Positions 1-64,000 of a stretch of 64,000 bases of DNA are shown piece after piece. Source of the DNA: Candidatus Omnitrophota bacterium (GTDB lineage: Bacteria; Omnitrophota; Gorgyraeia; Zapsychrales; Fredricksoniimonadaceae). The DNA lies in assembly GCA_037131245.1 (NCBI GenBank), contig JBAXRK010000001.1, positions 152,385 through 216,384 on the forward strand, written 5' to 3'. A model generated the notes under the pieces. That model did no database searches. It was not told where the DNA came from and was given only the letters and a program-made list of their open reading frames with translations. Position 1 is the stretch's first letter. Every line of letters starts with the position of its first letter. Made by a program: the position numbers and the translations under genes.

Positions 1-147
1 CTGCTCAAGGACCTTGATCGCGTTATCGACCGAGTTCGCGGTCGACACCGTATACCCGCACGCCGAGAGAAGCTCCTCGAGCGCCTCGCGGATCACGTCT
101 TCGTCGTCCACCAGCAACACTTTCCCTGTTTCTTTGGCTCGTGCCAT
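1..147 (-). CDS. Response regulator receiver domain protein (N-terminal 49 codons only; gene runs off the left edge)
   Basis: Absent from ORF track because no stop lies in the window. Hand translation from minus-strand ATG at 147..145: MARAKETGKVLLVDDEDVIREALEELLSACGYTVSTANSVDNAIKVLEQ. The LLVDDE opening is typical of CheY-like receivers. Starts 10 nt after the stop of the upstream hybrid kinase. Confidence 0.7.
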   Translation of the reverse strand, partial: MARAKETGKVLLVDDEDVIREALEELLSACGYTVSTANSVDNAIKVLEQ

Positions 148-157
148 AACGTCTCCT

Positions 158-1324
158 TTATAAAGTCTCGAACTCCGCCTTGAGCTCTTGCGAAAGCCCC
201 AGGTCGGCCACCAGATTATTATTCTTGTCGAACGGCAGCGCGAAATAAAAGATCTTGCGTTCCCCTTTCAACGGCGCAAAACCGATGATCCCGTTATGCG
301 CTTTCACAATGTTGTACGACACCGACAACCCTAAGCCCGTGCCCTTGCCCGGCGCTTTGGTAGTAAAGAAAGGATTGAAGATACTCTGATCCGTCCCTTC
401 CTTGACCGGAATACCGTTCTCGATGGAGCCGACCAGCACCCCCTGCCCGCCTTTGAGCTTGCGGGTAATGATCTTCATCTTTCCGCCGGGCTTATGGTCC
501 CAGCGATCAACAAGGGCGTCACGGCCGTTGACCATGAAATTCATGATCACGTCCTGCACCTGGTAGCGGTCCAGCCAGATGGCCGGCAGATCTTTCTCAA
601 AGTCCGTTTCCAGTTCGATCTGATTATCCTTAAGCTGCTGGCCCATCAAGTACACCGCGTCGGTGACCGGCCGGTTCACATCCTCGTTGCTGAAGCCTTC
701 CTTGCGGCTGCCCGAATAATCGTGCATGCGCTTGACGATGGAGCTAAGCCGCAGGAACTGGTCTTTCATCCGGGTGATCTTGGTCTTAAGCTCCGGATGT
801 TCCTCAACGACATCGTTCATTAAAAGCGATTCCATGTGCGTCAGGATAGCCATTAAAGGCTGATTCATCTCGTGCGCCACGCCGGCGCCCAGTTCACCCA
901 CCGCGGCCAGCTTAGCGGACTGCAAGAGCTGCACCTGCTGATTGGCCAGCTGCTGGCGCATCTTGCGGGTCTCCAGCGCCCGGTTGATGTTCACGCACAG
1001 CTCGTCGAAGTTCACCGGCTTGTTCATATAATCGAAGGCGCCGATCTTCATCGCCTCGATCGCGCTCTCAATGCCGCCGTGGCCGGTAAGCATGATGACC
1101 TCAACGTCGGTCTTGAGCGCCTTGATCTTGGTGAGAAATTCAATGCCGTCCATCCCCGGCATGCGGATGTCGGAGACGATAATGTCCGGCCTTTCCTTCT
1201 CGTAAACCTCCAGCCCCTTGGCGCCGCTTTCGGCGATCACCACCTCATAATCCTCAAGCTCGAGCAGGCTTTTGAGCCGCTCGCGGAGCATTTCTTCGTC
1301 GTCAACCACCTGGATCTTGATCAT
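158..1324 (-). CDS. Hybrid receiver-histidine kinase (REC + HisKA + HATPase_c)
   Basis: VVDDEEML...DIIVSDIRMPGMDGIEFL (REC), GVAHEMNQPL (H-box), GTGLGLSVSYNIV (G2 box). 4-nt overlap with the upstream kinase gene. Confidence 0.9.
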   Translation of the reverse strand: MIKIQVVDDEEMLRERLKSLLELEDYEVVIAESGAKGLEVYEKERPDIIVSDIRMPGMDGIEFLTKIKALKTDVEVIMLTGHGGIESAIEAMKIGAFDYMNKPVNFDELCVNINRALETRKMRQQLANQQVQLLQSAKLAAVGELGAGVAHEMNQPLMAILTHMESLLMNDVVEEHPELKTKITRMKDQFLRLSSIVKRMHDYSGSRKEGFSNEDVNRPVTDAVYLMGQQLKDNQIELETDFEKDLPAIWLDRYQVQDVIMNFMVNGRDALVDRWDHKPGGKMKIITRKLKGGQGVLVGSIENGIPVKEGTDQSIFNPFFTTKAPGKGTGLGLSVSYNIVKAHNGIIGFAPLKGERKIFYFALPFDKNNNLVADLGLSQELKAEFETL

Positions 1325-4300
1325 ACATTTCCTTCTATCGGTAGATAAACTTTAAGTGTCGCGCCTTCGCCCACTTTTCCGTCGAGCGAAATAGTGCCTT
1401 TATGGCTTTCCACGATGCCGTAGCTGATGGAGAGCCCCAGCCCCGTCCCCTTGCCCACTTCCTTGGTGGTAAAGAACGGCTCGAACGCTTTTTTCTTGTG
1501 CGCGTCGCTGATGCCCATGCCATTATCGGCAAAGGCGATCGCCAGCATCCCCGTGCCGGTATCGCGCGCGACCGTCACCACCAGCTTCTTGCGGTACCCC
1601 TCCAGCGTCATCCGCCCCGCCGCGATCTCCGCCTGCTTGGCGTTCATCGAATCGCGCGCGTTGGAAATAGCATTGATCCATACCTGCTCGATCTGGAACG
1701 GCTCACCCAGGATCTGCGGCAAGGCCGGCTCAATGACCTTCTCTACCTCCACCTCATGCTCGCGCAACTGCGCGCTAAGTAACCCGATCGCCGAGTCGAT
1801 GGTCTCAACCACATCCATCGGCTGGGCCTTAAGGGCTTCCTGACGGGCAAAAGCGCGGATATGCGTGATGATCTTGGTCATGCGCTTCACGCACTCCTCG
1901 ATATCTTTCACGCCGCTCGCCACTTTCTCGTCGGTCAATATCTTCTTCTCCAGCGATTTACGCAGGACGGTCGCCACCAGCGATATGCCGCCGAGCGGCT
2001 GATTGATCTCGTGCGCGAGGCCGGTCGCCATTTCGCCGAGCGTCGCGAGCTTTGAGGTCTGGAACAGCTGGGCCTGGGAATCGTCGAGCGTTTTCTTTAA
2101 TTCCTGCATCATCGCTTCCGCGGCCTTGCTCTCGGAAATGTCCTGATGAAAAGCCAGGACCACTTTCTCTTTCCCCGAATCGATCAGGTTCGCTGTTACA
2201 TTCAAATAAACAATGCGGCCGCTGACATGAAGATGTTCAGCCTCAAAACGCACCACCTCACCGGCCTTGATCCGCGAAAATACGCCTTCATTAGCTTTAA
2301 GCGCCTCATCGCGCTTGACGTTCAGGTCGAAGATCGTCCCCTTGACCACATCCTTGACCGTCAGGCCATGCATATCGGCGAAAGCCTTGTTGGCCTGGAG
2401 GATCTTGCCCTGCTGGCTCATGATCATGATGCCTTCGGCCGCTTTTTCGAACAGGTCGCGGAACCGCGCTTCGCTGTCCTTAAGGACATCGACCATTTTC
2501 TTGCGCTCGGTCACATCCCGGAACGTCACCACCGCGCCGACCGTCTGCCCCTCATCCTGCAGCGGATGGGCGCTGAACTCAACCGGAAAACTGCTGCCGT
2601 CCTTGCGCCAGAACACCTCATCGCCGAACATCGCCCGCCCGGTCGCCAGGCATTTAAAAATACGGCATTCATTGTCCGGATAAGGGCTCCCGCCCGGCCG
2701 CGAATGATGCCACATCGGATGGCTCGGCACGCCAAGCATCTCTTTCTCATCGAACCCCAGAAGCTTGAGCGCCTGCCCGTTCACGAACGTGTGCCGGCCC
2801 TCCCGGTCCAAACCCAGGATGCCTTCACCGGAAGACTCCAAAATCAGCCGGGTCTGGCGCGCCGCCTGCTCGACCTGCTCGCGGATAAGGTTATTATCCT
2901 CGAGCATGCTCGACATCACCGACTCCGACCGGCGCGATGATTGCAGCGCGGCTTCCAGCTCTGCGGCCTGCGCGGCCACTTGCGCCTGGGTCCTCGTAAG
3001 CGCTTCGGCCTCACGCTTTAATTCGGTCAGGTCGGCCCACACACAATGGAGCACGCTGCGCCCGCGAAGCGTGATCGTCGTCAGCGTCACCAGCACCGAA
3101 AAGTCTTCACCATTGGCCTTGCGATGAACCCACTCAAAACGCAAATTACCCTGCGCGCTTGCCTGGGCCATGACCTCATTGGCTTTTTCAAATGACTTTT
3201 TCCCGTCGGGCTGCAATGCCGGCGACAGCTCGGAGGGATGCGTATCAAGAAAATCACCCGGCGTCGCGTACCCCAGCATCCGGGCCGCCGCCTGGTTGCA
3301 ATCAATGAACCGGCCGCCGTCGATGATCAGGGTAGCGTCCTGCGACGTGTAAAAAACATCCAGGAACCTTTTCTCGCTCTCGCGCAGCGACGCCTCCAGC
3401 CGGTTGCGTTCGCTGATCTCTTCATTCAAGGCTCCGGCATGGACCGTGGTCTTGCGCAAATTCTCTTTCATCGTTTCAAAAGCCCGCGCCAGGTCCCCGA
3501 TCTCATCCTTGGCGTCCGAGACCACGCGATAACTCAAGTCCCCGCCACCAACGATCGCCATTCCCGCGCGCAACCGGTCAAGCGGCGCGACAATAAGCCG
3601 CGACACGCCGAAGGCCATCAGGCTCGCGGGCAGCAGCGCGGCCAGCAGGATCAGGAAGAGCATGGCCCGCAACCGGCCGAGCGGCGCGAACGCTTCCTCC
3701 TCATCGATCTCGGCGATCACCGACCCGCCCATCTTCTGAACATAATAATGATCGCCCAGGACCCTGTTCTGGCGGTAGTCCTCGTAGACGGGCAGGACCT
3801 CATCGTCCGATACCGTCCCCTTACCTAAATGCTCCCTGGCTTTGCGGGTGTTAAGCGTATCGATCTTTAACTTCAGAACAGCGTCCGGAAAATAAAGGGA
3901 TGGCGTGATCAAAATACCATCCTTGTTCACCAGGTAGATCTCGCCGGTCTTACCCAGGCCCGTCCGCTCGCGCAAGATCGCGTTAAGATCATCAAGACTC
4001 AGGCGAACAACGAAAACACCAAGAAATTCCCCGGTCCGCGAACTGACCATGGGCGCGGACACCGCCATCGCCTCTATCCCGGTCGAAGACTGGTAAACAT
4101 CCTTAACATAAACCTCGCGGCGGGCATTAATAAAATACGGATCGGCCGATTTATCCTGCCCGATACTTTCATGGCCGCTGGAGGCGACCACCCGGCCGGA
4201 AGCGTCCAGCAAAAAAACCTCCTGGAACACATGGCTGGCCTCGGCCGTTCGGCTAAGCAATGTCTCGGCCGGCGCCAGCGCCTCGGCTTGCCCGGGATCG

Positions 4301-4548
4301 TTCTTGCTGTGCAATTCCAGATAATTCTCCAGCACCACGCTCTTGGACCGCTGCACGATCAGCGTCTTGAGCATGTCTATGTACGTCTCCAGATGCCGGC
4401 CCCGCGACACCACCGAGGTCTGAAGGCTGTTGCCGATAGCGGTATGCAGGCTGTTCCGGGCAAAAACATAAAACACCCCTTCCGCGACGCCCGTAAGCAG
4501 GAGCGTGGTCGCCAGAAAATACAGCCCTATTTTATTCGCCAGTTTCAT
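1321..4548 (-). CDS. Membrane sensor histidine kinase (Cache-like ectodomain, HAMP, multiple PAS, HisKA, HATPase_c)
   Basis: 1075-aa ORF. N-terminal TM, second TM LFLILLAALLPASLMAF followed by HAMP-like DEIGDLARAFETM. H-box GLAHEINQPLGG and GTGLGLSISYGIV. 4-nt overlaps at both ends. Confidence 0.9.
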   Translation of the reverse strand: MKLANKIGLYFLATTLLLTGVAEGVFYVFARNSLHTAIGNSLQTSVVSRGRHLETYIDMLKTLIVQRSKSVVLENYLELHSKNDPGQAEALAPAETLLSRTAEASHVFQEVFLLDASGRVVASSGHESIGQDKSADPYFINARREVYVKDVYQSSTGIEAMAVSAPMVSSRTGEFLGVFVVRLSLDDLNAILRERTGLGKTGEIYLVNKDGILITPSLYFPDAVLKLKIDTLNTRKAREHLGKGTVSDDEVLPVYEDYRQNRVLGDHYYVQKMGGSVIAEIDEEEAFAPLGRLRAMLFLILLAALLPASLMAFGVSRLIVAPLDRLRAGMAIVGGGDLSYRVVSDAKDEIGDLARAFETMKENLRKTTVHAGALNEEISERNRLEASLRESEKRFLDVFYTSQDATLIIDGGRFIDCNQAAARMLGYATPGDFLDTHPSELSPALQPDGKKSFEKANEVMAQASAQGNLRFEWVHRKANGEDFSVLVTLTTITLRGRSVLHCVWADLTELKREAEALTRTQAQVAAQAAELEAALQSSRRSESVMSSMLEDNNLIREQVEQAARQTRLILESSGEGILGLDREGRHTFVNGQALKLLGFDEKEMLGVPSHPMWHHSRPGGSPYPDNECRIFKCLATGRAMFGDEVFWRKDGSSFPVEFSAHPLQDEGQTVGAVVTFRDVTERKKMVDVLKDSEARFRDLFEKAAEGIMIMSQQGKILQANKAFADMHGLTVKDVVKGTIFDLNVKRDEALKANEGVFSRIKAGEVVRFEAEHLHVSGRIVYLNVTANLIDSGKEKVVLAFHQDISESKAAEAMMQELKKTLDDSQAQLFQTSKLATLGEMATGLAHEINQPLGGISLVATVLRKSLEKKILTDEKVASGVKDIEECVKRMTKIITHIRAFARQEALKAQPMDVVETIDSAIGLLSAQLREHEVEVEKVIEPALPQILGEPFQIEQVWINAISNARDSMNAKQAEIAAGRMTLEGYRKKLVVTVARDTGTGMLAIAFADNGMGISDAHKKKAFEPFFTTKEVGKGTGLGLSISYGIVESHKGTISLDGKVGEGATLKVYLPIEGNV

Positions 4549-7142
4549 GCTTTTTTCCCAAGCTCTTTACTCAGGCGCTCGACTTCTTTCTTAAGCTCCA
4601 GGATACGCTCCTCGCGCCCGATGCTGGCCTTGTAAAAAACCTCCAGCTCCCGGGTGCGGCGGCCCTGTTCCTCTTCCACGCGCTTCTGTTCGGTGATATC
4701 CCAAATGACCCCGGCGACTTCCGCGGGCTTGCCATTCTCGTAAAAAACCTTGCCGCGGGTACGCAGAACCCGCACAGTGCCGTCGGGCCAAATGACCCGG
4801 TACTCGGTGTCATACACCCCCGTTTTAAGCGCTTCGGCAAGAGAAGTCCTGACCTTCTCGCGATCTTCCGAATGAATAACCCTGAAGAACTCATCCGCCG
4901 TGCCTTTAAAAACCTTCATGTCCGTGCCCATGACCCGATGGGTCTGGGCGTCCCAGAAACGCCGGTCCGTCCTGATATCCAGGCGCCAGGTCCCCATTTT
5001 GGACGCCTGCAGCGCCATATCCAGGCGCGTGGCGCTTTCCCTGACCTCGCGGTCCGCGAACCGGCGCGCGGTAACATCCGCCAAAGAAAATAAAATATGC
5101 CGCTCGGCCCCTATATCCAACGGCGTGGCATTGACCTCCAGCCACACCTCTTTATGCTCACCGGTAGCCGTCCTGATGATGCGGCTAAGCTCCGCCCCCC
5201 TGACCGCCTCGCCGGTCTTCAGGATCATCTTGGCCGTACTACGCACCGGGCAGTCATTGCACTCATCCGTACCGCCGCAGCCTCCCGGCGCTTCCTTGGC
5301 CTGGATACAACTAAGCGCATCCCCCGGCTGGCGTCCGATAACAAAGCCCAGCTCCTGGCCGCCCATGTCGAGCACCACCTGATTAATGCGCTTGACCCGA
5401 AAACCGCTATCAACGAGCAATAGCCCGACCTGAGACGAATTAAAAATAACTTCCATCTGGGCCTTCTGCTCCGCCAGGCGGCGCTCACGTTCCTGCATCA
5501 TGATCCGGTTGCGCTGCATGAACTCGTTCCACAGGATAAAAAGGAACACCACCACGAACACGAACAAAAGCCCGCCGAAACCCCACATCTGCCAGATATA
5601 AAGATCATGAGGCCGGCGCACGGTGACGATCTCCATCCCGCTTAATCCCGAAGGCTGGACATGGAATAATGCCTCGCTATCCTGCCATTGATCGATCACA
5701 TTAACATTCGGCCGGCCGGGCAACATCGCCGCATGGTCCACCGGAACCGGGACCTGCTTGGACTTGATGAGCTCCTGCCGCTGGCTGTCTTCCATCGGCC
5801 AAAGGCCCTTGAACACCAGGTCCGGCGAAGACGCCGCCAGAATAACGCCGGAGGCGTGCACCAGCATGGCTTGGCCGCCCGTCGCATTTTTAAGCAAGTT
5901 CGCCCCGAGCGGCGCCTTGATGACCACCACCCCGATCACCTGCCCGTCAGGAGCGTGCAGCGCGGCGCTGGTATAAAAGCCGGGCACCCGCGATGTTAAC
6001 CCCATCGCCGTATACTCACCAAACCCGTCGGCCAGGGCCTGCTTGAAATAAGGCCGCACGGTGTAATTATTACCCACAAAACTATCCTTGGTGTCGCGAT
6101 TGGACGACGCGACCGCATTCCCCTTAAGGTCCAGCGCGTAACAGATCGACCCGTCCAGCACCTTCGCGTACCGGTCGAGCGTCGCATTGACCCGCGGCAG
6201 ATCGCCCTGCGATAACGTGGTCAAGTTCGGGCTCAGCGCCAGCGTCTGGACCAGCGCCCGGATGACCCGCGCGTCATTGTTGATCCTTTCACTGATCACC
6301 TCTGAACTCACATGTAATTCCCGGGAGTCAATAGCGATCCCGCGCTGGCTTAAAGAGCCGACAACAAAAAAACCAGCGGTCAAAGACGGCACCAGCAGAA
6401 GAAGATAAATAAAGCCGCGATGCTTGCCCCAGAAGCCTTTCCATAAATGTTCGGGCCGGTAAAAAATGAACTGGCCGTGGATAATGGTCATCGCAAAGAG
6501 CATCACAAAGATCAGCACAGAGCCCCCTAAATGGGATTGCAAATGGCTCAAGGAAAGAACGCCTGGCAGGACATCGCTGAAAACCTTGATCCCGAACAGG
6601 GCCAGCAGGATCATCATCAGGAAAAGACCCTGGCGGACCCTGGACATCCGGGACGCCACGCCTTGTCCGGCTTTAATGCTGCGGGCGGAAAGCAGCATCG
6701 CGACCGAGGCCATCGCCGCGCCGGGGATGACCAGCGCGTATTTCCAGAAGCGGGCATCGATCACGCTGACCTTACCGGCCAGGCCGACCCACACCGCCAG
6801 GCCAAGGGACAAAGGCAGCACATAGATCCACGGGCTGCCCAGGCCGCTCTGCTGCGCCTTGAGCGCCCGCCGGCCGAATTCAAAAAGAGCAACAAAAGCC
6901 ACCGCCATGAGCATGGCATTGCTGATGTCCATCACCGGATAATGGAAATGCAGGGCCGTGACCTCACCCCAGTTATACAGGCCGTAACACGCGCCGAACA
7001 CGCCCAGCGCGTCCCAGGACCAGCCGAAAGACCGGGCAAAGCCCCGCGGCATGACGAACGCGTAAACCGCCATCACGAACAGCAACAAGCCGTCGACGAA
7101 AACCAGGTAATGGTGTAAAAAATGTTCCTGCCCCATGTCCAA
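4545..7142 (-). CDS. Polytopic membrane sensor protein (ectodomain, Cys-decorated PAS, second PAS, coiled coil) with no transmitter domain
   Basis: 865-aa ORF with many N-terminal hydrophobic helices and an ectodomain between TMs. First PAS carries C-x9-C-x5-C-x2-C (CIQAKEAPGGCGGTDECNDC); second PAS runs MGTWRLDI...VIWDITEQK. No H-box or ATPase motifs. Stop overlaps the start of the next kinase. Confidence 0.75.
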   Translation of the reverse strand: MDMGQEHFLHHYLVFVDGLLLFVMAVYAFVMPRGFARSFGWSWDALGVFGACYGLYNWGEVTALHFHYPVMDISNAMLMAVAFVALFEFGRRALKAQQSGLGSPWIYVLPLSLGLAVWVGLAGKVSVIDARFWKYALVIPGAAMASVAMLLSARSIKAGQGVASRMSRVRQGLFLMMILLALFGIKVFSDVLPGVLSLSHLQSHLGGSVLIFVMLFAMTIIHGQFIFYRPEHLWKGFWGKHRGFIYLLLLVPSLTAGFFVVGSLSQRGIAIDSRELHVSSEVISERINNDARVIRALVQTLALSPNLTTLSQGDLPRVNATLDRYAKVLDGSICYALDLKGNAVASSNRDTKDSFVGNNYTVRPYFKQALADGFGEYTAMGLTSRVPGFYTSAALHAPDGQVIGVVVIKAPLGANLLKNATGGQAMLVHASGVILAASSPDLVFKGLWPMEDSQRQELIKSKQVPVPVDHAAMLPGRPNVNVIDQWQDSEALFHVQPSGLSGMEIVTVRRPHDLYIWQMWGFGGLLFVFVVVFLFILWNEFMQRNRIMMQERERRLAEQKAQMEVIFNSSQVGLLLVDSGFRVKRINQVVLDMGGQELGFVIGRQPGDALSCIQAKEAPGGCGGTDECNDCPVRSTAKMILKTGEAVRGAELSRIIRTATGEHKEVWLEVNATPLDIGAERHILFSLADVTARRFADREVRESATRLDMALQASKMGTWRLDIRTDRRFWDAQTHRVMGTDMKVFKGTADEFFRVIHSEDREKVRTSLAEALKTGVYDTEYRVIWPDGTVRVLRTRGKVFYENGKPAEVAGVIWDITEQKRVEEEQGRRTRELEVFYKASIGREERILELKKEVERLSKELGKKA

Positions 7143-7147
7143 CCCCC

Positions 7148-8263
7148 TTAAGCCTTCTTCTCCAGCTCGATGACCTGGATCTTCAAATGCTTGATCTCGT
7201 CTTCATATTTCCGGATGGTCTCATCCATGTGGATAGACTTGCGGAACTCTTCAAATTCTTTGCCCTCAGCGAAAGTGGCAATGGACTCCACCGCCTCCTT
7301 GGTCTTCTCGCCGAGCAGGTCGAGTTTCATTTTGCTTTCCTGGGCGCGCATGCGCACATTGCGCAGCGAATGCTTTTCGTCTTCCAGCGTCTTTTCCATG
7401 CGGGCGATCTCGCCCTCCGCGTTTCTCAGTTTCGCGATCCGCTCGTCAAAAGCCGGATACTCGGCTTTCACGCTTTCCAGCTTGCCCATCTCAAGCTCAA
7501 GTTTCCTGTACTCAAGTTCTTTAGCGGCCAGTTCACTGACTTTGGCGTCGAGCGCGGCTTTGGCCTTTGCCGCTTCCGCTTCTTTACCCGCCAGCTCGGC
7601 GTCCTTCTTAACCAGCGCGTCCTTGAACTTCGCGGCATCCGCGGATGCCTGCTGCAGTTCGCGGTCGAGCCGCTGGCATTCGCCGCTGATCCTCTGAAAT
7701 TCCTTTTCTTTCGACGCGATCTCTTCCGCTTTGGCCAGCGACGCCTGCTGCCCCTGCTGCTGCCCGGCCTGCAATTTTGCCAGTTCGGCTTTCAGCGTTT
7801 GCAGTTCCTGGTCTTTCTGGGTAGCCTCGCTCTTGAGCTTAAGGAAACGCTCATCGTAATCCTTATATTGCGCCGACTTGACGCCCTCGATCTTAAACTT
7901 GTTCTTTAAACCCTCGAGCTCGACGGAAAGAAGCTGCGCTTCCTGTTCCTTGATCATGAGTTCATTGGCCTTAACTTGCAACTCGATGGAACAGCGCTTG
8001 GCTTCTCCCGCCGCCTGCTGCACCTCGGCGTCCTTGCGGGCCGCTTCCGCGCTTTTCTGCTCAAGCTCCACTTTCCGCCGCTCGGCATCAACCGTCAGCA
8101 GGTCGATCTGTCGCTTGAATTCGATCGCCTCGGTATTGGCGGCGCTAAGAAGTTCCTCCGCCTTGGCCACTTCCTTATATAGGCGCACCACGTTCTTCAG
8201 GATGAAGAACAGCCCGCCAAAAAGGAAAACGATGTAAACAATTAGAATGATCGGACTCGACAT
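7148..8263 (-). CDS. Membrane-anchored long coiled-coil protein (mad-type coiled-coil class, tentative)
   Basis: N-terminal TM SPIILIVYIVFLFGGLFFIL. The remaining ~330 aa are heptad-like E/K/A/Q-rich sequence. Confidence 0.7.
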   Translation of the reverse strand: MSSPIILIVYIVFLFGGLFFILKNVVRLYKEVAKAEELLSAANTEAIEFKRQIDLLTVDAERRKVELEQKSAEAARKDAEVQQAAGEAKRCSIELQVKANELMIKEQEAQLLSVELEGLKNKFKIEGVKSAQYKDYDERFLKLKSEATQKDQELQTLKAELAKLQAGQQQGQQASLAKAEEIASKEKEFQRISGECQRLDRELQQASADAAKFKDALVKKDAELAGKEAEAAKAKAALDAKVSELAAKELEYRKLELEMGKLESVKAEYPAFDERIAKLRNAEGEIARMEKTLEDEKHSLRNVRMRAQESKMKLDLLGEKTKEAVESIATFAEGKEFEEFRKSIHMDETIRKYEDEIKHLKIQVIELEKKA

Positions 8264-8272
8264 TAGTATCCT

Positions 8273-8932
8273 TTAAATTTTCGGTTTCCCGGCCCTTAGC
8301 TTACGCAAACGCTCAAGCGTGGAATCCACGCCCTTGGTCTCTTTTTCTTCAACACCGACATCCTTCAGGTTGCTCGTCACCTGCTCCGCCGAATGGGCAT
8401 AGAGCGAGGAGAAATCCACCATCTCATATTCACCCGACTGCTTGAACTCCTCGATGCGCATGGCGCGCGCGGGGCCCGACAGGGTGCCGAGCTCCTTGAG
8501 CATGCCCGAAATACGGTCGGAAAGCTTGTCGCTCACCGCGTCAAGCGAGCCTTTAAGGATCTCGCCCATGTGCAACTTGAAATCATCAAGCGTCATGCCC
8601 GGCCCTGGCCCCGCAAGGGGTGCGCTTGGCGCAACAGGGGCGGGCGGCGGAATAATAGATGCCGGCACGGACGCTGTCGAGGTGATCTCCGGCACTACTA
8701 AACGGACCACCGGCGCCGGTGGCGGCGGCGGGACCCTCGGCTCCGCTTTTTTGCGCGCCAGGCGCTGATTGGTAATAGCGATCAAGCCGAGCAATTCATC
8801 GAGCGAATAATCAACGGTCGAGACTTCCTGGTCCAGGTCGCGGCGCCGCACATGCACATCCTCCAGCCGCCGGGCCAGGATGGGGACGGACGCGATCAGG
8901 TTATCAATATCGGTTGCAGCCGGTGCGCTCAC
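8273..8932 (-). CDS. Hypothetical protein with proline-rich linker
   Basis: The ORF track start at 8968 (non-ATG) overlaps the actin-like gene by 40 nt. An in-frame GTG at 8932..8930 overlaps the upstream TGA (GTGA) and is preceded by GGGGAGGAAAGA, so I prefer 8273..8932. PPPPPAP / PPPAPVAPSAP tracts. Confidence 0.6.
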   Translation of the reverse strand: MSAPAATDIDNLIASVPILARRLEDVHVRRRDLDQEVSTVDYSLDELLGLIAITNQRLARKKAEPRVPPPPPAPVVRLVVPEITSTASVPASIIPPPAPVAPSAPLAGPGPGMTLDDFKLHMGEILKGSLDAVSDKLSDRISGMLKELGTLSGPARAMRIEEFKQSGEYEMVDFSSLYAHSAEQVTSNLKDVGVEEKETKGVDSTLERLRKLRAGKPKI

Positions 8933-10452
8933 TCTTTCCTCCCCGCTTCGATCGCGTTGAACAGGCAACCCCGCACAACACTGGTGAACGGCTCTTTGGC
9001 GTGGACGACCCGGCCGACCTCAAAACCGAACTTGGCGGTTTTGACTTCCTCTTTGACCACATCGAGAAAACCGGGCACCATCGACGACCCGCCAGCGAAA
9101 ACAATATCCACCGGGTCTTTGAATCGCGGCGTACCGGTGCTGCGGCCGAGCACCTGGGACATGCTCTCGATCAAATAATGGACATAGTTGCGATAATAAA
9201 TGGCGATGGCTTCTTCTTCGCGGGTTTTGGGGGTCACAATGCTCATCCCGTGCTCTTTGATGGAACACACCCGGCTCATGGTAACGCCCAGCACTGTCGC
9301 CGCGCTTTTGTCGATCCAGTCGCCGCCGCGCGTGATCGAGAACGACAGGACCGGTACAGATTTGAACGACGCGCAAATGTTCACCATCCCCGCGCCGCAG
9401 GAAACGCCGATACCGGTAAAGTCCGACTCTTCCATCTCCGAGAGGACCACCGCGTAACCTTCATCGATGACCAGCGGCGTAAAGCCGATACTTTTTAGGA
9501 TCCCCTCAAAAACACCCCGGTGATAAATAGTATCCTGATCGCGGTCAATGGGCTTGGCCGGCACGGAGAAACAGCACACTTCGCCTGGAACGCGCGGCGT
9601 CCACATAATGTTCTGCGCCAGAAGTTTGATGATCGGGATGGACTCGGCTTCGGAGGGGTTCATGATCCCCATGTTCATGGTGCGCTGCGTTTCGCGCCCG
9701 AAAATGTCCGCGAGCTCGAGTGCCATCGTGCCCAGGACGAAAAGCTTATCGCCCATGGCCACATACTTGACCTTGAGTTTAGTCAGCAGTTCTTTGGTGG
9801 ATGTATCGCAGCGGACGGAAAGGAACGCATTGCGCTCATTTTTCACGAACACGCGCTTATTTTCAACTTCGCGCCCGGCCACCAGATAAGCGGTGCCAAG
9901 GTCGAGCCCAACCCCCAGGCGGACATCCGTGTGGGCTTGGGTCTCGTCGCCCGAATCAGGCAGGTTTCCGCTAGCTGCTTCATCGGCCTCCACCTCGATA
10001 CGGCCTTCCTCATTCTCGCCGATCTCGGGGACTTCTTCTTTAACGATCTCGACCGCGACAGGCCGCCGTTCAACCGGCTTCGGTTTTGGAGCCGGAGGGG
10101 GCGGAGGAGGTGGAGTCTTAACGGCTGTCCGCGCCGTGAACGCGGCACGTGCCGCGGCCAGGCGCTCGGCATTCGACATCTTCGGGCGTTCGGCCGGTTC
10201 TTCTTTTTCGAAGAAGCGCGGCGGCGGGCCGACATCCAACCCCGCGGCTTTGTCGCGCACATACTGGTTAATAGCCCGCAACTTGGCGTGCATTTCTTCA
10301 ACGGAAATATTCTTGGCGGACTGATACTGGGAGGGGCTAAGTTCTTGTCCGCGCTCGGGTTGCGCTCCTGCCGTAAGCGTGGAATACTGCTTGATCTTGT
10401 CGTTTATTTTCGAAAGGCGTTCCCGAACTTTTTGCAGTTCATCGTCGACCAC
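8929..10452 (-). CDS. Actin-like ATPase (MamK/Mad28 class) with ~175-aa N-terminal coiled-coil and proline-rich extension
   Basis: The C-terminal ~330 aa are colinear with the neighbouring 330-aa paralog. Motifs GLDLGTAYLV (phosphate 1), GIGVSCGAGMVNI (phosphate 2), IVFAGGSSMVPGF (adenosine). N-terminal linker PPPPPPPAPKPKP. Confidence 0.8.
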   Translation of the reverse strand: MVDDELQKVRERLSKINDKIKQYSTLTAGAQPERGQELSPSQYQSAKNISVEEMHAKLRAINQYVRDKAAGLDVGPPPRFFEKEEPAERPKMSNAERLAAARAAFTARTAVKTPPPPPPPAPKPKPVERRPVAVEIVKEEVPEIGENEEGRIEVEADEAASGNLPDSGDETQAHTDVRLGVGLDLGTAYLVAGREVENKRVFVKNERNAFLSVRCDTSTKELLTKLKVKYVAMGDKLFVLGTMALELADIFGRETQRTMNMGIMNPSEAESIPIIKLLAQNIMWTPRVPGEVCCFSVPAKPIDRDQDTIYHRGVFEGILKSIGFTPLVIDEGYAVVLSEMEESDFTGIGVSCGAGMVNICASFKSVPVLSFSITRGGDWIDKSAATVLGVTMSRVCSIKEHGMSIVTPKTREEEAIAIYYRNYVHYLIESMSQVLGRSTGTPRFKDPVDIVFAGGSSMVPGFLDVVKEEVKTAKFGFEVGRVVHAKEPFTSVVRGCLFNAIEAGRKE

Positions 10453-10470
10453 AGCCTTCAGCCTCTTTTA

Positions 10471-11463
10471 TTATTCGTCGGCTTCGCTCAATCCCGCCAG
10501 CAGACAACCACGGGCCGTCGCGTAAAGGGGCTCATCGGCCAGCCGGACATCAGCGATATCGATCGGCAATGTCACCTTCTTGAGCTCTTCCTTGAAGACG
10601 TCAACGAATCCGCCGATCATACAGGACCCGCCGGCACACACGATATCGATCGCCTCGGGAAATTGCGGCATTGATTCAGCTTTTTCGAACTTGTTCTTAA
10701 TGTTCACCAGCGTATAGTTGATCAGATTGCGGTAATAGATGCAAACCGCCTCTTCTTCGCGGCCATTGGGCTTGTGGATATTGATGCCTTTTTCCTTGAT
10801 CGCCGTCGCGCGGGTGGTCTTGATGCCCAAAACCTGCGCCACGTTGCGGTCGATCCAGTCGCCGGCGCGACTGGTGGCGAAACTGATCGCGGGGATCGTG
10901 CGGTACGATACGCAAATGTTGAACATGCCGCCGCCGCCCGAAATGCCGATGCCGGTAAAATCCTTGTCTTCCAGCGACGCGAAAACGACCGCGTGGCCTT
11001 CATTCATGGGCTTGGGGTTATAGCCCAGGTTCTTCAGCGCGCCAACAATGACGCTGGTGTGATAAACGATATTGAACGTCGCGTCCACCGGATCGGCGGG
11101 GATCGAAAAATAACACAGCTGATTCTTCACGTCGGGCTTGCCCAGCACCGCTTCGATCAAAAGGCCGAAGATCGGCACCGCGTCCGCTTCACCCGGGCTC
11201 ATGACGCCATCCGACATCGGGCGGCGCACGACCTTGTTCATGATATTCGCCAGCTCAAAGGCGGAATCGCCGAGCACATACACCTTATTGCCCATTTCAG
11301 CGTACTGCACTTTCTGCTTCTTGAGCATGTTCTTGGTGAATGAATTCGCTTCGATGTCCAGGAAACAATGGCGCATGAGCTTCAGCTTGATCTTGCCGTC
11401 AGCTCCCTGCTCGGCCCCGACCAGGTTCATTGTCCCGACGTCCAACCCTTTGACTTTACCCAT
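10471..11463 (-). CDS. Actin-like ATPase (MamK/Mad28 class)
   Basis: GLDVGTMNLVG, GIGISGGGGMFNICVS, IVCAGGSCMIGGF and the C-terminal ARGCLLAG motif match the actin/MreB/ParM fold signature order. Confidence 0.8.
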   Translation of the reverse strand: MGKVKGLDVGTMNLVGAEQGADGKIKLKLMRHCFLDIEANSFTKNMLKKQKVQYAEMGNKVYVLGDSAFELANIMNKVVRRPMSDGVMSPGEADAVPIFGLLIEAVLGKPDVKNQLCYFSIPADPVDATFNIVYHTSVIVGALKNLGYNPKPMNEGHAVVFASLEDKDFTGIGISGGGGMFNICVSYRTIPAISFATSRAGDWIDRNVAQVLGIKTTRATAIKEKGINIHKPNGREEEAVCIYYRNLINYTLVNIKNKFEKAESMPQFPEAIDIVCAGGSCMIGGFVDVFKEELKKVTLPIDIADVRLADEPLYATARGCLLAGLSEADE

Positions 11464-11490
11464 ATATCCGACTCCTGTTGAATTTTATAA

Positions 11491-12304
11491 TTATGCCGCG
11501 ACCGGTTGTTTCGTTCCAGTCTTGTAATAATGGCCCCGGGCGCGAGCGCGGGTGTCCGCCAGCATCAGGCGGATCTCGTCCAAACTCTCCTTGGCCTTCT
11601 CCAGCTCATGCTGATAACGATCGCGCTCGGTGATGACGCTGCTAAGCTCATTATCGGACTTTTCCAGCTTGCCGGCGACGCTTTCCTTCTCGTCTTCCAG
11701 CAAAGAGATCTGGTGATGAAAACTCTGAATGGTTTTGTTCGCGCTGGAGAGCTCAAGCTCGATCTGCTCCACGCGGGAATCGCGGCTTTCGCATTCTTTT
11801 TCGAGCGCGGCCACTTTATTCTCGCCGTCCTTGATCAGCGCGTCACGCGCCTCAAGATCTTCCTCGAGCGACTTGATCTTGCCAACGGTATCGAGCCGTT
11901 CGTTCTCCAGGAACTCCAGCTCGCTGCTGAGCTCTTCCTGGGAAACCAGAAGGCCCTTCATCTCTTTAATTTTGGCTTCGGCCAGCCCGGCTTTTTCTTC
12001 AGCCTTGGCGACTTTTTCCTTAAGGTGATTGATCTCTTTTTCCTGGGCATCCTTCAGGCTGAAGGCCGCGTCCAGCTGCTTTTCCAGGTCGCCGATGATC
12101 TCAAAAACGCTCGCCTTCTCTTCGTCGGGAGACATCATGTACTTGGTGGCTTCCTTGACCTGCCTGACCGCTGTGCGAATGGAGCTTTTAGCTTCCACCG
12201 CCGGCGCTGCCGAGCCGGGCCGCGCTGAAGACGTCCGGAGTGTTGACTGCAAAAGAGGATTATCGATAAGCCTTCCCCTTCTTGAATCCGTGCCCCTGCC
12301 CGCG

Positions 12305-12327
<23 letters not shown>
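11491..12327 (-). CDS. Coiled-coil protein with basic disordered N-terminus
   Basis: N-terminal 60 aa are R/S/G/A-rich. The centre is long heptad-like E/K/L sequence. Basic tail RARARGHYYKTGTKQ. Overlaps the ParA-like gene end by 23 nt. Confidence 0.7.
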
Positions 12328-13063
<736 letters not shown>

Positions 13064-13067
13064 ATTT

Positions 13068-13361
13068 TCAGTTCGCTTTCTTCAATCTCAAAAAAGCATT
13101 GCTGTCGCTGAGCACCGAACCCGCCCAGAAGCAGACCGCGTTAACCATGGATTTGATCTTTTTCTCCACCGGCTTCGCTACCGGAACGATCTTCAGGACC
13201 GGAGCTTCAGCCTGCGCCTTGCGGATCTTTGACGCTGTCCGCTTCACGGCCTTTTTTGAAGAAACAGGCTTCGGGAACAACACCACTTTCGACGGCATGG
13301 CGGGCGAGTCGAATGCTTCGCTCGCCGCGCTTTTCTTTACTGGCTTTTTAGCTTTTGCCAT
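13068..13361 (-). CDS. Small lysine-rich basic protein
   Basis: 97-aa ORF MAKAKKPVKKSAAS..., low complexity K/P/A/V. Ends 5 nt before the ParA-like start. Confidence 0.5.
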   Translation of the reverse strand: MAKAKKPVKKSAASEAFDSPAMPSKVVLFPKPVSSKKAVKRTASKIRKAQAEAPVLKIVPVAKPVEKKIKSMVNAVCFWAGSVLSDSNAFLRLKKAN

Positions 13362-13370
13362 TAGCCGACC

Positions 13371-13559
13371 TTACGCCTGGGCGTAACCCTCGTAAAATGA
13401 TTCCTTGGCGTCATCGATGACCGCGCTGACTTTGTCGCCGATACCGGAAACAGAGCCCTTGACCTTCTTGATAAGGCCCGGATTCTGCTTTTCCAGGATC
13501 TTGTAACCGACCACACCGATAAAAGCCACTGCCACAACTGTGAGTAATCCCTTAATCAT
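13371..13559 (-). CDS. Small membrane-anchored protein
   Basis: 62-aa ORF with an N-terminal hydrophobic helix LLTVVAVAFIGVVGY followed by an amphipathic tail. Confidence 0.5.
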   Translation of the reverse strand: MIKGLLTVVAVAFIGVVGYKILEKQNPGLIKKVKGSVSGIGDKVSAVIDDAKESFYEGYAQA

Positions 13560-13604
13560 GTGAACCCCCTTGTTATTTTCCCTGAAACCTTTTTTACAAC
13601 TCCC

Positions 13605-14726
13605 CTATTTCTTCTCGCGGCCGAACGATGTCTGATGGTCCCGCCACCAGTACCGCCACCCTTCGATCGCGTCGTCTTTCGCTTTCTTCGACGCGGAAAC
13701 CTTGAAATCAAAATCTTCCTTGGTGATCTTCTTAAGCGCCGCGGAGGCGCTCTCCTGCACCTCATCGGAAGGATCGCTGAGGAGTGAGATCAACGCCGAG
13801 ATCGCCATATGGCTGCGCAGCGTACCCACAATCCCCGCCGCCGATTTGCGCACGCCGGGGTCAATATCATGAAGAGATTTTAGCGCGAACGGCAAACAGC
13901 GCTCGCTGAAAGACCAGCACAGGCAATTTAAGATCTGCCGGCGCACCTCGTGGTTCTTGTCTTTGATCAACGAGGTGAGATAGCCGAACGCCTCTTCATC
14001 ATTATATTTTGAAATAGCGCGCAACGCCGCCAGGCGGACACCGGTATCCCCGTGAGAAAGATAATCCGTGAACAGCTGCTTCGGCAAGCGGGTTTCCGCG
14101 CCGATCGCGCCAAGGGCGTTTAATATCTCGATGGTCTGCAGCGCGTCCTGCTCACTGGCGAGAACCTGCCTGAGGCCGGCGATCATCGTCGGACGCGACA
14201 GTTTTTTGATCTCACCGAGCGCTTCCATGCGCTGCACCTTGCTTGATGAACGCAGGTCGCGGAAATAAATTTCGGCCCGGACCTGCTCCGACTTGCTCGC
14301 GAACTGCACCCCTTGCAAAACATTATCCTGGCTGACGATCCTGGCCGGAGCGGCAACCTCCGCCACGGGCGCAACCGGCGCCGCGGGCGCTACAACATCA
14401 ATATGCCGAATGATCGGCGCAACCGTCGGCAGTGACGCCTTGGGCGCTTCAACGGCAACGGCAGGAATGACCGGCGCGGCAACCTTGACCGGTTTGGCGC
14501 AGGGCATGCTCAAAAGATTTTTAAAGAAACAAGGCTTCGGTGCCGCGGGCTTAACGGCAGCCACCGGCGCGGACGCCGCGCGCGCGGGCCTTGACGACGG
14601 AGAAAGATACTTGAACTCTTTCTCCAAAGAGCGGACGGTCGAACCTAGAAAACGGGCAAAATCATTCGGCACGGCTAAAAGTCCTCTGGTTGGCATAATG
14701 ACCCTTTTCTCGTAAACCATTTGCAT
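13605..14726 (-). CDS. HEAT-repeat (PBS-lyase type) protein, Mad23-like class (tentative)
   Basis: The C-terminal half has repeated units ...GDTGVRLAALRAISKY..., ...DKNHEVRRQILNCL..., ...DIDPGVRKSAAGIVGTL..., ...DPSDEVQESASAALKKI... The N-terminal half is Ala/Pro/Val-rich. Confidence 0.75.
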   Translation of the reverse strand: MQMVYEKRVIMPTRGLLAVPNDFARFLGSTVRSLEKEFKYLSPSSRPARAASAPVAAVKPAAPKPCFFKNLLSMPCAKPVKVAAPVIPAVAVEAPKASLPTVAPIIRHIDVVAPAAPVAPVAEVAAPARIVSQDNVLQGVQFASKSEQVRAEIYFRDLRSSSKVQRMEALGEIKKLSRPTMIAGLRQVLASEQDALQTIEILNALGAIGAETRLPKQLFTDYLSHGDTGVRLAALRAISKYNDEEAFGYLTSLIKDKNHEVRRQILNCLCWSFSERCLPFALKSLHDIDPGVRKSAAGIVGTLRSHMAISALISLLSDPSDEVQESASAALKKITKEDFDFKVSASKKAKDDAIEGWRYWWRDHQTSFGREKK

Positions 14727-14775
14727 TATAAGGTTAACCGCACAAAATGCAACAATTTACCGATAATATCTTATT

Positions 14776-14955
14776 TTAACCCTTTTTGAGGTTGATCGCT
14801 TCGCGCTTCTTCTCTACATAATCTATAAGCCCCGCCAGGCGCTCAACTTCCAGCTCCAGGTCCTTGCTGTGGCCGCCATATTCAAGGCGCACCCGGCCGT
14901 CCCGATGCCATTCATAGAATTGCCTGCCAAGCTCAAGAAATGACCGGTTGCTCAT
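14776..14955 (-). CDS. Small hypothetical protein (59 aa), below ORF-track cutoff
   Basis: Hand translation: MSNRSFLELGRQFYEWHRDGRVRLEYGGHSKDLELEVERLAGLIDYVEKKREAINLKKG. Its ATG overlaps the TGA of the upstream 102-aa gene (ATGA at 14952..14955). Confidence 0.55.
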   Translation of the reverse strand: MSNRSFLELGRQFYEWHRDGRVRLEYGGHSKDLELEVERLAGLIDYVEKKREAINLKKG

Positions 14956-15260
14956 GCTTTCAAGTCCTTAAAAAAAGTCTTCACTTCGCGGCCGACGATC
15001 CCCGAAACCCGCCCCACGCAAAAAGCCGCGTCCCCGATGAGGTCCACCGGGGTAACATCCTTATTGTTATCCTTAAGCTGCTGTTTCATGTCCTTGAACA
15101 TCGCCACCGTTTCATCGGCGATCTTTTTTCCTTTTTTGCCATCTTTGCCGTCTTCAAGGATAATGTCCGCCACACGGTCAGCCCCGCGCGACAAGCGCTT
15201 GCCGATACCGGCCACCGACTTTTTGATCGCTTGCTTCTTGCGGGCTTTTTTAACGCTCAT
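14952..15260 (-). CDS. Small lysine-rich protein
   Basis: 102-aa ORF MSVKKARKKQAIKK... 4-nt overlap with the upstream HEAT gene. Confidence 0.55.
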   Translation of the reverse strand: MSVKKARKKQAIKKSVAGIGKRLSRGADRVADIILEDGKDGKKGKKIADETVAMFKDMKQQLKDNNKDVTPVDLIGDAAFCVGRVSGIVGREVKTFFKDLKA

Positions 15261-17152
15261 ACCGTGGCTGCCTTTTTAGCGGTCTTCGCAGGCTTCGAGG
15301 CCTGCGGGGTCTTTGCGGGCTTCTCCGTTTTGACGGGGATCACCGCGACAGGTTCTTTTTCCATATTAGCGTATTTCAGGCGCATGTCGCGCAGAAAACG
15401 CGGCCTGGTATAACTTTCTTTCAGCATGATCTTCCACTGACGGACCGCGCGGGCACGCTCAACTTCAGGCGCCCCGCAATCATAGCCCAGGTCGGTGCCG
15501 GTCATGAGCAGCAACGCCGAGATAGCTTCTTTGCGCACCTTGATGTTCACCGACTCCAAGAGTGGCACGGTGCTCACAAAAGAAAAATGATTCGACATCA
15601 TTCCCAGCTTGCGCACAGCAATGCGCGCGACCATCTCATCGTTGTCGCGCGACAGGCGGGCGAGAGCGGTCGCGTCCGGCTCATTGCCATTATGGTCCAA
15701 ATGATTGACGATAAAGCGGCGGACATTCGCGTCGCGGTCATTGACGGCGGACACGATCACATGCTTGGATTCATCGGAGTCAAGCTTGACGAGCCCCATC
15801 ATGCCGGCCAGGCGCATGGATGAGCTCTCGTCCGTAATAAAGCGGCGGTACAGATCGACCATCGTCGGATAATCCAGCTTGCCCAGCAAATTGATGAGCT
15901 GCCGGCGCATAAAGACCTCGGAACCCCTGACCAACTCGTAAAGGTAGGGCACCACGCGGCGCGGCGCGTTGCGGAACAGCGTGTGCAAAATGGACAGCTT
16001 CTCGTTCTGGTCCACCGCTTCACTGAGCAGCTTGCGCGCGCCCGTCTCAAAAAGGCCGTAATCGAGTTTCTCGACCTGATCATCGCCCCCGTTGGTGTCG
16101 TCCGAGTCGTCGTCCGCGACTTCTTCCGCGTCCTCTTCAACCGAAGCTTCTTCCTGTAGCTCTTGCGCGGCGGATTCTTCGGCTAAAGCTTCCTCAAATT
16201 CTTCCTCGACTGGAAGAGGCTCTTCGATAACCTCTTCAGACTCCGGCAAGGCCTCTTGCGAACGCATGACCACCTGCGGCTGCGCAAGCCCCGCGCGAAC
16301 ATCCTCGGCGTAAACCGATTTGATGTTATTAAAAAGGTCCACCACCTCGCCGATCAGCCCGTCAATGCGCCGGGACGTTTCCGCGGCGTCGAGTTCCAAT
16401 TCCTTCAAAAAATCCTCTTCGGGTTTCCAGACCATATTGTCCTTATCTTCCGCGAAAAATTGTTTTTTCTTTTCCATAACCAGGCGGATCGCCTCCTGTT
16501 TCTTCTCCATCAACGCAATAGCCGCCCGGAACTTTTCATCGACGGCGGACTGGCAGACAGCGGTCTTGTCACCCGTCGAATACAAAAGGCCGACGGTGAT
16601 GCCGTCATTGAAATCATTGCGGATCTCGCGCAATTTCCTTAAATTCACATGATGCTCGATGAGCAGTTTGGTATACGGCTCGATCTGGCCGCGGCGCTCA
16701 AAGCCCAGATTACGTGTATCACGGCGTTCCACTGTTGGCTCTTTAACGGCCTGCGCGGGCGCTTCAACCGCCTGCTGCATGGATGGCAGCGCGTTAGCCA
16801 GGACATTCCCAACACCTTTGATGACGGCCGCCACCGCGTTCTTTTTAGGAGACGCTTTAACCGCCACGGCCGGCTTAGCCTGTTTTTTCACGACCGGCAC
16901 CTGAACCTTGGCCTTACGTTTCACCATCACAAAAGGATCGAGCCTGGGTTTGCGGTCAGAGATCTTCCCAACCACGACATCCCGGATCAGTCGCTTGGCC
17001 TCCGCGGCCAGCGCCGGATCTTCATACTCAACAAAGTAAGAGATCCCGCCGGATTGAATGTTCTCATACAACAAACGCCCCAACGACGTGTACAGCGAAT
17101 CGCGCTGCGTATCGCACTCTTTTAAAAGGTCCTGTTTCTTTTTGATCGCCAT
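15257..17152 (-). CDS. HEAT-repeat protein with central Glu/Asp-rich acidic tract
   Basis: 631 aa. Acidic tract EEVIEEPLPVEEEFEEALAEESAAQELQEEASVEEDAEEVADDDSDD. C-terminal HEAT-like units (DESSSMRLAGMMGL, DRDANVRRFIVNHL, DNDEMVARIAVRKL, NIKVRKEAISALL). Confidence 0.75.
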   Translation of the reverse strand: MAIKKKQDLLKECDTQRDSLYTSLGRLLYENIQSGGISYFVEYEDPALAAEAKRLIRDVVVGKISDRKPRLDPFVMVKRKAKVQVPVVKKQAKPAVAVKASPKKNAVAAVIKGVGNVLANALPSMQQAVEAPAQAVKEPTVERRDTRNLGFERRGQIEPYTKLLIEHHVNLRKLREIRNDFNDGITVGLLYSTGDKTAVCQSAVDEKFRAAIALMEKKQEAIRLVMEKKKQFFAEDKDNMVWKPEEDFLKELELDAAETSRRIDGLIGEVVDLFNNIKSVYAEDVRAGLAQPQVVMRSQEALPESEEVIEEPLPVEEEFEEALAEESAAQELQEEASVEEDAEEVADDDSDDTNGGDDQVEKLDYGLFETGARKLLSEAVDQNEKLSILHTLFRNAPRRVVPYLYELVRGSEVFMRRQLINLLGKLDYPTMVDLYRRFITDESSSMRLAGMMGLVKLDSDESKHVIVSAVNDRDANVRRFIVNHLDHNGNEPDATALARLSRDNDEMVARIAVRKLGMMSNHFSFVSTVPLLESVNIKVRKEAISALLLMTGTDLGYDCGAPEVERARAVRQWKIMLKESYTRPRFLRDMRLKYANMEKEPVAVIPVKTEKPAKTPQASKPAKTAKKAATV

Positions 17153-17170
17153 TAAAAAACTTTCAGCTAT

Positions 17171-17785
17171 TTATGCTTCTTTAACTTCTTCCGTGATCTG
17201 CGCGATCTCCTGCTCGAGCTCGGCATTCGACGGGGAAACTTGCTCGACTTTAACAGCTTCCTCTGCGGCCGGTGCCTCAACGGGCGCTTCCACCTCCGCG
17301 GCGGGAGCCACGTCAACATCCTTCACAAACTTCTCCAGCCTTGATTTGGTCTTGCGAGCACCCTTAACCTTACTCTTGGCCTTGGCAACCGTCGTGGCAG
17401 CCGCTTTGGCAGCGCCGCGCTCGGGCTTAACAGAGGTCATGCCGGCCTTGAACGAATCGGTCATGTCGGCGGTGCTTTTCTTGACGATCTCGGTGACCTT
17501 GCCGTACACGTCCGCCGTGGTCTCACTGACCTTCTCGCAGAATGACTCTGTCACTTTCAAAACTTTCTTCCAGGGCTCGCTGTCAGCCGCTTTGCGTAAA
17601 CCGGCCGCCTTGCTAAGTCCCGACACCTTCCCCTTAACCTTCTTGCACAAAGCGCCGGTGCCATAAGAGACTTTTTTAACCACATTGCCCTTAACGACTT
17701 TACCGGCTTTCTTTGCCACCACCACTTCCTCGACCTTGGCTTCCGCCGCGGCCTTAACTGCCTGCTTAGCTCTTTTTGTGACCAT
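17171..17785 (-). CDS. Lysine/alanine-rich low-complexity protein
   Basis: 204-aa ORF, K/A/V-rich with an acidic C-terminal tail (ELEQEIAQITEEVKEA). Confidence 0.5.
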   Translation of the reverse strand: MVTKRAKQAVKAAAEAKVEEVVVAKKAGKVVKGNVVKKVSYGTGALCKKVKGKVSGLSKAAGLRKAADSEPWKKVLKVTESFCEKVSETTADVYGKVTEIVKKSTADMTDSFKAGMTSVKPERGAAKAAATTVAKAKSKVKGARKTKSRLEKFVKDVDVAPAAEVEAPVEAPAAEEAVKVEQVSPSNAELEQEIAQITEEVKEA

Positions 17786-18959
17786 TTTTGGTATCCTTCT
17801 TTCTTTCCGGCATCACTTTGCCTAATGCTTTTTCCGCTGCTTTTTTAACGCTATCTTCTTTATCCGACAATAGCTCCTTAACGACCCGAAGCGAACCTTC
17901 GGGCTTCACGATCGACACCATCTCAATGAGGCTGATACGCACATACGGGCTTTTATCCGCCTTCGCCGCTACCGCCTTGGCCACGCCGTCCTTACCGTAA
18001 TAAATACCAAGGTAAGTCACCGCCAGGCCGCGGATATGTTCATTCACATCCTTAAGCAAACGCTCCAGGATCGCGCCGTTCTTCGGGCTCACGTGCGTGC
18101 CCAGACCTTTAAGCGCCGCCACCCGCACCGCTTCCTCGGGATCGGCCAGGCCCAGCTCAAAATAACCTTCCGCATCGGCATCTTTCATTCGGGTGACACT
18201 TTTAATGACCGAAAGCCGGATGCGAACACTAGGGTCCTTCAGCAGGAACTCATACGCCCGGCGCAACACCGCCTTGCTGGAGAGGTGCGCGATCTGGCCG
18301 ATGCCGATCTCGCGCTCGCGCTCTTCGCCGGACTTGAGCAATTTCAAATTATTTTCAAAGATCCTTTTATCCGCGTCCGACGTGAAGTCCCCGGTATGAA
18401 GAATGTCCTCCAAGGCGTCCCGTGACGGCATGTGGGGCACGGCCACGGCTTCCTCGATCGCGACCTCTTCCTTGACAACACGGCCGATCTGGTCCTCTTC
18501 GTAATTGTCAACCTTGACCGTCACCTCTTCCGCCGCTTCTTCCGGCGTTAGAACCGGCACCGCGGGCGCCTCTTCTGCCTTTTCAACAAGCATGACAGCG
18601 GTGATCATCGGCTCCTTAACGCGCGGCTTCGGGGCCTCTTCCACTTCTTCAACCTCAAAAGTCCCTTCGGGTTCCTCAACCTCCGCGACTTCCTCGACTT
18701 CCTCGACCGCTTCTTCCTCCAAGGCCTCCTCAACTTCTTCTTCCTCATCGGCGGCATCGTCAAGCTTCTCGATGCGGTCCTCGAGATAATTCATCAAGGT
18801 GAGCAGGCGGTCGACCTCTTTCTTCTCGGATTCGCCCTCGAAGGTGTAACGGAACCTGACATCCTGCGTGCGTGATAACTCAAAAAGCTTCTCGCCGAAC
18901 AGGAAGATCAGTTTTCTCTGTTTCTGTTCCAACTCCCTAAGCTGCTGCTCCATGTTCAC
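17766..18959 (-). CDS. HEAT-repeat protein with N-terminal acidic tract
   Basis: 397 aa. Acidic tract DDAADEEEEVEEALEEEAVEEVEEVAEVEEPEG. HEAT-like units (DPSVRIRLSVIKSV, DPEEAVRVAALKGL, DVNEHIRGLAVTYL, DKSPYVRISLIEMV, DKEDSVKKAAEKAL). Confidence 0.75.
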   Translation of the reverse strand: MNMEQQLRELEQKQRKLIFLFGEKLFELSRTQDVRFRYTFEGESEKKEVDRLLTLMNYLEDRIEKLDDAADEEEEVEEALEEEAVEEVEEVAEVEEPEGTFEVEEVEEAPKPRVKEPMITAVMLVEKAEEAPAVPVLTPEEAAEEVTVKVDNYEEDQIGRVVKEEVAIEEAVAVPHMPSRDALEDILHTGDFTSDADKRIFENNLKLLKSGEEREREIGIGQIAHLSSKAVLRRAYEFLLKDPSVRIRLSVIKSVTRMKDADAEGYFELGLADPEEAVRVAALKGLGTHVSPKNGAILERLLKDVNEHIRGLAVTYLGIYYGKDGVAKAVAAKADKSPYVRISLIEMVSIVKPEGSLRVVKELLSDKEDSVKKAAEKALGKVMPERKKDTKNGHKKS

Positions 18960-19708
18960 TTGCCTCCCGAAAAAATTGATCCAAAGAACCCCGCCAATCC
19001 GCCGGCCTTTTTATATTGCGCCCTGGGGTTACCCAATGTTTGCGGATCTTCAAAATTTTTCCAAACGCTGATATTATCGATGACCGTCTTATCGAGCGCG
19101 ATGCTCGCGCCCTCGCATTCAATAACGTAAGCGGGATAGGTCTGGTGAAGCTTCACGACCACACCCGGACGGACGCACAAGCCTTCCAGTTTATGCAACT
19201 GCTGGTCACTTTTACAATTGATGTACGCGATGCGGGCCGACTCGCCCACCTTCACGTCTGCCAGCGGGATAATAAAGCTCATGTCGGTCTTTTTGGCCTG
19301 TTTACAGCAATCCCCCTCGGGGATCGGCAAGCCATGCGGGCACTCTTTCGGATGGCCCAAAAGCGTACAAATACCGTTGACCAGCTCCAGCGACACCGTA
19401 TGCTCGAATTCACAGGCGATCTTTTCCATATCGCCGCCGCCCAGGACGTCGGCAATAAGGCGCTCCGCCAGGCGATGCGCGCGGATCAGCTGGCGGGCGC
19501 GAAGCTCGCCGTCCTCGGTCAACTTAACGGTCGTGCCATCCTTACTTAGGTCGATCAGGCCGCGGCAGGAAAGTTCCTGAAGCTGAGCCAGGTCAAAAGC
19601 GCTTTTCATCAGGCGCTTTAAAAACGCGACTGAAGTATCGCCGCGCTCTTTCATATGCCACAGCTGCTCAATATGTTCGTCCTGCTCAACCCTTTTGCTC
19701 ATGACCAT
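18956..19708 (-). CDS. DtxR-family metalloregulator fused to a FeoA-like domain
   Basis: N-terminal wHTH plus dimerisation region (RARQLIRAHRLAERLIADVLG, HPKECPHG). C-terminal SH3-like FeoA segment (LADVKVGESARIAYINCKSDQQLHKLEGLCVRPGVVVKL). Confidence 0.8.
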   Translation of the reverse strand: MVMSKRVEQDEHIEQLWHMKERGDTSVAFLKRLMKSAFDLAQLQELSCRGLIDLSKDGTTVKLTEDGELRARQLIRAHRLAERLIADVLGGGDMEKIACEFEHTVSLELVNGICTLLGHPKECPHGLPIPEGDCCKQAKKTDMSFIIPLADVKVGESARIAYINCKSDQQLHKLEGLCVRPGVVVKLHQTYPAYVIECEGASIALDKTVIDNISVWKNFEDPQTLGNPRAQYKKAGGLAGFFGSIFSGGK

Positions 19709-20556
19709 GCTTTTTCTACCACCCTTCCCGTGCCCAGCGCCAGCACCCCAAAAAGCAACAGAGCCAACAACGGCACCGACAGTGACGCGCGGGAAACCAC
19801 CGCCATCACCACAGCCAGCGGCTTATGGACCAGCGTCTCCTGCACCGTCGATATTTTTCCGTTAAGATTCGCGCGCGATAAAGCCTCGATCGACTGCACC
19901 CAGGAGCGCCAGGCGCCCTGTTCCTGAGGGGTCATGCGGATAACACGCGATGGCTTTTCGAACTGCGCCACGCGGACCTTCCAGCTGTCGCTCAGCAGGA
20001 GCTCATCGTTCATTTCCAAATGATCAGAGGTAATGCCTTTGACGAAAATGCGGCTTTCAAAGTCGGTGATCAGCGCTTCTTTGCCTTCCAGCGCAATGCC
20101 AAAAGCTGTACCACGGACACCGGCAATAGCGACCGGCGTGCGCACCTTGAAGGTGGAGCCTTTTTCCAGGCCATCGAGTTTCACCATCACGCTGCCGCGG
20201 TCCATGAACAGGCGGGTCAAGCGCTCGATGCGGGAACTTTCAAAAACGATACGGGAATTGGCATTGATCTTGATGACATTCTTGAGGCTGTCATCGTAGG
20301 CGACCTCAACGTAAGCGCCATCACCGGTGATGATCTTGTCCTGGGCATTAAGCATCATGCCGATGACGGGCGTGATCGTTTCATTCGCCCGCACAATGGT
20401 CACGGAGCCTGCCATGCGCAAAACACGCGCGCGGTCCGGCGTATCACTGCAAAGAAAATTCACCGCTAGGAGAACGGCCAGGAGAGCGCCCCCGATCAGA
20501 AGGATCAGGGACTGATGGCCAAGGAACCAATTGCCGGATGTGTCGGAACGGACCAT
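19699..20556 (-). CDS. FecR-domain membrane protein
   Basis: N-terminal TM, then a FecR-like beta region (GSVTIVRANE...IITGDGAYVEVAYDD...FKVRTPVAIAGVRGTAFGI). C-terminal TM. Confidence 0.65.
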   Translation of the reverse strand: MVRSDTSGNWFLGHQSLILLIGGALLAVLLAVNFLCSDTPDRARVLRMAGSVTIVRANETITPVIGMMLNAQDKIITGDGAYVEVAYDDSLKNVIKINANSRIVFESSRIERLTRLFMDRGSVMVKLDGLEKGSTFKVRTPVAIAGVRGTAFGIALEGKEALITDFESRIFVKGITSDHLEMNDELLLSDSWKVRVAQFEKPSRVIRMTPQEQGAWRSWVQSIEALSRANLNGKISTVQETLVHKPLAVVMAVVSRASLSVPLLALLLFGVLALGTGRVVEKAWS

Positions 20557-20581
20557 TGAACGAACTCTTTAGATGATTGAA

Positions 20582-22585
20582 TTAATGTGCCGCAAAAAAC
20601 AATAACAAAACCCAATTAAGAACACCCATCAGCGTGAACGATGCCACATAGATCAGCGCGGTCATGCCCAGCGCCGCTTTCCAGCCCATTTCCCGGCCGG
20701 TCGCGACAACACTGACGACGCAGGGAAAGGTGATCGTCGTCACCACCACCGCCACGATCGTCTGCACATACGTGAGTGTCCCGGCTTCCACCATCTTGAG
20801 GATCAGCCCCGCGGAAGCCGCGCGGCTGGCAAGCGCCAGCAGGAACACATCAACGATATCTTTCGGCAAACCCATCCACCCTACGGTCAAAGGGGTCAGG
20901 GCTTTCTTGGCCATTGCTAAAAGACCTATCTTATCAAAAAAGAACAAACCTATGGCAGAAAAAAAGAAGATGGGCAAAGCTTCCTTCAAAAAGTCCTGGA
21001 TACGGTGATAGGTTTTTCGGCACACCGCCTTGAAACCCGGCAGCCGCAGCGGCGGGATCACCTGGATAAAAGAACTTTCGGCCTTGTCTTTAATGACAAC
21101 ATTGAGGATCATGCCCGCGATCATTTCAAAAAAGATCAGGATACCGAACACCAGCAAAAAGGCCCCGGCCCCCAGCTTGGCCAGAATGGCCATCGACATA
21201 CCGAGCTGCGATGAACAAGGGATCGCGAAAGCGATCAGAAAGATCGCGATGAACTTTTCTTTCGGGATCGTGATGCTGCGTGTGCTCATCGTGGCCATGG
21301 TCTTGCAACCAAAACCCAAAACCAGCGACGTGATGGCGTTCCCTGGAATGCCGATCTTCTCAAAAACGCGCTTTGAAAAGATCGTAAAATTCGTGATGTA
21401 ACCGCTGTCCTCAAAACAGCCAAAAACAAAAAAGAACACCGACAGGATCGGCAACACCGTGCACAAGGCATTGAATATCCCGAGGGTCAGGATACCGTGA
21501 TTGCCCAGCAGAAAATCATTCCAGAACGGCGGCAGCGCAAACGCCAGGATCATGTTGGTGATCGGCATGACCACCATAAAATTAATCGCGTGATCCAGGG
21601 CGCCCGACACATAGACCACCGCGTAATAGATCAGCACCAGCATGGCCGCGAAGATCGGAATGCCCAGCAACGGATCGCGGCTGGCCTGGGTAAGATGATA
21701 CGACAACCCTTGATATTCGATCTTCTGCTTGCGAACCACCACGTCCGAAATGCGGTCGACCCATTGATTGCGCTTATCATTAATGGCCTGGCGGGTATTG
21801 ACCTTGGCGTCACGGCAGATCTTGTCGATCTGGCCGAGGATCAGCGCGGCCTTTTCTTTGCCTATTTTCTTCTCCAGGAATTTACCGATGAACAGATCAT
21901 TAAGCAGGAACAACACCGCGATCTTATGCTTAAAAGCCAGGTCGAAGGGCAGCGCGGAGGTGATCTCATTAATGCGGCTTTCAATATGAAAACCATACTT
22001 GATACCCAGCGTGCTTTTGCGGGCCTTGGTGATAGCCGCCTTAACCTCTTCCTTACCCAAGCCGCGCATGGCCGCCGATTCTACGACAGGAATGCCCAGC
22101 AGGCGCTCAAGCTCGCCGGAATCCATCCACAGGCCCTTACGGCCGGTCTCGTCCATCGAATTAAGGACCAGGACCATCGGCGTCTCCAGCTCAAGGAGTT
22201 CCGCCGTCAGCAACAATGACTGCTTATAGTGGCTGGCGTCAATACACTGCACAATGACTTCCGGCGCTTCCGCCAGGATCATGTCACGCACGGCCACTTC
22301 TTCCTCGGAATGGATGTAAAGGCAATGCAGCCCGGGCGTATCAATGATCTCATAATGCTGATCCTTGATCCGGGTGATCGTGCGCTTCATTTCAATGGTG
22401 GTGCCGGGATAATTGGCGACGATATTGTATTCGCCGGTGAGGTTATTGAAGATCTGGGTCTTGCCGGTGTTTGGCAGGCCGACGATGGCGACCTTTTTGA
22501 CCGGGGTCATGTCCGACAACCCGACGGGATTCGACACCCCGCGGACAGGTTTCGGCTGATTTTCCGTATGACTCGACGACATCAT
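20582..22585 (-). CDS. feoB: Ferrous iron transporter FeoB
   Basis: G-domain VAIVGLPNTGKTQIFNNLTG, DTPG and NSMD motifs, followed by a polytopic membrane domain. 667 aa. Confidence 0.92.
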   Translation of the reverse strand: MMSSSHTENQPKPVRGVSNPVGLSDMTPVKKVAIVGLPNTGKTQIFNNLTGEYNIVANYPGTTIEMKRTITRIKDQHYEIIDTPGLHCLYIHSEEEVAVRDMILAEAPEVIVQCIDASHYKQSLLLTAELLELETPMVLVLNSMDETGRKGLWMDSGELERLLGIPVVESAAMRGLGKEEVKAAITKARKSTLGIKYGFHIESRINEITSALPFDLAFKHKIAVLFLLNDLFIGKFLEKKIGKEKAALILGQIDKICRDAKVNTRQAINDKRNQWVDRISDVVVRKQKIEYQGLSYHLTQASRDPLLGIPIFAAMLVLIYYAVVYVSGALDHAINFMVVMPITNMILAFALPPFWNDFLLGNHGILTLGIFNALCTVLPILSVFFFVFGCFEDSGYITNFTIFSKRVFEKIGIPGNAITSLVLGFGCKTMATMSTRSITIPKEKFIAIFLIAFAIPCSSQLGMSMAILAKLGAGAFLLVFGILIFFEMIAGMILNVVIKDKAESSFIQVIPPLRLPGFKAVCRKTYHRIQDFLKEALPIFFFSAIGLFFFDKIGLLAMAKKALTPLTVGWMGLPKDIVDVFLLALASRAASAGLILKMVEAGTLTYVQTIVAVVVTTITFPCVVSVVATGREMGWKAALGMTALIYVASFTLMGVLNWVLLLFFAAH

Positions 22586-23322
22586 TTTCCTAACAGCATT
22601 TTCGAAAGGAATGAACTATTCTTGGGTTTTTCAGGCGCAACGTCTTCGGTGTCTTCGTCCACAATGGTGCCGGCGGCGGCCATCGTTGTATTCTCAACGC
22701 TTTCAGCTTTCGGCTCAGCTTCGGCCGCGGGAGCCTCCGCAGCTGGCGCGGTAGCAATAACAGACTTTGAAAAGTATTTCCGCTTCGGGTCAATACCAAT
22801 GCCACGCAAATGGAAACAGACCGTGAAGGTCTTCCACTCAAAAACGCGCTCCAGCTCGGACTTGAGGACCGTTTCAATCTCAGCCAGCTCTTCATAGATC
22901 GACGTCACACCATCGAGGGCGGCCGAGATCTCGATCTCGACATCCTTACCTTTTCCCTTATGCTCGAAAGCCACATTCACGTCCGACGCACAGGGGTTCT
23001 GGCTGAGGATCTGCAAAATAAACTCGCGCACCGCCCGTTCGGGGATGCTCAGCGGCTTGCCGTCTTTTTCCACCTCGATCACGTGCGGCACCGGACGAGT
23101 CCGGGACGAAATGACCAGCAGGATAAAGCCCAGCAAAACGAAAAATCCACCCACCCAGAAAACCGCGGTCAGCGCTTTGGGCGCAGCCATGAGCTGGCCA
23201 TAGATCGTCATCAGCTTCTCTGATGACAGAGTGCCCAGACCGACCGCCAGAAGCACGATGCCCTGGAGAAAACAGAACGCGGCGGCAATAACCATAAAAA
23301 TTTTAGCTAGCAGAGACTTCAT
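22582..23322 (-). CDS. Membrane protein with Asp23/AmaP-like core (tentative) and Ala/Glu/Pro-rich tail
   Basis: Two N-terminal TM helices, then a region resembling alkaline-shock-protein folds (ERAVREFILQIL...VNVAFEHKGKGKDVEIEISAAL). 4-nt overlap with feoB. Confidence 0.45.
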   Translation of the reverse strand: MKSLLAKIFMVIAAAFCFLQGIVLLAVGLGTLSSEKLMTIYGQLMAAPKALTAVFWVGGFFVLLGFILLVISSRTRPVPHVIEVEKDGKPLSIPERAVREFILQILSQNPCASDVNVAFEHKGKGKDVEIEISAALDGVTSIYEELAEIETVLKSELERVFEWKTFTVCFHLRGIGIDPKRKYFSKSVIATAPAAEAPAAEAEPKAESVENTTMAAAGTIVDEDTEDVAPEKPKNSSFLSKMLLGK

Positions 23323-23334
23323 TCAATGTCCTTT

Positions 23335-23676
23335 TTAGAGATTAAACAACAATTCGCGACACGATGGAGGGGTTTTAAGCTTCCCCGTCTTCTCGATCCT
23401 CGCCACCACCGCCCGGGCCATACCCTTGATGTCTTCTTTAGACTTCACGGCATGATCGGGGTCAACTTTTACCTTGGCCACCAAGGCCATGATCTTCATC
23501 ATTTCGGGAAACGTGACCGCTTCACAGATAAGATGAATATCGTTCGTTAAAAGCGCCTCAACATCAAGACCCTTAAGCTCTTTTGCCAAAGGAGACTTTT
23601 TGTCGATCTGCTTCAAACCTGAACGCGCGGCAACCGTTAAAAACCCTTCCAACTGATGCTTCAAAGACGCTATCAT
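23335..23676 (-). CDS. Hypothetical protein (113 aa)
   Basis: ORF only; no motif recognised. Confidence 0.45.
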   Translation of the reverse strand: MIASLKHQLEGFLTVAARSGLKQIDKKSPLAKELKGLDVEALLTNDIHLICEAVTFPEMMKIMALVAKVKVDPDHAVKSKEDIKGMARAVVARIEKTGKLKTPPSCRELLFNL

Positions 23677-23693
23677 GCCCCAATTACCGGAGT

Positions 23694-23721
23694 ATTATAT
23701 TAATATAATAAGATAAATCAA
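23694..23721 (-). promoter_or_regulatory. Candidate sigma70-type internal promoter (TTGATT-16 nt-TATAAT) ahead of the 113-aa gene and feoB module
   Basis: Minus strand reads TTGATTtatcttattatattaaTATAAT in the AT-rich 45-nt gap after the porin stop. Confidence 0.4.
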
Positions 23722-25092
23722 TTAAAACTTTAGTATCAACGAAGATTCCACTCTGTTATCACTGGACTGAACGCCATCCGCCCAACGGGTTGAAAACCGC
23801 TGGTATTCAAGGCCCACCAGCAAGTCCTTGCTCAAATTGTACTTCAAGTTCGTGTAATAGGTCTTGTTATAGTCCCAAACCACCGTGGTCGCTCCGCGGT
23901 CAACGGCGGTCATGTCCTCATTAGCATCATCAATACCATAACCAAAGTTAACCTCGGTCTTTTTGATAGGATTAAGGGTCAATTCCAGGAAACCGCCCTT
24001 GACCGGTAAAGGTTTGGAAGCAGATGTTAAGGTCGCATTGCCCGTGGTCTGGGCCGGACCGCCCTGGAACTTGTTAAGGCCGGCGCCCGCAAAACCTTCA
24101 CCCTTGAGGCTCAGCCAATCGGTAAAAGCCAGGGTCAAACCGGTCGTTACCGCGTAGATCGGATCATGCGACACGCCATTCGTCGGCAAATTCAACTTGC
24201 CGTACATCCCGCCAAGGCCCAGGGTCGACTTCACGCCCAAAACAGTCTTCTCGTAACCGGCATAAGCCGCCGCGACGGGCATTCCTGAATCCTGGATCAA
24301 CGGATCATCGGAATCGATCGCGCCGATCTTGGTGGTCAATTTACCGCCAAGGACATTGCCCCACTTATTGATCAAACTGACCTGCGGATGGCGCGTGCCA
24401 AGGTTACCGGCACGATAGAGAACACCGGGATTAAGCAGATTGTCGTTCATGGGCGCGAAAATATCCCAATTCTGACCGGCATTGACCGCCCATTTGTCAA
24501 AATCGATCTGGGCAAAAGCCAAACGCAAGCGGGGATTATACGTACCAACCGTCCCGGATGAAGACGTGCCGGCAAAATCAAACTCGATCTGACCGGTGAG
24601 TTTCGCGCCGTTATCAAGGTCGGGCGCTTTGATCTTGAAACCCAAACGGGTATCCTGGGCGCTCAAATGAGCTTCCGGATCATCGCCGCCGGTCGCGCTA
24701 TTGGGGCGCAGCGCATTGTACTGGGTAATGCCGGTCGTGGTATTGCCGGCATCACGGCTGGTCAAAACAGCATCAGCCTTAATAAATCCATAGAGGGAAA
24801 TATCCATGCCGGTCTTAAGGAAATTACCGGACGGCGCGGGAGAAGCCACGGGCACAGAAGAAACAACGGTCATGGTCTTGGTTTTGACCTCGGCCACATC
24901 AGCGGCCTGGACGGCCTGGGCGCCTTTGAGCGCACCGACCTCGGCCTTCAGGGAAGCGTTCTCGGCTTCGAGTGCCTCGACGCGCTTGGCCAGGTCCTCA
25001 AGCGTTACCGCGGCCCGCGCGGGCAGCGCCGCCGCGAACGTGAACACAACGGACATGACAAACGCTAAAAAACACTTGCCTGTTTTTCCCAT
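23722..25092 (-). CDS. Outer-membrane porin with N-terminal coiled-coil
   Basis: Signal peptide ...FTFAAALPARA/AV. Coiled coil LEDLAKRVEALEAENASLKAEVGALKG. Long alternating beta-strand pattern rich in G/Y/N. Terminal ...SSLILKF aromatic residue. Confidence 0.75.
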   Translation of the reverse strand: MGKTGKCFLAFVMSVVFTFAAALPARAAVTLEDLAKRVEALEAENASLKAEVGALKGAQAVQAADVAEVKTKTMTVVSSVPVASPAPSGNFLKTGMDISLYGFIKADAVLTSRDAGNTTTGITQYNALRPNSATGGDDPEAHLSAQDTRLGFKIKAPDLDNGAKLTGQIEFDFAGTSSSGTVGTYNPRLRLAFAQIDFDKWAVNAGQNWDIFAPMNDNLLNPGVLYRAGNLGTRHPQVSLINKWGNVLGGKLTTKIGAIDSDDPLIQDSGMPVAAAYAGYEKTVLGVKSTLGLGGMYGKLNLPTNGVSHDPIYAVTTGLTLAFTDWLSLKGEGFAGAGLNKFQGGPAQTTGNATLTSASKPLPVKGGFLELTLNPIKKTEVNFGYGIDDANEDMTAVDRGATTVVWDYNKTYYTNLKYNLSKDLLVGLEYQRFSTRWADGVQSSDNRVESSLILKF

Positions 25093-25168
25093 ATAAATCT
25101 CCCTTGTTTGTGGCTAAAGATAAAGGAGATTATATAGGAAAAAATTGCCCTGCCACGCGCTTATTTAC

Positions 25169-25360
25169 TTATTTGATCCCCAGCTTCTGCAGGATGAGCA
25201 TCATCGGGCACCAGTTGGTGAATGCCGACTGCAGCAAGTTCGCGCCAATAAAGGCCGTGAACCACAGCCACAACGGGCTGACGAAATGAGCCAGCAGCAA
25301 ACTGATGAGTAAAAAAGTACCCGCAATACCCCGTAAGACTCGTTCCATAATATCCCCCAT
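25169..25360 (-). CDS. DUF2892 (YgaP-like) small membrane protein
   Basis: 63 aa, two hydrophobic helices, and ...ANLLQSAFTNWCPMM... typical of that family. Confidence 0.6.
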   Translation of the reverse strand: MGDIMERVLRGIAGTFLLISLLLAHFVSPLWLWFTAFIGANLLQSAFTNWCPMMLILQKLGIK

Positions 25361-28300
25361 TACTTTTGTTTCATCATCATGTAATAAATGACCGGAATGG
25401 CCGTGCGCGACAGAAGCGTGGACGCCACTTCCCCCGCGATCAAAGCCAGCGCGAGCCCCTGAAATATCGGATCGAATAAAATGACCGACGCCCCCACCAC
25501 CACCGCGGCCGCGGTCAGCAGCATCGGGCGGAAACGCTTGGCCCCGGCATCGACCACCGCCTCTTCCAGCGGCATGCCTTCCCGCCGGCGTAACTCGATA
25601 AAGTCCACCAGGATGATCGCGTTACGCACCACGATACCGGCGCCCGCGATCATGCCGATCATGGACGTCGCGGTAAAGAACGTGCCGGTCATCCAATGCG
25701 CCGGCAGAATACCGATCAAAGTGAGCGGAATGGGGAACATGATGACCAGCGGCTTTGAGAACGACTGGAACCAGCCGACCACCAACGCGTAGATCAAAAG
25801 AAGGACGATCCCGAACGCAATGCCTAAGTCACGGAACACTTCAAAGGTCACTTGCCACTCGCCGTCCCATTTTACCGACCATGTGTCACCGCTATCGGGC
25901 ATGGATGTAAAAAGTTGGTCGACTTTTTTATCCGCGACGAAAGGCGCGCCTGACGGCGGCGTTAGCGCGTCGATTTTCGGCTGAAGGCTCATGATCGCGT
26001 ACACCGGACTTTCCAAAGAGCCCTGAACATCGCCGGTCACATAGGTGACCCGCATCAGGTTCTTATGGTAAATGACCGGATCTTTGAACCCCTCTTCGAT
26101 CGTCACCAGATCGCGCAAAGCAATGCGATTGCCATCACGTGACAGGACCGTCAGCTCCAAAACGTTATCCAGCGACCGGCGCTTTTCCTGAGGCAGGCGC
26201 AGCACGATCTCGACCGGCTCATTTTGGCCGTCCAGATGCGCCAGGTCGGCGGCATTACCTTTTAAACTTTCCGTGATCAGGGCCGCCACCTTGCTCGTGG
26301 CGATCCCATTAAGGAAAGCCTTCTGCGTTTCGATCCGCAACCGGTAAAGCTTTTCAGGTTTGGCCACGAATGTGTCAACATCGGTCACATTCTTATCTGT
26401 ATTAAATAAATTTTCGATATCAGCGGCCAATTTGCGGCGGCCTTCCTCATCGGGACCATAGACCTCGGTCACGAGCGTGGCAAGGACCGGCGGGCCCGGC
26501 GGCACTTCGGCCACCTGCACATGCGCTTTATATTTCGCGGCGATCTCATGGATCTTCGGGCGCACCGACACCGCGATCGCGTGGCTCTGGCGCTTGCGTT
26601 CATCCTTTGACGCCAGATTCACCTGCAAGTCGGCCTGCCAGGGACTTGAGCGCAGGAAATAATGCCGCACCAAGCCGTTGAAATTATACGGCGCATTGAT
26701 CCCCGTGTACGCCTCGATATCACGGACTTCCGGGACGGTCGTCAGATAATCGGCCATTTCACCGATGGCCTGCGCCGTCACCTTGACCGGCGTGCCTTCG
26801 GGCATATTTAAAATAACCTGAAATTCATTCTTGTTATCAAAGGGCAGCATCTTGACTTTCACCGCTTTGAGCGGCACCAGCAGGATCGAGAAAAGCAAGA
26901 GAACGCCCATGCCGACCAGAAAGATCAAGCGGACCTTCGGCTTTTCGATCAGCGGCTTCATATAAGAACGATACAAACGGGTCAACCAGTCCTCGCGCTC
27001 GCCTTCCTCGTGAACTTTAAGCAGGCCCTTCTGGTGAGCACCACCCAAGATCTTGCACGCCGCCCAGGGGGTGGCCACGAAAGCCACCATCATTGAAATA
27101 AGCATTGCCATGCTCGAACCGATCGGGATCGGAAGCATATAAGGGCCCATGAGCCCGCCGACGAAGGCCATCGGCAGGATCGCCGCGATAACAGTCAGCG
27201 TCGCCAGGATCAGCGGCCCCTGCACTTCATTGACCGCGTCGATCGCGACCGCCAGAATGTCCCGCCCGCGATTCTTCGCCATCCGTAGGTGCCGGACGAT
27301 ATTCTCCACATCGACGATCGGATCATCGACCAGGATCCCGATGGAAAAGATCAAAGCAAAAAGCGTGATGCGATTAAGCGTAAAACCCAGGAAATAAAAG
27401 CCCGCCAGCGTGAGTGCCAGCGTCATCGGAATAGCGACCGCCACCACGCCCGCTTCGCGCCAGCCAAGCACCACCGCGATCAGGACACTCACGCCCATGA
27501 CCGCCAGCGCCATATGGAACAAAAGCTCGTTCGATTTTTCTTCCGCCGTGCGGCCGTAATCACGGGTGACCGTATAATCCACACCCGCCGGGATCACGCC
27601 GCCCCGTAAACCGTCGACCTTCTTTAATATCTTCTGGCATAACTGCGCCGCATTGGTCCCTTTGCGCTTGGAAACAGAAAGCGTCGCCGCCGCGAAGGGG
27701 CCCTTATCTGTTACGGTCGACTGCGCGCCAAAACGGATGTTCACGTTCTGGTCGTTTTCATCGGGCCCGTCAACCACCGTCGCCACATCTTTTAGCAGAA
27801 CCTCCGCGCCCTGGCTGATACTGACCACCATATTCTCCAGGTCGGCCTTTGAACGGAAGAACGCATCGGCCTCGACAATGATCGCCCCCCCTTCGGCATC
27901 AACGTTGGCTGATCCACTCTTAACATTCGTCTGCTGGATCAAGGCCGCGATCCCGGAAGGATCAAGCAGGCGCTCTTTTAATTTCGCCTCGTCAAACGCG
28001 ACCCGGAACTGCCGCTGACGGCCGCCGGTCACTTGCGTTTGGGAGACATCGGGGATGACCGACACCTCATTCTGAACATCGGTCACGGTATGACGCAGCG
28101 CGACTTCATCGAGTGTTTTTGAATGGAACGTGAGCGTCAGGACCGGCACATCATCGATCGACCGCACTTTAATGAGTGGCTGGGACCCGCCCGGCGCCAG
28201 GGCGTCCAAATTCGCGCTAACCTTGCTATAAAGCTTGATGAGGCTTTTCTCGATATCCTCGCCCACCTTAAAACGCACCGAGATGATCGCGCCACCGGAA

Positions 28301-28578
28301 TGGATCATCGAATAAACGTACTCAACGCCCTTGATCTCCCAGAGCCGGCGTTCGCCGACATTCACGATGCGTTTTTCAACTTCTTCCGTGCTGGCCCCGG
28401 GATAAGAAACAAAGATATCGAACATCGGCACGCTGATCTGCGGTTCTTCCTCGCGCGGCAGATTCACTACCGCCAGCCAGCCGACAAAAACCGAGAACAG
28501 AATGATAAGCGGCGTCACCTTGGAACGGGCAAACATCCCAACAACTTTGGCAATGAAACTTTCCTGGGGGTTATTCAT
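25360..28578 (-). CDS. RND efflux transporter permease (AcrB/AcrD/AcrF family)
   Basis: 1072 aa with the 12-TM / two-large-loop layout. The N-terminal TM followed by LPREEEPQISVP... is typical of the family. Confidence 0.9.
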   Translation of the reverse strand: MNNPQESFIAKVVGMFARSKVTPLIILFSVFVGWLAVVNLPREEEPQISVPMFDIFVSYPGASTEEVEKRIVNVGERRLWEIKGVEYVYSMIHSGGAIISVRFKVGEDIEKSLIKLYSKVSANLDALAPGGSQPLIKVRSIDDVPVLTLTFHSKTLDEVALRHTVTDVQNEVSVIPDVSQTQVTGGRQRQFRVAFDEAKLKERLLDPSGIAALIQQTNVKSGSANVDAEGGAIIVEADAFFRSKADLENMVVSISQGAEVLLKDVATVVDGPDENDQNVNIRFGAQSTVTDKGPFAAATLSVSKRKGTNAAQLCQKILKKVDGLRGGVIPAGVDYTVTRDYGRTAEEKSNELLFHMALAVMGVSVLIAVVLGWREAGVVAVAIPMTLALTLAGFYFLGFTLNRITLFALIFSIGILVDDPIVDVENIVRHLRMAKNRGRDILAVAIDAVNEVQGPLILATLTVIAAILPMAFVGGLMGPYMLPIPIGSSMAMLISMMVAFVATPWAACKILGGAHQKGLLKVHEEGEREDWLTRLYRSYMKPLIEKPKVRLIFLVGMGVLLLFSILLVPLKAVKVKMLPFDNKNEFQVILNMPEGTPVKVTAQAIGEMADYLTTVPEVRDIEAYTGINAPYNFNGLVRHYFLRSSPWQADLQVNLASKDERKRQSHAIAVSVRPKIHEIAAKYKAHVQVAEVPPGPPVLATLVTEVYGPDEEGRRKLAADIENLFNTDKNVTDVDTFVAKPEKLYRLRIETQKAFLNGIATSKVAALITESLKGNAADLAHLDGQNEPVEIVLRLPQEKRRSLDNVLELTVLSRDGNRIALRDLVTIEEGFKDPVIYHKNLMRVTYVTGDVQGSLESPVYAIMSLQPKIDALTPPSGAPFVADKKVDQLFTSMPDSGDTWSVKWDGEWQVTFEVFRDLGIAFGIVLLLIYALVVGWFQSFSKPLVIMFPIPLTLIGILPAHWMTGTFFTATSMIGMIAGAGIVVRNAIILVDFIELRRREGMPLEEAVVDAGAKRFRPMLLTAAAVVVGASVILFDPIFQGLALALIAGEVASTLLSRTAIPVIYYMMMKQK

Positions 28579-29947
28579 GAGCCGCTCCCGTTAATCTGGC
28601 CGTTAAGGCCTTCATGCCCGCTTCATCCATTTTACCACCCAGGAAATACAAGCGGGCTTCGCAGGCATATAGCGCGGCCTTCAGTTCCTCAACAGCATTC
28701 AGCGTGTTAAAACGGGCCTCACGCGCGTCTTCCAGGTCCATGACCGATCGACGGCCTTCATTATAAAGAGGCAGCAAGAGTTCAACGGCTTTAGCGGCAT
28801 CCTCAGCCATTGCCCGGACGACGGGATAATTCGCCCGCAAAGCGTCGAACCGGGCGCTTTCCCGGCTGATATCAACCGCTGTCGCATCCTTGAGCGCGGC
28901 GGCCTCGTTTTGGGCGCGGCTTAAAAGAGCAACGGCTTCTTTCTGCCGGCCGGCGCGCGTCCGGTCAAAGAGCGGCAGTTCCGCGACGATCCCACCCGAC
29001 GCATTATTGCCCCCGTGGCCAAAAAGATCGTGACGGTTATTCGTGCCATCCGCGGTCAGGGTAATGGTGGGCAAAGCGCTGTCTTTCGCGCGCTTAACCT
29101 CTTCCTGGCCGGCATTGATCCGGGCACCGGCCGCCACAAAGTCAGGGCGCGACGCCACGGCTTTTTCCAACAAAGCAACAGCGTCAGTATCTGCGAAATC
29201 CGCGTCCGGCAGCGCCGCGGGAAGCGCGATCTCATTCTTGATCGGCTCACCCATCATGATATTAAGCAGCATCCGCATCGCTTTCACCTGTCGGAGCATA
29301 TCATTCTTTGCCTGACTGAAACGTCCGTACCGCACACGGGCGGCATAATAATCCGCTCCGAGCACAAGGCCCTTATCTTTTAGCGTCTCAGCTTTCTTAA
29401 GATCAGCCTGCGCGGCTTTTTCGGCTTCTTCGGCGGCCACAAGCAGGCGGTCCATCGCCAGCGCGCTGGTAAAAGCATCGTGCGCCATCAGGAACGTTTC
29501 CATCTTCACAAAAGCTTCATCGGCCTGCGCGGCCTTGACCTGTTCGCGGGCAACGCGAGCGCGGCGGACGGTCTGCATCGCGTCGAACAATGGCCAACGC
29601 AAATGAACACCGCCCTGAAGGTCGCGCTGATGCCGCGGCGTATTCAAGCGGTTAAGATCAAAGTCAGCGGATGTAAATCGTTCCTGGCGCAGCAGCATGC
29701 CGAACACATTGACCGGGTCATCGCTTTCGGTATAACCGGCCGATATCGACACGCCCGGCCAGAAACCGGCGGAGGCCTGCATTTCGCGGGCCCAGCTTAA
29801 CTCCACATCAGCTCCAGCGGACTTTAATTTAGGATAATGATCGAGAACCTTGACGTAAAATTGATCAAAGGAAAGTGGCGCGGCAAGAGCAGGTAAAGAC
29901 AGCGCCGCGCAAAAAATGAACGTTATAACGATCGCGCTCCATCTCAT
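28571..29947 (-). CDS. TolC-like outer membrane efflux factor
   Basis: I place the start at the internal ATG 29947..29945 (MRWSAIVITFIFCAALSLPALAAP signal peptide). That ATG overlaps the upstream TGA (ATGA). Two-fold repeated helical/beta layout. 8-nt overlap with the RND gene. Confidence 0.8.
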   Translation of the reverse strand: MRWSAIVITFIFCAALSLPALAAPLSFDQFYVKVLDHYPKLKSAGADVELSWAREMQASAGFWPGVSISAGYTESDDPVNVFGMLLRQERFTSADFDLNRLNTPRHQRDLQGGVHLRWPLFDAMQTVRRARVAREQVKAAQADEAFVKMETFLMAHDAFTSALAMDRLLVAAEEAEKAAQADLKKAETLKDKGLVLGADYYAARVRYGRFSQAKNDMLRQVKAMRMLLNIMMGEPIKNEIALPAALPDADFADTDAVALLEKAVASRPDFVAAGARINAGQEEVKRAKDSALPTITLTADGTNNRHDLFGHGGNNASGGIVAELPLFDRTRAGRQKEAVALLSRAQNEAAALKDATAVDISRESARFDALRANYPVVRAMAEDAAKAVELLLPLYNEGRRSVMDLEDAREARFNTLNAVEELKAALYACEARLYFLGGKMDEAGMKALTARLTGAAHE

Positions 29948-30300
29948 TGTTCGAGCCCCTTCTCCACAGCTATTGCGACCGTTTCCACGCAACCCACGCA
30001 TGACAATTTCTTGGCGGCGCGGATCTCTTTGCATTTGGTCGACCCGGCAACAGACAGCAGCGAATTCTCACATGCCCGCACCTGCTCGGGATGATCTTTT
30101 TCAAGAAGGACCCTGGCGGCGTACAAAGCGCCGCACTCTCCATCGGGAGCCCGCCCTCCGCCACAAGTCGCGCACTTTTCGACCACGTCCTGCGAGAGGG
30201 CGAACTGGTCCTCAAACGCGCGAACAACCGCCTGGGCACAGTTCAGCTTTTGATACCCCGGCTTACCGATGTAATGCGCTTTGGCTTTCTCGACAGACAT
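29944..30300 (-). CDS. C_GCAxxG_C_C family putative redox protein
   Basis: 118 aa. LNCAQAV..., CATCGGG...ECGALYAA..., KCKEI..., SCVGCVE cysteine pattern of that family. Confidence 0.65.
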   Translation of the reverse strand: MSVEKAKAHYIGKPGYQKLNCAQAVVRAFEDQFALSQDVVEKCATCGGGRAPDGECGALYAARVLLEKDHPEQVRACENSLLSVAGSTKCKEIRAAKKLSCVGCVETVAIAVEKGLEQ

Positions 30301-30301
30301 T

Positions 30302-30931
30302 CTACCCCCTTAGTCCCGTCATGATAAATATCGTGAACTTCCGCTTCTTTCCATCGGCGTCGGGCTTTGACATTTCGGCCGCCGGATGGTCCCGCAGATC
30401 TGCAAAACCGGCCTCAATGAATTGCGCGCGCAGCGCCGCCCGATCGAACCCGTGATGATGGACGCCTTGATGATCATCGTGAAAGCGCCCCTGCTCGGGG
30501 TCCAGGTCCGTGACCGACAGGATCCCGCCTGAATGAAGCGCGTCGTAAAGCCTTTTTAACAAAAACCCCGTATCCTTCACATGATGCAAGGCCATGTTCA
30601 CGGCAATAAAATGATATTTCCCGGGGATCGGCCCGGCATGATCCTGATCAATGAACAGGGTCCTGACCCGGGCAACACCTTCACGATGGATCTTCTCTTT
30701 AAAAACGTCCAGCATGACCTTTGACGCGTCGGCGCCGGTGACCGAACGGACCTTGGGGCGGAGCGCCAGCGCCAGATTCCCGGTGCCGCAGCCAAAATCC
30801 AGCATGTCCATGGAAGGTGTCAACGCAACGTAGCGGACGATAGCCCGAGCTACTTCCCGCGCCAACTTCAGGCGCGGCGGCGTATCCCAAAAGGCAGCCG
30901 CTTTGTCGAAGCCATGCAATTCCTCGCTCAT
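30302..30931 (-). CDS. Class I SAM-dependent methyltransferase
   Basis: Motif I MLDFGCGTGNLAL, followed by VTGADASKVML and FIAVNMALHH. Confidence 0.8.
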   Translation of the reverse strand: MSEELHGFDKAAAFWDTPPRLKLAREVARAIVRYVALTPSMDMLDFGCGTGNLALALRPKVRSVTGADASKVMLDVFKEKIHREGVARVRTLFIDQDHAGPIPGKYHFIAVNMALHHVKDTGFLLKRLYDALHSGGILSVTDLDPEQGRFHDDHQGVHHHGFDRAALRAQFIEAGFADLRDHPAAEMSKPDADGKKRKFTIFIMTGLRG

Positions 30932-31242
30932 AACGCCCCCTTTTGCAATTCCATCGCTTTTAATCTCGGGCAGTTGATCTTGAGCCTCTTTCCCTTAATG
31001 AGCGCCTCCCCGATCTTGGCATGAGCGCGCGTCACAATATTCCCGAAAGTCTGACGCGAGATCTTCATCTGTTTAGCGGCGTCTTCCTGATAAAAACCTT
31101 CCACGTCAGCCAGGCGCACAGCTTCCAGCTCATCGACCTCAAGCACGACTTCCTGACGCGCGTGCGGCGGAATGCCGCGCGGGTCAAAATAGAAAGCCTT
31201 CAGGTCAAGGCAGATCTTACGGCTCTTACGCGGACGCGGCAT
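30928..31242 (-). CDS. DUF134/UPF0251 putative DNA-binding protein
   Basis: MPRPRKSRKI... N-terminus and a sigma-70 region-4-like HTH LEAVRLADVEGFYQEDAAKQMKISRQTFGNIVTRAHAKI. Confidence 0.7.
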   Translation of the reverse strand: MPRPRKSRKICLDLKAFYFDPRGIPPHARQEVVLEVDELEAVRLADVEGFYQEDAAKQMKISRQTFGNIVTRAHAKIGEALIKGKRLKINCPRLKAMELQKGAL

Positions 31243-31259
31243 AACGCTCCTTCAAACAG

Positions 31260-31281
31260 ATTATTAGCATATGCCAATAAT
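31260..31281. promoter_or_regulatory. 22-bp near-perfect palindrome (candidate operator)
   Basis: ATTATTAGCATATGCCAATAAT: arms ATTATT/AATAAT and core GCATATGC are symmetric, with one mismatched pair. It overlaps the -10 of the DUF134 operon promoter. Confidence 0.5.
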
Positions 31282-31305
31282 ACCCTATGGCCATCGATCT
31301 GTCAA
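31277..31305 (-). promoter_or_regulatory. Candidate sigma70 promoter of the DUF134-methyltransferase-TolC-RND operon
   Basis: Minus strand reads TTGACAgatcgatggccatagggTATTAT (17-nt spacer). GAAGGAG lies 4 nt before the ATG at 31242. Confidence 0.55.
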
Positions 31306-31333
31306 GAAAAACGAGCGGCTGGCAGAAGAACCC

Positions 31334-31362
31334 TTGACATGCCCCGGCGTGCCTGCCATACT
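31334..31362 (+). promoter_or_regulatory. Candidate sigma70 promoter of fur
   Basis: TTGACAtgccccggcgtgcctgcCATACT (17-nt spacer), divergent from the DUF134 promoter. Confidence 0.45.
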
Positions 31363-31404
31363 CTATATAGGAAATGAAAACCATTACCTGTAAGGAATAC
31401 GGCC

Positions 31405-31878
31405 ATGAAAAACCATCCCAGCGAACTTCAGAGCAAGATCAACAGCCAGGGGTACCGGATCACCAAACCCCGCCAAAAGATCATTGACGCTTTAAGCCAT
31501 TCCAAGAACTGCCTGAGCGTTGATGATATTTACATGGCCATACGGGCCAAAGGAGATAGTGTCGGGGTCACCACGATCTACCGGGCGGTCGATAGCCTGG
31601 CCAAGGCCGGTATTATCAGAAAATTATCACTTATCAGTGGAAAAACCTCTTACGAGCTCATTGACCCTGAGCTTAAGCACCACCATCACCTGATCTGCCG
31701 CAGCTGCCAGCGGGTCATCGATTACTCTGACTTTATTAATGAAGAGGTACTGCTCATCAAGAAACTGGAAAAGATCGTTTCACAGACCCATCATTTTGAT
31801 ATTGAAGACCATATGCTGTCGTTTACCGGGCTTTGTCAGCTATGTCAAAAACCAGGATCAATGAATAAAGTGAGGTGA
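31405..31878 (+). CDS. fur: Fur-family metalloregulator
   Basis: wHTH (RITKPRQKIIDAL...VTTIYRAVDSL), HHHHLIC regulatory site, CRSC and CQLC structural Zn pairs. AAGGAA RBS. Confidence 0.85.
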   Translation: MKNHPSELQSKINSQGYRITKPRQKIIDALSHSKNCLSVDDIYMAIRAKGDSVGVTTIYRAVDSLAKAGIIRKLSLISGKTSYELIDPELKHHHHLICRSCQRVIDYSDFINEEVLLIKKLEKIVSQTHHFDIEDHMLSFTGLCQLCQKPGSMNKVR

Positions 31879-31883
31879 TCTAT

Positions 31884-32009
31884 ATGTATAGCCTACTCTT
31901 TAGAACAGGATGTTTCGTTGGCAGAGCGTTCTTCCCGGTTTTAGCCATTGGCGCTGTCGTTGCCGCGATCGTGATCGCCGCGTCAAAGAACACAGAAACC
32001 GAGAAGTAA
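31884..32009 (+). CDS. Small hydrophobic peptide (41 aa), below ORF-track cutoff
   Basis: Hand translation: MYSLLFRTGCFVGRAFFPVLAIGAVVAAIVIAASKNTETEK. GAGG lies 8 nt upstream inside the fur stop region. Followed by a hairpin. Confidence 0.4.
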   Translation: MYSLLFRTGCFVGRAFFPVLAIGAVVAAIVIAASKNTETEK

Positions 32010-32018
32010 CGTTACCAG

Positions 32019-32047
32019 GGCCGCAGCTGATCCTGATGGCTGCGGCC
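32019..32047 (+). terminator. Stem-loop after fur and the small ORF
   Basis: GGCCGCAGC-11 nt-GCTGCGGCC (9-bp perfect stem). No clear U-tract. Confidence 0.4.
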
Positions 32048-32063
32048 AAACTGCAATAATAAC

Positions 32064-32092
32064 TTGACACCCACACTTTAGTGTGGTAATGT
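32064..32092 (+). promoter_or_regulatory. Candidate sigma70 promoter with embedded inverted repeat, giving a leaderless Bro-N transcript
   Basis: TTGACAcccacactttagtgtggTAATGT (17-nt spacer). The spacer contains CCACAC-TTTA-GTGTGG. Only 6 nt separate the -10 from the ATG at 32099, and there is no SD. Confidence 0.5.
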
Positions 32093-32098
32093 TTATTT

Positions 32099-32929
32099 AT
32101 GAATAACGAGATAACCATCTTCGAAGATTACAAGATCCGCCGTATTTATGATGAGCCGACGGAAACATGGCACTTCTCCGTTGTGGACGTCATTCAAGCC
32201 TTAATTCAACAGCCTGACTACCAGACAGCCAGAAAATACTGGAATAAACTTAAAGAGCGCCTTCGTCAGGAAGGAAGTCAGTCGGTGACAAAATGTCACC
32301 AACAGAAATTGCTTGCGGCCGATGGTAAAAAGTATCTAACCGATGTCGCGACAGCGGAAATCCTTCTGCGCCTGGTTCAGTCCATCCCCAGCCCTAAAGC
32401 TGAACCGATCAAACTCTGGCTCGCCAAAGTCGGCTATGAACGCATGCAAGAAATAGCCGACCCCGCCCTTTCGCTTAACCGTGCCAGGGAAACCTGGAAA
32501 AAACACGGCCGCAGCTCTCAATGGATCCAGCAACGGATGCTGGGCCAGGAGACTCGCAACAAATTAACGGATTACTGGAAAGAGAATGATATTAACAAGC
32601 CTGACGAATTTGCCATTCTGACAAACATCATTCATCAGGAATGGGCCGAAGTCACTGTCAAAGAACACAAGGCCCTGAAGGGACTAAAAACACAGAACTT
32701 GCGCGATCATATGAACGAGGCGGAACTTATCTTTACCGCCCTTGCCGAAATGTCCAGCCGTAAGATCGCTGAAAGCGTGGAAGCCAAAGGCATGCCGGAA
32801 AATGCGCGGGCCGGCAAGAAGGGAGGCGGCATCGCCCGTAAAGCCAGGATCGAGTTAGAAACCGCCACCGGCAAGAAAGTCATTTCGGCCGGCAATTATT
32901 TGACGACGAAAGAGTTACCACGGCCGTAA
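32099..32929 (+). CDS. Bro-N domain protein (antirepressor-like)
   Basis: ITIFEDYKIRRIYDEPTETWHFSVVDVIQAL... and IQSIPSPKAEPIKLWLAKVGYERMQEI resemble the widespread Bro-N family. Visibly AT-richer than surrounding genes. The 3' end overlaps the convergent CDF-NifX gene by 15 nt. Confidence 0.7.
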   Translation: MNNEITIFEDYKIRRIYDEPTETWHFSVVDVIQALIQQPDYQTARKYWNKLKERLRQEGSQSVTKCHQQKLLAADGKKYLTDVATAEILLRLVQSIPSPKAEPIKLWLAKVGYERMQEIADPALSLNRARETWKKHGRSSQWIQQRMLGQETRNKLTDYWKENDINKPDEFAILTNIIHQEWAEVTVKEHKALKGLKTQNLRDHMNEAELIFTALAEMSSRKIAESVEAKGMPENARAGKKGGGIARKARIELETATGKKVISAGNYLTTKELPRP

Positions 32930-34009
32930 CCACTGGATACGGCTGCGGCCGAAACCGGTGGCCGCATTGGCTGAAGAAGCCATTTTCAAGCGACCGGCTT
33001 GATAATCCGCGAAGGTTGAGCCCACCGTCTGCAGCGTATCAAAATAATAGATCCTGACCCCCTGCCCTCTTAATTCCGAGAACATATGCGGTCCCACCTT
33101 CCCCGCCAGCACCACGCCGATCCGGCTCTCACGGACGATCGACCCGAGAATAATACTTTCTTCCACGTTATACATCCGGCTATTGTTAGCTCGGATCGAG
33201 GTGGTTTTTTTCTTAAGGTCGAGCAGGCAGAAATACGGCGCCCGCCCCAGCAACGTTGAGACCGGACCGTCCCACATGCCGGTTTCAGCCGGAATAAGGA
33301 TCATGTTGCGCCGCGCCAGTGTGTCCTCCACGCCGCGCGTAAAAACGAACATGATCGCAACCGCCAACGCCGCCAGCGAAAATGCCACGCGTTGTTTTGT
33401 TTCCAGAGAGACCTTGGCGCGCTCCTTTTCAAAATACTCTTTGAAGATCTGCATCGCGCCCTGGATCTGAAAGCCCCCGATCACGATCGCCCCGATCGGG
33501 TCACAGTAAACCAATCCCATGACCGCGAGAAATATCCCCAGGAACCCGAAACAAGCCGCGAAAAGATTCGTCTTGTTCTGGATCATGAACATAAATAAAT
33601 TGCTGTTCTTCGGATCGCGCTCCAGCGCTTTCGATGAGATGTAATACAAGTAGCCATTAGCCAGGATCGAAATTTTTGCGACCAACAAGGCAAAGAGTCC
33701 CGGGCGGGCCGGAATACGCGACACAATGATCGCGATATTATCCGCGCAGATCCACACTCCCGACAGGAACATGATCGCCCCGATCAGAATGCTCTGCGTC
33801 GCAAGAGAGAGCCTTTTGTCCCTGGCCCCGTGATAATTGATCCCGAACGCGAAACAATCCGAGAACGAATGCACCGCCTCAGCCACCAGCACTTTACTGC
33901 CGGTCACCAATCCCACCACCGCCTTGATCAGCGTCATACTGATGTGATAGATCAGGGACCAGGAAACAACCTTTTCCTGCTCAGCGGCATCGGCTTTTTT
34001 ACGGTTCAT
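32915..34009 (-). CDS. CDF-like membrane domain fused to a C-terminal NifX/NafY-like (FeMo-cofactor-carrier fold) domain
   Basis: Start moved to ATG 34009..34007, which overlaps the upstream TGA (ATGA). TM2-type AEAVHSFSD. No CDF cytoplasmic domain; instead an extra TM and LGRAPYFCLLD...GVVLAGKVGPHMFSELRGQGVRIYY. Confidence 0.7.
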   Translation of the reverse strand: MNRKKADAAEQEKVVSWSLIYHISMTLIKAVVGLVTGSKVLVAEAVHSFSDCFAFGINYHGARDKRLSLATQSILIGAIMFLSGVWICADNIAIIVSRIPARPGLFALLVAKISILANGYLYYISSKALERDPKNSNLFMFMIQNKTNLFAACFGFLGIFLAVMGLVYCDPIGAIVIGGFQIQGAMQIFKEYFEKERAKVSLETKQRVAFSLAALAVAIMFVFTRGVEDTLARRNMILIPAETGMWDGPVSTLLGRAPYFCLLDLKKKTTSIRANNSRMYNVEESIILGSIVRESRIGVVLAGKVGPHMFSELRGQGVRIYYFDTLQTVGSTFADYQAGRLKMASSANAATGFGRSRIQWLRPW

Positions 34010-34914
34010 TTCAATTTCCCCCGAATATGAACAAGGCACTTGCGGCATTTATCTCTTTTATCGCGCGCCGCCCCCTGCATCTGGCCGTCGCACCAGGTAT
34101 GGTCGATCTCCCAGCAATGCTTCCCATGATTGGGGAAAGACGGGCACTGCACCTGCCGCTCAGCGGGGCAATTTAAGATCTCCCAGCAATTCGACTTCAT
34201 CGTGGTCGAGCAATAAACCTTAAGGTCGCCGGTGCGCTTTTTCATCTCCAGGATCAATTTATCCCGCCCGTCCTTGCTATCAAGGTCCTTCCGGCCGATA
34301 TCCTCCAGGAACCCCTCCATGTTCTTGCAATAATCCCTGACCGCGTTAAGCAAATGCTTGGTGCGCGCGTTCACTTCCTCATCAGGCATCGCGTCGCGCC
34401 AGACCTCGAAACCGCCAAGCACGCGCCCTTTCTTATCGATCAGCGGGCCGGCGGAAACCACTATCGAATGCTCCCTGTTAATACGGTCGATCACCTTGAC
34501 CCTTTTGCCGATCACGGACTTGCGCGTTTTCATCGCCTGCTTGATCGCACAATGATTAGTGCACAGGTCGCTCTTGAAAATATCCGCGCAAACCACCTTT
34601 CCGATCGCGTCATTCAGGTTCAAGCCCGTAAAATCAAGACAGGCCGGATTCATGAACTGGATCTTCATATCCTTGTCGACCACGAAGAACGGATAGGTGG
34701 ACGCGCGTAAAATACTCACCGCGAAGGTCGCCATGTCTTCAAAATCACCGAAAGCCTTGGTCTTGGACGAAAGGAAGTCCAGGAAATCATCCTGCGCCCC
34801 ATCCTCACCCGAACCAGCCTTCTTTTTTGAACCGCGATGCTCTTCGGTGGTTTTAAGCGGCGCCTTTACCGCCCTGAGTTCACTGAGGATCTTGGCCATC
34901 CGGTCGAAGTTCAT
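34006..34914 (-). CDS. Stand-alone PAS sensor with C-terminal double CWE cysteine-rich (two-CW-like) domain
   Basis: PAS core FFVVDKDMKIQFMNPACLDFTG... with CADIFKSDLCTNHC. C-terminus NCWEILNCPAERQVQCPSFPNHGKHCWEIDHTWCDG...CRKC. Confidence 0.65.
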   Translation of the reverse strand: MNFDRMAKILSELRAVKAPLKTTEEHRGSKKKAGSGEDGAQDDFLDFLSSKTKAFGDFEDMATFAVSILRASTYPFFVVDKDMKIQFMNPACLDFTGLNLNDAIGKVVCADIFKSDLCTNHCAIKQAMKTRKSVIGKRVKVIDRINREHSIVVSAGPLIDKKGRVLGGFEVWRDAMPDEEVNARTKHLLNAVRDYCKNMEGFLEDIGRKDLDSKDGRDKLILEMKKRTGDLKVYCSTTMKSNCWEILNCPAERQVQCPSFPNHGKHCWEIDHTWCDGQMQGAARDKRDKCRKCLVHIRGKLK

Positions 34915-35820
34915 TTATTTTCCCCCAAATTCAATATAAAAATCAACACTCCCCACTTCGGCAAAAGCGCCAGTCAAAGCCATGCGCAATCGCCCCAACT
35001 CCTGCCTGCACTCGTCCACCGTCACAGGCGGACAATGCAGCGTTATCCCCAGCCAGAACTTTTTCCCCACACGCTTGAATTTCAGCGCGCTCATTCGATA
35101 TGGCGCGAAATCCCGGTGGATCAACTGTGTGACCCCATGGCGGAACACCGGGTCGGGTGAGCGGTCAAGCACCACCCTCAAATTGCTTTGCCAGTGCCCC
35201 AGCGCATCTTTAATGATGATGACGCCCACGATCAGCGCCGCGACCTTATCAACAAAAGCGAAAGCCGGCCCGAACTGCGCGACAATGATCGCCACAATGA
35301 CCGCGCCCGATGAAAAAAGGTCAGCCCCCGCGTGGCAGGCATTCGCCACCATCCCCGGGCTTTCGAGCTTTGTTCCGGCGCAAAAGTTATACCGGTACAT
35401 CATGTATGTCAGAAAGGTCGACACCAGCACGATCGGCAGAGCCATGATGTCCGGTGTTACAAAATCACGCCGCATGATCGCCAGCACATTCGAGAGCACG
35501 ATGAACAGCCCCAGTCCGATCAGGACGCTAAAAGCCGAAAGAGCCGCGATGAACTCGATCCGGGCATAGCCGTAAGGAAATTTCTCGTCCGACTTGCGCT
35601 CGACAAAAACCAGACTGACCATGATCAGAATGCTGGTCGCGACACAGGATAATGACTGCAACCCGTCCGCGACCAGGCCCGAGCTATTCGTGAACGCGCC
35701 ACCCGCCAGCTTAAGGCCCGACATGAGGACATTACCCGCCACCGTAAGCCCCAACACCCGCTGCGAACAGATCCGGCAGGCTTTAAGATTGGTTGACGCG
35801 CACATCGGCTTCTCGGTCAC
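34915..35820 (-). CDS. Cation diffusion facilitator, MamB-like paralog
   Basis: N-terminal CRIC, TM2 ADGLQSLSC, FPYGYARIEF, TM5 HAGAD, C-terminal CDF domain. 301 aa. Confidence 0.75.
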   Translation of the reverse strand: MTEKPMCASTNLKACRICSQRVLGLTVAGNVLMSGLKLAGGAFTNSSGLVADGLQSLSCVATSILIMVSLVFVERKSDEKFPYGYARIEFIAALSAFSVLIGLGLFIVLSNVLAIMRRDFVTPDIMALPIVLVSTFLTYMMYRYNFCAGTKLESPGMVANACHAGADLFSSGAVIVAIIVAQFGPAFAFVDKVAALIVGVIIIKDALGHWQSNLRVVLDRSPDPVFRHGVTQLIHRDFAPYRMSALKFKRVGKKFWLGITLHCPPVTVDECRQELGRLRMALTGAFAEVGSVDFYIEFGGK

Positions 35821-36701
35821 GCGCCCTCCTTTAATGACATCCCCAGGAACAACTCATGCGGCCTGTCGAGCTTCCTGCGCAGCGCATCTTTCACTCTTTT
35901 TCCGGTGGCTGTCACCTCATTCATGGAAGCCCCGGCGCCCACACCCAGCGTCAGCATGATCTCCAGCACATGGCCCGACCGCGACACCCGAAGAGCCTCA
36001 ACAGCCACCGACGGCTTTACCTTCATGACCAGCTTTCTGATCTCACCGGTCAGCTCTTCATCACCAGCAGCATCCATCAAACCCTTGAAAGCGGACTTCA
36101 AATAAACAATGCCATAGATGATCATGAAGAACGCGGTCAGGATCGCGCAGGCATAATCAGGCAAGGTCGCCCCGTGACGGGCGATGACCACGGTAAAAAC
36201 CGTCAGGATCGATAGCAGGAAATCCGTGCTGAGGGCCAGCGCCATATCGCGGTTATCCACCTCGGGAATATCCCATATCTTGTTCCCGCTCCAGAAGATC
36301 ATGATCAAACCACCCAGCGCTACCACCAACGAAACCCAGGCCGCCAGCATCTGCGGCGGATAAAGCGTATGAAAGAACACCATATGCCCGGTGGAATACA
36401 GCAGCATCCCTGTGCTCAACGTGATCAACAGAGAAGCCCCCAGGACAATGATAAATTCCAACTTGTCTGCATTAAAGTTAACGCGGGCGCCTCGAGCGGG
36501 ATGCATACGACCGATGCGGATCAAACTCACCACCGCGAGAAAAACCCCGAACAAAGAAAACAGCCCGGAGACCAGCAGGGTTTTTGACCCGGCCAGACCC
36601 CCAAAAACCACTTTCACTAAAAATGATGCCAGAAAAAAGTAGAACAGCCCGTAAACCGTGAACTCTTTCTTTTCTTTGGCAACATCGACCATCTTCTTCA
36701 T
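35817..36701 (-). CDS. Cation diffusion facilitator-like protein with degenerate transport-site residues
   Basis: Start moved to ATG 36701 (MKKMVDV..., AAGGGA RBS) to remove the 130-nt overlap with the upstream gene. Six TM plus a CDF C-terminal fold (LMDAAGDE...VEALRVSRSGHVLEIMLTL). TM2 has no His/Asp (VSGLFSLFG). Confidence 0.65.
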   Translation of the reverse strand: MKKMVDVAKEKKEFTVYGLFYFFLASFLVKVVFGGLAGSKTLLVSGLFSLFGVFLAVVSLIRIGRMHPARGARVNFNADKLEFIIVLGASLLITLSTGMLLYSTGHMVFFHTLYPPQMLAAWVSLVVALGGLIMIFWSGNKIWDIPEVDNRDMALALSTDFLLSILTVFTVVIARHGATLPDYACAILTAFFMIIYGIVYLKSAFKGLMDAAGDEELTGEIRKLVMKVKPSVAVEALRVSRSGHVLEIMLTLGVGAGASMNEVTATGKRVKDALRRKLDRPHELFLGMSLKEGA

Positions 36702-36712
36702 ATCATTTCCCT

Positions 36713-37426
36713 TTATATCGCCGCCGGCTTCAAGCCATTGATCTGATGGCAATTCGAACATACCCCGCGATACACATGCGGCATCTGGGTCGTATTGGCC
36801 GGGATCGTGATATCCGGCCTGACGACATGGCAGTTCTCGCACACACCGCGAAACTCATGAAGCATATTCGCGTCGCGGAAGATCGGCGGAGGCGTCACAC
36901 CCTGATTGAGCGCGATCTGTTGAAACCCGTTATTAGCCTTTGGCGCTACCGGGATCATCTGGCCGCAACGCGGGCAGCGCGTATAACCGCGGTTCCAGCA
37001 ATTGACATCATTGAATGTGAACTTGCACTGCGGACAAGTGAAGGTCCCCATCTGACGGCCCTGGCCGAAAGCCACTGGCTGCGCGGGGGGCGTCGCGTTT
37101 GGAAAACAATTCGTCACCGTTGGACAGGTCGCGCAACCCGGTGGAATAAAAGCGGCCGGCTGAGCCGGATTGGTGGTGGCGTTAGGAAAACATTGCGTCA
37201 CGGTCGGACATGTCGCGCAAGCCGGAGGAATAAAGGCCGCTTGCTGTGCCCCGTTCCCGCGCCCGACTGACTGGCCCGGCAATGGCACATTGCCACCCTT
37301 AAATAGGGCCGTGCAAAATAGCACGAATAATACCGTCACCGCGGCACCCGCCAGCCAGACATTCCTGGTGCCGGAACCGGTGCATTTCTCCCACGCTTTC
37401 TCGATCCCATCCTCATGATGCTTCAT
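36713..37426 (-). CDS. Double-magnetochrome protein with Cys-rich tandem repeat and zinc ribbon (MamT/MamP-like class)
   Basis: TM. Two copies of AAFIPP(A/G)CATCPTVT(Q/N)CFPNAT. CPQC...CPRC. HEFRGVCENCH and HVYRGVCSNCH. Confidence 0.8.
   Translation of the reverse strand: MKHHEDGIEKAWEKCTGSGTRNVWLAGAAVTVLFVLFCTALFKGGNVPLPGQSVGRGNGAQQAAFIPPACATCPTVTQCFPNATTNPAQPAAFIPPGCATCPTVTNCFPNATPPAQPVAFGQGRQMGTFTCPQCKFTFNDVNCWNRGYTRCPRCGQMIPVAPKANNGFQQIALNQGVTPPPIFRDANMLHEFRGVCENCHVVRPDITIPANTTQMPHVYRGVCSNCHQINGLKPAAI
37076..37240 (-). repeat. In-frame tandem duplication (~81 nt x2) encoding a CxxCx6C module
   Basis: aa 63-90 and 91-117 of the 237-aa protein are near-identical. Confidence 0.8.
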
Positions 37427-37444
37427 ATATTATCCCTTTCAAGT

Positions 37445-37888
37445 TTATCCCCCCGGCCGGACTCCCACCCGACCGTACACCAGCGTCTGTTGCCCGCCGC
37501 GCTCCACCGTGAACGTCACCCGTTCATCGATCCCTGTTGTCTGGACCAGATATTGAAACTGATCCTGTCCTGTCACGCTGGTCCCATTCCAGCGCTGCAG
37601 CACATCCCCTTCCTGAAGCCCAGCTTCCTCTGCCGGCGAACCGTTAAATATCCTGGATACCACTATGCCGCTGGCCGCGACCAGGTCATATTGCCGACGA
37701 AGTTCCGGTGTGAGCTCGATGGTCTCTACCCCCAGCCACACCCGGGGATCCACTGTCTTAAACCTGAAATTCCAGCCCTCGGCAAAAACCAATACGATAT
37801 AAATCAGCGCGATCAGAAGCAACCCCGCCACCATCGCCATGGACGACCCGCTGGGACCTTCTTTTAATGGGCGCGTGGTTGTGATCAT
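37445..37888 (-). CDS. Membrane-anchored single-PDZ protein
   Basis: Start moved to ATG 37888, which overlaps the upstream TGA (ATGA). TM MAMVAGLLLIALIYIVLVF. PDZ WLGVETIELTPELRRQYDL...SPAEEAGLQEGDVLQRWNG. Confidence 0.7.
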   Translation of the reverse strand: MITTTRPLKEGPSGSSMAMVAGLLLIALIYIVLVFAEGWNFRFKTVDPRVWLGVETIELTPELRRQYDLVAASGIVVSRIFNGSPAEEAGLQEGDVLQRWNGTSVTGQDQFQYLVQTTGIDERVTFTVERGGQQTLVYGRVGVRPGG

Positions 37889-38715
37889 TTGCTCCCCTTT
37901 GTGCCAACTCTGATCTTCACACTGTCGCACTTTACGCAATTAAAACACCGCACGCACACCGAACTTCCGGGATCATCGCTGATATTGATATCAACTGGAC
38001 AGTCCTGCCGACACTCCTGGCAATCCTTGCACTTCTTCGGGTCAACATCGAGCTGAACTAGGCTGTGACGGTTAAAGAATCCGAAGATCGCGCCCATCGG
38101 ACAAACCAGCTTGCAGAAAGGCCGTTTAGCAAAAACAAAGTAGGCGACGAACAAAGCCGCGATAAAGATCTTAAGAACAAATAACCAACCCAGTTTTTGG
38201 ATCGACACCGCCGGCTCACCGTACACCGGAATGGTCGGGTTCCAGATCACCCACGGCACTGCCGCTTGAATGGTCCCCATCGGGCAGAGCTTGGAGAACA
38301 TCGTTTCCTGCATAATGAACGGCAGCAGAATGACCAGAAGTCCCAGGATCAAATATCGAAGTCCGGCAAGTTTCAGCGGGATGCGGACCTTGAAGGTCTT
38401 GATCTTATAGAGCAGATCCTGAAGCAACCCGAACGGGCAAAGCCAACCGCAAGCCAAACTCCCCACCGTGATGCCGATCGCTGTCAAATACCCCGCCAGC
38501 AGATACGGGAATTTATGCATGGTCATGTAATGCTGAATGGTCCCGATAGGACATGAAAAAAATGCTGACGGGCAGCTATGGCAATTGAGGAACGGAACAC
38601 AGGAGCTCTTAAGCTCGCCCTGATAAACCTGCTTGGTCTTGAAGAACCCCAGATAAGCGTTCGTGACCACTAGCGTGATCCATTGCACCGCCTCTCTTAT
38701 TCTCTGCAAATCCAT
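37885..38715 (-). CDS. Membrane polyferredoxin, NapH/MauN-like 4Fe-4S protein (Mad6-like, tentative)
   Basis: Start moved to MDLQRIRE (ATG 38715, GGAG 7 nt upstream). CHSCPSAFFSCPIG, CGWLCPFG, CPMG, CKDCQECRQDCP, CVRCFNCVKC. Confidence 0.75.
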   Translation of the reverse strand: MDLQRIREAVQWITLVVTNAYLGFFKTKQVYQGELKSSCVPFLNCHSCPSAFFSCPIGTIQHYMTMHKFPYLLAGYLTAIGITVGSLACGWLCPFGLLQDLLYKIKTFKVRIPLKLAGLRYLILGLLVILLPFIMQETMFSKLCPMGTIQAAVPWVIWNPTIPVYGEPAVSIQKLGWLFVLKIFIAALFVAYFVFAKRPFCKLVCPMGAIFGFFNRHSLVQLDVDPKKCKDCQECRQDCPVDINISDDPGSSVCVRCFNCVKCDSVKIRVGTKGSK

Positions 38716-38719
38716 GGGA

Positions 38720-38851
38720 CTACTCCAATCCGATGCACGCCATGCACATGGTCGCGCCGTTATTCTGGGTTTCCAGCGCGTCATTCGCGCTGTCACCAAG
38801 CAGAAATAAAATAAATACCACGAACAAAACGATGATGACTTTCTTGTTCAT
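38720..38851 (-). CDS. Small membrane peptide (43 aa) with C-terminal CMAC, below ORF-track cutoff as an ATG-started unit
   Basis: MNKKVIIVLFVVFILFLLGDSANDALETQNNGATMCMACIGLE. Its ATG overlaps the upstream TGA (ATGA at 38848..38851). Its last codons supply the RBS of the next gene. Confidence 0.55.
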   Translation of the reverse strand: MNKKVIIVLFVVFILFLLGDSANDALETQNNGATMCMACIGLE

Positions 38852-39201
38852 TGGGCCTCGATCCAGGTCATGTTCTCTTTGCAGCGCGGGCATACCGGAA
38901 ATCCGGTCTTGCCGCAGGCCGGACACACAAAATTCCCGATGAACCCATTCCAGAACATCGCCACTTTACAGGTCGGGCAAAGAGGGACGCCTTTTTCCCC
39001 GCACCTCGGGCAAACCGCGCTCACATTGTGCTGGATGACTTTCATCACCACATTGCTTTTCACCAGCCCCCGCGCCGATAATGACTTGAACTTCCCTACT
39101 GAATAAGCGATGAACACAAAAACAAAAATAGCGAACAGCGCCCCCACGATCATCAGGCGGCTGCGGTCCTCATCGGCAATCTCGCGCATTTGGCCGGCCA
39201 T
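38848..39201 (-). CDS. Membrane-anchored double zinc-ribbon protein
   Basis: Start moved to ATG 39201 (TGATG overlap with the upstream stop). TM MIVGALFAIFVFVFIAY. CPRC-x7-CPTC and CPAC-x7-CPRC. Confidence 0.65.
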   Translation of the reverse strand: MAGQMREIADEDRSRLMIVGALFAIFVFVFIAYSVGKFKSLSARGLVKSNVVMKVIQHNVSAVCPRCGEKGVPLCPTCKVAMFWNGFIGNFVCPACGKTGFPVCPRCKENMTWIEAQ

Positions 39202-39908
39202 CAAAACACTCTCACTTTCGGCTTCACGCCACCGGCCGCGACCATCGGCGCGGCCACTGCCACCACTTCGTGCATCGCGCCGCCGCATTTCGGGCATTGC
39301 GCCGGCATGATCCCGTCAGCCGCTGTTTCAGAAATACGATAATCACAATCAAAGCAGATATAGAACTTGCCCTGAACGATACGGCCCAAATTCGCCTGCG
39401 TGTCAAAAGTCGCGCAAGCCACCGGCTTTTTACTCCCGGTGATCCCGAAATGCGCCGGAACATTCTCGGCGGTTAATTTCGTCAGTCCATCCGGAAAATC
39501 ATTGAGCGCCTGCCAGGCTGAGCCATGAACACCGGTATAAACCTCGATACGCGCCTGGTCAAAAACCCGGAATGGCTCAAACCCGACATTATTCCCCAGG
39601 ACCGCGTCGACCTTCATTCCGGCTATCATCTGGGCGCTGCGTAACCCGGCGGCATGCTGAGCATCCAAATATTTATTCGGTACCGCTTTATATGTTTTCT
39701 TGGCACGGTCGCAAATGATGTAGTAGGGCGCCCGGCCGAACAGATACGACACGGGACTATTGATGTCCGGTCCCGTTGCCGCGATGGCCACGATCACCGC
39801 TTTGCGTCTGCTTAAGATCACCGGATTGTCGTTCTCATAGAACGCCTGCCCGACCACCAGCGTGACGGCCGCAAAAAAAATCATTAAGAAGATCATTTCC
39901 CGGCGCAT
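39201..39908 (-). CDS. NifX/NafY-like (FeMo-cofactor-carrier fold) domain protein with C-terminal zinc ribbon
   Basis: Signal/TM. IVAIAATGPDINSPVSYLFGRAPYYIICD...VDAVLGNNVGFEPFRVFDQARIEVY. CFDC...CPKC. Confidence 0.75.
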   Translation of the reverse strand: MRREMIFLMIFFAAVTLVVGQAFYENDNPVILSRRKAVIVAIAATGPDINSPVSYLFGRAPYYIICDRAKKTYKAVPNKYLDAQHAAGLRSAQMIAGMKVDAVLGNNVGFEPFRVFDQARIEVYTGVHGSAWQALNDFPDGLTKLTAENVPAHFGITGSKKPVACATFDTQANLGRIVQGKFYICFDCDYRISETAADGIMPAQCPKCGGAMHEVVAVAAPMVAAGGVKPKVRVF

Positions 39909-40340
39909 TTATTTCGTATTCTCCTGGTCCACATGGATCTTTTTGTAATAATCGCACTTCACACAGGACTCTTTACAGTAGATCTTCTGATGACTCAAAT
40001 GCTCACGCAACGTGTAACATTTCTTGGTATCCGAAAGGAACACCACGCAGACTTTGCAATTATGGCTCTCTTTCTTTTTTGATCCCTGATGATATTCCCA
40101 GCAGCGCAGGAAATCATTCTCCATGCCCACCAGCTCCTCAGAGCGAAACGCATTGAGTCCGATCTTGTAGGTCTTAATAAAAGCGATCAGGTCCCCGCGA
40201 TGAATGCGCCGATGGCCCCCGGGTGTGCGGGTGGTCTTGAGCATTCCCTTTTTCGTCCAGTTAATGACGGAAAATCGCGTAACGTTACAGACCTTAGCCG
40301 CCTCGACCGTAGAGAAATACTCTTTCATTGTCTCCCCCAT
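39909..40340 (-). CDS. Excisionase/MerR-type HTH regulator with Cys/His-rich C-terminal domain
   Basis: YFSTVEAAKVCNVTRFSVINWTKKGMLKTTRTPGGHRRI. C-terminus CWEYHQG...HNCKVC...C...CKESCVKC. Confidence 0.7.
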   Translation of the reverse strand: MGETMKEYFSTVEAAKVCNVTRFSVINWTKKGMLKTTRTPGGHRRIHRGDLIAFIKTYKIGLNAFRSEELVGMENDFLRCWEYHQGSKKKESHNCKVCVVFLSDTKKCYTLREHLSHQKIYCKESCVKCDYYKKIHVDQENTK

Positions 40341-40389
40341 AGCTCGTTATACATATTTCACTTATTCTACTTATTCAACATTTGAAGGT
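40341..40389 (-). promoter_or_regulatory. Candidate promoter region with tandem direct repeat ACTTATTC x2 (40360..40376)
   Basis: Minus strand reads TTGAATaagtagaataagtgaaaTATGTA, with GAATAAGT repeated in the spacer. AT-rich gap directly after a terminator. Confidence 0.35.
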
Positions 40390-40420
40390 AAAAAAATGCC
40401 ACGAATCCCGTTCGTGGCAT
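40389..40420 (-). terminator. Rho-independent terminator ending the upstream mam-like transcription unit
   Basis: Minus strand reads ATGCCACGAA-CGGGA-TTCGTGGCAT followed by TTTTTT. 10-bp perfect stem, 7 nt after the stop at 40427. Confidence 0.8.
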
Positions 40421-40426
40421 GCGTTC

Positions 40427-41029
40427 CTATTTCGGCGTCGGAATTGGTAAAAACCCTTCCATCTCCCCTTCGCCGACGAAAATGATCCCCTTCTTCTTGC
40501 TCGCGCCGCGCAAGTAAGTGAACTTGTAATCCTTCTCCGGCGGAAGTGCCGCCAGGTCGGTTTTAAACTGCTCGAAGCCCTCGATCGACTTATCATTAAA
40601 AGAAAGAAGAATATCACCCGCGACCAGCCCCGCTTTATCCGCCCAGGAGCTGCCCATGACGCCCGTGATCTTCACTTTGCCGCCGGCCACTTCGATGGCT
40701 TCTACGCCCATGATCTTAACCAGCTCGGGTGCATTCTGACCCTGAGCGATCACCGTTGTTCCCGTCACGGCTGCCGCCATAGCCCCGGCCTGAAGCGTCG
40801 CGACCGGCTGATAAGCACCGGCACCCGCTGGAATTGGACAGCCGGGCGTGAACGCCACGTGCTGCTGGGCCTGCTCGACAGGATCCTTATCCCCGAACAT
40901 GTCCGCGGTCTTGATCTCGTGGAAAGCGCCAAGTGCGGCGTCCTGCACCGGATTGCTGGTGAACGCGGTGATCAAAAGAACCACCAGGAAACCAATGCCG
41001 CAGAGGATGATAATGTTTTCTTTGGTCAT
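40427..41029 (-). CDS. Membrane-anchored single-PDZ protein
   Basis: TM IIILCGIGFLVVLLITAF. PDZ IMGVEAIEVAGGKVKITGVMGSSWADKAGLVAGDILLSFND. Confidence 0.7.
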   Translation of the reverse strand: MTKENIIILCGIGFLVVLLITAFTSNPVQDAALGAFHEIKTADMFGDKDPVEQAQQHVAFTPGCPIPAGAGAYQPVATLQAGAMAAAVTGTTVIAQGQNAPELVKIMGVEAIEVAGGKVKITGVMGSSWADKAGLVAGDILLSFNDKSIEGFEQFKTDLAALPPEKDYKFTYLRGASKKKGIIFVGEGEMEGFLPIPTPK

Positions 41030-41044
41030 TCTTTCACCTGAGAA

Positions 41045-41224
41045 TTAGGCCGCCTGAGCGTCCGGTCTACCCAATAAGAAATACAACACCGCGCCGATCG
41101 CCGGGACGGAGAGGATCACGACCGCCCACAAGATCTTCTTCACTAACGATGTCCTCAACTTTAACAGATCAACAATGGCCACCACATCGATCACAACAAT
41201 AAGTCCGAAAATTAATGTTTCCAT
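41045..41224 (-). CDS. Small two-TM protein of PLD-nuclease-N-terminal (PLDc_N) type
   Basis: I prefer the start METLIFGL (ATG 41224), preceded by a G-run and AGCTTC. ...ILWAVVILSVPAIGAVLYFLLGRP is the family signature. Confidence 0.6.
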   Translation of the reverse strand: METLIFGLIVVIDVVAIVDLLKLRTSLVKKILWAVVILSVPAIGAVLYFLLGRPDAQAA

Positions 41225-41230
41225 GAAGCT

Positions 41231-41241
41231 CCCCCCCCCCC
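41231..41241 (-). repeat. Homopolymer tract (11 G on the coding strand) serving as or overlapping the RBS of the small PLDc_N-type gene
   Basis: The plus strand shows 11 consecutive C, 6 nt upstream of the ATG at 41224. Confidence 0.85.
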
Positions 41242-41268
41242 GTTTTGTACTGTTTATTACCATTCTAG

Positions 41269-41316
41269 GTCTCAAAGGTCTGTCCTTTGAAAAACCCATG
41301 TAAGTCTCAAAAGTCT
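41269..41316. promoter_or_regulatory. Direct repeat GTCTCAAARGTCT x2 in the 89-nt gap (candidate operator / internal promoter)
   Basis: 41269..41281 gtctcaaaggtct and 41304..41316 gtctcaaaagtct. The minus strand also offers TTCAAA-18 nt-TAGAAT overlapping the first copy. Confidence 0.4.
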
Positions 41317-41330
41317 CGTAACCCCCATGC

Positions 41331-42359
41331 TCAAACTAAAAACAATTTCACTGCCAAAACGATCAGGATCACCACGAACAAATACAGCGTCATCTTCGCG
41401 TTAAGCTTCGGCGCGATGCGCGCCCCGACCTGGGCACCCACGATAACGCCAATGCCCATCCAGAGCGCCTCGGCATAACAAATATTGCCCAGGAACACGT
41501 GCGGCGCGAGCGCAATGGCGCACGTCAGCAAGGTCACAAAGTGGCTGGTCGCGGTGGCAATATGCGACGGATAACGGAGTAAAAAGATCAATATCGGAAC
41601 CTGGAAAACACCGCCGCCGATACCCAGAAAACCGCAAAAGAACCCCAGCGCCAGGTTAAGCGCCACGCCCATTTTATCGTTCGAATAATAATCGTACTTG
41701 ATACCGAACGCGTCCATGAATTTCACATGGCGAAAACCCGCGGCCTTGGCTTCCTTCAATAATGTTTTTTCCTGCGCCGCGCTCTTGTCCAGCCGGCCGA
41801 TGCTGAAGATCGTATAGAACGCCAGGAAGATCAAAAAGATGCCGAAAATAATATTAAAGAAAGACAAATTGATCAAATGGTGCGTAAAGCTCGAGATGAG
41901 CGCGCCCGGCATAGCCGCGAGCGTAAACTTCAAGCCGCCTTTATAATCGATGCGCTTCTGCATCGAATAGCCTAAGCAACCGGAACCCGCGTTCAAAAAA
42001 ACAATGAACAATGATGTCGCCACCAGCAATTCATTTTCCCAACCATAAAAGAAAACCAGCAAGGGAAGAATGATGGGGCCCCCGCCGATACCGACGATGG
42101 TGCCGTAACAGCCGATCGCAAATCCGGTGAAGAGCAACAGCCACCAGGCCGGAAGGTCGGCCGGAACTGCCGCCGCACCCGGAGCCGCAAGGGGCTGCAC
42201 GCCCGCCAAAGCCGCCTGCATGGTCGTTACTGTCTGCGGACCGGCATGATTGGAAGAAGAGAACATCGCGATAATGATCACGATCATCAACGCGATCGCC
42301 ACCCCGATCTTGGCATAGCTCTTCCAGTCGTATGTCATTTCATCGTTCATGTGGAACAT
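41331..42359 (-). CDS. TauE/SafE-family membrane protein (stand-alone equivalent of the MamO C-terminal domain)
   Basis: Two-fold repeated 4-TM units with GTIVGIGGGPIILPLL and FLGIGGGVFQVPIL motifs. 342 aa. Confidence 0.8.
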   Translation of the reverse strand: MFHMNDEMTYDWKSYAKIGVAIALMIVIIIAMFSSSNHAGPQTVTTMQAALAGVQPLAAPGAAAVPADLPAWWLLLFTGFAIGCYGTIVGIGGGPIILPLLVFFYGWENELLVATSLFIVFLNAGSGCLGYSMQKRIDYKGGLKFTLAAMPGALISSFTHHLINLSFFNIIFGIFLIFLAFYTIFSIGRLDKSAAQEKTLLKEAKAAGFRHVKFMDAFGIKYDYYSNDKMGVALNLALGFFCGFLGIGGGVFQVPILIFLLRYPSHIATATSHFVTLLTCAIALAPHVFLGNICYAEALWMGIGVIVGAQVGARIAPKLNAKMTLYLFVVILIVLAVKLFLV

Positions 42360-42377
42360 GATATAAAGTCCCCTTTT

Positions 42378-44180
42378 TTAAGGTAATAAGCTTAAAAAAA
42401 TAATATAGAACGTCGAAAGCACAAGAAAAATGATAGCGACCGGGATCCCCCGCCGGCCGTAGCTGGCAAAGGTAAGCCCTTCCTTATTCTTGAGGTCTTT
42501 CCCCATTTCTTCAACCAGCGTCTGCGAAACGATCCCCGCGCTCGCGCCTGAAATACACGCGCACGCACCGGCAATAGAGCCCAGGTTCAGCGCCCACCAC
42601 ACGACATCGGTAAAATCCGCGAACCCCGAATGCAGGACGATCGGCACCAGGAAAGCCGTGGCCGGACCAGCGTTCATGAGCGCGGTAAAGATCGCCATGG
42701 TGAACATCAGCAGGATCGGATAAAGGATCTTGTTGCCCATCGACATCGTCACCAGCGCATCAGAAACCACTTTAAGCATCCCGGAATACAGCGCGCCGCC
42801 GACGATCAAAAAGAGCGCGATAAAGAACAGCATGTCAGTGAGGCTGATCCGCTTGATCACATCCTTGGCCTTATGGTTCTCGATGGCCAGAAGCAGGAAG
42901 CCGCCGCCCAGCGCGATCGGCGCCAGATGGACCTTGAAGAACGGCAGGACCAGGAACGCCACCAGAACCGCGCCCAGAATAATAAGCACCCGCTTGATCC
43001 GGGGCCAATCCATGTGCATCTCTTCAAGCTCGCCCTCAACCTTGGCCAGGAATTCTTTTTCCAGCTTGGCGGAATGATGCTTCTGATTATGACGGAACTC
43101 GGTATACCACATATACCAGAGAAAGACGCCCAGGAAGATCGCGCACATCGGGCCCATCACGATCAAGAAATCAATAAAGGTCAGGCCCGCGGCGGACGCC
43201 ATGAGCATATTGGAGAAGTCCCCGACCGGCGTCATATTCCCGCCGATGACGGACGAAATAAGCTCGGCCACGATCACAGGGATAGGGTCGAAATTGAGCC
43301 CGCGCGCGATATAGATCGTGATCGGGATAACAACCAGAATGATCGAAATGTTGTTCACAAAAGATGACGACAAGGCGGTCACCACGCACAGCGCAAAGAC
43401 CACTTCGATCGTTTTGGCCCGGAACATCACCACGATCTTTTTCGCGCTGTATTCAAAGACGCGCAGGTCATCAAGGAATATCGCAAAGATGCTCATGCCC
43501 ATAAAGATGAAGATGGGGCTCATGTGGATGGCATCGAACGCTTCGGTTTGATTGTAAAAACCGAATGCCGTGCCGGCCAGCAGCATTAATACCGCGCCCA
43601 GCACCACACAGACCGTGCGATTGAAGAGATTAAGGAAAAGCATACCGAAGGTGATCGCCACAATGACCAGCACGACCAGGATATTTCGTCCGCTGGTGCC
43701 AAACAGGTCGACCCCGGCATTAAGCGGCAATTTCTCGCTCATCGTGAGCTTCATGCCGTTACGGGAGATCACGAACGACACCTTATCCCCCGGCTTGTTC
43801 TGCGACATCAGGAAAGATAAATGCGACGCCGACTGGATATCGATATTGTTATACTTGAGGATCACGTCCCCGCGGCGGATATCAATAAGGCGCCGGGCAT
43901 TACCTTTAGGAACATTATTGACCAGCACGCCCGCCACGATCGGCAAATTGAACTCTTTGGCGATAACCGGATTGACCGTCACGCCGTCAAACTCGATGGC
44001 ATTCGACCCGCCCGCCTGCGCCAGACGCGGCTGGCCGTGCGTGGGCATGGTGCGGCTGTCCATGAACAACGCTGTCAGCACAATGACCACAATGATAGCG
44101 ATCGCCGCTTCCATAAAAGGGAAGCTTTTAACGTGCTTGAGGTTGTCTTCCTGAATGGTCCTTCTGATATTTAACGCCAT
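42378..44180 (-). CDS. N-terminal TM + PDZ fused to an ArsB/NhaD-superfamily permease (MamN-like)
   Basis: PDZ FDGVTVNPVIAKEFNLPIVAGVLVNNVPKG...GDVILKYNN, then ~10-12 TM helices with a central soluble loop. 600 aa. Confidence 0.75.
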   Translation of the reverse strand: MALNIRRTIQEDNLKHVKSFPFMEAAIAIIVVIVLTALFMDSRTMPTHGQPRLAQAGGSNAIEFDGVTVNPVIAKEFNLPIVAGVLVNNVPKGNARRLIDIRRGDVILKYNNIDIQSASHLSFLMSQNKPGDKVSFVISRNGMKLTMSEKLPLNAGVDLFGTSGRNILVVLVIVAITFGMLFLNLFNRTVCVVLGAVLMLLAGTAFGFYNQTEAFDAIHMSPIFIFMGMSIFAIFLDDLRVFEYSAKKIVVMFRAKTIEVVFALCVVTALSSSFVNNISIILVVIPITIYIARGLNFDPIPVIVAELISSVIGGNMTPVGDFSNMLMASAAGLTFIDFLIVMGPMCAIFLGVFLWYMWYTEFRHNQKHHSAKLEKEFLAKVEGELEEMHMDWPRIKRVLIILGAVLVAFLVLPFFKVHLAPIALGGGFLLLAIENHKAKDVIKRISLTDMLFFIALFLIVGGALYSGMLKVVSDALVTMSMGNKILYPILLMFTMAIFTALMNAGPATAFLVPIVLHSGFADFTDVVWWALNLGSIAGACACISGASAGIVSQTLVEEMGKDLKNKEGLTFASYGRRGIPVAIIFLVLSTFYIIFLSLLP

Positions 44181-44195
44181 GAGACTCGTCCTTGT

Positions 44196-45017
44196 TTACT
44201 TTGCCGCGTTGACTTTTACGTTATCCATCGGGCCGGTGGGCATGGGTTCATTCTGCTGCTCCACCTGCTCGCGGTTACCGGCATTCGACAAACCGGGCTC
44301 GCGATAATCGATCGTGGCGTTCTTATCAAGATCCCCGTCGACCACCGCGTAATGGAACATGTTCTCGCGATAGCCGAAGACATAAGCATAAATACAACCC
44401 GGGATCTCTTTAACAGCAGCGTGGAAAATACTCGCCGCTTTGTTATATTCCATGCGGCTATCCGCAATACGGTTTTCGCTAATGATCAACGCGTTCATCA
44501 GGTCCTGGAAATTCGCGCTGAGCTTGAGGTCCGGATAGGCTTCGGCGACCGCGAGCAATTTGGTCATCGCGCTCTTGAACAGCTCGGGCTTGACCTTGTC
44601 GAAATCAGCGATACCGTTGGCCTTGAGCGCCTCAAGGACCATTTCCGACTTGCCCGAATTACCCGCGCGGGAATCAGCCATATATTTATACATCATCCGC
44701 TCATGCTCGGCATAAGCCAGCACCATGCGCGCCAGATTCGACGCCAGGTTACGCCGGCGCTGCAACTGCACCTCGATCTGATGCTGCTCCATGTCGGTAA
44801 AACGCGACAGGTTAACGAACTTATTGTAGTAATAGATGCCGGGCAGAATGATCACGACCGCGATCACGATCCCCCACACGCCCTCTTTGGTTTGCAGGTT
44901 ATTAAAGTCGATCTTCTCCCACCAATGCTTGCCGACGGGCCGCAGCTCGCCCAGCTCGCTGGGGAAAAGTTTTTTCATTGATTCGGATATCATGCTCATG
45001 ACTTCGATCTCCTGCAA
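44196..45017 (-). CDS. mamQ: LemA-family protein (MamQ-like)
   Basis: Single TM WGIVIAVVIILPGIYYY. QLQRRRNLASNLARMV, AYPDLKLSANFQDLMNALIISENRIADSRMEYNKAASIFHAAVKEIPG. Confidence 0.8.
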   Translation of the reverse strand: MQEIEVMSMISESMKKLFPSELGELRPVGKHWWEKIDFNNLQTKEGVWGIVIAVVIILPGIYYYNKFVNLSRFTDMEQHQIEVQLQRRRNLASNLARMVLAYAEHERMMYKYMADSRAGNSGKSEMVLEALKANGIADFDKVKPELFKSAMTKLLAVAEAYPDLKLSANFQDLMNALIISENRIADSRMEYNKAASIFHAAVKEIPGCIYAYVFGYRENMFHYAVVDGDLDKNATIDYREPGLSNAGNREQVEQQNEPMPTGPMDNVKVNAAK

Positions 45018-45033
45018 AACAAGTTAATAGCGC

Positions 45034-45858
45034 TTAATGACCCGCGCGCTTCTGCCCGCGCTCGAGGTCCATGGCTTTCTTAAAACAAACGATGGCATCA
45101 TTATGATTGCCGTTGCTCTCATAGAGGAACCCGAGCGCCTGGTAATACACCGCCTGGCGGGGCTCGACGTCGATCGCTTTCTTATAAAACTTCTTGGCTT
45201 CTTCCACATTCTCGGTCTTTTCGTAGCAGGTACCGAGATGATAATAACTATCAGCGTGCTCGTCATTAACTTCAATAGCCTTGAGAAGATAGGGGATCGC
45301 CTCCGCATACTCTTCAAGCACCACCAGGCAATCGCCAAGCTCGGTAATGATGTTCACGTCATTCTTGTCGAGCTTCTCGGCTTTTTTCAAATATTCAACG
45401 GCTTCCTTATGCTCTTCCATGTTCTTATGGCACATCGCCAGCATATAAAGAACGTCGACGTCGCCCGGATTCTCTTCGTCAAAAAGAAGGAACGCGTGCT
45501 GGGACTTCTCAAAATCGCCTTTTTCAAAATACTTATACCCCTGGTCCTTATTGAAAGACGCCTGGGTCTGCTCGGGCGCCACGAAAACGCTCTGGTAGGC
45601 GTTCGACAGTCCGTTAATGATGCGCTCGGCGGTTGACAGGGTCACATTGGTAGCCACTTTGAAATGATGGCCGATATCAGGAACCTTCTCGGCTCTGGCT
45701 TTTTTGGTCACCCGGGGATGACGGCGAACGGGCTTTTCCGCGGCGTCGGCAGCATCATCCGCTTCTTCAACCAACGTGCCCGCGTCGAGGTCACTCGACG
45801 TATCGGCCTCTTTGACCGCGTCTTCATTGTGTCTTTTGTGTTTCTTTAATTCTTCCAT
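45034..45858 (-). CDS. mamA: TPR-repeat protein (MamA-like) with acidic N-terminal extension
   Basis: Five or so 34-residue repeats from about aa 100 (e.g. AVEYLKKAEKLDKNDV, AIPYLLKAIEVNDEHADSYYHLGTCY, AKKFYKKAIDVEPRQAVYYQALGFLY). Confidence 0.75.
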   Translation of the reverse strand: MEELKKHKRHNEDAVKEADTSSDLDAGTLVEEADDAADAAEKPVRRHPRVTKKARAEKVPDIGHHFKVATNVTLSTAERIINGLSNAYQSVFVAPEQTQASFNKDQGYKYFEKGDFEKSQHAFLLFDEENPGDVDVLYMLAMCHKNMEEHKEAVEYLKKAEKLDKNDVNIITELGDCLVVLEEYAEAIPYLLKAIEVNDEHADSYYHLGTCYEKTENVEEAKKFYKKAIDVEPRQAVYYQALGFLYESNGNHNDAIVCFKKAMDLERGQKRAGH

Positions 45859-45872
45859 ATTCCCTCTTTTGA

Positions 45873-46784
45873 TTATTTCCTTGCCGCAGCCAGCGCAAGG
45901 GCCTTAGGAGTTAAATTTTCCTTACACGTGAACGCGACCGTCACTTCCTTGATCTGCGCGTATTTACGCATCAGGGCCTGACGGACTTCACGGGCGATCG
46001 CATGGCCTTCCTTGACCGTCCGTTTCGGGTCAATAATGATCTCAAGGTCGACCCAGGCATGCTGCCCCACGCGACGGGCATGGACATAATTAACGCCCAT
46101 CACCTGGCGGTACTTCATGACTTCCGCCTCGATGACCTTTTCCTTATCGCCGGGCAGGGCTTCATCGATGAGGTTCTTGAACGACTGCAACCCCAGCGTG
46201 ACCGCCGACTTGCCGATCATCAGGCCAACGAAGATCGCCGCCAGCGCGTCTATAATAGGAAAACCGATATTGGCCGCGAAAACGCCGAACAACACCGCGA
46301 TACTTGAAAGCATGTCGGAGCGGTTCTCCTGGGCATTCGCGATCATCGCCGGTGAATTCAGTTTTCTGCCCACGCAAAAGCCGTAAGACGACAAAATGAA
46401 GTTCGCCAGGATCGCGACCAAAGCCGCGAAGAACGCCGCCATGTGGGGCGCCTTGATCTCGCCGCTCACAATGACCGCGATGGCGTCGATCAGGATCATG
46501 CATGAAATACCAAAGAGCAGAATATACGCGAAAACCGCGCCGATGAATTCCGATTTGCCCAGGCCCCAGGGATATTTCTTATCATCCCGGTGGCTGGAGA
46601 GCTTGACCGTGATGATGACCATGAGCGTCGTCGCCACGTCGGTACCGCTGTGAAACCCGTCAGCCACCAGACCCTTCGACTTGGCGGCATAACCGATATA
46701 GATCTGAAAGATCGCAAGCGTCAAATTCCCAAGGAGGACGATCCAGGGAACGATCTTGCCGCATTTAACGCAACGTTCTTGCAT
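45873..46784 (-). CDS. mamB: Cation diffusion facilitator, MamB-like
   Basis: N-terminal CVKC, TM2 ADGFHSGTD, YPWGLGKSEF, TM5 NAQENRSD (compare the MamB NAWDNRSD as I recall it), CDF C-terminal fold. Confidence 0.8.
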   Translation of the reverse strand: MQERCVKCGKIVPWIVLLGNLTLAIFQIYIGYAAKSKGLVADGFHSGTDVATTLMVIITVKLSSHRDDKKYPWGLGKSEFIGAVFAYILLFGISCMILIDAIAVIVSGEIKAPHMAAFFAALVAILANFILSSYGFCVGRKLNSPAMIANAQENRSDMLSSIAVLFGVFAANIGFPIIDALAAIFVGLMIGKSAVTLGLQSFKNLIDEALPGDKEKVIEAEVMKYRQVMGVNYVHARRVGQHAWVDLEIIIDPKRTVKEGHAIAREVRQALMRKYAQIKEVTVAFTCKENLTPKALALAAARK

Positions 46785-46787
46785 AAA

Positions 46788-47687
46788 TTATTCCGCCGGA
46801 AAATCCTGAATAAAGATATTACCGATGTACTTATCTTCGCTTCTAAGCAAAGCCCGGACCGACTGATTGATGTGCTTGGCCTCAACAACACTGAGCTCGG
46901 GGCTAAGCTGCAACCCGATATCGAGTACGATCTGCCGCCCTGTCTGGCGCGCCCGAACGTGTTTGATCTTGGCGATCCCCTTTACCGTCTCGACCGTGCG
47001 GTGGATCTTCTCCAGGTACTCCTCGGGCAGGTTCGTATCAACGATGCCTTTAAGCCCGCTTTTGAGGATCTCAAAACTGGCATGCAAAACGTGTGCGCAC
47101 TCGAAGATCGCGATGACCGGGTCCACCCAGTGCAACCCCATGCGGGTCACGACCACGCCGATCGCGACCAGGAGCGATGAAATAACGTCGATCTTGTTAT
47201 GTTCCGCGTGCGCTTTTAAGGAAGGGCTGTTAAGCTCCTGCCCGCTGCAATGCGAAAATTTATAAATGAACGCGCTGATGGTGGCCGACAGGATCGCCAC
47301 GAAAAACACCACCGAGTGCTGGACCACAAAGGTGCGCTTGGCCAGAACAATGAAAGAGCTCAAGATCAGCGCCAGCGTACCCAGGATCATGATGACGCTC
47401 ATCACGACTTGCGCGATGAACTCGATCTTGCCGTAGCCGTAAGGGTAGCGGTGATCGGCCGGCTTCTTGGAATACTTGACGCCGATAATGACTACGATCG
47501 AAGAAAGAACGTCACTCAAATTACAAAGCCCGCTGCCGATGAGCGCGCGGCTGCGGCCCATGAACCCCACGAACAACTTGAACGCCGCCAGGAACAGATT
47601 CGCGATAATGCCCGCGAAGATCGTCTTGCGCGCGCAAGCCTCGCATTTCTGTGAATTCTTTTTCTTTGGCTCGTTATTTGACGACAT
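46788..47687 (-). CDS. mamM: Cation diffusion facilitator, MamM-like
   Basis: N-terminal CEAC, TM2 GSGLCNLSD, YPYGYGKIEF, TM5 HAEHNKID, CDF C-terminal fold. Immediately upstream of the MamB-like gene. Confidence 0.75.
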   Translation of the reverse strand: MSSNNEPKKKNSQKCEACARKTIFAGIIANLFLAAFKLFVGFMGRSRALIGSGLCNLSDVLSSIVVIIGVKYSKKPADHRYPYGYGKIEFIAQVVMSVIMILGTLALILSSFIVLAKRTFVVQHSVVFFVAILSATISAFIYKFSHCSGQELNSPSLKAHAEHNKIDVISSLLVAIGVVVTRMGLHWVDPVIAIFECAHVLHASFEILKSGLKGIVDTNLPEEYLEKIHRTVETVKGIAKIKHVRARQTGRQIVLDIGLQLSPELSVVEAKHINQSVRALLRSEDKYIGNIFIQDFPAE

Positions 47688-47962
47688 TACGCCTCATCTT
47701 CGAACAACTCGCCATCATCCTCTTCCGCCGCCACCGCCTTGGCCTTGCGGTTCATCCTTGACCCGAAATGGACCATCATCCAGAACATATTGCTGGCGCC
47801 AATGACATAAGAGACGGCAATAATAATGATCAGCCCGCACTGGCGGCCCTTGAAGAACGGGATCCAGATCCTGACCGGGTCAAGGTTCTCAAAAACGAAC
47901 ATCCCCATGAACAGGGCGGCCAGCAGGAAAGCGATGATCTTAAGTATCAGTTTGATGTTCAT
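47687..47962 (-). CDS. Small membrane protein, LapA-domain-like, acidic tail
   Basis: Two TM helices with the FENLDPVRIWIPFF loop; tail EEDDGELFEDEA. Confidence 0.5.
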   Translation of the reverse strand: MNIKLILKIIAFLLAALFMGMFVFENLDPVRIWIPFFKGRQCGLIIIIAVSYVIGASNMFWMMVHFGSRMNRKAKAVAAEEDDGELFEDEA

Positions 47963-49155
47963 AGCGCCGGTTTCAAGATGATATGACAGTTATTGCATTT
48001 GCCCCGGAATTCATGGGGAGCAACCGCGCCTTTAGTGATCGGCGGCGGCGTGGGCAAAATATCGCCCGCGTCCGTGGGAAGCTGGCCGCCGGTGATCATG
48101 ATGATATGACAGGCCGTGCACGGCTTACCCTGCTGGCGCTTGCGATGGGGCGCGAGCGCGCCGGGCTTGATCGGCTGGGCCGCTTCATTCTGCGAAAAGC
48201 CCAGCGTTCGGTCGGAAACAAACGTGAATTCCATCATCCGCCCGCGGCGGTTAACCTGCACCCGGGCCTTTTTGGCATTCTTGACCCGGCGGGTCGCCTC
48301 GGTGAACGCCGCGAGGTCAGGTGTGGAAAAATGTTCAACGCCGATCACCATGTCGCCGGCCAGAATTCCGGACTCGGCAGACTCAAGCGAAATCTCGTCG
48401 ACCAGCAAACCCTTCGTGTCGGGCGCGATGCCGAATTCTTTAGCCAACTCAGGTACCAATGGAATAAGCTCCATGCCCAGCCAATGGCCTTCAACAAGTT
48501 CTTTATGCGCCGCGCCCTGTTCTTTGGGCGAAGGAAGCATGATGGTCGGAGCCCGGCGGTTTACAACGGGCGCTGCCGCGGCACCGGCTTCCTGGACCAG
48601 CGCGACCGGGGCCAAGGCCGCGTCACCAAAAGTCGTTTCCTTCATCGCGACCGGCGCGCCTTCCGTCGTCTGAGCAACGGGCGTGGCCAGGCCATGGCCG
48701 GTCGTACCCGGATCGATATTAAGCATTTTCTTCATCGTATCGTGCATGCTGCCGGTGCTCTGCATCGTAATGAACAAGGGCTGGCCTTGACGGAGAATAT
48801 CAAGAAGAACGCCGTTACTGACATCGGTGACCTTGGTCACTTTAAGAAAATCATTGATCGTAAGCGTCGGCTTATTGTTGATCGATTTAATAACGTCGCC
48901 GCCGCGCACGCCCGACGCGAATGCCGGGTCTTCACACCAGTTGACCACCACGCCCTTCTCGTCTTTGGGAATGCTGAACTCCATCTGCAGCGCCGGCGTC
49001 ATGTTCGACACCGTCATGCCCGACCACTCGGCGTCGCCCGCCCCGATGTGCATGAGCGCGGCCGTGATAAAGAGGCCCAAAATGATGAGCAGGGTCAAGA
49101 GCAAACCCCTCTTCATTTTTTTATAGCGGTATTCCTGTAATTGCGGCTCAAGCAT
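47959..49155 (-). CDS. TM + two PDZ + two magnetochrome motifs (MamP / MamE-C-terminal-like)
   Basis: PDZ1 WSGMTVSNMTPALQMEF...GDVIKSINN. PDZ2 WLGMELIPLVPELAKEFGI...GDMVIGVEH. PCTACH and HEFRGKCNNCH. Confidence 0.85.
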   Translation of the reverse strand: MLEPQLQEYRYKKMKRGLLLTLLIILGLFITAALMHIGAGDAEWSGMTVSNMTPALQMEFSIPKDEKGVVVNWCEDPAFASGVRGGDVIKSINNKPTLTINDFLKVTKVTDVSNGVLLDILRQGQPLFITMQSTGSMHDTMKKMLNIDPGTTGHGLATPVAQTTEGAPVAMKETTFGDAALAPVALVQEAGAAAAPVVNRRAPTIMLPSPKEQGAAHKELVEGHWLGMELIPLVPELAKEFGIAPDTKGLLVDEISLESAESGILAGDMVIGVEHFSTPDLAAFTEATRRVKNAKKARVQVNRRGRMMEFTFVSDRTLGFSQNEAAQPIKPGALAPHRKRQQGKPCTACHIIMITGGQLPTDAGDILPTPPPITKGAVAPHEFRGKCNNCHIILKPAL

Positions 49156-49167
49156 AGATCCTGTTCT

Positions 49168-49431
49168 TTACTCTTTGGCGATCGTTTTGGGATTAAGGTT
49201 GATGTGTTCGACGCCGACATTACATTCTTTGCAAACCCAGAGCTCGCGCTTGGCGGTGCTCATGTAAATACCGATAATGACCAGCGGAATACCCACCACC
49301 ATACCGACCCAGAACAGGGTCATCAGGATACCGGCCAGGATAATGAACCCGGCGGCCTTGCGGTTATAACGCGGACCGTTAAAAAGCTGCATTTCACCGT
49401 TACAATGTGAGCACTTGATCGCTTTAGCCAT
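49168..49431 (-). CDS. Membrane protein with split zinc ribbon
   Basis: CSHC...(two TM helices)...CKEC. 87 aa. Confidence 0.55.
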   Translation of the reverse strand: MAKAIKCSHCNGEMQLFNGPRYNRKAAGFIILAGILMTLFWVGMVVGIPLVIIGIYMSTAKRELWVCKECNVGVEHINLNPKTIAKE

Positions 49432-49440
49432 ATACTCCTC

Positions 49441-49674
49441 TTAATTTTTTCCCGCGATCAGGTCGTCGATCGCTTTTTCTTTGTCCGCGTCAAAAACTTC
49501 GGTCGTTTGTTCGGTCTGCACCGGACGGGACGACTTCACCAAGGGTGCGCTTTTCACTTCAGGTGTTGCTTCGGCCTTCGGGGCTTTGTCTTTTTTATTT
49601 TTACCCGTGACTGATAATCCAATGCCTAACGCTGCTGCAATAACCGTGAATGCCCAAATGGACAGTGGCTCCAT
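49441..49674 (-). CDS. Small single-TM protein
   Basis: 77 aa. TM IWAFTVIAAALGIGLSV followed by a charged tail. Confidence 0.5.
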   Translation of the reverse strand: MEPLSIWAFTVIAAALGIGLSVTGKNKKDKAPKAEATPEVKSAPLVKSSRPVQTEQTTEVFDADKEKAIDDLIAGKN

Positions 49675-49686
49675 ATGTACCTCTCT

Positions 49687-51300
49687 TTATTTGATCGCCA
49701 TGTGGGCGACGTTCGGATCCTGCATGCCATTATTCTGCGCGACTTCATTCTCGACGGCCTGTTGCTGCATTGGAACATTCTGCATCGCCACGGGTTGAGC
49801 CTGTACTGCCTGCGCCGGCGCGATCTGATGGCAATTGGAACAAACACCGCGATAAGCGTGCGGCATCGTCGCATTAGCGGCGATCGTGATATCAGGTTTT
49901 ACCGTATGACAATTTTCGCAAACACCCCGGAACTGGTGAGGCATCACCGCATCGCGAAAGATCGGCGGAGCACTGTTAGGCACGGGATTCGCCACCGGAG
50001 CGTTTTGGACCATGGCGATCCGCGACGCCGGATTGACCCGCTTCATGATCTGCCCGCAATTGGGACAACGCGGAAATTCATTCATGCCCTGCTCGGAATG
50101 CATCAACCAACCGCAATTGGGACATTTAAAACCATTGGTCATGTCCGGATTCGGGCTGAAAAAATTCGCCTGAGTGCCCATCATCATGGCCTGCTGACCC
50201 ATGGCCTGCTGAGCCATCGCTTGCTGAGCCATCGCTTGCTGACCGAAGGCCTGATTCTGCATCTGCATTTCCGGCTGTTCAACGAACGGGTTCACGAGAC
50301 GATTCTGATTCTGGGCCTGCATATCAAGCGCCATCGACCCGCCGCAATTCGGGCACTGTGGAAACCCATCGCCTTGCTGGCTACTTTTCATGCGCCAGTT
50401 ACAGATAGGACAAACATACGCCCGCTGGCCCCAACCGAACCAGCCGGCTTGCATTGCTCCCGCGCCCCCCTGGGCCATGGCTTGCTGTTGGGCCAACTGC
50501 TGCTGAAGGATCTGCTGCTGATACAAATAACCCGGGCCGTTGCCGTTATGAAGCATGCCGATGCCTTGAAAACCACCGGGGAGAGGACAAGTCGGTTGCT
50601 GAGCCTGCATCATATAATTCATCGGCATATTCTGCATGCCCATGCCTTGCTGCATCATATTTCCCTGCATGCCCATCGGCATATTCGCTGCCATCCCGCC
50701 GCCCATCCCCCCTACGGGGGCCATGCCTTGCATCTGCATTTGCTGTTGAACAGGAATTTGCTGGGCTTGCCCGGGCATCGGAGAGGCCGGAATTCTCGCC
50801 TGACGATATAAACTGATCACTTTCTGCGCCCGGCCCTGATACCCGCCGAACACCCTGATGCCGAACTGCGAAAGCGTATTGTAGGTCTGCTGATCCACAC
50901 TGCCGACGATGACCGCTTCCTCGCCCTTGCTGGCGATCAAATACGTCATCTGCTGGCTGGGCCCCTGGCCGAAATAAGGGTTCTTAACCACTTCCATCAA
51001 TTTCTTGTTGAGCGGATTGACGACCAGAAAATAACGGGCCTCGGACAAGGTCGGCGCGACAGGCGCCGCCAGCGAACGGCCGCCGGTCGCGATAACGATC
51101 ATCCCGCAAGCCGGGTTACCTTTGGCCGTGCCGGTCGATTCCGCCGAGAACAGGGCATATGTCCCGACGATCAAGATGAGCACGATCGCGGAAAAAATGA
51201 AGATAACGTTCAGGTCGGTATCCTTGAACCGTTCTTCGACCTTTGCCAGGATCGACTTAAGATCAATATTGAACGCGGCGCCCTCAGACTTCTTAGCCAT
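49687..51300 (-). CDS. Mosaic protein: TM + NifX/NafY-like domain + Met/Gln-rich low-complexity region + two zinc ribbons + two magnetochromes
   Basis: LSEARYFLVVN...AVIVGSVDQQTYNTLSQFGIRVF. aa 171-380 are Q/M/G-rich with QQAMAQQAMAQQAMGQQAM. CPIC..CPNC and CPNC..CPNC. HQFRGVCENCH and HAYRGVCSNCH. Confidence 0.8.
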   Translation of the reverse strand: MAKKSEGAAFNIDLKSILAKVEERFKDTDLNVIFIFSAIVLILIVGTYALFSAESTGTAKGNPACGMIVIATGGRSLAAPVAPTLSEARYFLVVNPLNKKLMEVVKNPYFGQGPSQQMTYLIASKGEEAVIVGSVDQQTYNTLSQFGIRVFGGYQGRAQKVISLYRQARIPASPMPGQAQQIPVQQQMQMQGMAPVGGMGGGMAANMPMGMQGNMMQQGMGMQNMPMNYMMQAQQPTCPLPGGFQGIGMLHNGNGPGYLYQQQILQQQLAQQQAMAQGGAGAMQAGWFGWGQRAYVCPICNWRMKSSQQGDGFPQCPNCGGSMALDMQAQNQNRLVNPFVEQPEMQMQNQAFGQQAMAQQAMAQQAMGQQAMMMGTQANFFSPNPDMTNGFKCPNCGWLMHSEQGMNEFPRCPNCGQIMKRVNPASRIAMVQNAPVANPVPNSAPPIFRDAVMPHQFRGVCENCHTVKPDITIAANATMPHAYRGVCSNCHQIAPAQAVQAQPVAMQNVPMQQQAVENEVAQNNGMQDPNVAHMAIK

Positions 51301-51312
51301 ACCCCATCTCCA

Positions 51313-51930
51313 TTATTTAACGACCGGACCGTACTGGAACGCCTGCCCCAACACCGGTGAACCTAATTGCCATGTCCCCTTGTTCGGCCCGAACAGCGGA
51401 CCATACTGATATTCAAAAGGGACCGTGATATATAAATTTTCTTTACCGCGGAACACGTCGAGCAGAATGCCGTTGGTAAAACGCGTATTCTGCGCCGCGT
51501 CCACAAACTCGCGGCTGTTACGCACCGGATGGCGGTTAAGCGACACGATCACGTCGCCCATCTTGACGCCGTTGCGGAACGCTTCCTGCGTGCCCTGATC
51601 GACCACGAACATCCCCTTGATACGGCCGGGGATCTTGAATTCCTTGCGCAGCATCGGCGACACCGGCGCGATCTCCATGCCCAGCCACACCAGCGTATCG
51701 GTCTTTTTAAAGACCTGCGGCTTCTGCGCTTTCATCTCGGCCGTTTCCGGCAGCACTTCGGTCGCCCTTAAATACTCAACGCCCCAGGTCAATGTCAAAA
51801 TAACACCCGTCACGATCGCCGCCAGCACCCAGGGTTTCTCGCGCGCGAATTCCACCGTTTGCTTGATGACCTTCTGCCAAGGAGCAAACTCTTTTTCCGC
51901 CGCCTTGTGGTGTGTTTTTTTCTGTGTCAT
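51313..51930 (-). CDS. Membrane-anchored single-PDZ protein
   Basis: TM WVLAAIVTGVILTLTWGV. PDZ WLGMEIAPVSPMLRKEFKIPGRIKGMFVVD...GDVIVSLNR. Confidence 0.7.
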   Translation of the reverse strand: MTQKKTHHKAAEKEFAPWQKVIKQTVEFAREKPWVLAAIVTGVILTLTWGVEYLRATEVLPETAEMKAQKPQVFKKTDTLVWLGMEIAPVSPMLRKEFKIPGRIKGMFVVDQGTQEAFRNGVKMGDVIVSLNRHPVRNSREFVDAAQNTRFTNGILLDVFRGKENLYITVPFEYQYGPLFGPNKGTWQLGSPVLGQAFQYGPVVK

Positions 51931-53324
51931 TGCAACCTCACCAGGACTTCGTCGTACTTGCCGTTGCGGTAGATCCGCACGTTCACATTATCGCCCGCCT
52001 TGAAATGGGTCACGACCTTCGGGATATCATTGGTCTCCACGATCGGCACACCGGCGACCGACATCACGATGTCGCCGCGCATGATGCCGGCCATCGCCGC
52101 GGGAGAACCGTCAAGGATCCGATTGACCAGCACGCCCTGACCGAGCGGAATACCATACTGCTTGGAAATAATAGGATCGACCGCCATGACTTCGATACCG
52201 AAATGCACCGGCACCGGGCCCTGCTGTAAATGGCTGAACTTGGTGAGCGCCACATTGACCATACCCTTCTGATCGAGGGGAACGGTATAGCTCTTGCCAA
52301 GGTTAGCCGATAAGAAATCTTTGCAATTATTGATGGGAATAGCGAAACCCGTGCCGCTGAACACGCCGGTCGGCGCGTAGATGGCGGTATTGATCCCGAT
52401 GACCTCGCCCTTCATATTGACCAGCGGACCACCGGATGAGCCGCGGTTAATGGACGCGTCGGTCTGGAACAGATCTTTGTAGCGGACGCCATCAATGACC
52501 ATCGATTTGCGGTTGCCGCTGATAATACCGCTGGTGACCGTCTGCTCGATCCCGAAGGGGCTGCCCACCGCCACCACATAATCGCCCACCTGGGTCCAGC
52601 TGGAATCGCCAATTTTGGCTTCCGGGAAAAGAACATCCGCGCCCGTGATCTTGAGGATCGCCAGGTCCGAATTCGCATCCTGCGCCACGATCTGGGCCGG
52701 ATAATCGCGCGCGGGCGAACCGAACACGGTAACCATGATGTCGGTGGCGTCCTGCGTCACATGATAATTCGTCAGGATATAGCCGCGCTCGTCAACAAAA
52801 ACACCGCTGCCGATCCGTTCAAAACCTTTATTGGCAATAAATTTATCGATCACGCCATCGAAAGGCGGCACGAACTTGAGATTCTGCGCATCGGGTACCA
52901 CTTTGCGCGGAGCACGCACAACCCGTTGAGCGTGAATATCGCAGACGGTCGGAATAATGCCGTTGACCGCATCCTTAAGCGAATTCTGAAAACCGCCGGC
53001 ATTGTCAACCTGCTGAGCAACCAACTGCATACCGCCATTAGGCGTGGCCTTGGTAAGCGCCGCGCGCGCGTAGTTAGGATCGTTCCACTGAGCGGCAGGT
53101 GGCGTGACAGTCGCGGCAGGCATAACACCCTTAGGGAATGAAGGCTCGCCTTGGATCGGAGACGTCACCTTGGGAGGCTCGGGTGTTTCCAGTTCTAACG
53201 GAATGAAGATCTCGTTCCGTTTGAGAACGACCCACATGACCGACATGACCGAAACGCCAATAAGCCCGTAAACCCAGGGCTTGATCGACTGATTACAAAA
53301 TTCGTCATTGTGATCTTGAGGCAT
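51927..53324 (-). CDS. mamE: HtrA/DegP-type serine protease with one PDZ (MamE-like protease part)
   Basis: TM VYGLIGVSVMSVMWVVL. Triad contexts ILTNYHV, SDLAILKI, GSSGGPLVN. C-terminal PDZ. No CXXCH in this polypeptide. Confidence 0.85.
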   Translation of the reverse strand: MPQDHNDEFCNQSIKPWVYGLIGVSVMSVMWVVLKRNEIFIPLELETPEPPKVTSPIQGEPSFPKGVMPAATVTPPAAQWNDPNYARAALTKATPNGGMQLVAQQVDNAGGFQNSLKDAVNGIIPTVCDIHAQRVVRAPRKVVPDAQNLKFVPPFDGVIDKFIANKGFERIGSGVFVDERGYILTNYHVTQDATDIMVTVFGSPARDYPAQIVAQDANSDLAILKITGADVLFPEAKIGDSSWTQVGDYVVAVGSPFGIEQTVTSGIISGNRKSMVIDGVRYKDLFQTDASINRGSSGGPLVNMKGEVIGINTAIYAPTGVFSGTGFAIPINNCKDFLSANLGKSYTVPLDQKGMVNVALTKFSHLQQGPVPVHFGIEVMAVDPIISKQYGIPLGQGVLVNRILDGSPAAMAGIMRGDIVMSVAGVPIVETNDIPKVVTHFKAGDNVNVRIYRNGKYDEVLVRLQ

Positions 53325-53348
53325 TCTCTTCTAGCTCCGCTTCATTTC

Positions 53349-53567
53349 TTAAAAAAGGACTTTACCATCTGCTGTTGTCCCGGCCACAGGAGTGGCTGGA
53401 ACCGTATGCATCGTGCCCTGCGCCACCGGCTTGGGATGCTTCCTGGCCCGCTTACGCGCGCTGCCCTTGGTCTCAAAGAAAACCGCACCCGCGATCACGA
53501 TACAAACGATCAGGATGACCAGGTAACCGATCCAGGGACTAAAGCATTTATCGCTTCTGCCGATCAT
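53349..53567 (-). CDS. Small single-TM protein with basic tail
   Basis: 72 aa. TM WIGYLVILIVCIVIAGAVFF followed by a K/R/P-rich tail. Confidence 0.5.
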   Translation of the reverse strand: MIGRSDKCFSPWIGYLVILIVCIVIAGAVFFETKGSARKRARKHPKPVAQGTMHTVPATPVAGTTADGKVLF

Positions 53568-53579
53568 ATAAACCTCTTA

Positions 53580-53750
53580 TTACTTCTTTTCTTTGAGGAA
53601 TTTCAAACCCGTGTTAACCGCAATCAAACCGCCGATGAAGATCGCCAGGGGCATGCTGCCGCGCAGGAAATCGCCGAAATTATCCCACCAGCCGATGATA
53701 CCGATAATACCCAGAACTGCCGCGATCGAACCTCCGATAATGTGAACCAT
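53580..53750 (-). CDS. mamI: MamI-like small two-TM protein (56 aa), below ORF-track cutoff
   Basis: Hand translation: MVHIIGGSIAAVLGIIGIIGWWDNFGDFLRGSMPLAIFIGGLIAVNTGLKFLKEKK. The G-x-x-G-W-W ... F-L-R-G ... P pattern matches my recollection of MamI. AAGGAAAGGGGA lies upstream of the ATG. Confidence 0.65.
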   Translation of the reverse strand: MVHIIGGSIAAVLGIIGIIGWWDNFGDFLRGSMPLAIFIGGLIAVNTGLKFLKEKK

Positions 53751-53779
53751 GTGATTCCCCTTTCCTTGCGTTTATTAGA

Positions 53780-54157
53780 TTAAACTTTTTTCTCGCTACC
53801 CGGCTTAACCATCTTATGGGCAAAAGCCGCGATGACCTTACCTGATGCGAAAGCACCCCTTGAAACCATGCTATCGATCTTGGCCTTCTGTTTAACCAGA
53901 AAAGCGCCAACCACAGCCGGCTCTTTAACCGCCTCAACTGCCTTTTGGACAGCATTGGGCACAAGGTCAACAGCCGCCTGATCGCTGCTATGACTCTTTT
54001 TAACTAAGTCTAATACTGCTTTACGGGGGATGCGTTGATGGCCGCCAAGGGTGGCGGTGGATTCAAGTTTATGCTTCTTGACCCAGTTAAGAACGGTGAA
54101 ACGGGTGACGTGACAGATCTTGGCGGCTTCAGTAGTTGTTAAGTAATCGGTATGCAT
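53780..54157 (-). CDS. Excisionase/MerR-type HTH regulator, first gene of the cluster
   Basis: YLTTTEAAKICHVTRFTVLNWVKKHKLESTATLGGHQRI is paralogous to the HTH at 39909..40340. Confidence 0.7.
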   Translation of the reverse strand: MHTDYLTTTEAAKICHVTRFTVLNWVKKHKLESTATLGGHQRIPRKAVLDLVKKSHSSDQAAVDLVPNAVQKAVEAVKEPAVVGAFLVKQKAKIDSMVSRGAFASGKVIAAFAHKMVKPGSEKKV

Positions 54158-54217
54158 TCTTGCTGAGCCCTAAGTGGTTATCAATTAAACAATTAAGTGA
54201 GCGTTTTAAGATTTTCG

Positions 54218-54246
54218 AAGTATAAAGATTTGATAAAATTATGTCA
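54218..54246 (-). promoter_or_regulatory. Strong sigma70-type promoter candidate for the mam-like operon
   Basis: Minus strand reads TTGACAtaattttatcaaatcttTATACT (17-nt spacer) inside a 268-nt AT-rich gap, about 60 nt upstream of the ATG at 54157. Confidence 0.6.
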
Positions 54247-54425
54247 AGAAAACTTTATGGGGTGCCCCGGAATTTAAAAAGAGGAAATTGTTAAAATGGT
54301 TGAAGCCTTTAGAAGATAAAAATATTGATATTTTATCGACGGGACCAAAAGGAGGGGTCAACAGAAAGGAAAAGAAATGTTAGACAAGACAAACAATGGA
54401 TGGGGTGAGTAAAAGAGTGCGGCTG

Positions 54426-55397
54426 TTAGAAAACATTGAAATTGTTGAATCCGTCCGTTCGCAACTGGCGGATCGTGCCATCAACATTTTCAATGATCAG
54501 CGCTTCAACGTTTTCAACCATTCGCGCGAACGCTAATGCTTTCTCACCACCCATCACGCATAGCGCAGTTGACAGCTCATTGGCCGCTTGAGTGTTATTC
54601 GCAATGACCGTAACACTGGCCGCGCCGGTTTGCGGATACCCGGTCCTAGGATCAATAATATGGGCATAGCGAGTACCATCAATTGTTGAAAACTTCTCAT
54701 AATCACCGGATGTCGAGACCCCTTTGCCATCCAGTTTGATGTCCATCAGAACGCTTTCCTTATTAAAGGGATCCTGAATGCCGACTTTCCAGGGGAATTC
54801 AGCTTTATTAAGGCCGCGGGCGAAGATCTCCCCGCCGCCATCGACCATAAAGTGTTCTATTCCATATGTTTGCATAATTAGAGCCACTTCATCACAGAAG
54901 TAGCCGGAGGCGGGGCTGCCGAGGTCGATCATCATGCCCTGCTTTAAGAATTTGACTTTATCCGGCTCAAATTGTTGAAAATGTTGAAATCCGACTTTAC
55001 TTTTGGCGATCTCAAGGGAGTCTTTATCCGGCAGGCGGTTCTTGGCGGCGGCATTTTTCCATATCTTGACCAAAGGATAGATGGTCATATCGTAGGCGCC
55101 ATCGGTCAGTTGTGCGTATTTCAAGGATTGCTTCAGGATCTTGAACAGATCCGGATGGACCCGGGCGCCTTCAAAGCCAAGCTCATTGAGCCAGCTTAAA
55201 TTGCCTTCTTTCAGGCCCGCGTGAACATTCAAATTCTGCTGAATGCTCTCGGCTTTCTGCCAGATCGCCCTTGCGGCGCCGGCCATATCCACCCCGTCCC
55301 TATAGAAACAATGGGCCCAGATCGTGGTTCCGAAGTAAGGGCGAATCTCGTAGTATTCCTTCAAAATTGTTGAAATTGTGGAATCCTTTGCGGGCAT
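54426..55397 (-). CDS. apbE: FAD:protein FMN transferase (ApbE family)
   Basis: YFGTTIWAHCFY..., GAYDMTIYPLVKIW, MMIDLGSPASGYFCDEV, GGGEIFARG, VSTSGDYEKF...YAHIIDPRTGYP. No obvious signal peptide. Confidence 0.85.
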   Translation of the reverse strand: MPAKDSTISTILKEYYEIRPYFGTTIWAHCFYRDGVDMAGAARAIWQKAESIQQNLNVHAGLKEGNLSWLNELGFEGARVHPDLFKILKQSLKYAQLTDGAYDMTIYPLVKIWKNAAAKNRLPDKDSLEIAKSKVGFQHFQQFEPDKVKFLKQGMMIDLGSPASGYFCDEVALIMQTYGIEHFMVDGGGEIFARGLNKAEFPWKVGIQDPFNKESVLMDIKLDGKGVSTSGDYEKFSTIDGTRYAHIIDPRTGYPQTGAASVTVIANNTQAANELSTALCVMGGEKALAFARMVENVEALIIENVDGTIRQLRTDGFNNFNVF

Positions 55398-55457
55398 TCG
55401 TTAGTGTTGGGTCGATGCAGTCATCCGATGGCGAGGGGATATTGTCAGCTGCGAGTT

Positions 55458-55497
55458 CACGGCCATCCTTCAACTCTATTAGAAAGGGATGGCCGTG
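55458..55497. other. 11-bp perfect inverted repeat (hairpin) between the ion-channel gene and apbE
   Basis: CACGGCCATCC-18 nt-GGATGGCCGTG. No U-tract on the minus strand. Confidence 0.3.
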
Positions 55498-55546
55498 CTG
55501 TCTGAGCAGACGATAATATCCCCGAAGCCAAGCGGATGACCCAAGT

Positions 55547-56314
55547 TCAATATCTCAAATACTTCCTGCAGAGCCCGGTCAAATACAATGGGATCGTGAA
55601 TATCCCGATAAAGGCCTGAATGGTGGCCACGATCTTGGCCCCGCCTACCGGGGTGATGTTCTCAACGCCAACCCTGGTATAGCTGCTAAAGCTGAAGTAG
55701 AACGCCTGGGCAAAAGTCGGGGAAATAATAGTGCCGTCCTTATTAAGATGGCCAAGCATATAGCCAGCCGCACAAATAAGGATCAGGACCAACCCGAACC
55801 CCACTGTACGATGCGGGCGCTCCCCATGTCCCCATATAAGAGAAGCGAAGGTCAAGGTAAGGAGCGGCACGATACGTTTGCTAAAGAAAGCCAGGTTAAA
55901 GCCGATGGCCACATTTTCCTTGGTCTTTTTGGTGCGAAAAAGGTCCTGGACCAGAAAACGGCGATAGGCCTCCTTGGACTTAAAAAGGCACTCTGAAAGG
56001 GAAATATTGTCATGGTCCCGCTCATAAGCGACCGCGGCATACTTATAAAGCATGGAAGCATATTCCAGGTCTTTGCAGGCTTCGGCCTCGAGTGCGGCTT
56101 CCTCATATAAGCCGGCCACGCGATGGTAGGTCTTTTCCCCCAAAATAAGGGCCCGGCTGCTGGCGGAGGCGGCCAAACAAATAGCGGCCCGGTCATGCTT
56201 ATCCTGCCTTTGAAAAGCCTTGGCGGCCTGCAAATAACGCTCACCGGCTTCCGCGTACTTCTCTTCGCCTAATAGTTCGTGGGCTTCCTGTTCAAGGGTC
56301 TTTTTATCCGACAT
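55547..56314 (-). CDS. Ion-channel protein (two-TM pore domain) with N-terminal helical-repeat domain
   Basis: C-terminal FAQAFYFSFSSYTRVGVENITPVGGAKIVATIQAFIGIF resembles a K-channel pore helix and filter. Confidence 0.6.
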   Translation of the reverse strand: MSDKKTLEQEAHELLGEEKYAEAGERYLQAAKAFQRQDKHDRAAICLAASASSRALILGEKTYHRVAGLYEEAALEAEACKDLEYASMLYKYAAVAYERDHDNISLSECLFKSKEAYRRFLVQDLFRTKKTKENVAIGFNLAFFSKRIVPLLTLTFASLIWGHGERPHRTVGFGLVLILICAAGYMLGHLNKDGTIISPTFAQAFYFSFSSYTRVGVENITPVGGAKIVATIQAFIGIFTIPLYLTGLCRKYLRY

Positions 56315-56315
56315 A

Positions 56316-56648
56316 TTAGAAGCTCCTTAAGGCCTCTTGATGGCTTTCGAAGATCTTGAACAACTTATGGACCTTGGTGATCTCAAAGACATTCACGATC
56401 TTTTTATTCACATGGCACAGGCAAGCCCGGGCATTCACCTTGCCCAGGTTCTGGCAAACCTCGATCAAAGCCGCGATCCCCGAACTGTCAATAAAGGGCA
56501 CCTTGGCAAAATCGATAATGACCTTGGCATTGCGCTCCTTAAGGATCGCCTTGAAGGTCTCCTTGAACTTGTGGGTGCTTTCCATATTAAGCTCCCCATC
56601 AAGGACAATAAGCTGGATATCATTGATCTTTTCTAATTTAATGTCCAC
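56316..56648 (-). CDS. STAS-domain anti-sigma-factor antagonist (RsbV/SpoIIAA-like)
   Basis: 110 aa. ...IIDFAKVPFIDSSGIAALIEV... with the conserved phospho-serine context. Confidence 0.8.
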   Translation of the reverse strand: MDIKLEKINDIQLIVLDGELNMESTHKFKETFKAILKERNAKVIIDFAKVPFIDSSGIAALIEVCQNLGKVNARACLCHVNKKIVNVFEITKVHKLFKIFESHQEALRSF

Positions 56649-57057
56649 CGGTCCTGCCTCCCTTAAGCTTCATGACCATACGGATCGTACGGCCCCCGTT
56701 CAAAAATGCAACCTCATCCATGGTCTGGCGGATCAGATAAATGCCCCGGCCATGGCCTTTGCCAATATTTTCAGCCGCGGTCGGATCCGGCACCGCATTA
56801 ACATCGAACCCTTTGCCCTGATCGGCCACTTCGATCATGATCTGCTGCGGATCGGCCACGATCGAACAATGAACGGTCAGCGCCTTATTATCCTGATGAC
56901 CATGGCGGATCGCATTGATCAGCGCTTCCTGCAAACAAAGCTGTAAACCAAAAACCGCGTCCTCATTGAGTTTTAGGGGCCCAAGCTGTTTGAGCCAGCC
57001 CTTGATCGCGCCGGGCACTAGTTCCACATCTGAAGGCAGCCGGGCATCAATGGTCAT
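56638..57057 (-). CDS. Anti-sigma regulatory Ser/Thr kinase (RsbW/SpoIIAB-like, HATPase_c)
   Basis: QEALINAIRHG (N-box), DQGKGFD, GHGRGIYLI. Confidence 0.8.
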   Translation of the reverse strand: MTIDARLPSDVELVPGAIKGWLKQLGPLKLNEDAVFGLQLCLQEALINAIRHGHQDNKALTVHCSIVADPQQIMIEVADQGKGFDVNAVPDPTAAENIGKGHGRGIYLIRQTMDEVAFLNGGRTIRMVMKLKGGRTGGH

Positions 57058-58925
57058 TTTATCTTTACCACAACAATGGTGATATCGTCCTGTTGCCTGG
57101 GCTTGCCGCGGAATCGGGCCACATCCTCAATGATCGTGGTCAGGATCTGCCGGGCATCCAGATTGCGATGCCGCTCGACCAGTGCGGTGAGGCGCTCGAC
57201 TCCATACATCTCGCCCCGGGCATCGGCCGCTTCCGTCACGCCGTCCGTATAATAAATAAAGATGTCCTCGAGGTCAAATTTTTTCTCCCCACCCGTATAT
57301 TCGCCTTTCATCATGCCTAAAGGCAGGCCGTCCGTCACGTCCAGCGAAACGCCCGGCTGACCTTTGGCGACATGCAGCACTGGCATATGCCCGGCATTAG
57401 CGTAGAGCATGACCCGGCGCTTCATATCGAACAAAGAATAATAAGCAGTCACAAAACGGCCGGAGGCGTTCTCCGCCAAAAGCTTTTCATTAAGGTCCAG
57501 CAGCGTTTTCTGCGGCAGCACATCGGGTTTAGCAAAAAACCGGAACGCGCTCACCGCCATGCCCATGAACAAACTGGCGGAAAAGCCCTTGCCCATCACA
57601 TCCCCCACCATCACGCCCGCGATATCATCATTGAACTTATCGACCGTATAAAGATCGCCGCCCACTTCGCGCGCGGTCAGCATCATCGCGCCAATATCCA
57701 GGCCTTTGATCTCGGGCAGCGTGACCGGAATAAAACTTTCCTGCACCTGCTTGGCCAGGCGGAATTCATTATCGAGGATGATCTTTTCCTTAAAATGCAA
57801 AATAGAGCGGTACAGGATACAAATAACATAAAACCCGGCGCACACCAGAAGCGGATAATACATATCGAGCCAAAGCCCAAGCTTGTTGAAGACCATCACG
57901 CTGATGACCGCGAACACGGCCATGATCTCCAGGAGCATCCCGAAAGCATGTGAAGGCGTGGCCTTGATCGAGACCACCGCCACCAGCGCGCACAGCACGA
58001 GCAGAATGGCCAGGTTCAGCCCCCGGGACGCCCGGGCGATATATTTCTGATTAATGATCGAATTAAAAACATCGGCGTGAATACCGATGGACGGGTACAG
58101 CGGCTCGAGCGGGCTGGGATGAAGGTCGGTCGTCCCGTCGGCGGTAAGGCCTACCAGGCAAACCTTGCCTTTGAAGATGTTCAGGTCCAGGATGGTTTCT
58201 TTGCCCGCCGCCGATGCCTCCAGGATCTCCGCGTAAGAGTAATGATCGAACGAGTCCGCCCATTTTCCGGCGAAGTTCACGATCAAATTCCCGCTCTCAT
58301 CGAGCGGGATCTTATCCTTGCTTAAGTCGCGCTTAAGAAAATCCGCGCTCACCTGATACGCGATGGATGGGTATTTCGTCCCCTGATATTCGATGAACAG
58401 CGGGACCCGGCGAAACTTTCCGTCGATGTCGGGGATGACATTAATGTAACCCAGCGCCTTCGCGGCGCGGGCCAGCCCTTCTTGATTCTGCGACAAAATG
58501 CTTAGCGCGCGGGCACCCCGGCCTTCGGCCGCCGGCGCCAGTTCAAAAACATAAGGCAGATACACATTGCCGGCCAAGCGCATGGCGAGCTTGAACGCAT
58601 CGTCGCTGGCCTGCGGTTCACTAAAGAACATATCAAAGACCACCGCTTTAGCGCCGGCTTTGGAAAGCGCCTCAACCAGTTTGGCATGATAACCCCGGTC
58701 TATGGGGAAACGGCCGTATTTTTTGATGGTGTCATTATCGATCTCAACGATGACCACCTTGTCGGTGCGTTCAATGGAAGAGCGCAAGCGGAAACGCAGG
58801 TCAAGCGTATCAAGCTCGTTCTTTTCAAAGACACGGAGGTACGACCCGCCGGCGATCAGCGCGGTGGCGACGATAAGAACGAGAACCAGTATTTTTTCTT
58901 TGTAGTGAGCCGTCATATTAAACAA
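57054..58925 (-). CDS. CHASE2 sensor domain - membrane - PP2C/SpoIIE phosphatase (RsbU-like)
   Basis: N-terminal CHASE2 (VVIVEIDNDTIKKYGRFPIDRGYHAKLV), several TMs, C-terminal GGDLY...GDVMGKG...YTDGVTEA. Confidence 0.8.
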   Translation of the reverse strand: MFNMTAHYKEKILVLVLIVATALIAGGSYLRVFEKNELDTLDLRFRLRSSIERTDKVVIVEIDNDTIKKYGRFPIDRGYHAKLVEALSKAGAKAVVFDMFFSEPQASDDAFKLAMRLAGNVYLPYVFELAPAAEGRGARALSILSQNQEGLARAAKALGYINVIPDIDGKFRRVPLFIEYQGTKYPSIAYQVSADFLKRDLSKDKIPLDESGNLIVNFAGKWADSFDHYSYAEILEASAAGKETILDLNIFKGKVCLVGLTADGTTDLHPSPLEPLYPSIGIHADVFNSIINQKYIARASRGLNLAILLVLCALVAVVSIKATPSHAFGMLLEIMAVFAVISVMVFNKLGLWLDMYYPLLVCAGFYVICILYRSILHFKEKIILDNEFRLAKQVQESFIPVTLPEIKGLDIGAMMLTAREVGGDLYTVDKFNDDIAGVMVGDVMGKGFSASLFMGMAVSAFRFFAKPDVLPQKTLLDLNEKLLAENASGRFVTAYYSLFDMKRRVMLYANAGHMPVLHVAKGQPGVSLDVTDGLPLGMMKGEYTGGEKKFDLEDIFIYYTDGVTEAADARGEMYGVERLTALVERHRNLDARQILTTIIEDVARFRGKPRQQDDITIVVVKIK

Positions 58926-59916
58926 TTTGATACCTTGCCGAACGAGTGTGCCCTTTCTTGGCCACCACCCCGGCCGCGATCAAAGGCGCGATTAATTGAT
59001 GAACCCGGGCGCGATGAACTTTCATTGCCTGGCAGATATCCCCTGAACCCAAGACCCCCCGTTGGGTCAATAGATCAAGCAATTCGCGCTGCTTGGGTGT
59101 CCATTCCCGGCCATCCGTCTTTACGGAGCGCAGCCGCTCGGCCAAATTCTCCATCGACGTTTGCAGCCCCAAGGCAACATACTCGATCCAATGGGTATAA
59201 TCACGATCCATGTCATGTGTTTCCTGGATCATCTGATAATATTTCGCCCGGTCAGCCGCAAAATATTCATCCAAGCCCAGGGAATGCGCCGGGTCATATC
59301 CGCCTTGTAACAGGATCCATTGCGCTAAAGCCCGCGCCATGCGCCCGTTCCCGTCAATAAAAGGATGAATAGCCACCAATTCGTGGTGAAATATCGCGCT
59401 GCGAATGATCGGGTGTTCCTGCTTCGACTTTAACAACCAGGCCAGAAGCTCCCCCGTCCGCTTGACGACATCTTTCGGCAAAGGGGGCGTAAAGACAACC
59501 TGCTGTTTGGCGTTAACCACATAGTTTTGTACTTTGCGCCAACAACCTGAACGTTCGGCCGGCAATAAGCCTTTGGTCATTTGCGCGTGAAGCGTCAGGA
59601 TCCGTGCGGTCGTGCACGGCGACTTTTGGTGGCTCATGATCCAGCGCAACACCGCGATACAATTTTTTACTTCCGTCTTTTGCCTGGACTCGGCGGCAAT
59701 GTCTTTCCCGTCAACGAGCGCGGAAACTTGTGCCAGGGATAGCGTGTTCCCCTCGATCCAGGTTGAAGAATGCGCATCACGGCCGAGCGCGTCACGAGTG
59801 ACCTTGAGCCTTACCGGAGACCCGGAAGAAAGGCTTTTCAACGCGCCCGACAGAAGCGTCGTCCGCTCCAGGCAGGCCGAAAGATGCTTTGTTAAACGAT
59901 ATGTCGGGCTGAACAT
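58918..59916 (-). CDS. Fic-family protein
   Basis: Fic motif HPFIDGNGRMARAL. C-terminal wHTH-like tail. Confidence 0.85.
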   Translation of the reverse strand: MFSPTYRLTKHLSACLERTTLLSGALKSLSSGSPVRLKVTRDALGRDAHSSTWIEGNTLSLAQVSALVDGKDIAAESRQKTEVKNCIAVLRWIMSHQKSPCTTARILTLHAQMTKGLLPAERSGCWRKVQNYVVNAKQQVVFTPPLPKDVVKRTGELLAWLLKSKQEHPIIRSAIFHHELVAIHPFIDGNGRMARALAQWILLQGGYDPAHSLGLDEYFAADRAKYYQMIQETHDMDRDYTHWIEYVALGLQTSMENLAERLRSVKTDGREWTPKQRELLDLLTQRGVLGSGDICQAMKVHRARVHQLIAPLIAAGVVAKKGHTRSARYQIV

Positions 59917-60025
59917 GCCGTGATGCTAACACATTGTCTAGCATTTGTATAGTACATTGTATAGGATTGCGCGAATCTGGCGGAAGCTCGATCACGGGCG
60001 ATCCTGACATCCCAAAACAACATGC

Positions 60026-61012
60026 TCAAATCTTGTGCACCGTTAAATAGACCATGGTCTGATTGAGCAACTGGTAAGCCACTTCGCCGAAAGTAATAGG
60101 GCCGACGATGCCGCCGGTCTTTTTCCCCTCCAGCTCTGAATGGATAAAGTTCAGGATGCAATTGCAGGAAAAGACTATATGCCCGTCATCTTTAGGGATC
60201 TGGCGGGTAAACTCGCCGACATAATCGGCACAGGGAGCGGCCTGACGATACTTGAGCCCCTTCAGCAGCGGCGCGTAGAAATTGACCATGCGGCCCTTTT
60301 CATCAACACTCTGAAAACTCACATTGATCATGGCGCCGCAGAAATCCGCTACTAGCGGAAGCCGGGTATCGAGCTTCCGGGCAACCGCGTGCTCCGCCAG
60401 ATTGGCGCGCTGGCCGTTGATCAAAACATCTCCGGCGGAAAATGTATTCTCGAACACCTCATAAACATCGCCGTCACCCTGCTTAAAAATGTTAACAATG
60501 CCCATATCACAAACCCGGTCGTGCTTAAGCTCAACCCGCATCACGACCGCGTGGCGATCGGATAATTCACCCGTCATCCCGTTAAGCGTTTTCGGTGAGA
60601 CCTTCCCCAGGTCCGGCAGATAGACCCCCGAGATCCACCCGACCAGCGGGCGCATGCCGAAATCAGGGAATTGCGGGGCCTTAAGCGCGAACGCTAAATG
60701 GACCGGGCTTCCAGCCGGCAGGATCAGGAAAGTAAACCCATTGGCAGGCGCATCCGCGTAAACGCGGTCAATGTCCCGATCGTCATAAGACTGCACCGCG
60801 ACCTGTTGAACATCGTCGGGCAATTCGGTGACAAAGATCTTATCCCGCGAAATAACACCGCCTTCCGGCGAAATAAAATACGGGGTTGTCCCGCCGACCC
60901 AGTTTCCCCGGGGCAATTGCTTCAACAGGGCCTCATCACCCGCCAGGATCAACGCCTTGCCTTCGTTGATCATTCTGCCAACGTCAGCCACACCATGCAT
61001 AATAGAATTCAT
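60026..61012 (-). CDS. Conserved hypothetical protein (possibly FIST-like sensor; low confidence)
   Basis: 328-aa ORF. LPRGNWVGGTTPYFI is reminiscent of FIST-type proteins, but I cannot confirm this. Confidence 0.4.
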   Translation of the reverse strand: MNSIMHGVADVGRMINEGKALILAGDEALLKQLPRGNWVGGTTPYFISPEGGVISRDKIFVTELPDDVQQVAVQSYDDRDIDRVYADAPANGFTFLILPAGSPVHLAFALKAPQFPDFGMRPLVGWISGVYLPDLGKVSPKTLNGMTGELSDRHAVVMRVELKHDRVCDMGIVNIFKQGDGDVYEVFENTFSAGDVLINGQRANLAEHAVARKLDTRLPLVADFCGAMINVSFQSVDEKGRMVNFYAPLLKGLKYRQAAPCADYVGEFTRQIPKDDGHIVFSCNCILNFIHSELEGKKTGGIVGPITFGEVAYQLLNQTMVYLTVHKI

Positions 61013-61013
61013 G

Positions 61014-61250
61014 TCAGTTTACCTCCGACAACAGTTTCTCCAGGTCTTTTTGTACCGACGGCAAGGCCCGATTCTTTTCAAAAAGAAGATAGAAGGAACT
61101 GGCCAGAAGCTTTAACGTTGACGGATTCCGTTTATATTCAAGCTGCGCAAAGCCCAGGACCGTGCGCACGGTGATCGACTCGAACGGCACGACTTTAACG
61201 CCCGAAATAATATCTGCCCAAACATTACTGGCCTGTTGTGGTATCTCCAT
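61014..61250 (-). CDS. Hypothetical protein (78 aa)
   Basis: ORF abutting the downstream gene (2-nt gap). Confidence 0.4.
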   Translation of the reverse strand: MEIPQQASNVWADIISGVKVVPFESITVRTVLGFAQLEYKRNPSTLKLLASSFYLLFEKNRALPSVQKDLEKLLSEVN

Positions 61251-61283
61251 ACTATCCCACTCCTTTATTACCCCCGGATCGGG

Positions 61284-62354
61284 TCACGCCGGACTTTGCA
61301 CATACTCGGAATAACTGACATCTTTGAGGCTGACAAAAATAGGCATCGCCTTGACCAGTTTAAGATGCTTATACTCTTCCTGGGTGATCTCAACGTGAAT
61401 GCGCTCGCCGGTCTCAGTCTTCAAATTCACTTTCACGATCGTGCCAGCGGGATTCACATATTCCACCGTGGCCTTAAGCGACGAACCCTTACCCGGGCCG
61501 CGGGAAAGCTTGAACTGATTGGGGCGCACGTAAAGTTTCGCGTGCTTCGGCTGATCGACAGATAAGCCAGGAACCTCAAGTTCTGTGTCGCCGATGATCG
61601 CCTTGCCTTCTGCCAAACGGCAATGGAAGAAGTTCACATTGCCCAGAAAATTCAGAACAAAAGCATTAACAGGATTATGATAAACATCTTCCGGCGTGCC
61701 CACCTGCTCGATGCGCCCCTGGTTCATCACCACGATACGATCGGCAACCTCAAGAGCTTCTTCCTGGTCATGAGTAACAAACAACGTCGTTATATGCGCC
61801 TCGTCATGGAAGCGCCGCAGCCACATGCGCAGTTCCTTGCGCACCTGGGCGTCGAGAGAACCGAAAGGTTCGTCAAGAAGCAAGACGCGAGGCTTCACCG
61901 CTAAAGCGCGCGCGAGCGCGATGCGCTGCCGCTGCCCGCCGGAAAGCTGCCACGGATACCGATCGACCACCCATTCGAGCTGAATAAGTTTGAGCAGCTC
62001 CATGACTTTCGCCTGCACATCTTTCTGCGAAGGCCGTAAATGTTTCGGGAGGACCCGAAGCCCGAAAGCGATATTATCGAACACCGTCATGTGACGAAAC
62101 AAAGCGTAATGCTGGAACACAAAGCCGACGCCGCGGTCTTTCACTTTCTGGTCACGCGCGTCCTGCCCGCTGAAAAGGACCTGGCCTTCATCATGAAAAT
62201 CAAGACCGGCCACAATGCGCAGCAATGACGTTTTTCCGGAACCAGACGGCCCCAGAAGCGCCAGCAATTCGCCGTTATCGACCTTCAGGCTCACATTATC
62301 GAGCGCCTTGAACGCGCCGAACTTCTTGTGAATATTCTTAACTTCAATACTCAT
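61284..62354 (-). CDS. cysA: Sulfate/thiosulfate ABC transporter ATP-binding protein
   Basis: [35 protein letters not shown]-terminal TOBE-like domain. Confidence 0.88.
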
Positions 62355-63175
62355 GCCGAATGGCCTCTTTTGATCAGGGCCTCGATGACCGTTTTAACGA
62401 CCAGCGTCACGATCGCAAGCAAAGCCAAAATAGACGCCGCCGCAAAAGCCGCGGTCGACTGATATTCGTTATACAAGATCTCAATATGCAAGGGCAGCGT
62501 ATTGGTGAGCCCCCGGATATGGCCGGACACCACCGACACCGCGCCGAACTCGCCCATCGCGCGGGCATTGCACAAGATGATGCCGTACAAAATACCCCAA
62601 CGGATATTGGGCACCGAGATCATCCAGAACGTTTTCCAGCCGCTGGCGCCAAGCGTCAGCGCCGCCTCTTCTTCTTCATTGCCCTGCGACTTCATGATCG
62701 GGATAAGCTCGCGTGCCACCATCGGGAACGTCACAAAGATCGTCGCGAGGATAATGCCGGGCAAAGCAAAAACAATTCGGATATTGTGCTCAATAAGCCA
62801 GGGGCCGAAGAAACCCTGCGCGCCGAAGATCAGAATAAAGATCAACCCCGCGATAACCGGCGATACCGATAAAGGCAGGTCGATCAGGGACAATAAAAGG
62901 TCCCGTCCCTTAAAATCAAATTTGGCAATAGCCCAGGAAGCCGCGACACCGAAGACCAGGTTAAGCGGCACCGCGACCAACGCGGTGATCACGGTAAGTC
63001 TCATCGCCGCCAGCGCGTCGGGATTCTGCAATGACTTAAGATAAACCGCCCAGCCCTTATCGAAGGCATGATAAAAAACGCACGCCAGAGGCAACACAAT
63101 AAAAAGGCCGAAAAATACCAGCGCGATCGTCGTCAGAATATAGCGGATATAAGCCGGTTCCGTGCGCGAGTTCAT
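62351..63175 (-). CDS. cysW: Sulfate ABC transporter permease CysW
   Basis: Start moved to ATG 63175, which overlaps the cysT TGA (ATGA). EAA-loop region [22 protein letters not shown]. Confidence 0.85.
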
Positions 63176-64000
63176 GTCTTCCCCAGGTTCTTTGACGTCT
63201 TCCACTGAAAGAAATTCGCGGCCGCGAGCAGAAAGAACGAGATCAGCAGCATACCGATCGCGATGGCCGTCGCACCCGCGTAATCATACTGCTCGAGCTT
63301 AGTCATGATCAACAGAGGGGCGATCTCGGTCTTCATCGGCATGTTCCCGGCAATAAAGATGACCGAACCGTATTCGCCGATAGCCCGGGCGAACGCCAGG
63401 GTAATGCCGGCCAAAAGCGCGGGAAAAATGACCGGCAGGATAACCAGGCGAACCGTCTGCCAGCGGTCCGCGCCGAGTGACGCCGCGGCTTCCTCGATCT
63501 GCGGGTCAAGATCTTCCAACACTGGCTGAACGGTCCGCACCACAAAAGGTAAACCGATAAAAGTGAGCGCCACCGTGATCCCGAAAGGCGTGAACGCGCC
63601 CTTGATCCCGATGGACATCAGGAACTTGCCGATCCATCCGGTCGGCGCGTAAAGTTCTGTGAGCGTAATACCGGCCACCGCGGTGGGCAGCGCCAGAGGG
63701 AAATCCACCAAAGCATCCACGATGCGCTTGCCCGGAAAGGTATAGCGCACCAGCACCCAGGCCACAATAGACCCGAACACCGCGTTCACACAGGCACTGG
63801 CAAAAGCGGTCCCGAAACTCAACCGATACGCCGCCAGCGTGCGTTCGGCCGAAATGACGGCCCAGAACTGCTGAAAGCTCAGCGACGATGTTTTGACGAA
63901 AAGCATGGATAAGGGAATAAGGACGATCAGGCTCAGGTAAAAGATCGTAAACCCGAGGGATAGGGGAAATCCTGGAATAATGCTCTTTTTGACGAATTCA
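63172..64000 (-). CDS. cysT: Sulfate ABC transporter permease CysT (5' end beyond the window)
   Basis: The reading frame stays open upstream of the track's Met to the window edge (EFVKKSIIPGFPLSLGFTIFYLSLIVLIPLSMLF...). EAA loop EEAAASLGADRWQTVRLVILP. Confidence 0.85.
   Translation of the reverse strand, partial: EFVKKSIIPGFPLSLGFTIFYLSLIVLIPLSMLFVKTSSLSFQQFWAVISAERTLAAYRLSFGTAFASACVNAVFGSIVAWVLVRYTFPGKRIVDALVDFPLALPTAVAGITLTELYAPTGWIGKFLMSIGIKGAFTPFGITVALTFIGLPFVVRTVQPVLEDLDPQIEEAAASLGADRWQTVRLVILPVIFPALLAGITLAFARAIGEYGSVIFIAGNMPMKTEIAPLLIMTKLEQYDYAGATAIAIGMLLISFFLLAAANFFQWKTSKNLGKT

Follow-up and report, generated by a model that had tools for sequence, protein, structure and literature searches.

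The stretch analysed here, the window, is 64,000 nucleotides of DNA from Candidatus Omnitrophota bacterium. It holds an RND permease gene within a six-gene series whose order, read from the sequence, is DUF134 regulator, SAM-dependent methyltransferase, C_GCAxxG protein, TolC-like factor (OMF), RND permease and DUF2892 protein (Table 1). All five junctions of this series are overlaps or 1-nt spacings. The DUF134 stop and the methyltransferase start share 4 nt (ATGA), as do the C_GCAxxG stop and the OMF start, the latter being placed at 29947 (M30 of the long open reading frame) with a signal peptide directly after it. The OMF stop and the RND start have in common the 8 nt ATGAATAA at 28571-28578, which confirms the overlap claimed in the first-pass annotation, and the RND stop and DUF2892 start overlap by 1 nt (TAATG). 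The 118-aa C_GCAxxG gene that was said to lie upstream of the OMF is likewise borne out by its Pfam match (PF09719, 30.8 bits against a cut-off of 27). The operon promoter agrees with the consensus at 11 of 12 positions, is the top promoter-like site within 23000-31900 and precedes the DUF134 start by about 35 nt. The 22-bp palindrome over its -10 element is also found, with 0-3 mismatches, directly 5' of the DUF134 gene in the related loci L003, L004, L008 and L025. The DUF134 protein (Pfam DUF134, E=1e-18), homologues of which head the cassette in L003, L004 and L008, is a candidate binder of this palindrome. The operon is self-contained and tightly coupled, and it has its own regulation.

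Table 1. Features of the operon and its surroundings, in positions of the window
Feature	Position	Strand	Remarks
FeoB ferrous-iron transporter	20582-22585	minus	Pfam FeoB_N, Gate, FeoB_C
DcaP-like outer-membrane porin	23722-25092	minus	456 aa
DUF2892 / YgaP-like transmembrane protein	25169-25360	minus	63 aa
RND inner-membrane permease	25360-28578	minus	1072 aa; HAE-1-like clade, uncharacterised
OMF, TolC-like	28571-29947	minus	458 aa including signal peptide
C_GCAxxG_C_C putative redox protein	29944-30300	minus	118 aa, cytoplasmic
SAM-dependent methyltransferase, Class I	30302-30931	minus	209 aa
DUF134-family HTH regulator	30928-31242	minus	104 aa, first operon gene
22-bp palindrome, putative operator	31260-31281	none	ATTATTGGCATATGCTAATAAT; overlaps -10 element
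Sigma-70-type promoter	31277-31305	minus	TTGACA, 17-nt spacer, TATTAT
Fur-family regulator	31405-31878	plus	divergent from operon; Pfam FUR E=2e-27

Judged by its sequence, the permease is a member of the RND superfamily with a full-length AcrB-like architecture. It matches Pfam ACR_tran (PF00873) at E=1.9e-145, aligns over residues 21-1068 of 1072 with NF033617 (402 bits, below the cut-off of 1250) and finds TriC and MexK as its top PDB matches (~1e-60), TriC being aligned over residues 25-1066. As in AcrAB-TolC, MexAB-OprM and TriABC-OpmH, 12 transmembrane segments and two large periplasmic loops are present and the operon also encodes an OMF of the TolC family, TriC and MexK being the nearest solved relatives; relative to AcrB there is no indel longer than 18 aa, and the permease retains the Asp-Asp pair of TM4, the Arg of TM11 and the Thr. 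The differences are that identity to AcrB is only ~21%, Arg stands in place of K940, NCBIfam scores fall far short of their cut-offs and the operon has added DUF2892, C_GCAxxG, methyltransferase and DUF134 genes. Above all, no gene for an adaptor (membrane fusion protein, MFP) is present, whereas AcrA, MexA and TriA/TriB are indispensable in those systems. The permease apparently resembles HAE-1 transporters yet falls outside the curated HAE-1 family (TIGR00915, 266.6 bits, cut-off 940). An HME identity of the CusA/CzcA kind was rejected, as the score with TIGR00914 is 207 bits (cut-off 701) and TM4 reads LVDDPIVDVEN, with the adjacent Asp-Asp pair of AcrB rather than the HME-type motif, D-x5-D-x6-E. 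The suggestion of a metal exporter made in the first-pass annotation is thus weak (267 bits for HAE-1 vs 207 for HME, both far below the cut-offs). With AcrB D407, D408, K940, R971 and T978 as proton-relay references, D418, D419, R1015 and T1022 of the permease do not vary among 19 MFP-less and 53 MFP-linked orthologues, and the K940 position is taken by an invariant Arg (R985); with relay residues invariant in both clades, the pump appears active. The OMF is assigned to the TolC family by its predicted signal peptide, readable as MRWSAIVITFIFCAALSLPALA, and its two tandem OEP repeats (Pfam OEP, PF02321, E=7e-45); TIGR01844 aligns with residues 25-450 at E=6e-30, below its cut-off of 225.

That the window contains no MFP gene, as had been claimed at first, held in every search. 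The Pfam HlyD/MFP families gave zero matches among 56 window ORFs, a set that includes all minus-strand ORFs with 150 aa or more. A second search used an HMM specific to the MFPs of this family, trained on 49 adaptors from orthologous operons, with --max on all stop-to-stop ORFs in six frames down to a length of 40 aa; its top match in the 64-kb window reached only E=2.4, and the same model detected unrelated MFPs elsewhere at 1e-28 and 2e-21. With phmmer, neither AcrA of E. coli nor a CusB-like MFP from Omnitrophota found a match in the window. An MFP encoded with the pump, as is expected of a tripartite system, is therefore found neither in the operon nor in the window. For the idea that another protein here may take the adaptor's place, none in or beside the operon looks suitable: the C_GCAxxG protein has no signal peptide, the DUF2892 protein has only 63 aa and the neighbouring gene encodes a DcaP-like porin.

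Orthologous operons occur in at least ten other phyla with the order OMF-MFP-RND-(P-II-like)-DUF2892, and a ~360-aa HlyD-type lipoprotein is encoded between the OMF and RND genes in 53 of 84 orthologous loci. In these MFP-bearing operons (Bacteroidota, Ignavibacteria, Armatimonadota, Acidobacteriota and others), which are uncharacterised, the RND shares 44-53% full-length identity with that of the window, an orthologous OMF lies upstream and DUF2892 downstream, and ArsR, thioredoxin and SQR-type neighbours recur. They keep the lipoprotein and usually a 102-aa P-II-like gene, both of which the window's clade lost, while the latter gained C_GCAxxG and DUF134 genes upstream and differs in its OMF tip motifs. 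The MFP-less loci form a single clade in the RND tree, consisting of Omnitrophota, Elusimicrobia and Methylacidiphilaceae (bootstrap 86/100), and therefore point to a single ancient loss of the MFP gene. Divergence within this clade goes down to ~50% identity with the OMF gene still directly upstream. The missing adaptor gene beside a translationally coupled OMF-RND pair is a real and conserved anomaly, not an accident of assembly, and the ancient loss of a bridging MFP gene is an unusual lead in its own right.

An adaptor might nevertheless be supplied in trans, in which case the pump would be a normal tripartite one with an MFP that is either a relocated cognate or borrowed, as AcrD uses AcrA. 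We regard this as a serious contender, albeit one that is somewhat doubtful. Two MFP genes lie on a contig of the same genome that overlaps the window's left end (1468/1468 nt identical), at 3.4 and 8.2 kb past the window's first position and ~29 and 34 kb from the pump. One is MacA-like (MFP_A, with a membrane-proximal domain) and the other EmrA-like; this search covered ~75 kb of the 247-kb contig. The related locus L089 likewise has a CusB-like MFP 2.5 kb from the cassette. The same-genome genes sit in OMF-MFP-MacB and OMF-MFP-MFS operons, and across the gene neighbourhoods of 24 related loci (426 kb of flanks) no adjacent MFP was found other than the CusB-like gene, which is attached to its own CusA-like RND. 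All MFPs found belong to other transporter classes (MacB-type ABC, MFS or CusA-like) and lie in operons of their own, which argues against a supply in trans. Known adaptor borrowing, moreover, involves close paralogues such as AcrD and AcrA, and the 80 best genome loci included no Omnitrophota paralogue of the RND family accompanied by an MFP. E. coli AcrD resembles the window's RND in having no adjoining adaptor gene, but its gene also lies without an adjacent OMF gene, whereas here the OMF is translationally coupled to the RND; the component that is usually shared is the OMF, not the adaptor.

A further hint comes from Chlorobi, in which the MFP is a lipoprotein of 132-145 aa that matches HMM positions 283-357 only, the membrane-proximal domain. 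This reduction is independent of the loss on the Omnitrophota branch. The mini-adaptor gene is under purifying selection (dN/dS 0.23-0.44), which would be puzzling if the pump still needed a full adaptor and obtained it in trans, and two Chlorobi loci are without even the mini-adaptor. The family thus seems by its sequences to tolerate adaptor reduction. A precedent is BesABC of Borrelia burgdorferi, where BesA has no hairpin, the adaptor part that reaches the OMF, which implies a different way of OMF recruitment (PMC3807786, PMC2279261); BesA retains lipoyl, beta-barrel and membrane-proximal domains, whereas the Chlorobi protein has the membrane-proximal domain only and the window no adaptor gene at all. 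One could arrange the states within this one orthologous family as a natural reduction series from the full HlyD-type adaptor of most phyla through the membrane-proximal mini-adaptor of Chlorobi to none, with a remodelled OMF tip, in Omnitrophota, Elusimicrobia and Methylacidiphilaceae. At its end point the clade's RND would work with the TolC-like channel without any periplasmic adaptor, and such coupling, if true, would overturn the rule of the obligatory adaptor. An adaptor is needed in every experimentally tested tripartite RND pump (reviewed in PMC4446572, PMC8277102), so that the prior for adaptor-free operation is low, and we consider it unlikely on balance; the same rule speaks for an adaptor in trans (PMC8277102).

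Neither the RND nor the OMF carries compensating insertions in the MFP-less clade: those of the RND amount to at most 2 aa, and the OMF is merely extended by 12 aa at its C-terminus. The RND has only 12 type-II divergent sites, with no enrichment in the docking domain. This want of structural compensation for adaptor loss favours an adaptor in trans. The periplasmic tip motifs of the OMF are strongly conserved inside the clade and differ from those of MFP-partnered OMFs. This difference speaks for a pump without a dedicated adaptor, as does the PC2 subdomain, which is under relatively weaker constraint in the MFP-less clade (p=6e-5). The conservation, however, would be expected if the tip still met a partner hairpin, and the change in the tip coincides with a single phylogenetic event and is thus inseparable from lineage history.

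It could also be that the two genes are neighbours without being coupled: working alone, the RND would take its substrate out of the inner membrane and into the periplasm, like HpnN or MmpL-type RNDs, and the OMF would be a general duct serving pumps that have no OMF gene of their own. The CusBA-like MFP-RND pair of L089, which is without an OMF gene and lies 2.5 kb from an OMF-RND pair without an MFP, fits this, as does the separation of OMF from RND by an RNase T gene in L001 and the absence of an adjoining OMF gene beside the RND of L014. In the window's subclade, however, the two genes overlap (8 nt in the window, 4 nt in L003, 1 nt in L089) or are at most 10 nt apart (4 nt in L086, 10 nt in L004), which fits stoichiometric co-production. 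The RND also retains a complete and well conserved AcrB-type docking domain, and further OMF genes accompany the other pumps of the window's genome. We hold such uncoupled action to be improbable.

The first-pass annotation had correctly placed the pair between two halves of a magnetosome gene cluster (MGC), and had suggested a role linked to biomineralisation. Mam genes (CDF, magnetochrome, MamE/A/Q-like, TauE) are found at 32915-53324, and HEAT-repeat and actin-like (Volactin/Mad28-type) genes at 7148-18959. The pair thus lies between mam and mad-type blocks and beside feoB, fur and dtxR-feoA, as one would expect had it been recruited for the export of iron, a chelator or a biomineralisation by-product. 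In the ±10-kb flanks of 24 loci of the same RND clade (426 kb), however, queries with Mad28, HEAT-Mad, magnetochrome, MamQ, MamA and MamB found no mam/mad homologues, the only matches being generic ones to a trypsin-like protein and a CDF protein. FeoB is itself a recurrent syntenic neighbour of the cassette, and L008 repeats cassette, feoB and dtxR-feoA outside any MGC: its FeoB, which matches that of the window at E=6e-291, is encoded directly 3' of the DUF2892 gene, a DtxR-FeoA homologue comes next, and MGC genes are absent from the vicinity. Fur homologues stand beside the OMF-RND pair in L009, L010, L011 and L013. As fur and feoAB adjoin the cassette in 6 related loci, a link to iron physiology is possible, yet it is not MGC-specific. 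The operon furthermore has its own regulator with an operator that is kept in loci outside MGCs, its RND is HAE-1-like and not HME-like, and no report of RND genes in MGCs was found in the literature searched. By these comparisons the cassette does not appear restricted to, or strongly associated with, MGCs. The adaptor-less pair is common apart from them, which the first-pass annotation had itself named as a refutation, the cassette is standard across the whole Omnitrophota lineage, and an exporter dedicated to the magnetosome is most improbable.

The frequent neighbours of the cassette are feoB/fur, arsenic genes and sulfur-stress genes: pst/phoU and ACR3/ArsC in L003, ArsR-thioredoxin-CoADR-rhodanese-TusA-DsrE in L086, fur-feoAB in L088 and CsoR-CusBA-like genes in L089. 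Among the genes of the operon itself, DUF2892 (Pfam PF11127, E=2e-14; apparently two transmembrane segments) follows the RND in 38 orthologous loci and is fused naturally to the RND C-terminus in P0032, so that its product probably serves the RND as an accessory membrane subunit. C_GCAxxG homologues lie just upstream of the OMF in L003, L004, L006, L008, L019 and L089, mostly directly adjacent. The methyltransferase matches Pfam Methyltransf_23/25/11 and, in PDB, generic methyltransferases only; close homologues stand beside the cassette in L004, L006 and L008, with a weaker, shorter match in L086. In Azospira, an RND-SQR-MFP operon and a DUF2892 gene are induced by H2S (PMC5358917), and YgaP is a membrane sulfurtransferase controlled by the sulfide-responsive regulator YgaV (PMC4730233, PMC9774250). 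Sulfide-stress operons of the ygaVP and SqrR/BigR/CstR types share the YgaP-like transmembrane domain with the window's operon (PMC9774250, PMC4730233, PMC5358917), and ArsR/CsoR-type regulators, rhodanese/TusA/DsrE, an SQR-like flavoprotein, MBL-fold proteins and thioredoxin surround members of the family. The window's DUF2892 differs in having no rhodanese domain, the regulator is DUF134 and not ArsR, and the operon encodes no sulfur enzyme.

The reading we tentatively prefer, at somewhat short of an even chance, is that of an Omnitrophota stress-efflux operon that lost its MFP once, has no dedicated full-length adaptor and is not dedicated to biomineralisation. Its ancestor would have been the operon OMF-MFP-RND-(P-II-like)-DUF2892 of a widespread, uncharacterised RND family. 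The MFP gene would have been deleted once, in the common ancestor of Omnitrophota, Elusimicrobia and Methylacidiphilaceae, and the OMF-RND pair kept since. The RND would act as a proton-driven trimer, with its Asp-Asp/Arg/Arg/Thr relay intact and aided by the DUF2892 membrane subunit, and take up a toxic compound, thiophilic or amphiphilic, from either membrane or periplasm. Gene context would place the stress among those related to sulfide/persulfide, arsenic or metal sulfide, the substrate being suggested by heterogeneous neighbours concerned with sulfur, arsenic, copper and iron. The compound would then be handed to the co-translated OMF without a dedicated full-length adaptor, either because the funnel domain of the RND docks directly on the OMF's remodelled tip or in two steps by way of the periplasm. 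The cassette and its usual feoB/fur neighbours may simply happen to fall between two parts of the magnetosome cluster here. The DcaP-like porin gene is probably a neighbour with its own transcription: a promoter-like site is found at 25156-25129, and a homologue in the same position only in L004. Its product has a signal peptide, an N-terminal coiled coil and a terminal residue F, and matches the DcaP-like protein of PDB 6eus at E=3e-6.

The efflux genes form a six-gene operon in the order DUF134 regulator, SAM-methyltransferase, C_GCAxxG protein, TolC-like outer membrane factor (OMF), RND permease and DUF2892 membrane protein, all on the minus strand. The start of the OMF gene (Pfam OEP, E=7e-45, two repeats) was placed at an internal methionine (M30) of a longer open reading frame because this residue precedes a typical signal peptide, MRWSAIVITFIFCAALSLPALA. 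The octamer ATGAATAA is common to the OMF stop and the start of the RND gene (Pfam ACR_tran, E=2e-145), which confirms the 8-nt overlap described in the first-pass annotation, and the 118-aa gene that it placed upstream of the TolC-like gene is indeed C_GCAxxG_C_C (Pfam, 30.8 bits against a cut-off of 27). Further up the operon, the DUF134 and methyltransferase genes share 4 nt at stop and start (ATGA), a gap of 1 nt lies between the methyltransferase gene and the C_GCAxxG gene, the C_GCAxxG stop and the OMF start again overlap by 4 nt (ATGA), and the RND stop overlaps by 1 nt (TAATG) the start of the gene for the 63-aa DUF2892/YgaP-like membrane protein. Upstream of the operon is the sequence that most resembles a promoter in this region, TTGACA-17-TATTAT; its -10 element is overlapped by a 22-bp palindrome, ATTATTGGCATATGCTAATAAT, which also occurs immediately 5' of the DUF134 gene in other loci and is kept at this place in Omnitrophota as well as in one locus from Elusimicrobia. 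Fur was considered as an explanation of this site and rejected; across loci the palindrome tracks DUF134 and not fur, and was assigned to DUF134 for this reason. As an operator candidate for the DUF134 family of regulators it is probably the first, and with its own promoter and a conserved palindrome the operon appears to be under its own regulation.

Coordinates of the efflux operon, its surroundings and the features compared with it in other loci
Feature	Locus	Position	Strand	Remark
HEAT-repeat proteins and two actin-like (Volactin/Mad28-type) proteins	window	7148-18959		downstream of operon
First Volactin gene	window	8929-10452	minus	Pfam Volactin, E ~1e-79; N-terminal extension of ~180 aa
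Second Volactin gene	window	10471-11463	minus	Pfam Volactin, E ~1e-79
Coiled-coil protein	window	11491-12327		278 aa
ParA/MinD-like ATPase	window	12305-13063		
Segment between MGC parts	window	~18.9-32.9 kb		dtxR-feoA, FecR-like, feoB, AmaP-like, porin, operon, fur, Bro-N gene
113-aa protein of unknown function and AmaP-like anchor	window	22582-23676	minus	anchor 246 aa
Same pair	L090	6187-7482		E=1e-45 and 3e-117
DcaP-like porin	window	23722-25092	minus	456 aa
Six-gene operon	window	25169-31242	minus	
RND gene	window	25360-28578	minus	
Long reading frame holding the OMF gene	window	28571-30034	minus	OMF start at 29947
Palindrome	window	31260-31281		overlaps -10 element
Palindrome	L003	5512		5' of DUF134 gene
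Palindrome	L004	5855		5' of DUF134 gene
Palindrome	L008	5869		5' of DUF134 gene
Palindrome	L025	3811		5' of DUF134 gene
fur and Bro-N gene	window	31405-32929	plus	
MamB/M-type CDFs, magnetochrome proteins, MamE-like protease, MamA-like TPR, MamQ-like LemA, TauE	window	32915-53324		upstream of operon
Nitro_FeMo-Co (NifX/NifB-like cofactor-binding) domains	window	32915-34048, 39201-39908, 49687-51300	minus	inside MGC
Mini-adaptor	L049	9579-10001		Chlorobi; directly upstream of RND
CsoR-YHS-CusB-like MFP-CusA-like RND	L089	15324-20204		no OMF gene
Two tripartite operons	L092	3625-11311	minus	~2.2 to 9.8 kb past window position 1

No HlyD or other membrane fusion protein (MFP) family was detected by Pfam in 56 open reading frames of the window, including all those of at least 150 aa on the minus strand. 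A family MFP model, built from 49 adaptors of orthologous operons and run unfiltered on six-frame reading frames of at least 40 aa, reached only E=2.4 in the window, while as a positive control it picked up unrelated MFPs in other loci (1e-28 and 2e-21), and queries with E. coli AcrA and an Omnitrophota CusB-like MFP had no match within the window. The earlier statement that the window holds no MFP is thus upheld by all of these searches; its further suggestion that another protein here may replace the adaptor is not. The 456-aa protein encoded downstream, suspected from its N-terminal coiled coil, is a DcaP-like outer-membrane porin (signal peptide, beta-rich body, terminal F, match to 6eus; the MFP model gives only E=2.4), the C_GCAxxG protein has no signal peptide, and the DUF2892 protein is small and looks like two transmembrane segments. 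A contig of the same sample (SRR12676967; L092) equals the left end of the window at 1468 of 1468 nt and then extends past it, and includes, on the same strand, two complete tripartite operons, OMF (418 aa)-MFP (323 aa, MacA-like, membrane-proximal domain present)-MacB and OMF (469 aa)-MFP (282 aa, EmrA-like)-MFS, whose MFP genes are ~29 and 34 kb away from the RND gene. This genome is thus not devoid of adaptors; it encodes them in the gene order OMF-MFP-pump, and the middle slot of the RND operon is empty; the MFPs found elsewhere in the genome belong to other pump classes. The two tripartite operons are preceded by an ECF sigma/anti-sigma pair and an LTXXQ metal-resistance protein, and the MacA-like MFP leaves HMM positions 115-151 unmatched and appears to be without most of its alpha-hairpin.

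Among species-representative genomes, the best 80 loci have an RND 44-70% identical over its full length and come from more than 10 phyla. Clustering of neighbouring reading frames gave the canonical operon OMF-MFP-RND-(102-aa P-II-like)-DUF2892, in which the MFP is a lipoprotein of ~360 aa matching HlyD_D23, HlyD_3 and Biotin_lipoyl_2. A full MFP is present in 53 of 84 loci, a mini-MFP in 5 and none in 26 (the tally includes the window and leaves out the duplicate locus L002), and the ancestral operon contained the MFP gene. One clade of the RND tree (bootstrap 86/100; 95/100 for its Omnitrophota part) holds all Omnitrophota-type loci together with three Elusimicrobia, one Methylacidiphilaceae and one unclassified locus, and an MFP occurs in 0 of its members, the adjacent adaptor gene being absent across the whole clade. 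The simplest reading of these sequences would be that the gene was deleted once, anciently, and that the OMF-RND pair was retained long afterwards, since divergence within the clade reaches down to ~50% identity. A large and phylogenetically coherent clade that keeps the OMF and RND genes coupled down to overlapping codons, after what would be an ancient adaptor loss, is a testable lead for efflux biology. A sister case is provided by Chlorobi, where the adaptor is left only as its RND-binding domain. Five loci (L038, L039, L041, L045 and L049) encode, directly upstream of the RND, lipoproteins of 132-145 aa matching only HMM positions ~283-357, the membrane-proximal domain; a lipobox is present in 5/5, and dN/dS values of 0.23-0.44 point to purifying selection. 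Even this mini-adaptor is lost in two Chlorobi loci (L047 and L051), with only a 150-bp spacer in its place. Chlorobi shrank the adaptor independently, and as the membrane-proximal domain alone cannot reach the OMF, this RND family left the bridging adaptor twice.

The proton relay of the pump is intact; at the positions of the AcrB relay, D418, D419, R1015 and T1022 of the window RND are invariant in the clades with and without an MFP, and an Arg (R985) stands where AcrB has K940. Compared with AcrB, the window RND is 21% identical, and its docking subdomains carry no large insertion. Members of the MFP-less clade show no clade-specific indels in the RND, and a search of this clade for compensating insertions came up empty for the RND and gave only a 12-aa C-terminal extension for the OMF. 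The periplasmic tip motifs of these OMFs, KG(M/L)(I/V)LG(A/S)D(Y/F)(Y/F) and EGR(K/R/Q)S, are highly conserved, whereas OMFs working with an MFP carry QG(Y/L)LQ(K/R)xD(L/V)L and EGL(E/V)(K/N)T. Relative conservation of the RND in the MFP-less clade is lower in PC2 (p=6e-5) and slightly higher in the docking subdomains; rate-shift and type-II analysis found PC2 relaxed, an excess in PN1 and a total of only 12 conserved-but-different sites, with no enrichment in the docking domain. These latter signals are suggestive at best and pinpoint no new OMF-contact surface; the signals from pump and OMF together fit an altered interface with the OMF partner, without proving it.

Our tentative preference, held at a little short of an even chance, is that the pump works without a dedicated full-length adaptor, RND and OMF being coupled either through direct docking or through a two-step route. 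We lean this way because the family reduced its adaptor twice, because the Chlorobi remnant is under selection, because the best 80 loci surveyed included no Omnitrophota paralogue of this family with an MFP, and because the clade flanks (426 kb) hold only one MFP gene, of another class. Supply of the adaptor in trans is a serious possibility, if a somewhat doubtful one; experiments have universally found adaptors to be required by RND pumps (PMC8277102, PMC4446572), and the RND is without compensating changes. That the OMF and RND genes are functionally uncoupled is unlikely in our view. A literature search turned up no RND-OMF pair wholly without an adaptor; the nearest published parallel is a weakened adaptor, the hairpin-less BesA of Borrelia (PMC3807786). 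If coupling without a bridging adaptor is true, these pumps would provide a natural means of finding out which task makes the adaptor necessary, be it pump activation, OMF opening or sealing of the conduit. A relative (L089, RND 79% identical) has an MFP-less OMF-RND pair and, 2.5 kb away, the CusB/CusA-like set that has no OMF gene; the gaps are complementary, and it is a possibility that the two systems share an OMF.

On the HAE-1 model the RND scores 267 bits against 207 on the HME model, each far under the cut-off; among solved structures TriC and MexK match it best, and TM4 carries the AcrB-type Asp-Asp pair. These features place it in an uncharacterised HAE-1-like clade and not with CusA/CzcA-type metal pumps. 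DUF2892 is encoded 3' of the RND in 38 loci, and a natural fusion of the two with a linker of ~30 aa (P0032; 1149 aa; three member sequences, from JGI, Logan and ENA) suggests that DUF2892 is a small accessory membrane subunit of the pump; a literature search gave no direct precedent for DUF2892 with an RND. Genes that neighbour the pump across the family include ArsR, CsoR-like, SQR/FCSD-like flavoprotein, MBL-fold, thioredoxin, glutaredoxin, HMA, ACR3/ArsC, rhodanese/TusA/DsrE and fur/feoAB. In the literature, surroundings of this type are connected with sulfide stress. In Azospira, an RND-SQR-MFP operon, a DUF2892 gene and iron-uptake genes are induced by H2S (PMC5358917), and the membrane sulfurtransferase YgaP is under the control of YgaV, a regulator that responds to sulfide (PMC4730233, PMC9774250). 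With modest confidence, we propose thiophilic or amphiphilic stress compounds as the candidate class of exported substrate. The family is wholly uncharacterised although it occurs in more than 10 phyla beside sulfide-, arsenic- and metal-stress genes.

The pair does lie between two halves of a magnetosome gene cluster (MGC), as the first-pass annotation had noted, with mam genes on one side and HEAT-repeat and actin-like genes on the other; the biomineralisation role that it proposed is not borne out. Omnitrophota MAGs contain many close homologues of the RND (63-86% identity), with varied neighbours. L003 carries DUF134-C_GCAxxG-OMF-RND-YgaP_TM adjoining pst/phoU and ACR3/ArsC, and L004 the same cassette plus a porin; L086 has ArsR-thioredoxin-DUF6132-(CoA-disulfide-reductase/rhodanese/TusA/DsrE fusion)-OMF-RND-YgaP_TM, L088 has fur-feoA-feoB-OMF-RND-YgaP_TM amid housekeeping genes, and the pair of L089 belongs to ArsR-C_GCAxxG-OMF-RND-YgaP_TM. 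When every mam-type and mad-type protein of the window was used as a query, no homologue of Mad28, HEAT-Mad, magnetochrome, MamQ, MamA or MamB was found in 24 cassette loci (426 kb), and L008 repeats the window block (cassette, feoB with E=6e-291 and after it dtxR-feoA) and has no MGC gene. The arrangement is thus a common adaptor-less one unrelated to MGCs, the very case that the annotation had named as contrary to its reading. The segment between the MGC parts, put at roughly 12 kb, is an ordinary Omnitrophota block of efflux cassette and feoB/fur, a literature search for RND genes in MGCs gave no direct precedent, and we consider it very improbable that the OMF-RND pair is dedicated to magnetosomes. 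What stands of the earlier interpretation is an adaptor-less arrangement that is real and conserved. Magnetosome biology gains a negative yet useful result, as the segment should not count as biomineralisation machinery without further evidence; the significance is in the evolutionary pattern of adaptor loss, which is experimentally testable, and not in any magnetosome connection.

Several minor features of the surroundings deserve record. The fur and Bro-N genes are the sole plus-strand genes among those scanned, the rest of the stretch being minus-strand, and they sit exactly where the mam block meets the efflux cassette; this boundary may mark an earlier rearrangement or insertion. The Bro-N domain is familiar from phage antirepressors. 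Nitro_FeMo-Co domains inside the MGC are carried by a MamB-like CDF fusion (377 aa), a magnetochrome fusion (537 aa) and a separate 235-aa protein, combinations that are unusual among magnetosome proteins. The actin-like genes are in tandem and are followed by the ParA/MinD-like ATPase and the coiled-coil protein. The 113-aa protein and the AmaP-like membrane anchor are a conserved pair, found also near the RND of another locus (L090), and their arrangement resembles an Asp23/AmaP-type stress module.

Follow-up and report, generated by a model that had tools for sequence, protein, structure and literature searches.

A CDF membrane domain joined through a predicted seventh helix to a NifX-like domain in and around magnetosome gene clusters

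Closest described systems

How iron gets from its exit through MamB/MamM-type transporters into an ordered crystal is an open step in magnetosome formation, especially in deep-branching uncultured lineages. It is established that MamM and MamB depend on each other. In CDFs, the N- and C-terminal ends are both cytoplasmic. Forms without the C-terminal domain (CTD) exist naturally, such as MmCDF3 of Maricaulis maris, in which the chain ends after TM6, and we know of no CTD-less CDF that has a seventh helix and an outward-facing domain.

The second fold of concern here is that of the NifX superfamily. Its single-domain members MTH1175 (1eo1), TM1290 (1rdu), TM1816 (1o13/1t3v), PH0822 (2yx6) and ORP (2wfb) are soluble and cytoplasmic. 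In Desulfovibrio magneticus RS-1, two magnetosome-cluster proteins, FmpA and FmpB (DMR_41090/DMR_41100), carry a Nitro_FeMo-Co (NifX/NifB-type) domain behind a transmembrane (TM) anchor (FmpA) or a signal peptide (FmpB). Both are enriched on early magnetosomes, and when truncation removes these domains, crystals are fewer, smaller and misshapen (PMC12748827, PMC4287615). This RS-1 work alone was found when the magnetosome literature was searched for NifX-type terms (NifX, NifB, iron-molybdenum cofactor, mad31 and fmpB).

Here we describe a gene that places both kinds of module on one chain. It lies in a 64,000-nucleotide stretch of a Candidatus Omnitrophota bacterium assembly (the window; features in Table 1).

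Table 1. Features of the CDF-NifX gene and its neighbours in the window
Feature	Position	Strand	Basis
Whole CDS: CDF membrane domain, seventh TM helix, NifX-like domain, Trp tail	32915..34009	-	ORF, translation
CDF six-helix membrane domain, residues 15-195	33425..33967	-	Pfam, profile vs YiiP, Foldseek, model helices
Putative site A, TM2 half, H47-S-F-S-D51	33857..33871	-	Alignment with Shewanella YiiP D51-x3-D55
Putative site A, TM5 half, amide form, Q144-N-K-T-N148	33566..33580	-	Alignment with YiiP H159, D163
Predicted seventh transmembrane helix, residues 206-224 (QRVAFSLAALAVAIMFVFT)	33338..33394	-	Model helix, hydropathy, conservation
NifX-superfamily domain (Nitro_FeMo-Co, MTH1175/TM1290/ORP-type), residues 236-345	32975..33304	-	Pfam, profile, Foldseek
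C-terminal tail SAN...GFGRS.xxWLxPW, residues 346-364	32918..32974	-	Family conservation
ATGA start/stop overlap with PAS/two-CW gene	34006..34009	-	Direct sequence reading
Upstream PAS + two-CW (Cys/Trp-rich) protein	34006..34914	-	Pfam PAS 3.9e-11; NCBIfam two_CW_domain 37.8 bits vs cutoff 35
Divergent MamB-like CDF, unit 2	34915..35820	-	NCBIfam CDF_MamB 139 bits; site A Q..C (TM2), H..D (TM5)
Divergent MamM-like CDF with CTD, unit 2	35817..36842	-	CDF_MamM 84 bits; ZT_dimer 21 bits; site A F..G, A..D
Magnetochrome (2 x MCR) protein, unit 2	36713..37426	-	Pfam MCR 3.7e-10
PDZ protein, unit 2	37445..37939	-	Pfam PDZ_2 5.3e-10
NapH-like polyferredoxin membrane protein	37885..38799	-	Pfam Fer4_5 1.5e-14; NCBIfam napH 3e-15
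Second NifX-like protein: N-terminal TM anchor, NifX-like domain, CxxC...CxxC ribbon	39201..39908	-	Pfam Nitro_FeMo-Co 1.5e-15
Third NifX-like protein (FmpB-like): TM anchor, NifX-like, two Zn ribbons, two magnetochrome CXXCH	49687..51300	-	Pfam MCR 1.8e-14

The gene and the reality of the fusion

The gene (32915..34009, minus strand) encodes 364 amino acids and a stop codon. The longest frame at the same locus runs from 32915 to 34048 (minus strand, 377 aa), but the start at 34009 is the better choice because its ATG shares bases with the TGA that ends the upstream PAS/two-CW gene (ATGA, 34009-34006), GGGGAA lies 6 nt upstream, and the public annotation of an identical protein (P0001, 100% identity, “cation transporter [Candidatus Omnitrophota bacterium]”) also has 364 aa. 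The identical 4-nt overlap occurs at the related locus L001, between genes 4187-5143 and 5140-6297, and such an overlap suggests that the gene may be translationally coupled to its PAS/two-CW neighbour. The motif AEAVHSFSD, which an earlier sequence-only reading had picked out as a CDF hallmark of TM2, is found at residues 43-51 of the translation; QNKTN occupies residues 144-148, and the segment beginning LGRAPYF runs from residue 254 onward.

Joined genes of this kind invite the suspicion of an assembly error, and the architecture does resemble a truncated CDF gene run together with a TM-anchored NifX gene like the one at 39201-39908. We consider the probability of such an artefact negligible. 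There are 36 full-length relatives, about 30-66% identical, with the same architecture and the same uninterrupted frame, from independent assemblies and several sources (NCBI, ENA, JGI and Logan), so that a frameshift or misassembly joining two genes is ruled out and the fusion is evolutionary, not technical. Both domains stand on one chain in 19 clusters at 90% identity and in 22 full-length clusters at 50% identity among 1.84 billion representatives; the arrangement is real, and very rare.

A CDF core with an altered transport site

The membrane part belongs to the CDFs, as the sequence-only reading had proposed. Cation_efflux is its only Pfam match (PF01545, E=3e-16 in two stretches, 60.2 bits vs. 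a cutoff of 26.6), the family profile finds YiiP at E=2e-4, and the significant Foldseek matches are all CDFs (e.g., YiiP, ZnT7 and ZnT1), with YiiP 8f6h at a TM-score of 0.58 over about 200 columns. A non-CDF family is thereby ruled out. The TIGR01297 score, 48.3 bits, is under that model's cutoff of 82.35. An AlphaFold model (pLDDT 83.7, pTM 0.75) shows seven long helices and, after them, an alpha/beta domain, and the helices of the CDF core span residues 3-36, 39-64, 69-97, 105-131, 136-163 and 169-195.

Within the CDFs, the protein shares with MamB and MamM (NCBIfam NF033616 and NF033615) the six-helix core, HxxxD on TM2 and a location in magnetosome clusters. CDF_MamB is its best NCBIfam match, at 50.1 bits, followed by CDF_MamM at 32 bits; against an equivalog cutoff of 350, these scores rule out a true MamB or MamM. 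Most family members have an N-terminal CxxC and a Cys where TM4 ends, as do the MamB/MamM-like genes of the window, and both are missing from the generic CDF-NifX proteins P0071 and P0148. Together with the CDF_MamB match, this favours MamB/MamM ancestry. It should be noted that the window's own copy reads ADAAEQEK where its relatives have ACxxCQxK and that, unlike most of them, it also lacks Cys127. Compared with MamB and MamM, it has QxxxN on TM5 in place of (H/D/E)xxxD, a TM2-TM3 loop that is shorter by about 16 residues, and no CTD, and it adds a TM helix, the NifX-like domain and a Trp tail.

The (H/D)xxxD feature of CDFs is present on TM2 as H47-x3-D51, with H47 kept in 30 of the 36 members and D51 in all of them. 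On TM5 the feature is absent, and Q144-x3-N148 stands opposite H159-x3-D163 of YiiP. The sequence-only reading had called this TM5 site degenerate. In fact it aligns with site A of YiiP, and Q144, N145 and N148 are each retained in 34/36 members, which makes QNKTN a conserved variant rather than the product of drift; P0046, a relative discussed below, likewise has Q-x3-N on TM5. The alignment thus shows a predicted transport site that is conserved yet partly neutralised, with His47/Asp51 on TM2 and Gln144/Asn148 on TM5. Given Gln/Asn in place of the TM5 His/Asp, it is reasonable to suppose that transport may be altered or lost; the two substitutions may abolish transport instead of modifying it. 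Also absent is the TM2-TM3 loop with its (F)PYG..K/R.E motif (site B in YiiP), leaving a 16-residue gap opposite YiiP PADHDHRYGHGKAEP. The other CDFs of the window have this loop, as do P0071 and P0148.

The seventh helix and the side of the NifX-like domain

That the usual CTD is missing, also part of the sequence-only reading, was confirmed in two ways: there is no Pfam ZT_dimer match in the protein at E<=1, and a profile made from the CTDs of 55 canonical CDFs has no match in P0001 or its relative P0005, and matches P0071 at 51 bits. What found no support is the idea that the NifX-like domain has taken over the CTD's role as a sensor or gate in the cytoplasm. In all 36 members, a strongly hydrophobic helix of 19 residues lies between TM6 and the domain. 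It falls inside model helix H198-233, and its mean hydropathy, 1.88, exceeds that of every other segment; in the model, a 2-residue turn separates it from TM6, and the NifX-like domain begins 3 residues past its end. In P0046 and P0065, moreover, a CTD is present (28.8 and 52.8 bits to the CTD profile, where the best of 1000 shuffles scores 5.1), and the extra TM, the NifX-like domain and the same tail come after it. With a helix inserted after TM6, and with the CTD still present in P0046, the domain is not expected to stand in the CTD's place.

Because both ends of a CDF are cytoplasmic, a seventh helix would carry the NifX-like domain to the non-cytoplasmic side. The predicted topology has a total of 10.9 Lys+Arg in the cytoplasmic segments vs. 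1.6 in the outer loops, and about two Lys/Arg directly after TM7 count mildly against an outside location of the domain. From the seventh helix, the charge distribution, the architecture of P0046 and the exported or TM-anchored NifX relatives, it is predicted that the domain most likely faces the magnetosome lumen or periplasm, opposite the side of a CTD. Foldseek placement of the NifX domain onto CDF CTDs gives an rmsd of 23-26 A, which is no more than suggestive as to side.

CDF and NifX-like modules also meet on one chain in canonical CDFs with a ZT_dimer CTD followed by Nitro_FeMo-Co (e.g., P0071, P0148, P0158 and P0111), a class that lacks the extra helix and is commoner than the seven-helix family. 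In these proteins HxxxD is intact on TM2 as well as TM5, the FPYGY loop and the CTD are retained, and there is no tail. A hydrophobic segment after TM6 was detected only in the seven-helix family and P0046, and in 0/14 of the canonical CDF+CTD+NifX proteins, so the NifX-like domain of the latter is cytoplasmic. The canonical fusions are an independent “Rosetta-stone” link between the two modules, and fusion of a CDF to the NifX fold has happened independently at least two times, with the domain predicted to lie on opposite sides of the membrane in the two classes.

That class lends some plausibility to a gate in the present family as well, in which a NifX-like domain in the CTD's place would sense or deliver an iron(-sulfur) species and control the transporter: P0071, P0148, P0158 and P0111, by their Pfam domains, and the 14 proteins with no hydrophobic segment after TM6 make NifX-CDF pairing on the cis side plausible, and HGD-D/BcrAD Fe-S enzymes, which are cytoplasmic, recur near members. 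We nonetheless think a cytoplasmic gate very unlikely, in view of the helix found in every member, its insertion before NifX even where P0046 keeps the CTD, the exported or TM-anchored nature of the closest NifX relatives, and the lack of conserved Cys/His for cluster binding.

The NifX-like domain and its tail

The domain matches Pfam Nitro_FeMo-Co (PF02579) at E=1.3e-7 (32.3 bits vs. a gathering score of 26.3). The family profile finds the single-domain NifX-superfamily structures at E=5e-16 to 2e-9 (1rdu 5e-16, 1eo1 6e-15, 2wfb 2e-10), and Foldseek TM-scores to them are 0.72-0.89; the best structural match is ORP 2wfb (TM-score 0.89, rmsd 1.5 A), and TM1290 is also matched. The sequence-only reading spoke of a NifX/NafY-like fold; the superfamily stands, and profile and Foldseek results place the domain in the MTH1175/TM1290/ORP subgroup rather than with NifX/NafY proper. 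It shares with MTH1175, TM1290, TM1816, PH0822 and ORP the FGRAxYF-type first-strand motif and differs from these soluble proteins in being membrane-tethered, predicted to be extracytoplasmic, and followed by a conserved tail. The residue preceding the motif Gly is Leu in 35/36 members, another difference from the MTH1175/ORP type.

No Cys or His in the domain is invariant across the family alignment, which leaves the earlier suggestion of Fe/Fe-S cofactor binding unsupported. The pI of the domain ranges from 4.8 to 11.3 across the family, too variable, like its charge, to suggest a ligand, and thus none can be named. No nif genes were found in the window or at any of the related loci that were read.

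In the conserved tail, W360 is kept in 35/36 members and W364 in 36/36, and the model has pLDDT <50 for residues 352-364. The tail co-occurs with the extra TM helix only: the family has it, as do P0046 and P0065, but P0071 and P0148 do not. Outside the family, the nearest NifX domains to the family NifX profile are those of signal-peptide or TM-anchored proteins (P0125, 82 bits; P0162, 81 bits; the window protein at 39201-39908, 58 bits). The domain of the cytoplasmic CDF+CTD+NifX class is distant, at 40-50 bits vs. 76-82 bits for TM-anchored forms.

FmpA and FmpB, likened here by their published description, appear to be the closest functional precedent. In these proteins, the domain shares a single-pass or secreted chain with PDZ, protease-like or magnetochrome modules; here it is attached to a multi-pass CDF core, and Pfam shows Cation_efflux and Nitro_FeMo-Co only on the chain, with no PDZ, protease-like or magnetochrome module.

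Operon conservation and distribution

The gene is the last of the second mam-like unit, as originally read. The order in this unit (NapH-like, PDZ, magnetochrome, two divergent CDFs, PAS/two-CW, CDF-NifX) is kept at L001/P0005, L059, L066 and L068, and synteny in L001, L059, L066 and L068 marks the PAS/two-CW gene as a conserved operon partner. The operon adjoins MamE/P/M/B/A/Q/N/O-like genes. The only signal above chance in a promoter and terminator scan was a strong terminator-like hairpin at 40420-40396, which marks where unit 2 starts.

Two CDF genes directly upstream in a conserved operon bring to mind a transport-dead scaffold, in which the CDF core would be only an anchor and dimerisation partner for the neighbouring MamB/MamM-like CDFs and tether the NifX-like domain by the exit of an active protomer. 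The mutual dependence of MamM and MamB is in keeping with this, as are the change of the TM5 His and Asp to Gln and Asn and the absence of the TM2-TM3 loop and the CTD. In solved structures, site A is neutralised by Asp-to-Asn mutations (ZnT1 D47N/D255N and ZnT4 D150N/D281N), and these mutants are transport-deficient. A mere anchor, however, would be unlikely to hold on to five polar residues within the membrane, each present in 30-36 of the 36 members, the adjacent unit-2 CDFs have sites that are more degenerate still (Q..C/H..D and F..G/A..D), several members have no CDF gene nearby, and CDF dimers depend heavily on the CTD that this protein lacks. We regard the scaffold as tenable but doubtful.

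Confinement of CDF-NifX fusions to magnetosome gene clusters (MGCs), raised by the sequence-only reading, is not what the distribution shows. The family is enriched in MGCs and not confined to them. Magnetosome genes accompany members in the window and at L001/P0005, L059, L066, L068, L054/L060/L061, L065, L067, L093 and L094 (where the member is inside an MGC), and most members with a readable context are in or near mam/mad-type genes. Several lie away from any magnetosome gene, and members at L056 and in MAGs labelled Geobacteraceae, Bdellovibrionales and Bacteriovoracaceae have unrelated contexts; the function therefore need not be magnetosome-specific. Where a source is named, it mostly belongs to a phylum in which magnetotactic bacteria are known. 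Genes for cytoplasmic HGD-D/BcrAD Fe-S enzymes are a recurrent sight near family members.

The outlying members, at 32-45% identity among unrelated genes, could mean that the protein serves general envelope metal handling in anaerobes (e.g., of Mn2+ or ORP-like thiometallate species) and was recruited by some magnetosome clusters. The closest structural match of the domain, ORP, is a Mo-Cu-cluster orange protein, and a site A that combines a single carboxylate with amides might be suited to a harder cation, or to a different one. We think such a general role unlikely, however, since the majority of readable contexts and the phyla of the named sources point to magnetosomes and the rarity of the family fits a specialised trait.

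The CDF-NifX gene has probably been overlooked in current MGC annotation, since its public labels are generic only (“cation transporter” or “NifX family protein”) and no mention of it was found in the searchable magnetosome-cluster literature. P0018 is the copy of Ca. Magnetomonas plexicatena, and the published MGC gene list for that genome has no such gene.

A candidate point of iron hand-off

The explanation toward which we lean, with modest confidence, is that a CDF paralogue from the MamB/MamM lineage was remodelled into a protein of seven helices, whose outward NifX-like domain serves iron hand-off in the lumen. The seventh helix would put the domain in the magnetosome lumen or periplasm, where it would work as in the exported FmpA/FmpB, taking up or holding iron, or some small iron species, on the luminal side of the membrane while biomineralisation is at an early stage. 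That polar residues within the membrane are so strictly conserved suggests that the membrane domain may still bind or conduct a cation (most plausibly Fe2+), presumably with weaker binding and altered proton coupling, and the cation would be let out directly beneath the protein's own NifX-like domain. Such a protein probably arose when a mamB/M-like gene was fused by read-through to a TM-anchored NifX gene downstream of it, the CTD being lost later. It would join a MamB/M-derived core to the kind of domain that is tied genetically to early crystal formation by FmpA/FmpB in D. magneticus, and this physical joining makes it a concrete, testable candidate for the hand-off point.

A bolder version, which we hold to be distinctly doubtful, treats the whole as one machine: Fe2+ leaving the neutralised site would be captured directly by the luminal domain and built into a small polynuclear Fe-O or Fe-S seed for magnetite or greigite nucleation on the membrane, and the neighbouring HGD-D/BcrAD and NapH-like Fe-S proteins would provide redox control. 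If true, mineral nucleation would be coupled to a transporter in a single module, and the nitrogenase-cofactor-carrier fold would have a new role outside the cytoplasm.

Other NifX-like proteins of the window

The NifX/MTH1175 fold is known from cytoplasmic cofactor carriers, and its repeated use on the outer face is predicted in magnetosome clusters. Three predicted outward NifX-like proteins are encoded in the window. The second of them (39201..39908) scores 57.9 bits to the family NifX profile, and the same gene is present on the P0005 contig. The third (49687..51300) scores 26.1 bits to Nitro_FeMo-Co, slightly under the 26.3 cutoff, and 30.7 bits to the family NifX profile; it has a single TM, with the NifX-like domain and two CXXCH magnetochromes downstream and no further TM. 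Haem is attached covalently outside the cytoplasm. P0050 (one TM, two PDZ and four NifX domains) occupies the MamP position of a full MGC.

Domain architecture and reading frame

The gene at 32915-34009 (minus strand, 364 aa; the target) is contained in a minus-strand ORF of 32915..34048. The start at 34009 proposed in a sequence-only reading is likely the correct one; its ATG and the TGA closing the upstream gene share the sequence ATGA (34009-34006), and 6 nt upstream there is a purine-rich stretch. An identical public protein (P0001, 364 aa, on a 247-kb contig) is annotated as "cation transporter [Candidatus Omnitrophota bacterium]". The motifs quoted in the reading were found as AEAVHSFSD (residues 43-51), QNKTN (144-148), a hydrophobic helix (206-224), and LGRAPYF (from 254).

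A Pfam search matched Cation_efflux over two stretches (E = 3e-16) and Nitro_FeMo-Co at 32.3 bits, above the gathering score of 26.3; ZT_dimer, the cytoplasmic C-terminal domain (CTD) of CDFs, was not found. Thus, a CDF membrane domain and a NifX-like domain do share one chain, and the usual CTD is absent, as had been proposed. The top NCBIfam match is CDF_MamB (50 bits vs. a cutoff of 350). A profile of 19 relatives matched small proteins of the NifX superfamily (TM1290, 5e-16; MTH1175, 6e-15; ORP, 2e-10; also TM1816) and, separately, YiiP/FieF (2e-4). The AlphaFold model built on the same alignment, of good confidence (pLDDT 83.7, pTM 0.75), has seven long helices (3-36, 39-64, 69-97, 105-131, 136-163, 169-195, and 198-233), an alpha/beta domain (236-337), and a low-confidence tail. 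With Foldseek, the C-terminal domain matched ORP (2wfb; TM-score 0.89, rmsd 1.5 Å) and TM1290 (0.88), and the membrane part matched CDFs only, so no non-CDF family fits it better.

At 90% identity there are 19 clusters (identity to the target, 32-100%), and every one has both Pfam domains. When 1.84 billion representatives were searched exhaustively with a profile, 22 full-length clusters (50% identity) came out at E < 1e-94, after which matches dropped off sharply. The concern that a frameshift or assembly error had joined two genes can therefore be set aside, and we consider an artefact hardly credible. The family (36 full-length members with CDF core, extra helix TM7, and NifX-like domain) is rare and conserved. 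Members with a named source come from Omnitrophota, Nitrospirales (Ca. Magnetomonas plexicatena), Bdellovibrionales, Bacteriovoracaceae, SAR324, "Deltaproteobacteria", Syntrophales, and from MAGs labelled Geobacteraceae.

Genomic setting

The window holds a full magnetosome gene cluster (MGC). Unit 1 encodes MamE, PDZ, NifX-magnetochrome, MamP, MamM-like, MamB-like, MamA, MamQ, PDZ-MamN, and MamO-Cter/TauE proteins; unit 2, which has a terminator-like hairpin ahead of it, runs HTH, TM-NifX-Zn ribbon, NapH-like, PDZ, magnetochrome, two divergent CDFs, PAS/two-CW (Cys/Trp-rich), and target. The placement of the target as last gene of this second mam-like unit is matched by the same order in four related loci (L001/P0005, L059, L066, and L068). 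A mad-like region at 10-23 kb carries FeoB, DtxR-FeoA, HEAT proteins, and an actin-like gene. In the PDZ-MamN-like protein of unit 1, a PDZ domain stands at the N-terminus of a CitMHS/ArsB-type transporter, another fusion of transporter and luminal domain in the cluster.

Features of the window and of related loci (L-numbers, contigs; P-numbers, proteins)
Feature	Position	Strand	Remarks
Fur-family regulator	31405-31878	+	~1 kb past target 3' end
Bro-N domain gene (phage/antirepressor-type)	32099-32929	+	convergent with target, overlaps its last 15 nt
Target residues 1-13	33971-34009	-	without N-terminal C-x(8-9)-C-x2-C motif of relatives
PAS + two-CW gene	34006-34914	-	translationally coupled (ATGA) to target
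Divergent MamB-like CDF, unit 2	34915-35820	-	site A (alignment): TM2 Q..C, TM5 H..D
Divergent MamM-like CDF, unit 2	35817-36842	-	site A (alignment): TM2 F..G, TM5 A..D
TM-NifX-Zn ribbon protein, 235 aa	39201-39908	-	Pfam 1.5e-15
Excisionase/MerR-type HTH gene	39909-40340	-	ahead of TM-NifX-Zn ribbon gene at unit 2 opening
Terminator-like hairpin	40420-40396		ahead of unit 2
PDZ-MamN-like fusion	42378-44180	-	NCBIfam MamN 258 bits
MamB-like CDF, unit 1	45873-46784		site A (alignment): TM2 H..D, TM5 E..D
MamM-like CDF, unit 1	46788-47687		site A (alignment): TM2 C..D, TM5 H..D
FmpB-like protein, 537 aa	49687-51300	-	unit 1
Fur gene, L054	1568-2083		directly upstream of family member
Fur gene, L060	820-1335		directly upstream of family member
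101-aa protein, L094	9629-9934		Pfam PF28196 "Magnetosome_regulatory"
P0050, 1516 aa, L057	6709-11259		MamP position in complete MGC
HGD-D/BcrAD_BadFG, L064	68-2154
HGD-D/BcrAD_BadFG, L093	7035-9926
HGD-D/BcrAD_BadFG, L001	7146-14038
HGD-D/BcrAD_BadFG, P0019 contig

A PAS/two-CW gene also directly precedes the family member in L001, L059, L066, and L068, with a weaker homologue nearby in L065; its product may be a partner that senses redox state or metal in the cytoplasm. Elsewhere, family members have magnetosome-type neighbours, namely PDZ, Fur, and Mad-like HEAT genes (L054, L060, L061), ApbE and a MamQ-like gene (L065), FeoB and DtxR-FeoA (L067), or a trypsin-like protease, HGD-D, and a NapH-like gene (L093). 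In L094, a complete MGC of another lineage, the family member lies between mad28/29-like and mamP/M/B-like genes, immediately behind the 101-aa protein, and a magnetochrome gene overlaps its 3' end. Where neighbours are readable, P0013 (L002/L003/L053), P0014 (L056), P0019, and P0033 (L092) sit in non-magnetosome contexts, with which the ambiguous P0032 (L091) is grouped. The family is thus enriched in MGCs and not, by adjacency, confined to them, as might have been supposed. These contexts would suit a general metal-handling role outside magnetosomes, which we judge improbable beside the enrichment.

The Fur genes of L054 and L060 are 63% identical to that of the window, which hints at iron-responsive control of the target gene. 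The Bro-N gene stands between the magnetosome operon and the Fur gene and, as the syntenic loci lack it, looks like an insertion. Genes for HGD-D (2-hydroxyacyl-CoA dehydratase/double-cubane-type) and BcrAD_BadFG ATPase adjoin family members in four independent contexts, two of which include a SelD-like gene (AIRS+AIRS_C+CMD), once beside selA and selB; none of the three occurs in the 64-kb window.

Transport site and ancestry

Aligned to Shewanella YiiP, the membrane-part profile places H47/D51 opposite D51/D55 (TM2) and Q144/N148 opposite H159/D163 (TM5); a 16-residue deletion falls opposite the TM2-TM3 loop of YiiP (PADHDHRYGHGKAEP). D51 is invariant among the 36 members, H47 is kept in 30, and Q144, N145, and N148 in 34 each. 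The TM5 site had been called degenerate; this retention makes it a conserved amide form of the usual His/Asp pair, not a decayed one. Our main alternative, in which the target no longer transports and acts as anchor or partner of the adjacent CDFs, could draw on the replaced pair and has this conservation to answer; we hold it possible, although clearly second to the mechanism proposed below. At site A, the transport site, the unit 1 MamB/MamM-like pair is near-canonical and both unit 2 CDFs are non-canonical; the window cluster has five CDF-family genes, three with altered sites.

The MamB/M-like genes of the window share with most family members an N-terminal C...CxxC and a Cys ending TM4, both absent from the generic CDF-NifX proteins P0071 and P0148. 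These shared features point to a probable derivation of the family from MamB/M.

The N-terminus of the target is ~20 residues shorter than in its closest relatives, with ADAAEQEK at the position of their ACxxCQxK, and position 127 is Lys (Cys in 31/36 relatives). Judged by alignment, the N-terminal C...CxxC motif and Cys127 were lost from the target copy.

Topology

CDFs have six helices, with both termini cytoplasmic. In the model, TM6 is followed by a 2-residue turn and a 36-residue helix. No segment of the target is more hydrophobic than the core of this helix (206-224; mean hydropathy 1.88), which is present in 36/36 members. Lys and Arg sum to 10.9 in predicted cytoplasmic segments versus 1.6 in predicted outer loops. 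A relative of 465 aa (P0046) has the CDF core with the same H..D/Q..N site A; next comes a segment scoring 28.8 bits against the CTD profile (1000 shuffles reached 5.1 at most, and the fragment P0065 has 52.8), and then a hydrophobic helix, a NifX-like domain, and the same FG..R.L.PW tail. Because this helix follows a cytoplasmic CTD, what comes behind it should go to the opposite side. A hydrophobic segment after TM6 and the tail are both absent from 14 canonical CDF+CTD+NifX proteins. The NifX domains nearest that of the target sit on signal-peptide or TM-anchored proteins (P0125, 82 bits; P0162, 81; the TM-NifX-Zn ribbon protein of the window, 58), versus 40-50 bits for the cytoplasmic CDF fusion class.

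We therefore predict that the NifX-like domain lies on the non-cytoplasmic side of the membrane. The sequence-only reading took it for a cytoplasmic sensor replacing the CTD; TM7, the charge bias, and the domain order of P0046 make this unlikely, slightly more so than a general metal-handling role.

Other NifX-like proteins

The FmpB-like protein has one TM anchor and no further TM. It carries a NifX-like domain that falls just short of the Pfam cutoff at 26.1 bits and scores 30.7 against the family profile, two Zn ribbons, and two magnetochrome CXXCH motifs; long Met/Gln-rich low-complexity stretches also occur. Attachment of c-type haem is extracytoplasmic, so this NifX-like domain should likewise be outside. 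The TM-NifX-Zn ribbon protein comprises an N-terminal anchor, a NifX-like domain, and a C-terminal CxxC...CxxC ribbon, and the P0005 contig likewise has the HTH/TM-NifX-ribbon gene pair ahead of the operon. The TM7-NifX junction of the target is collinear with the linker and first strand of the TM-NifX-Zn ribbon protein (RRKAVIVAIAATGPDINSPVSYLFGRAPYY); this suggests that the target may have arisen by fusion of a CDF gene with a gene of this kind. P0050 combines a TM anchor, two PDZ and four NifX-like domains, several CxxC...CxxC ribbons, PTAGM repeats, and acidic repeated segments (DDEDDDEEQSGYKG...PPQGKYDP); magnetochrome was not found in it.

In D. magneticus RS-1, FmpB (with signal peptide) and FmpA (with TM) both bear domains of the "denitrogenase Fe-Mo" type and show enrichment on early magnetosomes, and truncating this domain gives fewer, smaller, or misshapen crystals (PMC12748827, PMC4287615). 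Full-text searching on magnetosomes together with NifX, NifB, or the iron-molybdenum cofactor turned up this work alone, and accessible surveys of Omnitrophota and Nitrospirota MGCs do not mention the target gene. The CDF module and the NifX-like module are already known, as is the notion that magnetosomes carry an exported NifX-like domain; the joining of NifX to a CDF core, the QxxxN site, and the predicted seven-helix topology have no known precedent.

Proposed mechanism

The reading we favour, at somewhat better than even, is that a seven-helix MamB/M derivative displays, on its luminal or periplasmic side, a NifX-like domain of the FmpA/FmpB type, its cation-binding core handing iron to that domain. 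The conserved H/D/Q/N(/N) intramembrane site would keep binding or conducting a cation (Fe2+ is the most plausible), binding it less tightly and with altered proton coupling; this cation would be freed beneath the NifX-like domain, which would hold or hand on iron in early biomineralisation. Two independent CDF-NifX fusion classes, predicted one per membrane side, give Rosetta-stone-type evidence that the NifX fold may handle whatever the CDF moves. Neither the residues nor the charge of the family's NifX-like domain suggests a ligand: no Cys or His is invariant among the 36 members, and pI values span 4.8 to 11.3. The Trp tail, conserved, poorly modelled, and found only in forms with the extra helix, may dock either to a partner or to the core's outer face; that it serves as a PDZ ligand is speculation.

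Follow-up and report, generated by a model that had tools for sequence, protein, structure and literature searches.

The question raised by this locus is what a second, adjacent pair of CDF genes may do beside the canonical MamM/MamB-like pair of a magnetosome gene cluster, and in particular whether a protein that has lost its transport site could be the partner of another whose site is altered. The window (the whole stretch of 64,000 nucleotides that was analysed) comes from an uncultured magnetotactic bacterium and contains an Omnitrophota magnetosome gene cluster extending from MamE to a CDF gene termed here C (~32.9-53.3 kb), with a single set only of the other mam genes. An HMM scan covering every ORF of 80 aa or longer in the window gave exactly five CDF-domain proteins, each of them matched by PF01545 (Pfam), so that both the number of five paralogues and the existence of a second adjacent pair, the overlapping genes A and B, are as originally predicted. 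All the features described below lie on the minus strand.

CDF paralogues and their ligand positions

The positions of the transport site were read from a MAFFT L-INS-i alignment against E. coli FieF (D45/D49/H153/D157) and, for A and for the B-family profile, also from HMMER alignments against Shewanella YiiP (D47/D51/H155/D159). The two mappings agreed in both cases, and the site codons of all reported positions were confirmed at the nucleotide level. The five ligand sets given in the original prediction were all reproduced in the MAFFT alignment, and looking for canonical His/Asp ligands hidden by misalignment left the degenerate sites standing. For TM2 of B such hidden ligands are ruled out, since no D, E, H, N, Q or C occurs in its core (residues 42-61) in any of the 24 family members.

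The canonical MamM-like CDF (46788..47687; PF01545 E 2e-39) has C55, D59 / H163, D167 at its site, and this CDHD combination was found in 59 of its 62 Omnitrophota orthologues. Its MamB-like neighbour (45873..46784; PF01545 E 9e-40) has H45, D49 / E153, D157, together with an N-terminal CxxC. The latter site had been regarded as non-canonical, a view that does not hold: it is normal for its clade, HxxxD/ExxxD being the most frequent signature of those MamB-like CDFs with a CxxC that an exhaustive search recovered. The sites of MamM and MamB, those of MSR-1 reportedly included, fit Y/C-D-H-D and H-D-D/E-D. Paralogue C (32915..34048; PF01545 E 3e-16), which has orthologues in loci L006 and L009, combines a CDF membrane domain, with H60, D64 / Q157, N161 at the site (MAFFT alignment to FieF), and a NifX-like Nitro_FeMo-Co domain (E 1e-7) that replaces the usual CTD.

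The names used for these proteins deserve some caution. The NCBIfam equivalog cut-offs are 350 bits for MamB (NF033616) and MamM (NF033615), and 500 bits for MamV (NF040994). The window's canonical MamB-like protein only reached 237.6 bits against the MamB model and its cut-off of 350, which indicates that this model is tuned to Proteobacteria. With deep-branching representatives the MamB and MamM models gave scores within a few bits of each other, none of them at cut-off, and therefore cannot label deep-branching clades. In addition, cluster look-ups returned some Clostridia CDFs auto-named MamM/MamB, which shows that the CxxC/HD-DD signature extends beyond magnetotactic bacteria.

Sites, folds and families of A and B

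Gene A (34915..35820), the proposed transporting protomer, encodes a MamB-like CDF of 301 aa that exceeds the cut-offs of both PF01545 (121.9 bits, E 4e-35; cut-off 26.6) and TIGR01297 (145.4 bits; cut-off 82.35). Alignments to FieF and YiiP place at its site Q55 and C59 on TM2 (35644..35658; codons 35656-35658 and 35644-35646, equivalent to YiiP D47/D51) and H163 and D167 on TM5 (35320..35334; codons 35332-35334 and 35320-35322, alignment to FieF). The consensus of tetrahedral site A ([H/D/N]xxxD on TM2, [H/D]xxxD on TM5) is not matched, with four polar residues present and the TM2 Asp changed to Cys. The proposal that Cys replaces His or Tyr at two sites applies to the MamM-like protein, at the Tyr/His/Asp position, and not to A, where C59 replaces a near-universal Asp (FieF D49), the second ligand on TM2, and the first position is occupied by Gln; judged from the alignments, the change in A is more radical than had been described. 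Among the 32 sequences of the A family, [Q/E]55, C59 and D167 show no other variation, the first TM5 position is H in 25 and Q in seven, with N or S in more distant representatives, and a Cys at the position of C59 was found in none of the ~95 non-A CDF sequences recovered in the search. Each Cys of the N-terminal CxxC (C15-x2-C18) is at least 90% conserved in the family, and TM2, TM4 and TM5 are the most conserved parts of the protein (entropy 0.93-0.96).

Gene B (35817..36701 (/36842)), the proposed auxiliary protomer, encodes a CDF-fold protein of 294 aa, lacking a CxxC motif, which scores above the cut-off of PF01545 (36.5 bits, E 5e-9; cut-off 26.6), also matches ZT_dimer (E 3e-4, 21 bits) and remains below the cut-off of TIGR01297 (50.5 bits vs 82.35). 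The positions equivalent to the site are F48, G52 / A156, D160, with one ligand only: there is none on TM2, from the codon of F48 (36558-36560) to that of G52 (36546-36548; 36546..36560, alignments to FieF and YiiP), and a lone Asp on TM5, from A156 (36234-36236) to D160 (36222-36224; 36222..36236, alignment to FieF). Nearly all family members have F/G at the TM2 positions, and the TM5 Asp is kept in 20 of the 24. The prediction of a transport-dead subunit is thus borne out as regards the site, since B cannot form tetrahedral site A in the alignments, and by extension B would presumably be unable to transport.

The most conserved segment of B (entropy 0.59 vs 1.54 overall) is a specific motif at the end of TM3 and in the TM3-TM4 loop, G105-HMVFFHTLYP-P116 (36354..36389), located by the AF2 secondary structure at the non-cytoplasmic end of TM3. 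The lumenal loop GHMVFFHTLYPP is conserved in the B family, with H106, H111 and P115 invariant, and the motif was absent from the other four window paralogues and from FieF. TM3 and TM6 are also conserved (about 1.15), whereas TM4 and TM5 are the least conserved helices (1.95 and 1.55). Conservation is therefore complementary in the two families, being high in TM2, TM4 and TM5 of A, and kept in TM3, TM6 and the lumenal loop of B, where TM4 and TM5 are relaxed.

The AF2 models consist of six TM helices and a cytoplasmic alpha-beta-beta-alpha-beta CTD in the case of A (pLDDT 83), and of six TM helices and a CTD in that of B (pLDDT 81.7). In Foldseek the best match was YiiP for both (5vrf, E 1.6e-12, for A; E 1.5e-11 for B), the top of the results being occupied by YiiP, ZnT7, ZnT3, ZnT1 and ZnT8 with probability 1.00, and the CTDs of both models matched the crystal structures of the MamM and MamB CTDs. 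YiiP/FieF, the homodimeric Zn/Fe/Cd exporter of E. coli and Shewanella (TM-score 0.6-0.7), shares with A and B the six TM helices, the alpha-beta-beta-alpha-beta CTD and the Lys/Asp interlock positions, the counterparts of FieF K77/D207 being K/R87 and D219 in A, and K80 and D210 in B. It differs from them in site A, which is D-D-H-D in YiiP vs Q-C-H-D in A and F-G-A-D in B, and in the cytoplasmic IL1 loop, where the His of site B gives way to FPYGY in A and to a non-conserved loop in B.

With 32 and 24 homologues, respectively, spanning 35-77% identity and with conserved synteny, A and B can be taken as real genes and not chance ORFs. B is identical (100%) to protein P0036 of an Omnitrophota MAG, and is found as an intact ORF in more than 24 lineages, even where identity falls to 35%; 13 of its positions are invariant and ~40 near-invariant. 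Similarity between A and B is very low (22 bits in blastp). In an NJ tree of 115 CDFs (100 bootstraps) each of them is monophyletic, with 99-100% bootstrap, and the families carry several phyla-level labels. From the sequences, the A/B duplication is old, neither recent nor genome-specific, and cannot be dated because the deep nodes of the tree have 0-48% support; the grouping of B with C (48%) is probably due to long-branch attraction. Against the NCBIfam models, A gave 139.3 bits with MamB, 130.1 with MamM, 77.5 with MamV and 69 with FieF, while B gave 84.2 with MamM, its best score, 49.2 with MamB and 37.7 with MamV, so that both are below the cut-offs of the MamB, MamM and MamV equivalogs. 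Profile-profile comparison placed A closest to the MamB-like clade, with comparison sets made of matches to the A profile and hence some ascertainment bias, and did not discriminate between clades for B. In public MAGs the only annotations of A and B are 'cation transporter' or 'hypothetical protein', and no description of the B-A pair was found in the literature searched.

The B-A junction and its genomic setting

The two genes share a GTGA overlap (35817..35820), in which the GTG start of A (35820-35818) lies over the TGA stop of B (35819-35817), and a Shine-Dalgarno-like AAGGAGG (35825..35831) is located within the 3' end of B, 4 nt before that GTG. In each of the 12 independent loci examined B immediately preceded A. 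The genes share an ATGA/GTGA overlap in eight of them (ATGA in seven of the 11 other loci) and every junction lies within 8 nt, which would fit translational coupling. Upstream of B there is a magnetochrome (MCR) gene (36713..37426; Pfam MCR E 3.7e-10) whose stop is 12 nt before the B start, and the ATG of a gene for a PAS and two-CW (Cys-rich) protein (34006..34914; Pfam PAS E 4e-11, NCBIfam two_CW_domain) comes directly after the TAA stop of A. The MCR gene also immediately precedes B in loci L002, L003, L004 and L015, and the PAS gene is next after A in the first three of these. This conserved MCR-B-A-PAS module was found in at least nine species-level MAGs, all of them Omnitrophota except for one with the label Fibrobacteria and another with that of Planctomycetales, and in the window it is adjoined by magnetochrome, Mad2-like and Mad6-like genes inside the magnetosome cluster.

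A natural B-A fusion, P0180 (locus L014, 3110-4915), is an uninterrupted ORF of 601 aa in which residues 2-290 correspond to B and 310-597 to A; its topology is feasible, as the CTD of B and the N-terminus of A that it joins are both cytoplasmic. It was the only fusion recovered, on an 11-kb metagenomic contig in which no magnetosome genes were recognisable, whereas magnetochrome, Mad2-like and Mad6-like genes surround the pair in all the other B-A loci. Identity to the closest genome is 72/60% for A/B vs 91/91% for MamM/MamB, indicating that A and B evolve faster, and B-A was not found within 10 kb of MamM/MamB in two other Omnitrophota clusters. These two facts suggest that the pair is dispensable for magnetosome formation as such, and the module is, on its sequence and distribution, an accessory one.

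A putative asymmetric transporter and its alternatives

The B-then-A order, the start/stop overlap, the fusion and the complementary conservation make a heterodimer-like relation between A and B plausible, and in this sense the two heterodimer-like pairs of the original prediction stand, with physical heterodimerisation as what they would imply. We lean towards the explanation that B and A constitute, in the magnetosome membrane, a CDF transporter that is an asymmetric heterodimer, with A as the working protomer and B as its site-less partner, within an accessory module; we consider it somewhat probable, and heterodimerisation, the substrate, the location in the magnetosome and whatever the His loop may do are what we infer in it. 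A would descend from the MamB-like clade and retain a polar four-residue site, [Q/E]xxxC on TM2 and [H/Q/N/S]xxxD on TM5, through which it would most plausibly move Fe2+, a borderline-soft ion, from the cytoplasm to the lumen in exchange for protons. B, which has lost the transport site and kept the CDF fold and CTD, the helices TM3/TM6 of the dimer interface and the 'charge-interlock' Lys/Asp positions, may be a scaffold or regulatory partner, and its conserved His-x4-His loop, which faces the lumen, may take up metal there or present it, possibly to the magnetochrome encoded alongside. The MCR-B-A-PAS module would then be an accessory of some deep-branching magnetotactic bacteria. A bolder version, to which we give little credence, is that of a self-contained iron 'import and oxidise' unit, in which Fe2+ would go from the thiolate site of A to capture on the lumenal side by the invariant His-x4-His of B and to controlled oxidation by the magnetochrome. 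If true, this would be a first among bacterial CDF heterodimers, one subunit being catalytically dead and specialised for the lumen, with transport coupled to a redox hand-off.

The order of B and A parallels the canonical order in the window, MamM-like gene and then MamB-like gene, and resembles MamM-MamB of Magnetospirillum gryphiswaldense in consisting of adjacent CDF paralogues in a magnetosome cluster, with the MamM-like one first. Where PMC10470508 cites Uebe 2011, MamM and MamB are described as a heterodimer in which MamM stabilises MamB. A has the N-terminal CxxC typical of MamB/MamM, conserved in magnetosome MamB as C6/C9 (PMC4287615), and scores best against MamB and MamM, as B does against MamM. 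On the other hand, these scores are far under the cut-offs of 350, both known partners keep a functional site that is absent from B and altered to Q and C on TM2 in A, and A and B are separate monophyletic families, faster evolving and accessory. An analogy may be found in ZnT5-ZnT6 of the eukaryotic early secretory pathway (Msc2-Zrg17 in yeast), where one protomer has a working site and the other, ZnT6, lacks two site ligands, has hydrophobic replacements and is an auxiliary subunit (PMC7949119), as B has F, G and A at three of the four site positions. Traits of this type seem to be present here, i.e. two CDF protomers that would be co-expressed, given the gene overlaps and the 12 loci, one of them with hydrophobic site substitutions. 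The comparison is purely one of analogy: membership of the CDF superfamily is the only homology, the heterodimer is deduced here from genes, and unlike ZnT5-ZnT6, B-A is bacterial, encoded in an operon by overlapping genes, and probably devoted to iron rather than zinc. We know of no CDF pair in bacteria in which one partner lacks the ligands. Other additional CDF genes in magnetosome clusters do not group with MamB/MamM, such as MamV of Magnetospirillum (NCBIfam NF040994) and mae6 of Elusimicrobiota, an extra CDF outside the MamB and MamM groups (bioRxiv 10.1101/2022.07.08.499144). A and B score low against MamV (77.5 bits for A and 37.7 for B vs a cut-off of 500), and for neither MamV nor mae6 has a coupled pair that includes a ligand-less CDF been described.

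Adjacency in an operon is just as compatible with functions that are sequential or independent, and A and B could be co-transcribed yet form separate homodimers, A being a transporter of altered selectivity and B a non-transporting structural, sorting or lumenal metal-binding protein. The CTD and charge-interlock residues kept in both proteins are equally suited to homodimers, A and B are hardly similar in blastp, and B owns a strongly conserved lumenal motif. B could also act by itself, since MamB takes part in vesicle formation independently of transport, and its role would then parallel that of MamB in membrane biogenesis. However, the strict order at every locus and the natural fusion exceed the needs of simple co-regulation, and relaxed TM4/TM5 with preserved TM3/TM6 in B fits a partner role, so we see this as possible although rather unlikely. 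The composition of the site sets metal selectivity in CDFs, and the Cys ligand of A would also accommodate Zn, Cd, Co or Cu(I). It is conceivable, although we find it unlikely, that A, alone or together with B, does not import iron for the mineral but handles another soft metal (Zn, Cd, Co, Cu), which could serve to keep contaminant metals out of the crystal or for detoxification, or that it is a redox-gated valve operating via C59. The invariant thiolate replacing the conserved Asp, shared by none of the non-A CDFs, and the fusion gene outside any visible magnetosome context favour this reading; the magnetosome setting of all the remaining loci and the MamB-like nearest relatives of A go against it, as does the site Cys of the Omnitrophota MamM-like protein, which suggests that thiolate ligation of iron is typical of the lineage.

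That the pair is a redundant or decaying mamM/mamB duplicate, or a greigite-type mamM/mamB set, with B turning into a pseudogene, seems highly improbable to us, even if its gene order equals that of the mamM-like/mamB-like pair, its evolution is faster than that of the latter and B has lost its ligands. Greigite-type clusters are reported in only two Omnitrophota MAGs (Lin et al. 2020, PMC7602337), while this pair exists in many. This distribution and the single set of other mam genes in the window led us to reject a greigite-type pair. The persistence of B as an intact ORF in more than 24 lineages, with conserved positions and a confidently predicted fold, and the monophyly of A and of B speak against decay, and B as a pseudogene is rejected by its conservation across the family.

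In textbooks, CDF transporters exemplify how four residues determine metal selectivity. To this mechanism the A family offers a natural, conserved exception, in which the 'invariant' TM2 aspartate is a cysteine, and the B family adds a natural, conserved CDF without any transport site. Together they would represent a bacterial, operon-encoded counterpart of the ZnT5-ZnT6 arrangement, open to expression and dissection. This second, tightly coupled pair probably works as a lopsided two-part transporter, of a kind so far undescribed in bacteria. It would give deep-branching magnetotactic bacteria that make bullet-shaped magnetite a second, optional module for transport, tied to a magnetochrome and to a PAS/Cys-rich sensor and standing outside the MamM/MamB core.

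Organization of the magnetosome gene cluster

The magnetosome gene cluster occupies the minus strand of the window, from approximately 53.3 kb down to 32.9 kb. It starts with genes for a MamE-like trypsin/PDZ protein, a PDZ protein, a NifX+magnetochrome protein and a MamP-like PDZ+magnetochrome protein, followed by those for the MamM-like (46788-47687) and MamB-like (45873-46784) CDFs and by TPR MamA, LemA MamQ, PDZ-CitMHS, TauE, PLDc_N, PDZ and HTH_17 genes. Then come NifX (Mad2-like), zinc ribbon, Fer4_5 (Mad6-like), PDZ and magnetochrome genes and, at the end, the CDF genes B (35817-36701) and A (34915-35820), a gene for a PAS/two-CW protein, and a CDF-NifX fusion, here gene C (32915-34048), all on the minus strand.

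Three NifX-like domains are encoded in the cluster (49687-51300, 39201-39908 and gene C). The first belongs to an FmpB-like protein of 537 aa (minus strand), which also carries two magnetochrome motifs, long Gln/Met-rich low-complexity stretches and zinc-ribbon-like CxxC pairs. The 600-aa product of 42378-44180 (minus strand) has an N-terminal PDZ domain fused to a permease of the CitMHS/ArsB type, the family that includes MamN, and every related cluster seen (L002, L004, L016 and L017) retains this fusion. On the opposite strand, at the downstream edge, a Fur-family regulator (31405-31878) and a Bro-N domain protein (32099-32929) are encoded, the latter ORF sharing 15 nt with the 3' end of gene C. 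Just outside the cluster lie the gene for FeoB, a Mad17-like ferrous iron transporter (20582-22585, minus strand), and an RND efflux pair formed by an AcrB-family protein and an outer-membrane factor (25360-30034, minus strand), with C_GCAxxG_C_C, methyltransferase and DUF134 genes between these and the cluster.

Transport sites of the five CDF proteins

The Pfam Cation_efflux domain was detected in exactly five ORFs of the window, the same five named in the original prediction, and scanning every ORF of the window with the profile gave no sixth CDF. Site A, the four-residue metal transport site with two positions on TM2 and two on TM5, was read in a MAFFT L-INS-i alignment of approximately 145 sequences to Escherichia coli FieF (K-12 genome), at the columns of D45, D49, H153 and D157. 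The TM2 and TM5 residues were H45, D49 and E153, D157 in the MamB-like protein; C55, D59 and H163, D167 in the MamM-like protein; Q55, C59 and H163, D167 in A; F48, G52 and A156, D160 in B; and H60, D64 and Q157, N161 in C, all of them confirmed at codon level. The register was unchanged with respect to Shewanella YiiP in HMMER alignments of A and of the B-family profile. Moreover, the TM2 core of B (residues 42-61) is devoid of Asp, Glu, His, Asn, Gln and Cys in all 24 family members, so that the result for B does not depend on alignment register.

These analyses reproduced the predicted total of five CDFs and their five ligand sets, and canonical His/Asp ligands hidden by misalignment were looked for and not found. 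The interpretation of certain sites has to be revised. The Cys of A, previously thought to replace His or Tyr, takes the place of the conserved TM2 Asp; a Cys at the Tyr/His/Asp position is found only in the MamM-like protein. Nor is the MamB-like site non-canonical for its clade, as had been proposed, since CxxC-containing MamB-like CDFs show HD-ED more often than any other signature. Omnitrophota MamM-like proteins showed C-D-H-D in 59 of 62 cases, and the other MamM-like representatives recovered have Tyr at the first TM2 position, as does Magnetospirillum MamM. Judging from these residues, the use of thiolate ligands by magnetosome CDFs seems typical of the Omnitrophota lineage. The Cys at this first position, present in 59/62 Omnitrophota orthologues, is encoded at 47523-47525 in the window.

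Degenerate sites (H-N-A/S/G-D, E-N-A-D, H-N-A-E) were also seen in CxxC-bearing MamB/MamM-like CDFs from metagenomes (P0216, P0246, P0260, P0210 and P0137), and partial loss of site A may be recurrent in this clade. In C, the CDF membrane domain is followed by a NifX-like Nitro_FeMo-Co domain instead of the usual cytoplasmic domain. Two other Omnitrophota MAGs have orthologues of C (L006, 5140-6297; L009, 1465-2619), their sites being HD-QN or ND-QN; in most loci they do not adjoin B-A. The three C sequences are monophyletic, and profile comparison places them nearest the MamB-like set.

The A and B families

A and B are families rather than accidents of this genome. There were 32 homologues of A with 40-77% identity, the next-best matches being ordinary CDFs at 27%, and 24 homologues of B with 35-61% identity. 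A protein encoded on a 247-kb contig of a 'Candidatus Omnitrophota bacterium' MAG is 100% identical to B. Nearly all sequences homologous to A, to B or to the MamM-like protein are labelled Omnitrophica/Omnitrophota, and the public records call A and B proteins 'hypothetical protein' or 'cation transporter'. When the A profile was run exhaustively with HMMER against 1.84 billion representatives, it gave around 10 A-type clusters (230-388 bits), below which there was a continuum of MamB/MamM-like CDFs. The A site is QC-HD in 25/32 homologues and QC-QD in 7/32, and mostly EC-QD, EC-ND or EC-SD in distant representatives, which corresponds to an overall pattern [Q/E]xxxC plus [H/Q/N/S]xxxD. The 32 homologues show no variation at Q/E, C and D, and among the representatives only two differ there (QN-ND and LS-QD). 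At the second TM2 position, Cys was absent from all of the approximately 95 non-A CDFs in the sequence set. Nearly all B proteins have F-G at TM2, and the lone TM5 Asp is kept in 20 of 24.

In blastp comparisons A was nearest to the MamB-like (124 bits) and MamM-like (110) proteins of the window and far from FieF (52), B was nearest to MamM-like (53) and MamB-like (50), and A and B matched each other with only 22 bits. NCBIfam models scored A higher as MamB than as MamM, and B the reverse, all far under the cut-offs. Profile-profile comparison placed A nearest to the CxxC/HD-ED MamB-like set (505, against 410 for generic CDFs and 321 for Omnitrophota MamM), and did not discriminate among CDF sets for B. 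Neighbour-joining support was high for A (99%), B (100%), C (100%) and Omnitrophota MamM (98-100%), the deep nodes being unsupported. A possible ancient tandem duplication of a MamM-like/MamB-like pair would fit the shared gene order.

AlphaFold2 models built from the family alignments were confident (pLDDT 83.0 for A and 81.7 for B), each consisting of six long helices followed by a C-terminal domain (CTD) of alpha-beta-beta-alpha-beta topology. Foldseek matched them to YiiP, ZnT7, ZnT3, ZnT1, ZnT8 and SLC30A10 in the PDB (E down to 1e-12, TM-scores 0.6-0.7), and their C-terminal domains to the MamM and MamB CTD crystal structures, so that A does have a CTD, divergent and unseen by Pfam. Conservation per segment was highest in TM2, TM4 and TM5 of A (entropy 0.93-0.96), the equivalents of the YiiP transport bundle; the dimer interface of YiiP consists of TM3 and TM6. 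In B it was highest in the TM3-TM4 loop (0.59), TM2 (1.10), TM6 (1.15) and TM3 (1.17) and lowest in TM4 (1.95) and TM5 (1.55). The FieF K77/D207 interlock positions are retained in both families. The conserved B loop, G-H106-MVFF-H111-TLYP-P, lies at the non-cytoplasmic end of TM3, with H106, H111 and P115 invariant, and is absent from the other four window paralogues and from FieF.

The B-A pair: synteny, fusion and proposed role

Loci were read through A homologues (three), through B in GTDB species representatives (nine, two overlapping the former) and through an A-type representative (one). B was directly upstream of A in every readable locus; its stop overlaps the A start (ATGA or GTGA) in 8/12 loci including the window, and the gap is of 8 nt or less in 12/12. 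In the window, AAGGAGG precedes the GTG start of A by 4 nt, and 12 nt separate the end of the magnetochrome gene from the start of B. The PAS and Cys-rich 'two-CW' protein (34006-34914, minus strand) has its ATG directly after the TAA of A and may serve the module as a sensor of redox state or metal; in L002, L003 and L004, too, the gene after A encodes a PAS protein. The block NifX - small protein - Fer4_5 - PDZ - magnetochrome - B - A (- PAS) is repeated in Omnitrophota MAGs and in one labelled Fibrobacteria, and the B-A pair is also present in a MAG labelled Planctomycetales. The module is accessory and variable among close relatives: two Omnitrophota clusters with MamM(CDHD)-MamB(HDED), L016 (CP070807.1, 1.82 Mb) and L017 (JADFXX010000001.1), have neither A/B nor the Mad2-Mad6-PDZ-magnetochrome-B-A-PAS module within 10 kb. 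FeoB and FecR genes occupy its place in L017.

A natural B-A fusion of 601 residues (P0180) is encoded by an uninterrupted ORF (L014, 3110-4915) on an 11-kb Logan contig, SRR16235686. The B profile aligns with residues 2-290 (291 bits) and the A profile with 310-597 (342 bits); the A half keeps CxxC and an EC-ND site, and the B half has F-G/L-D. Around the fusion the contig carries acetyltransferase, methyltransferase, PMT_2 and radical-SAM genes and none recognisable as a magnetosome gene, so the pair may also occur outside magnetosome clusters. The fusion is topologically allowed because the B CTD and the A N-terminus are both cytoplasmic and supports, as a single 'Rosetta stone' case, a complex in which A and B are in physical contact.

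We infer that B-A is an asymmetric heterodimer in which A would be the transporting protomer, probably for Fe2+, and B an auxiliary, lumen-specialised partner whose His loop would cooperate with the adjacent magnetochrome. The rival explanations are that A and B form independent homodimers, set against the fusion, and that the substrate is a metal other than iron. A decaying or greigite-type duplicate is poorly supported. Identity to the window was 91% (MamM), 91% (MamB), 72% (A) and 60% (B) in nHGR_bin18, and 76, 78, 58 and 52%, respectively, in nDJH6_bin5, a ranking (MamM ~ MamB > A > B) that indicates weaker but clear constraint on the pair.

The proposed heterodimer would parallel that of MamM and MamB, in which MamB is stabilised by MamM (PMC10470508). 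By analogy, B would resemble ZnT6 of ZnT5-ZnT6, in which two site residues are replaced by hydrophobic ones and which is considered an auxiliary subunit (PMC7949119). No description of the B-A pair was found in the literature searched, the nearest mention being mae6, an unnamed extra CDF in Elusimicrobiota clusters (bioRxiv 10.1101/2022.07.08.499144).
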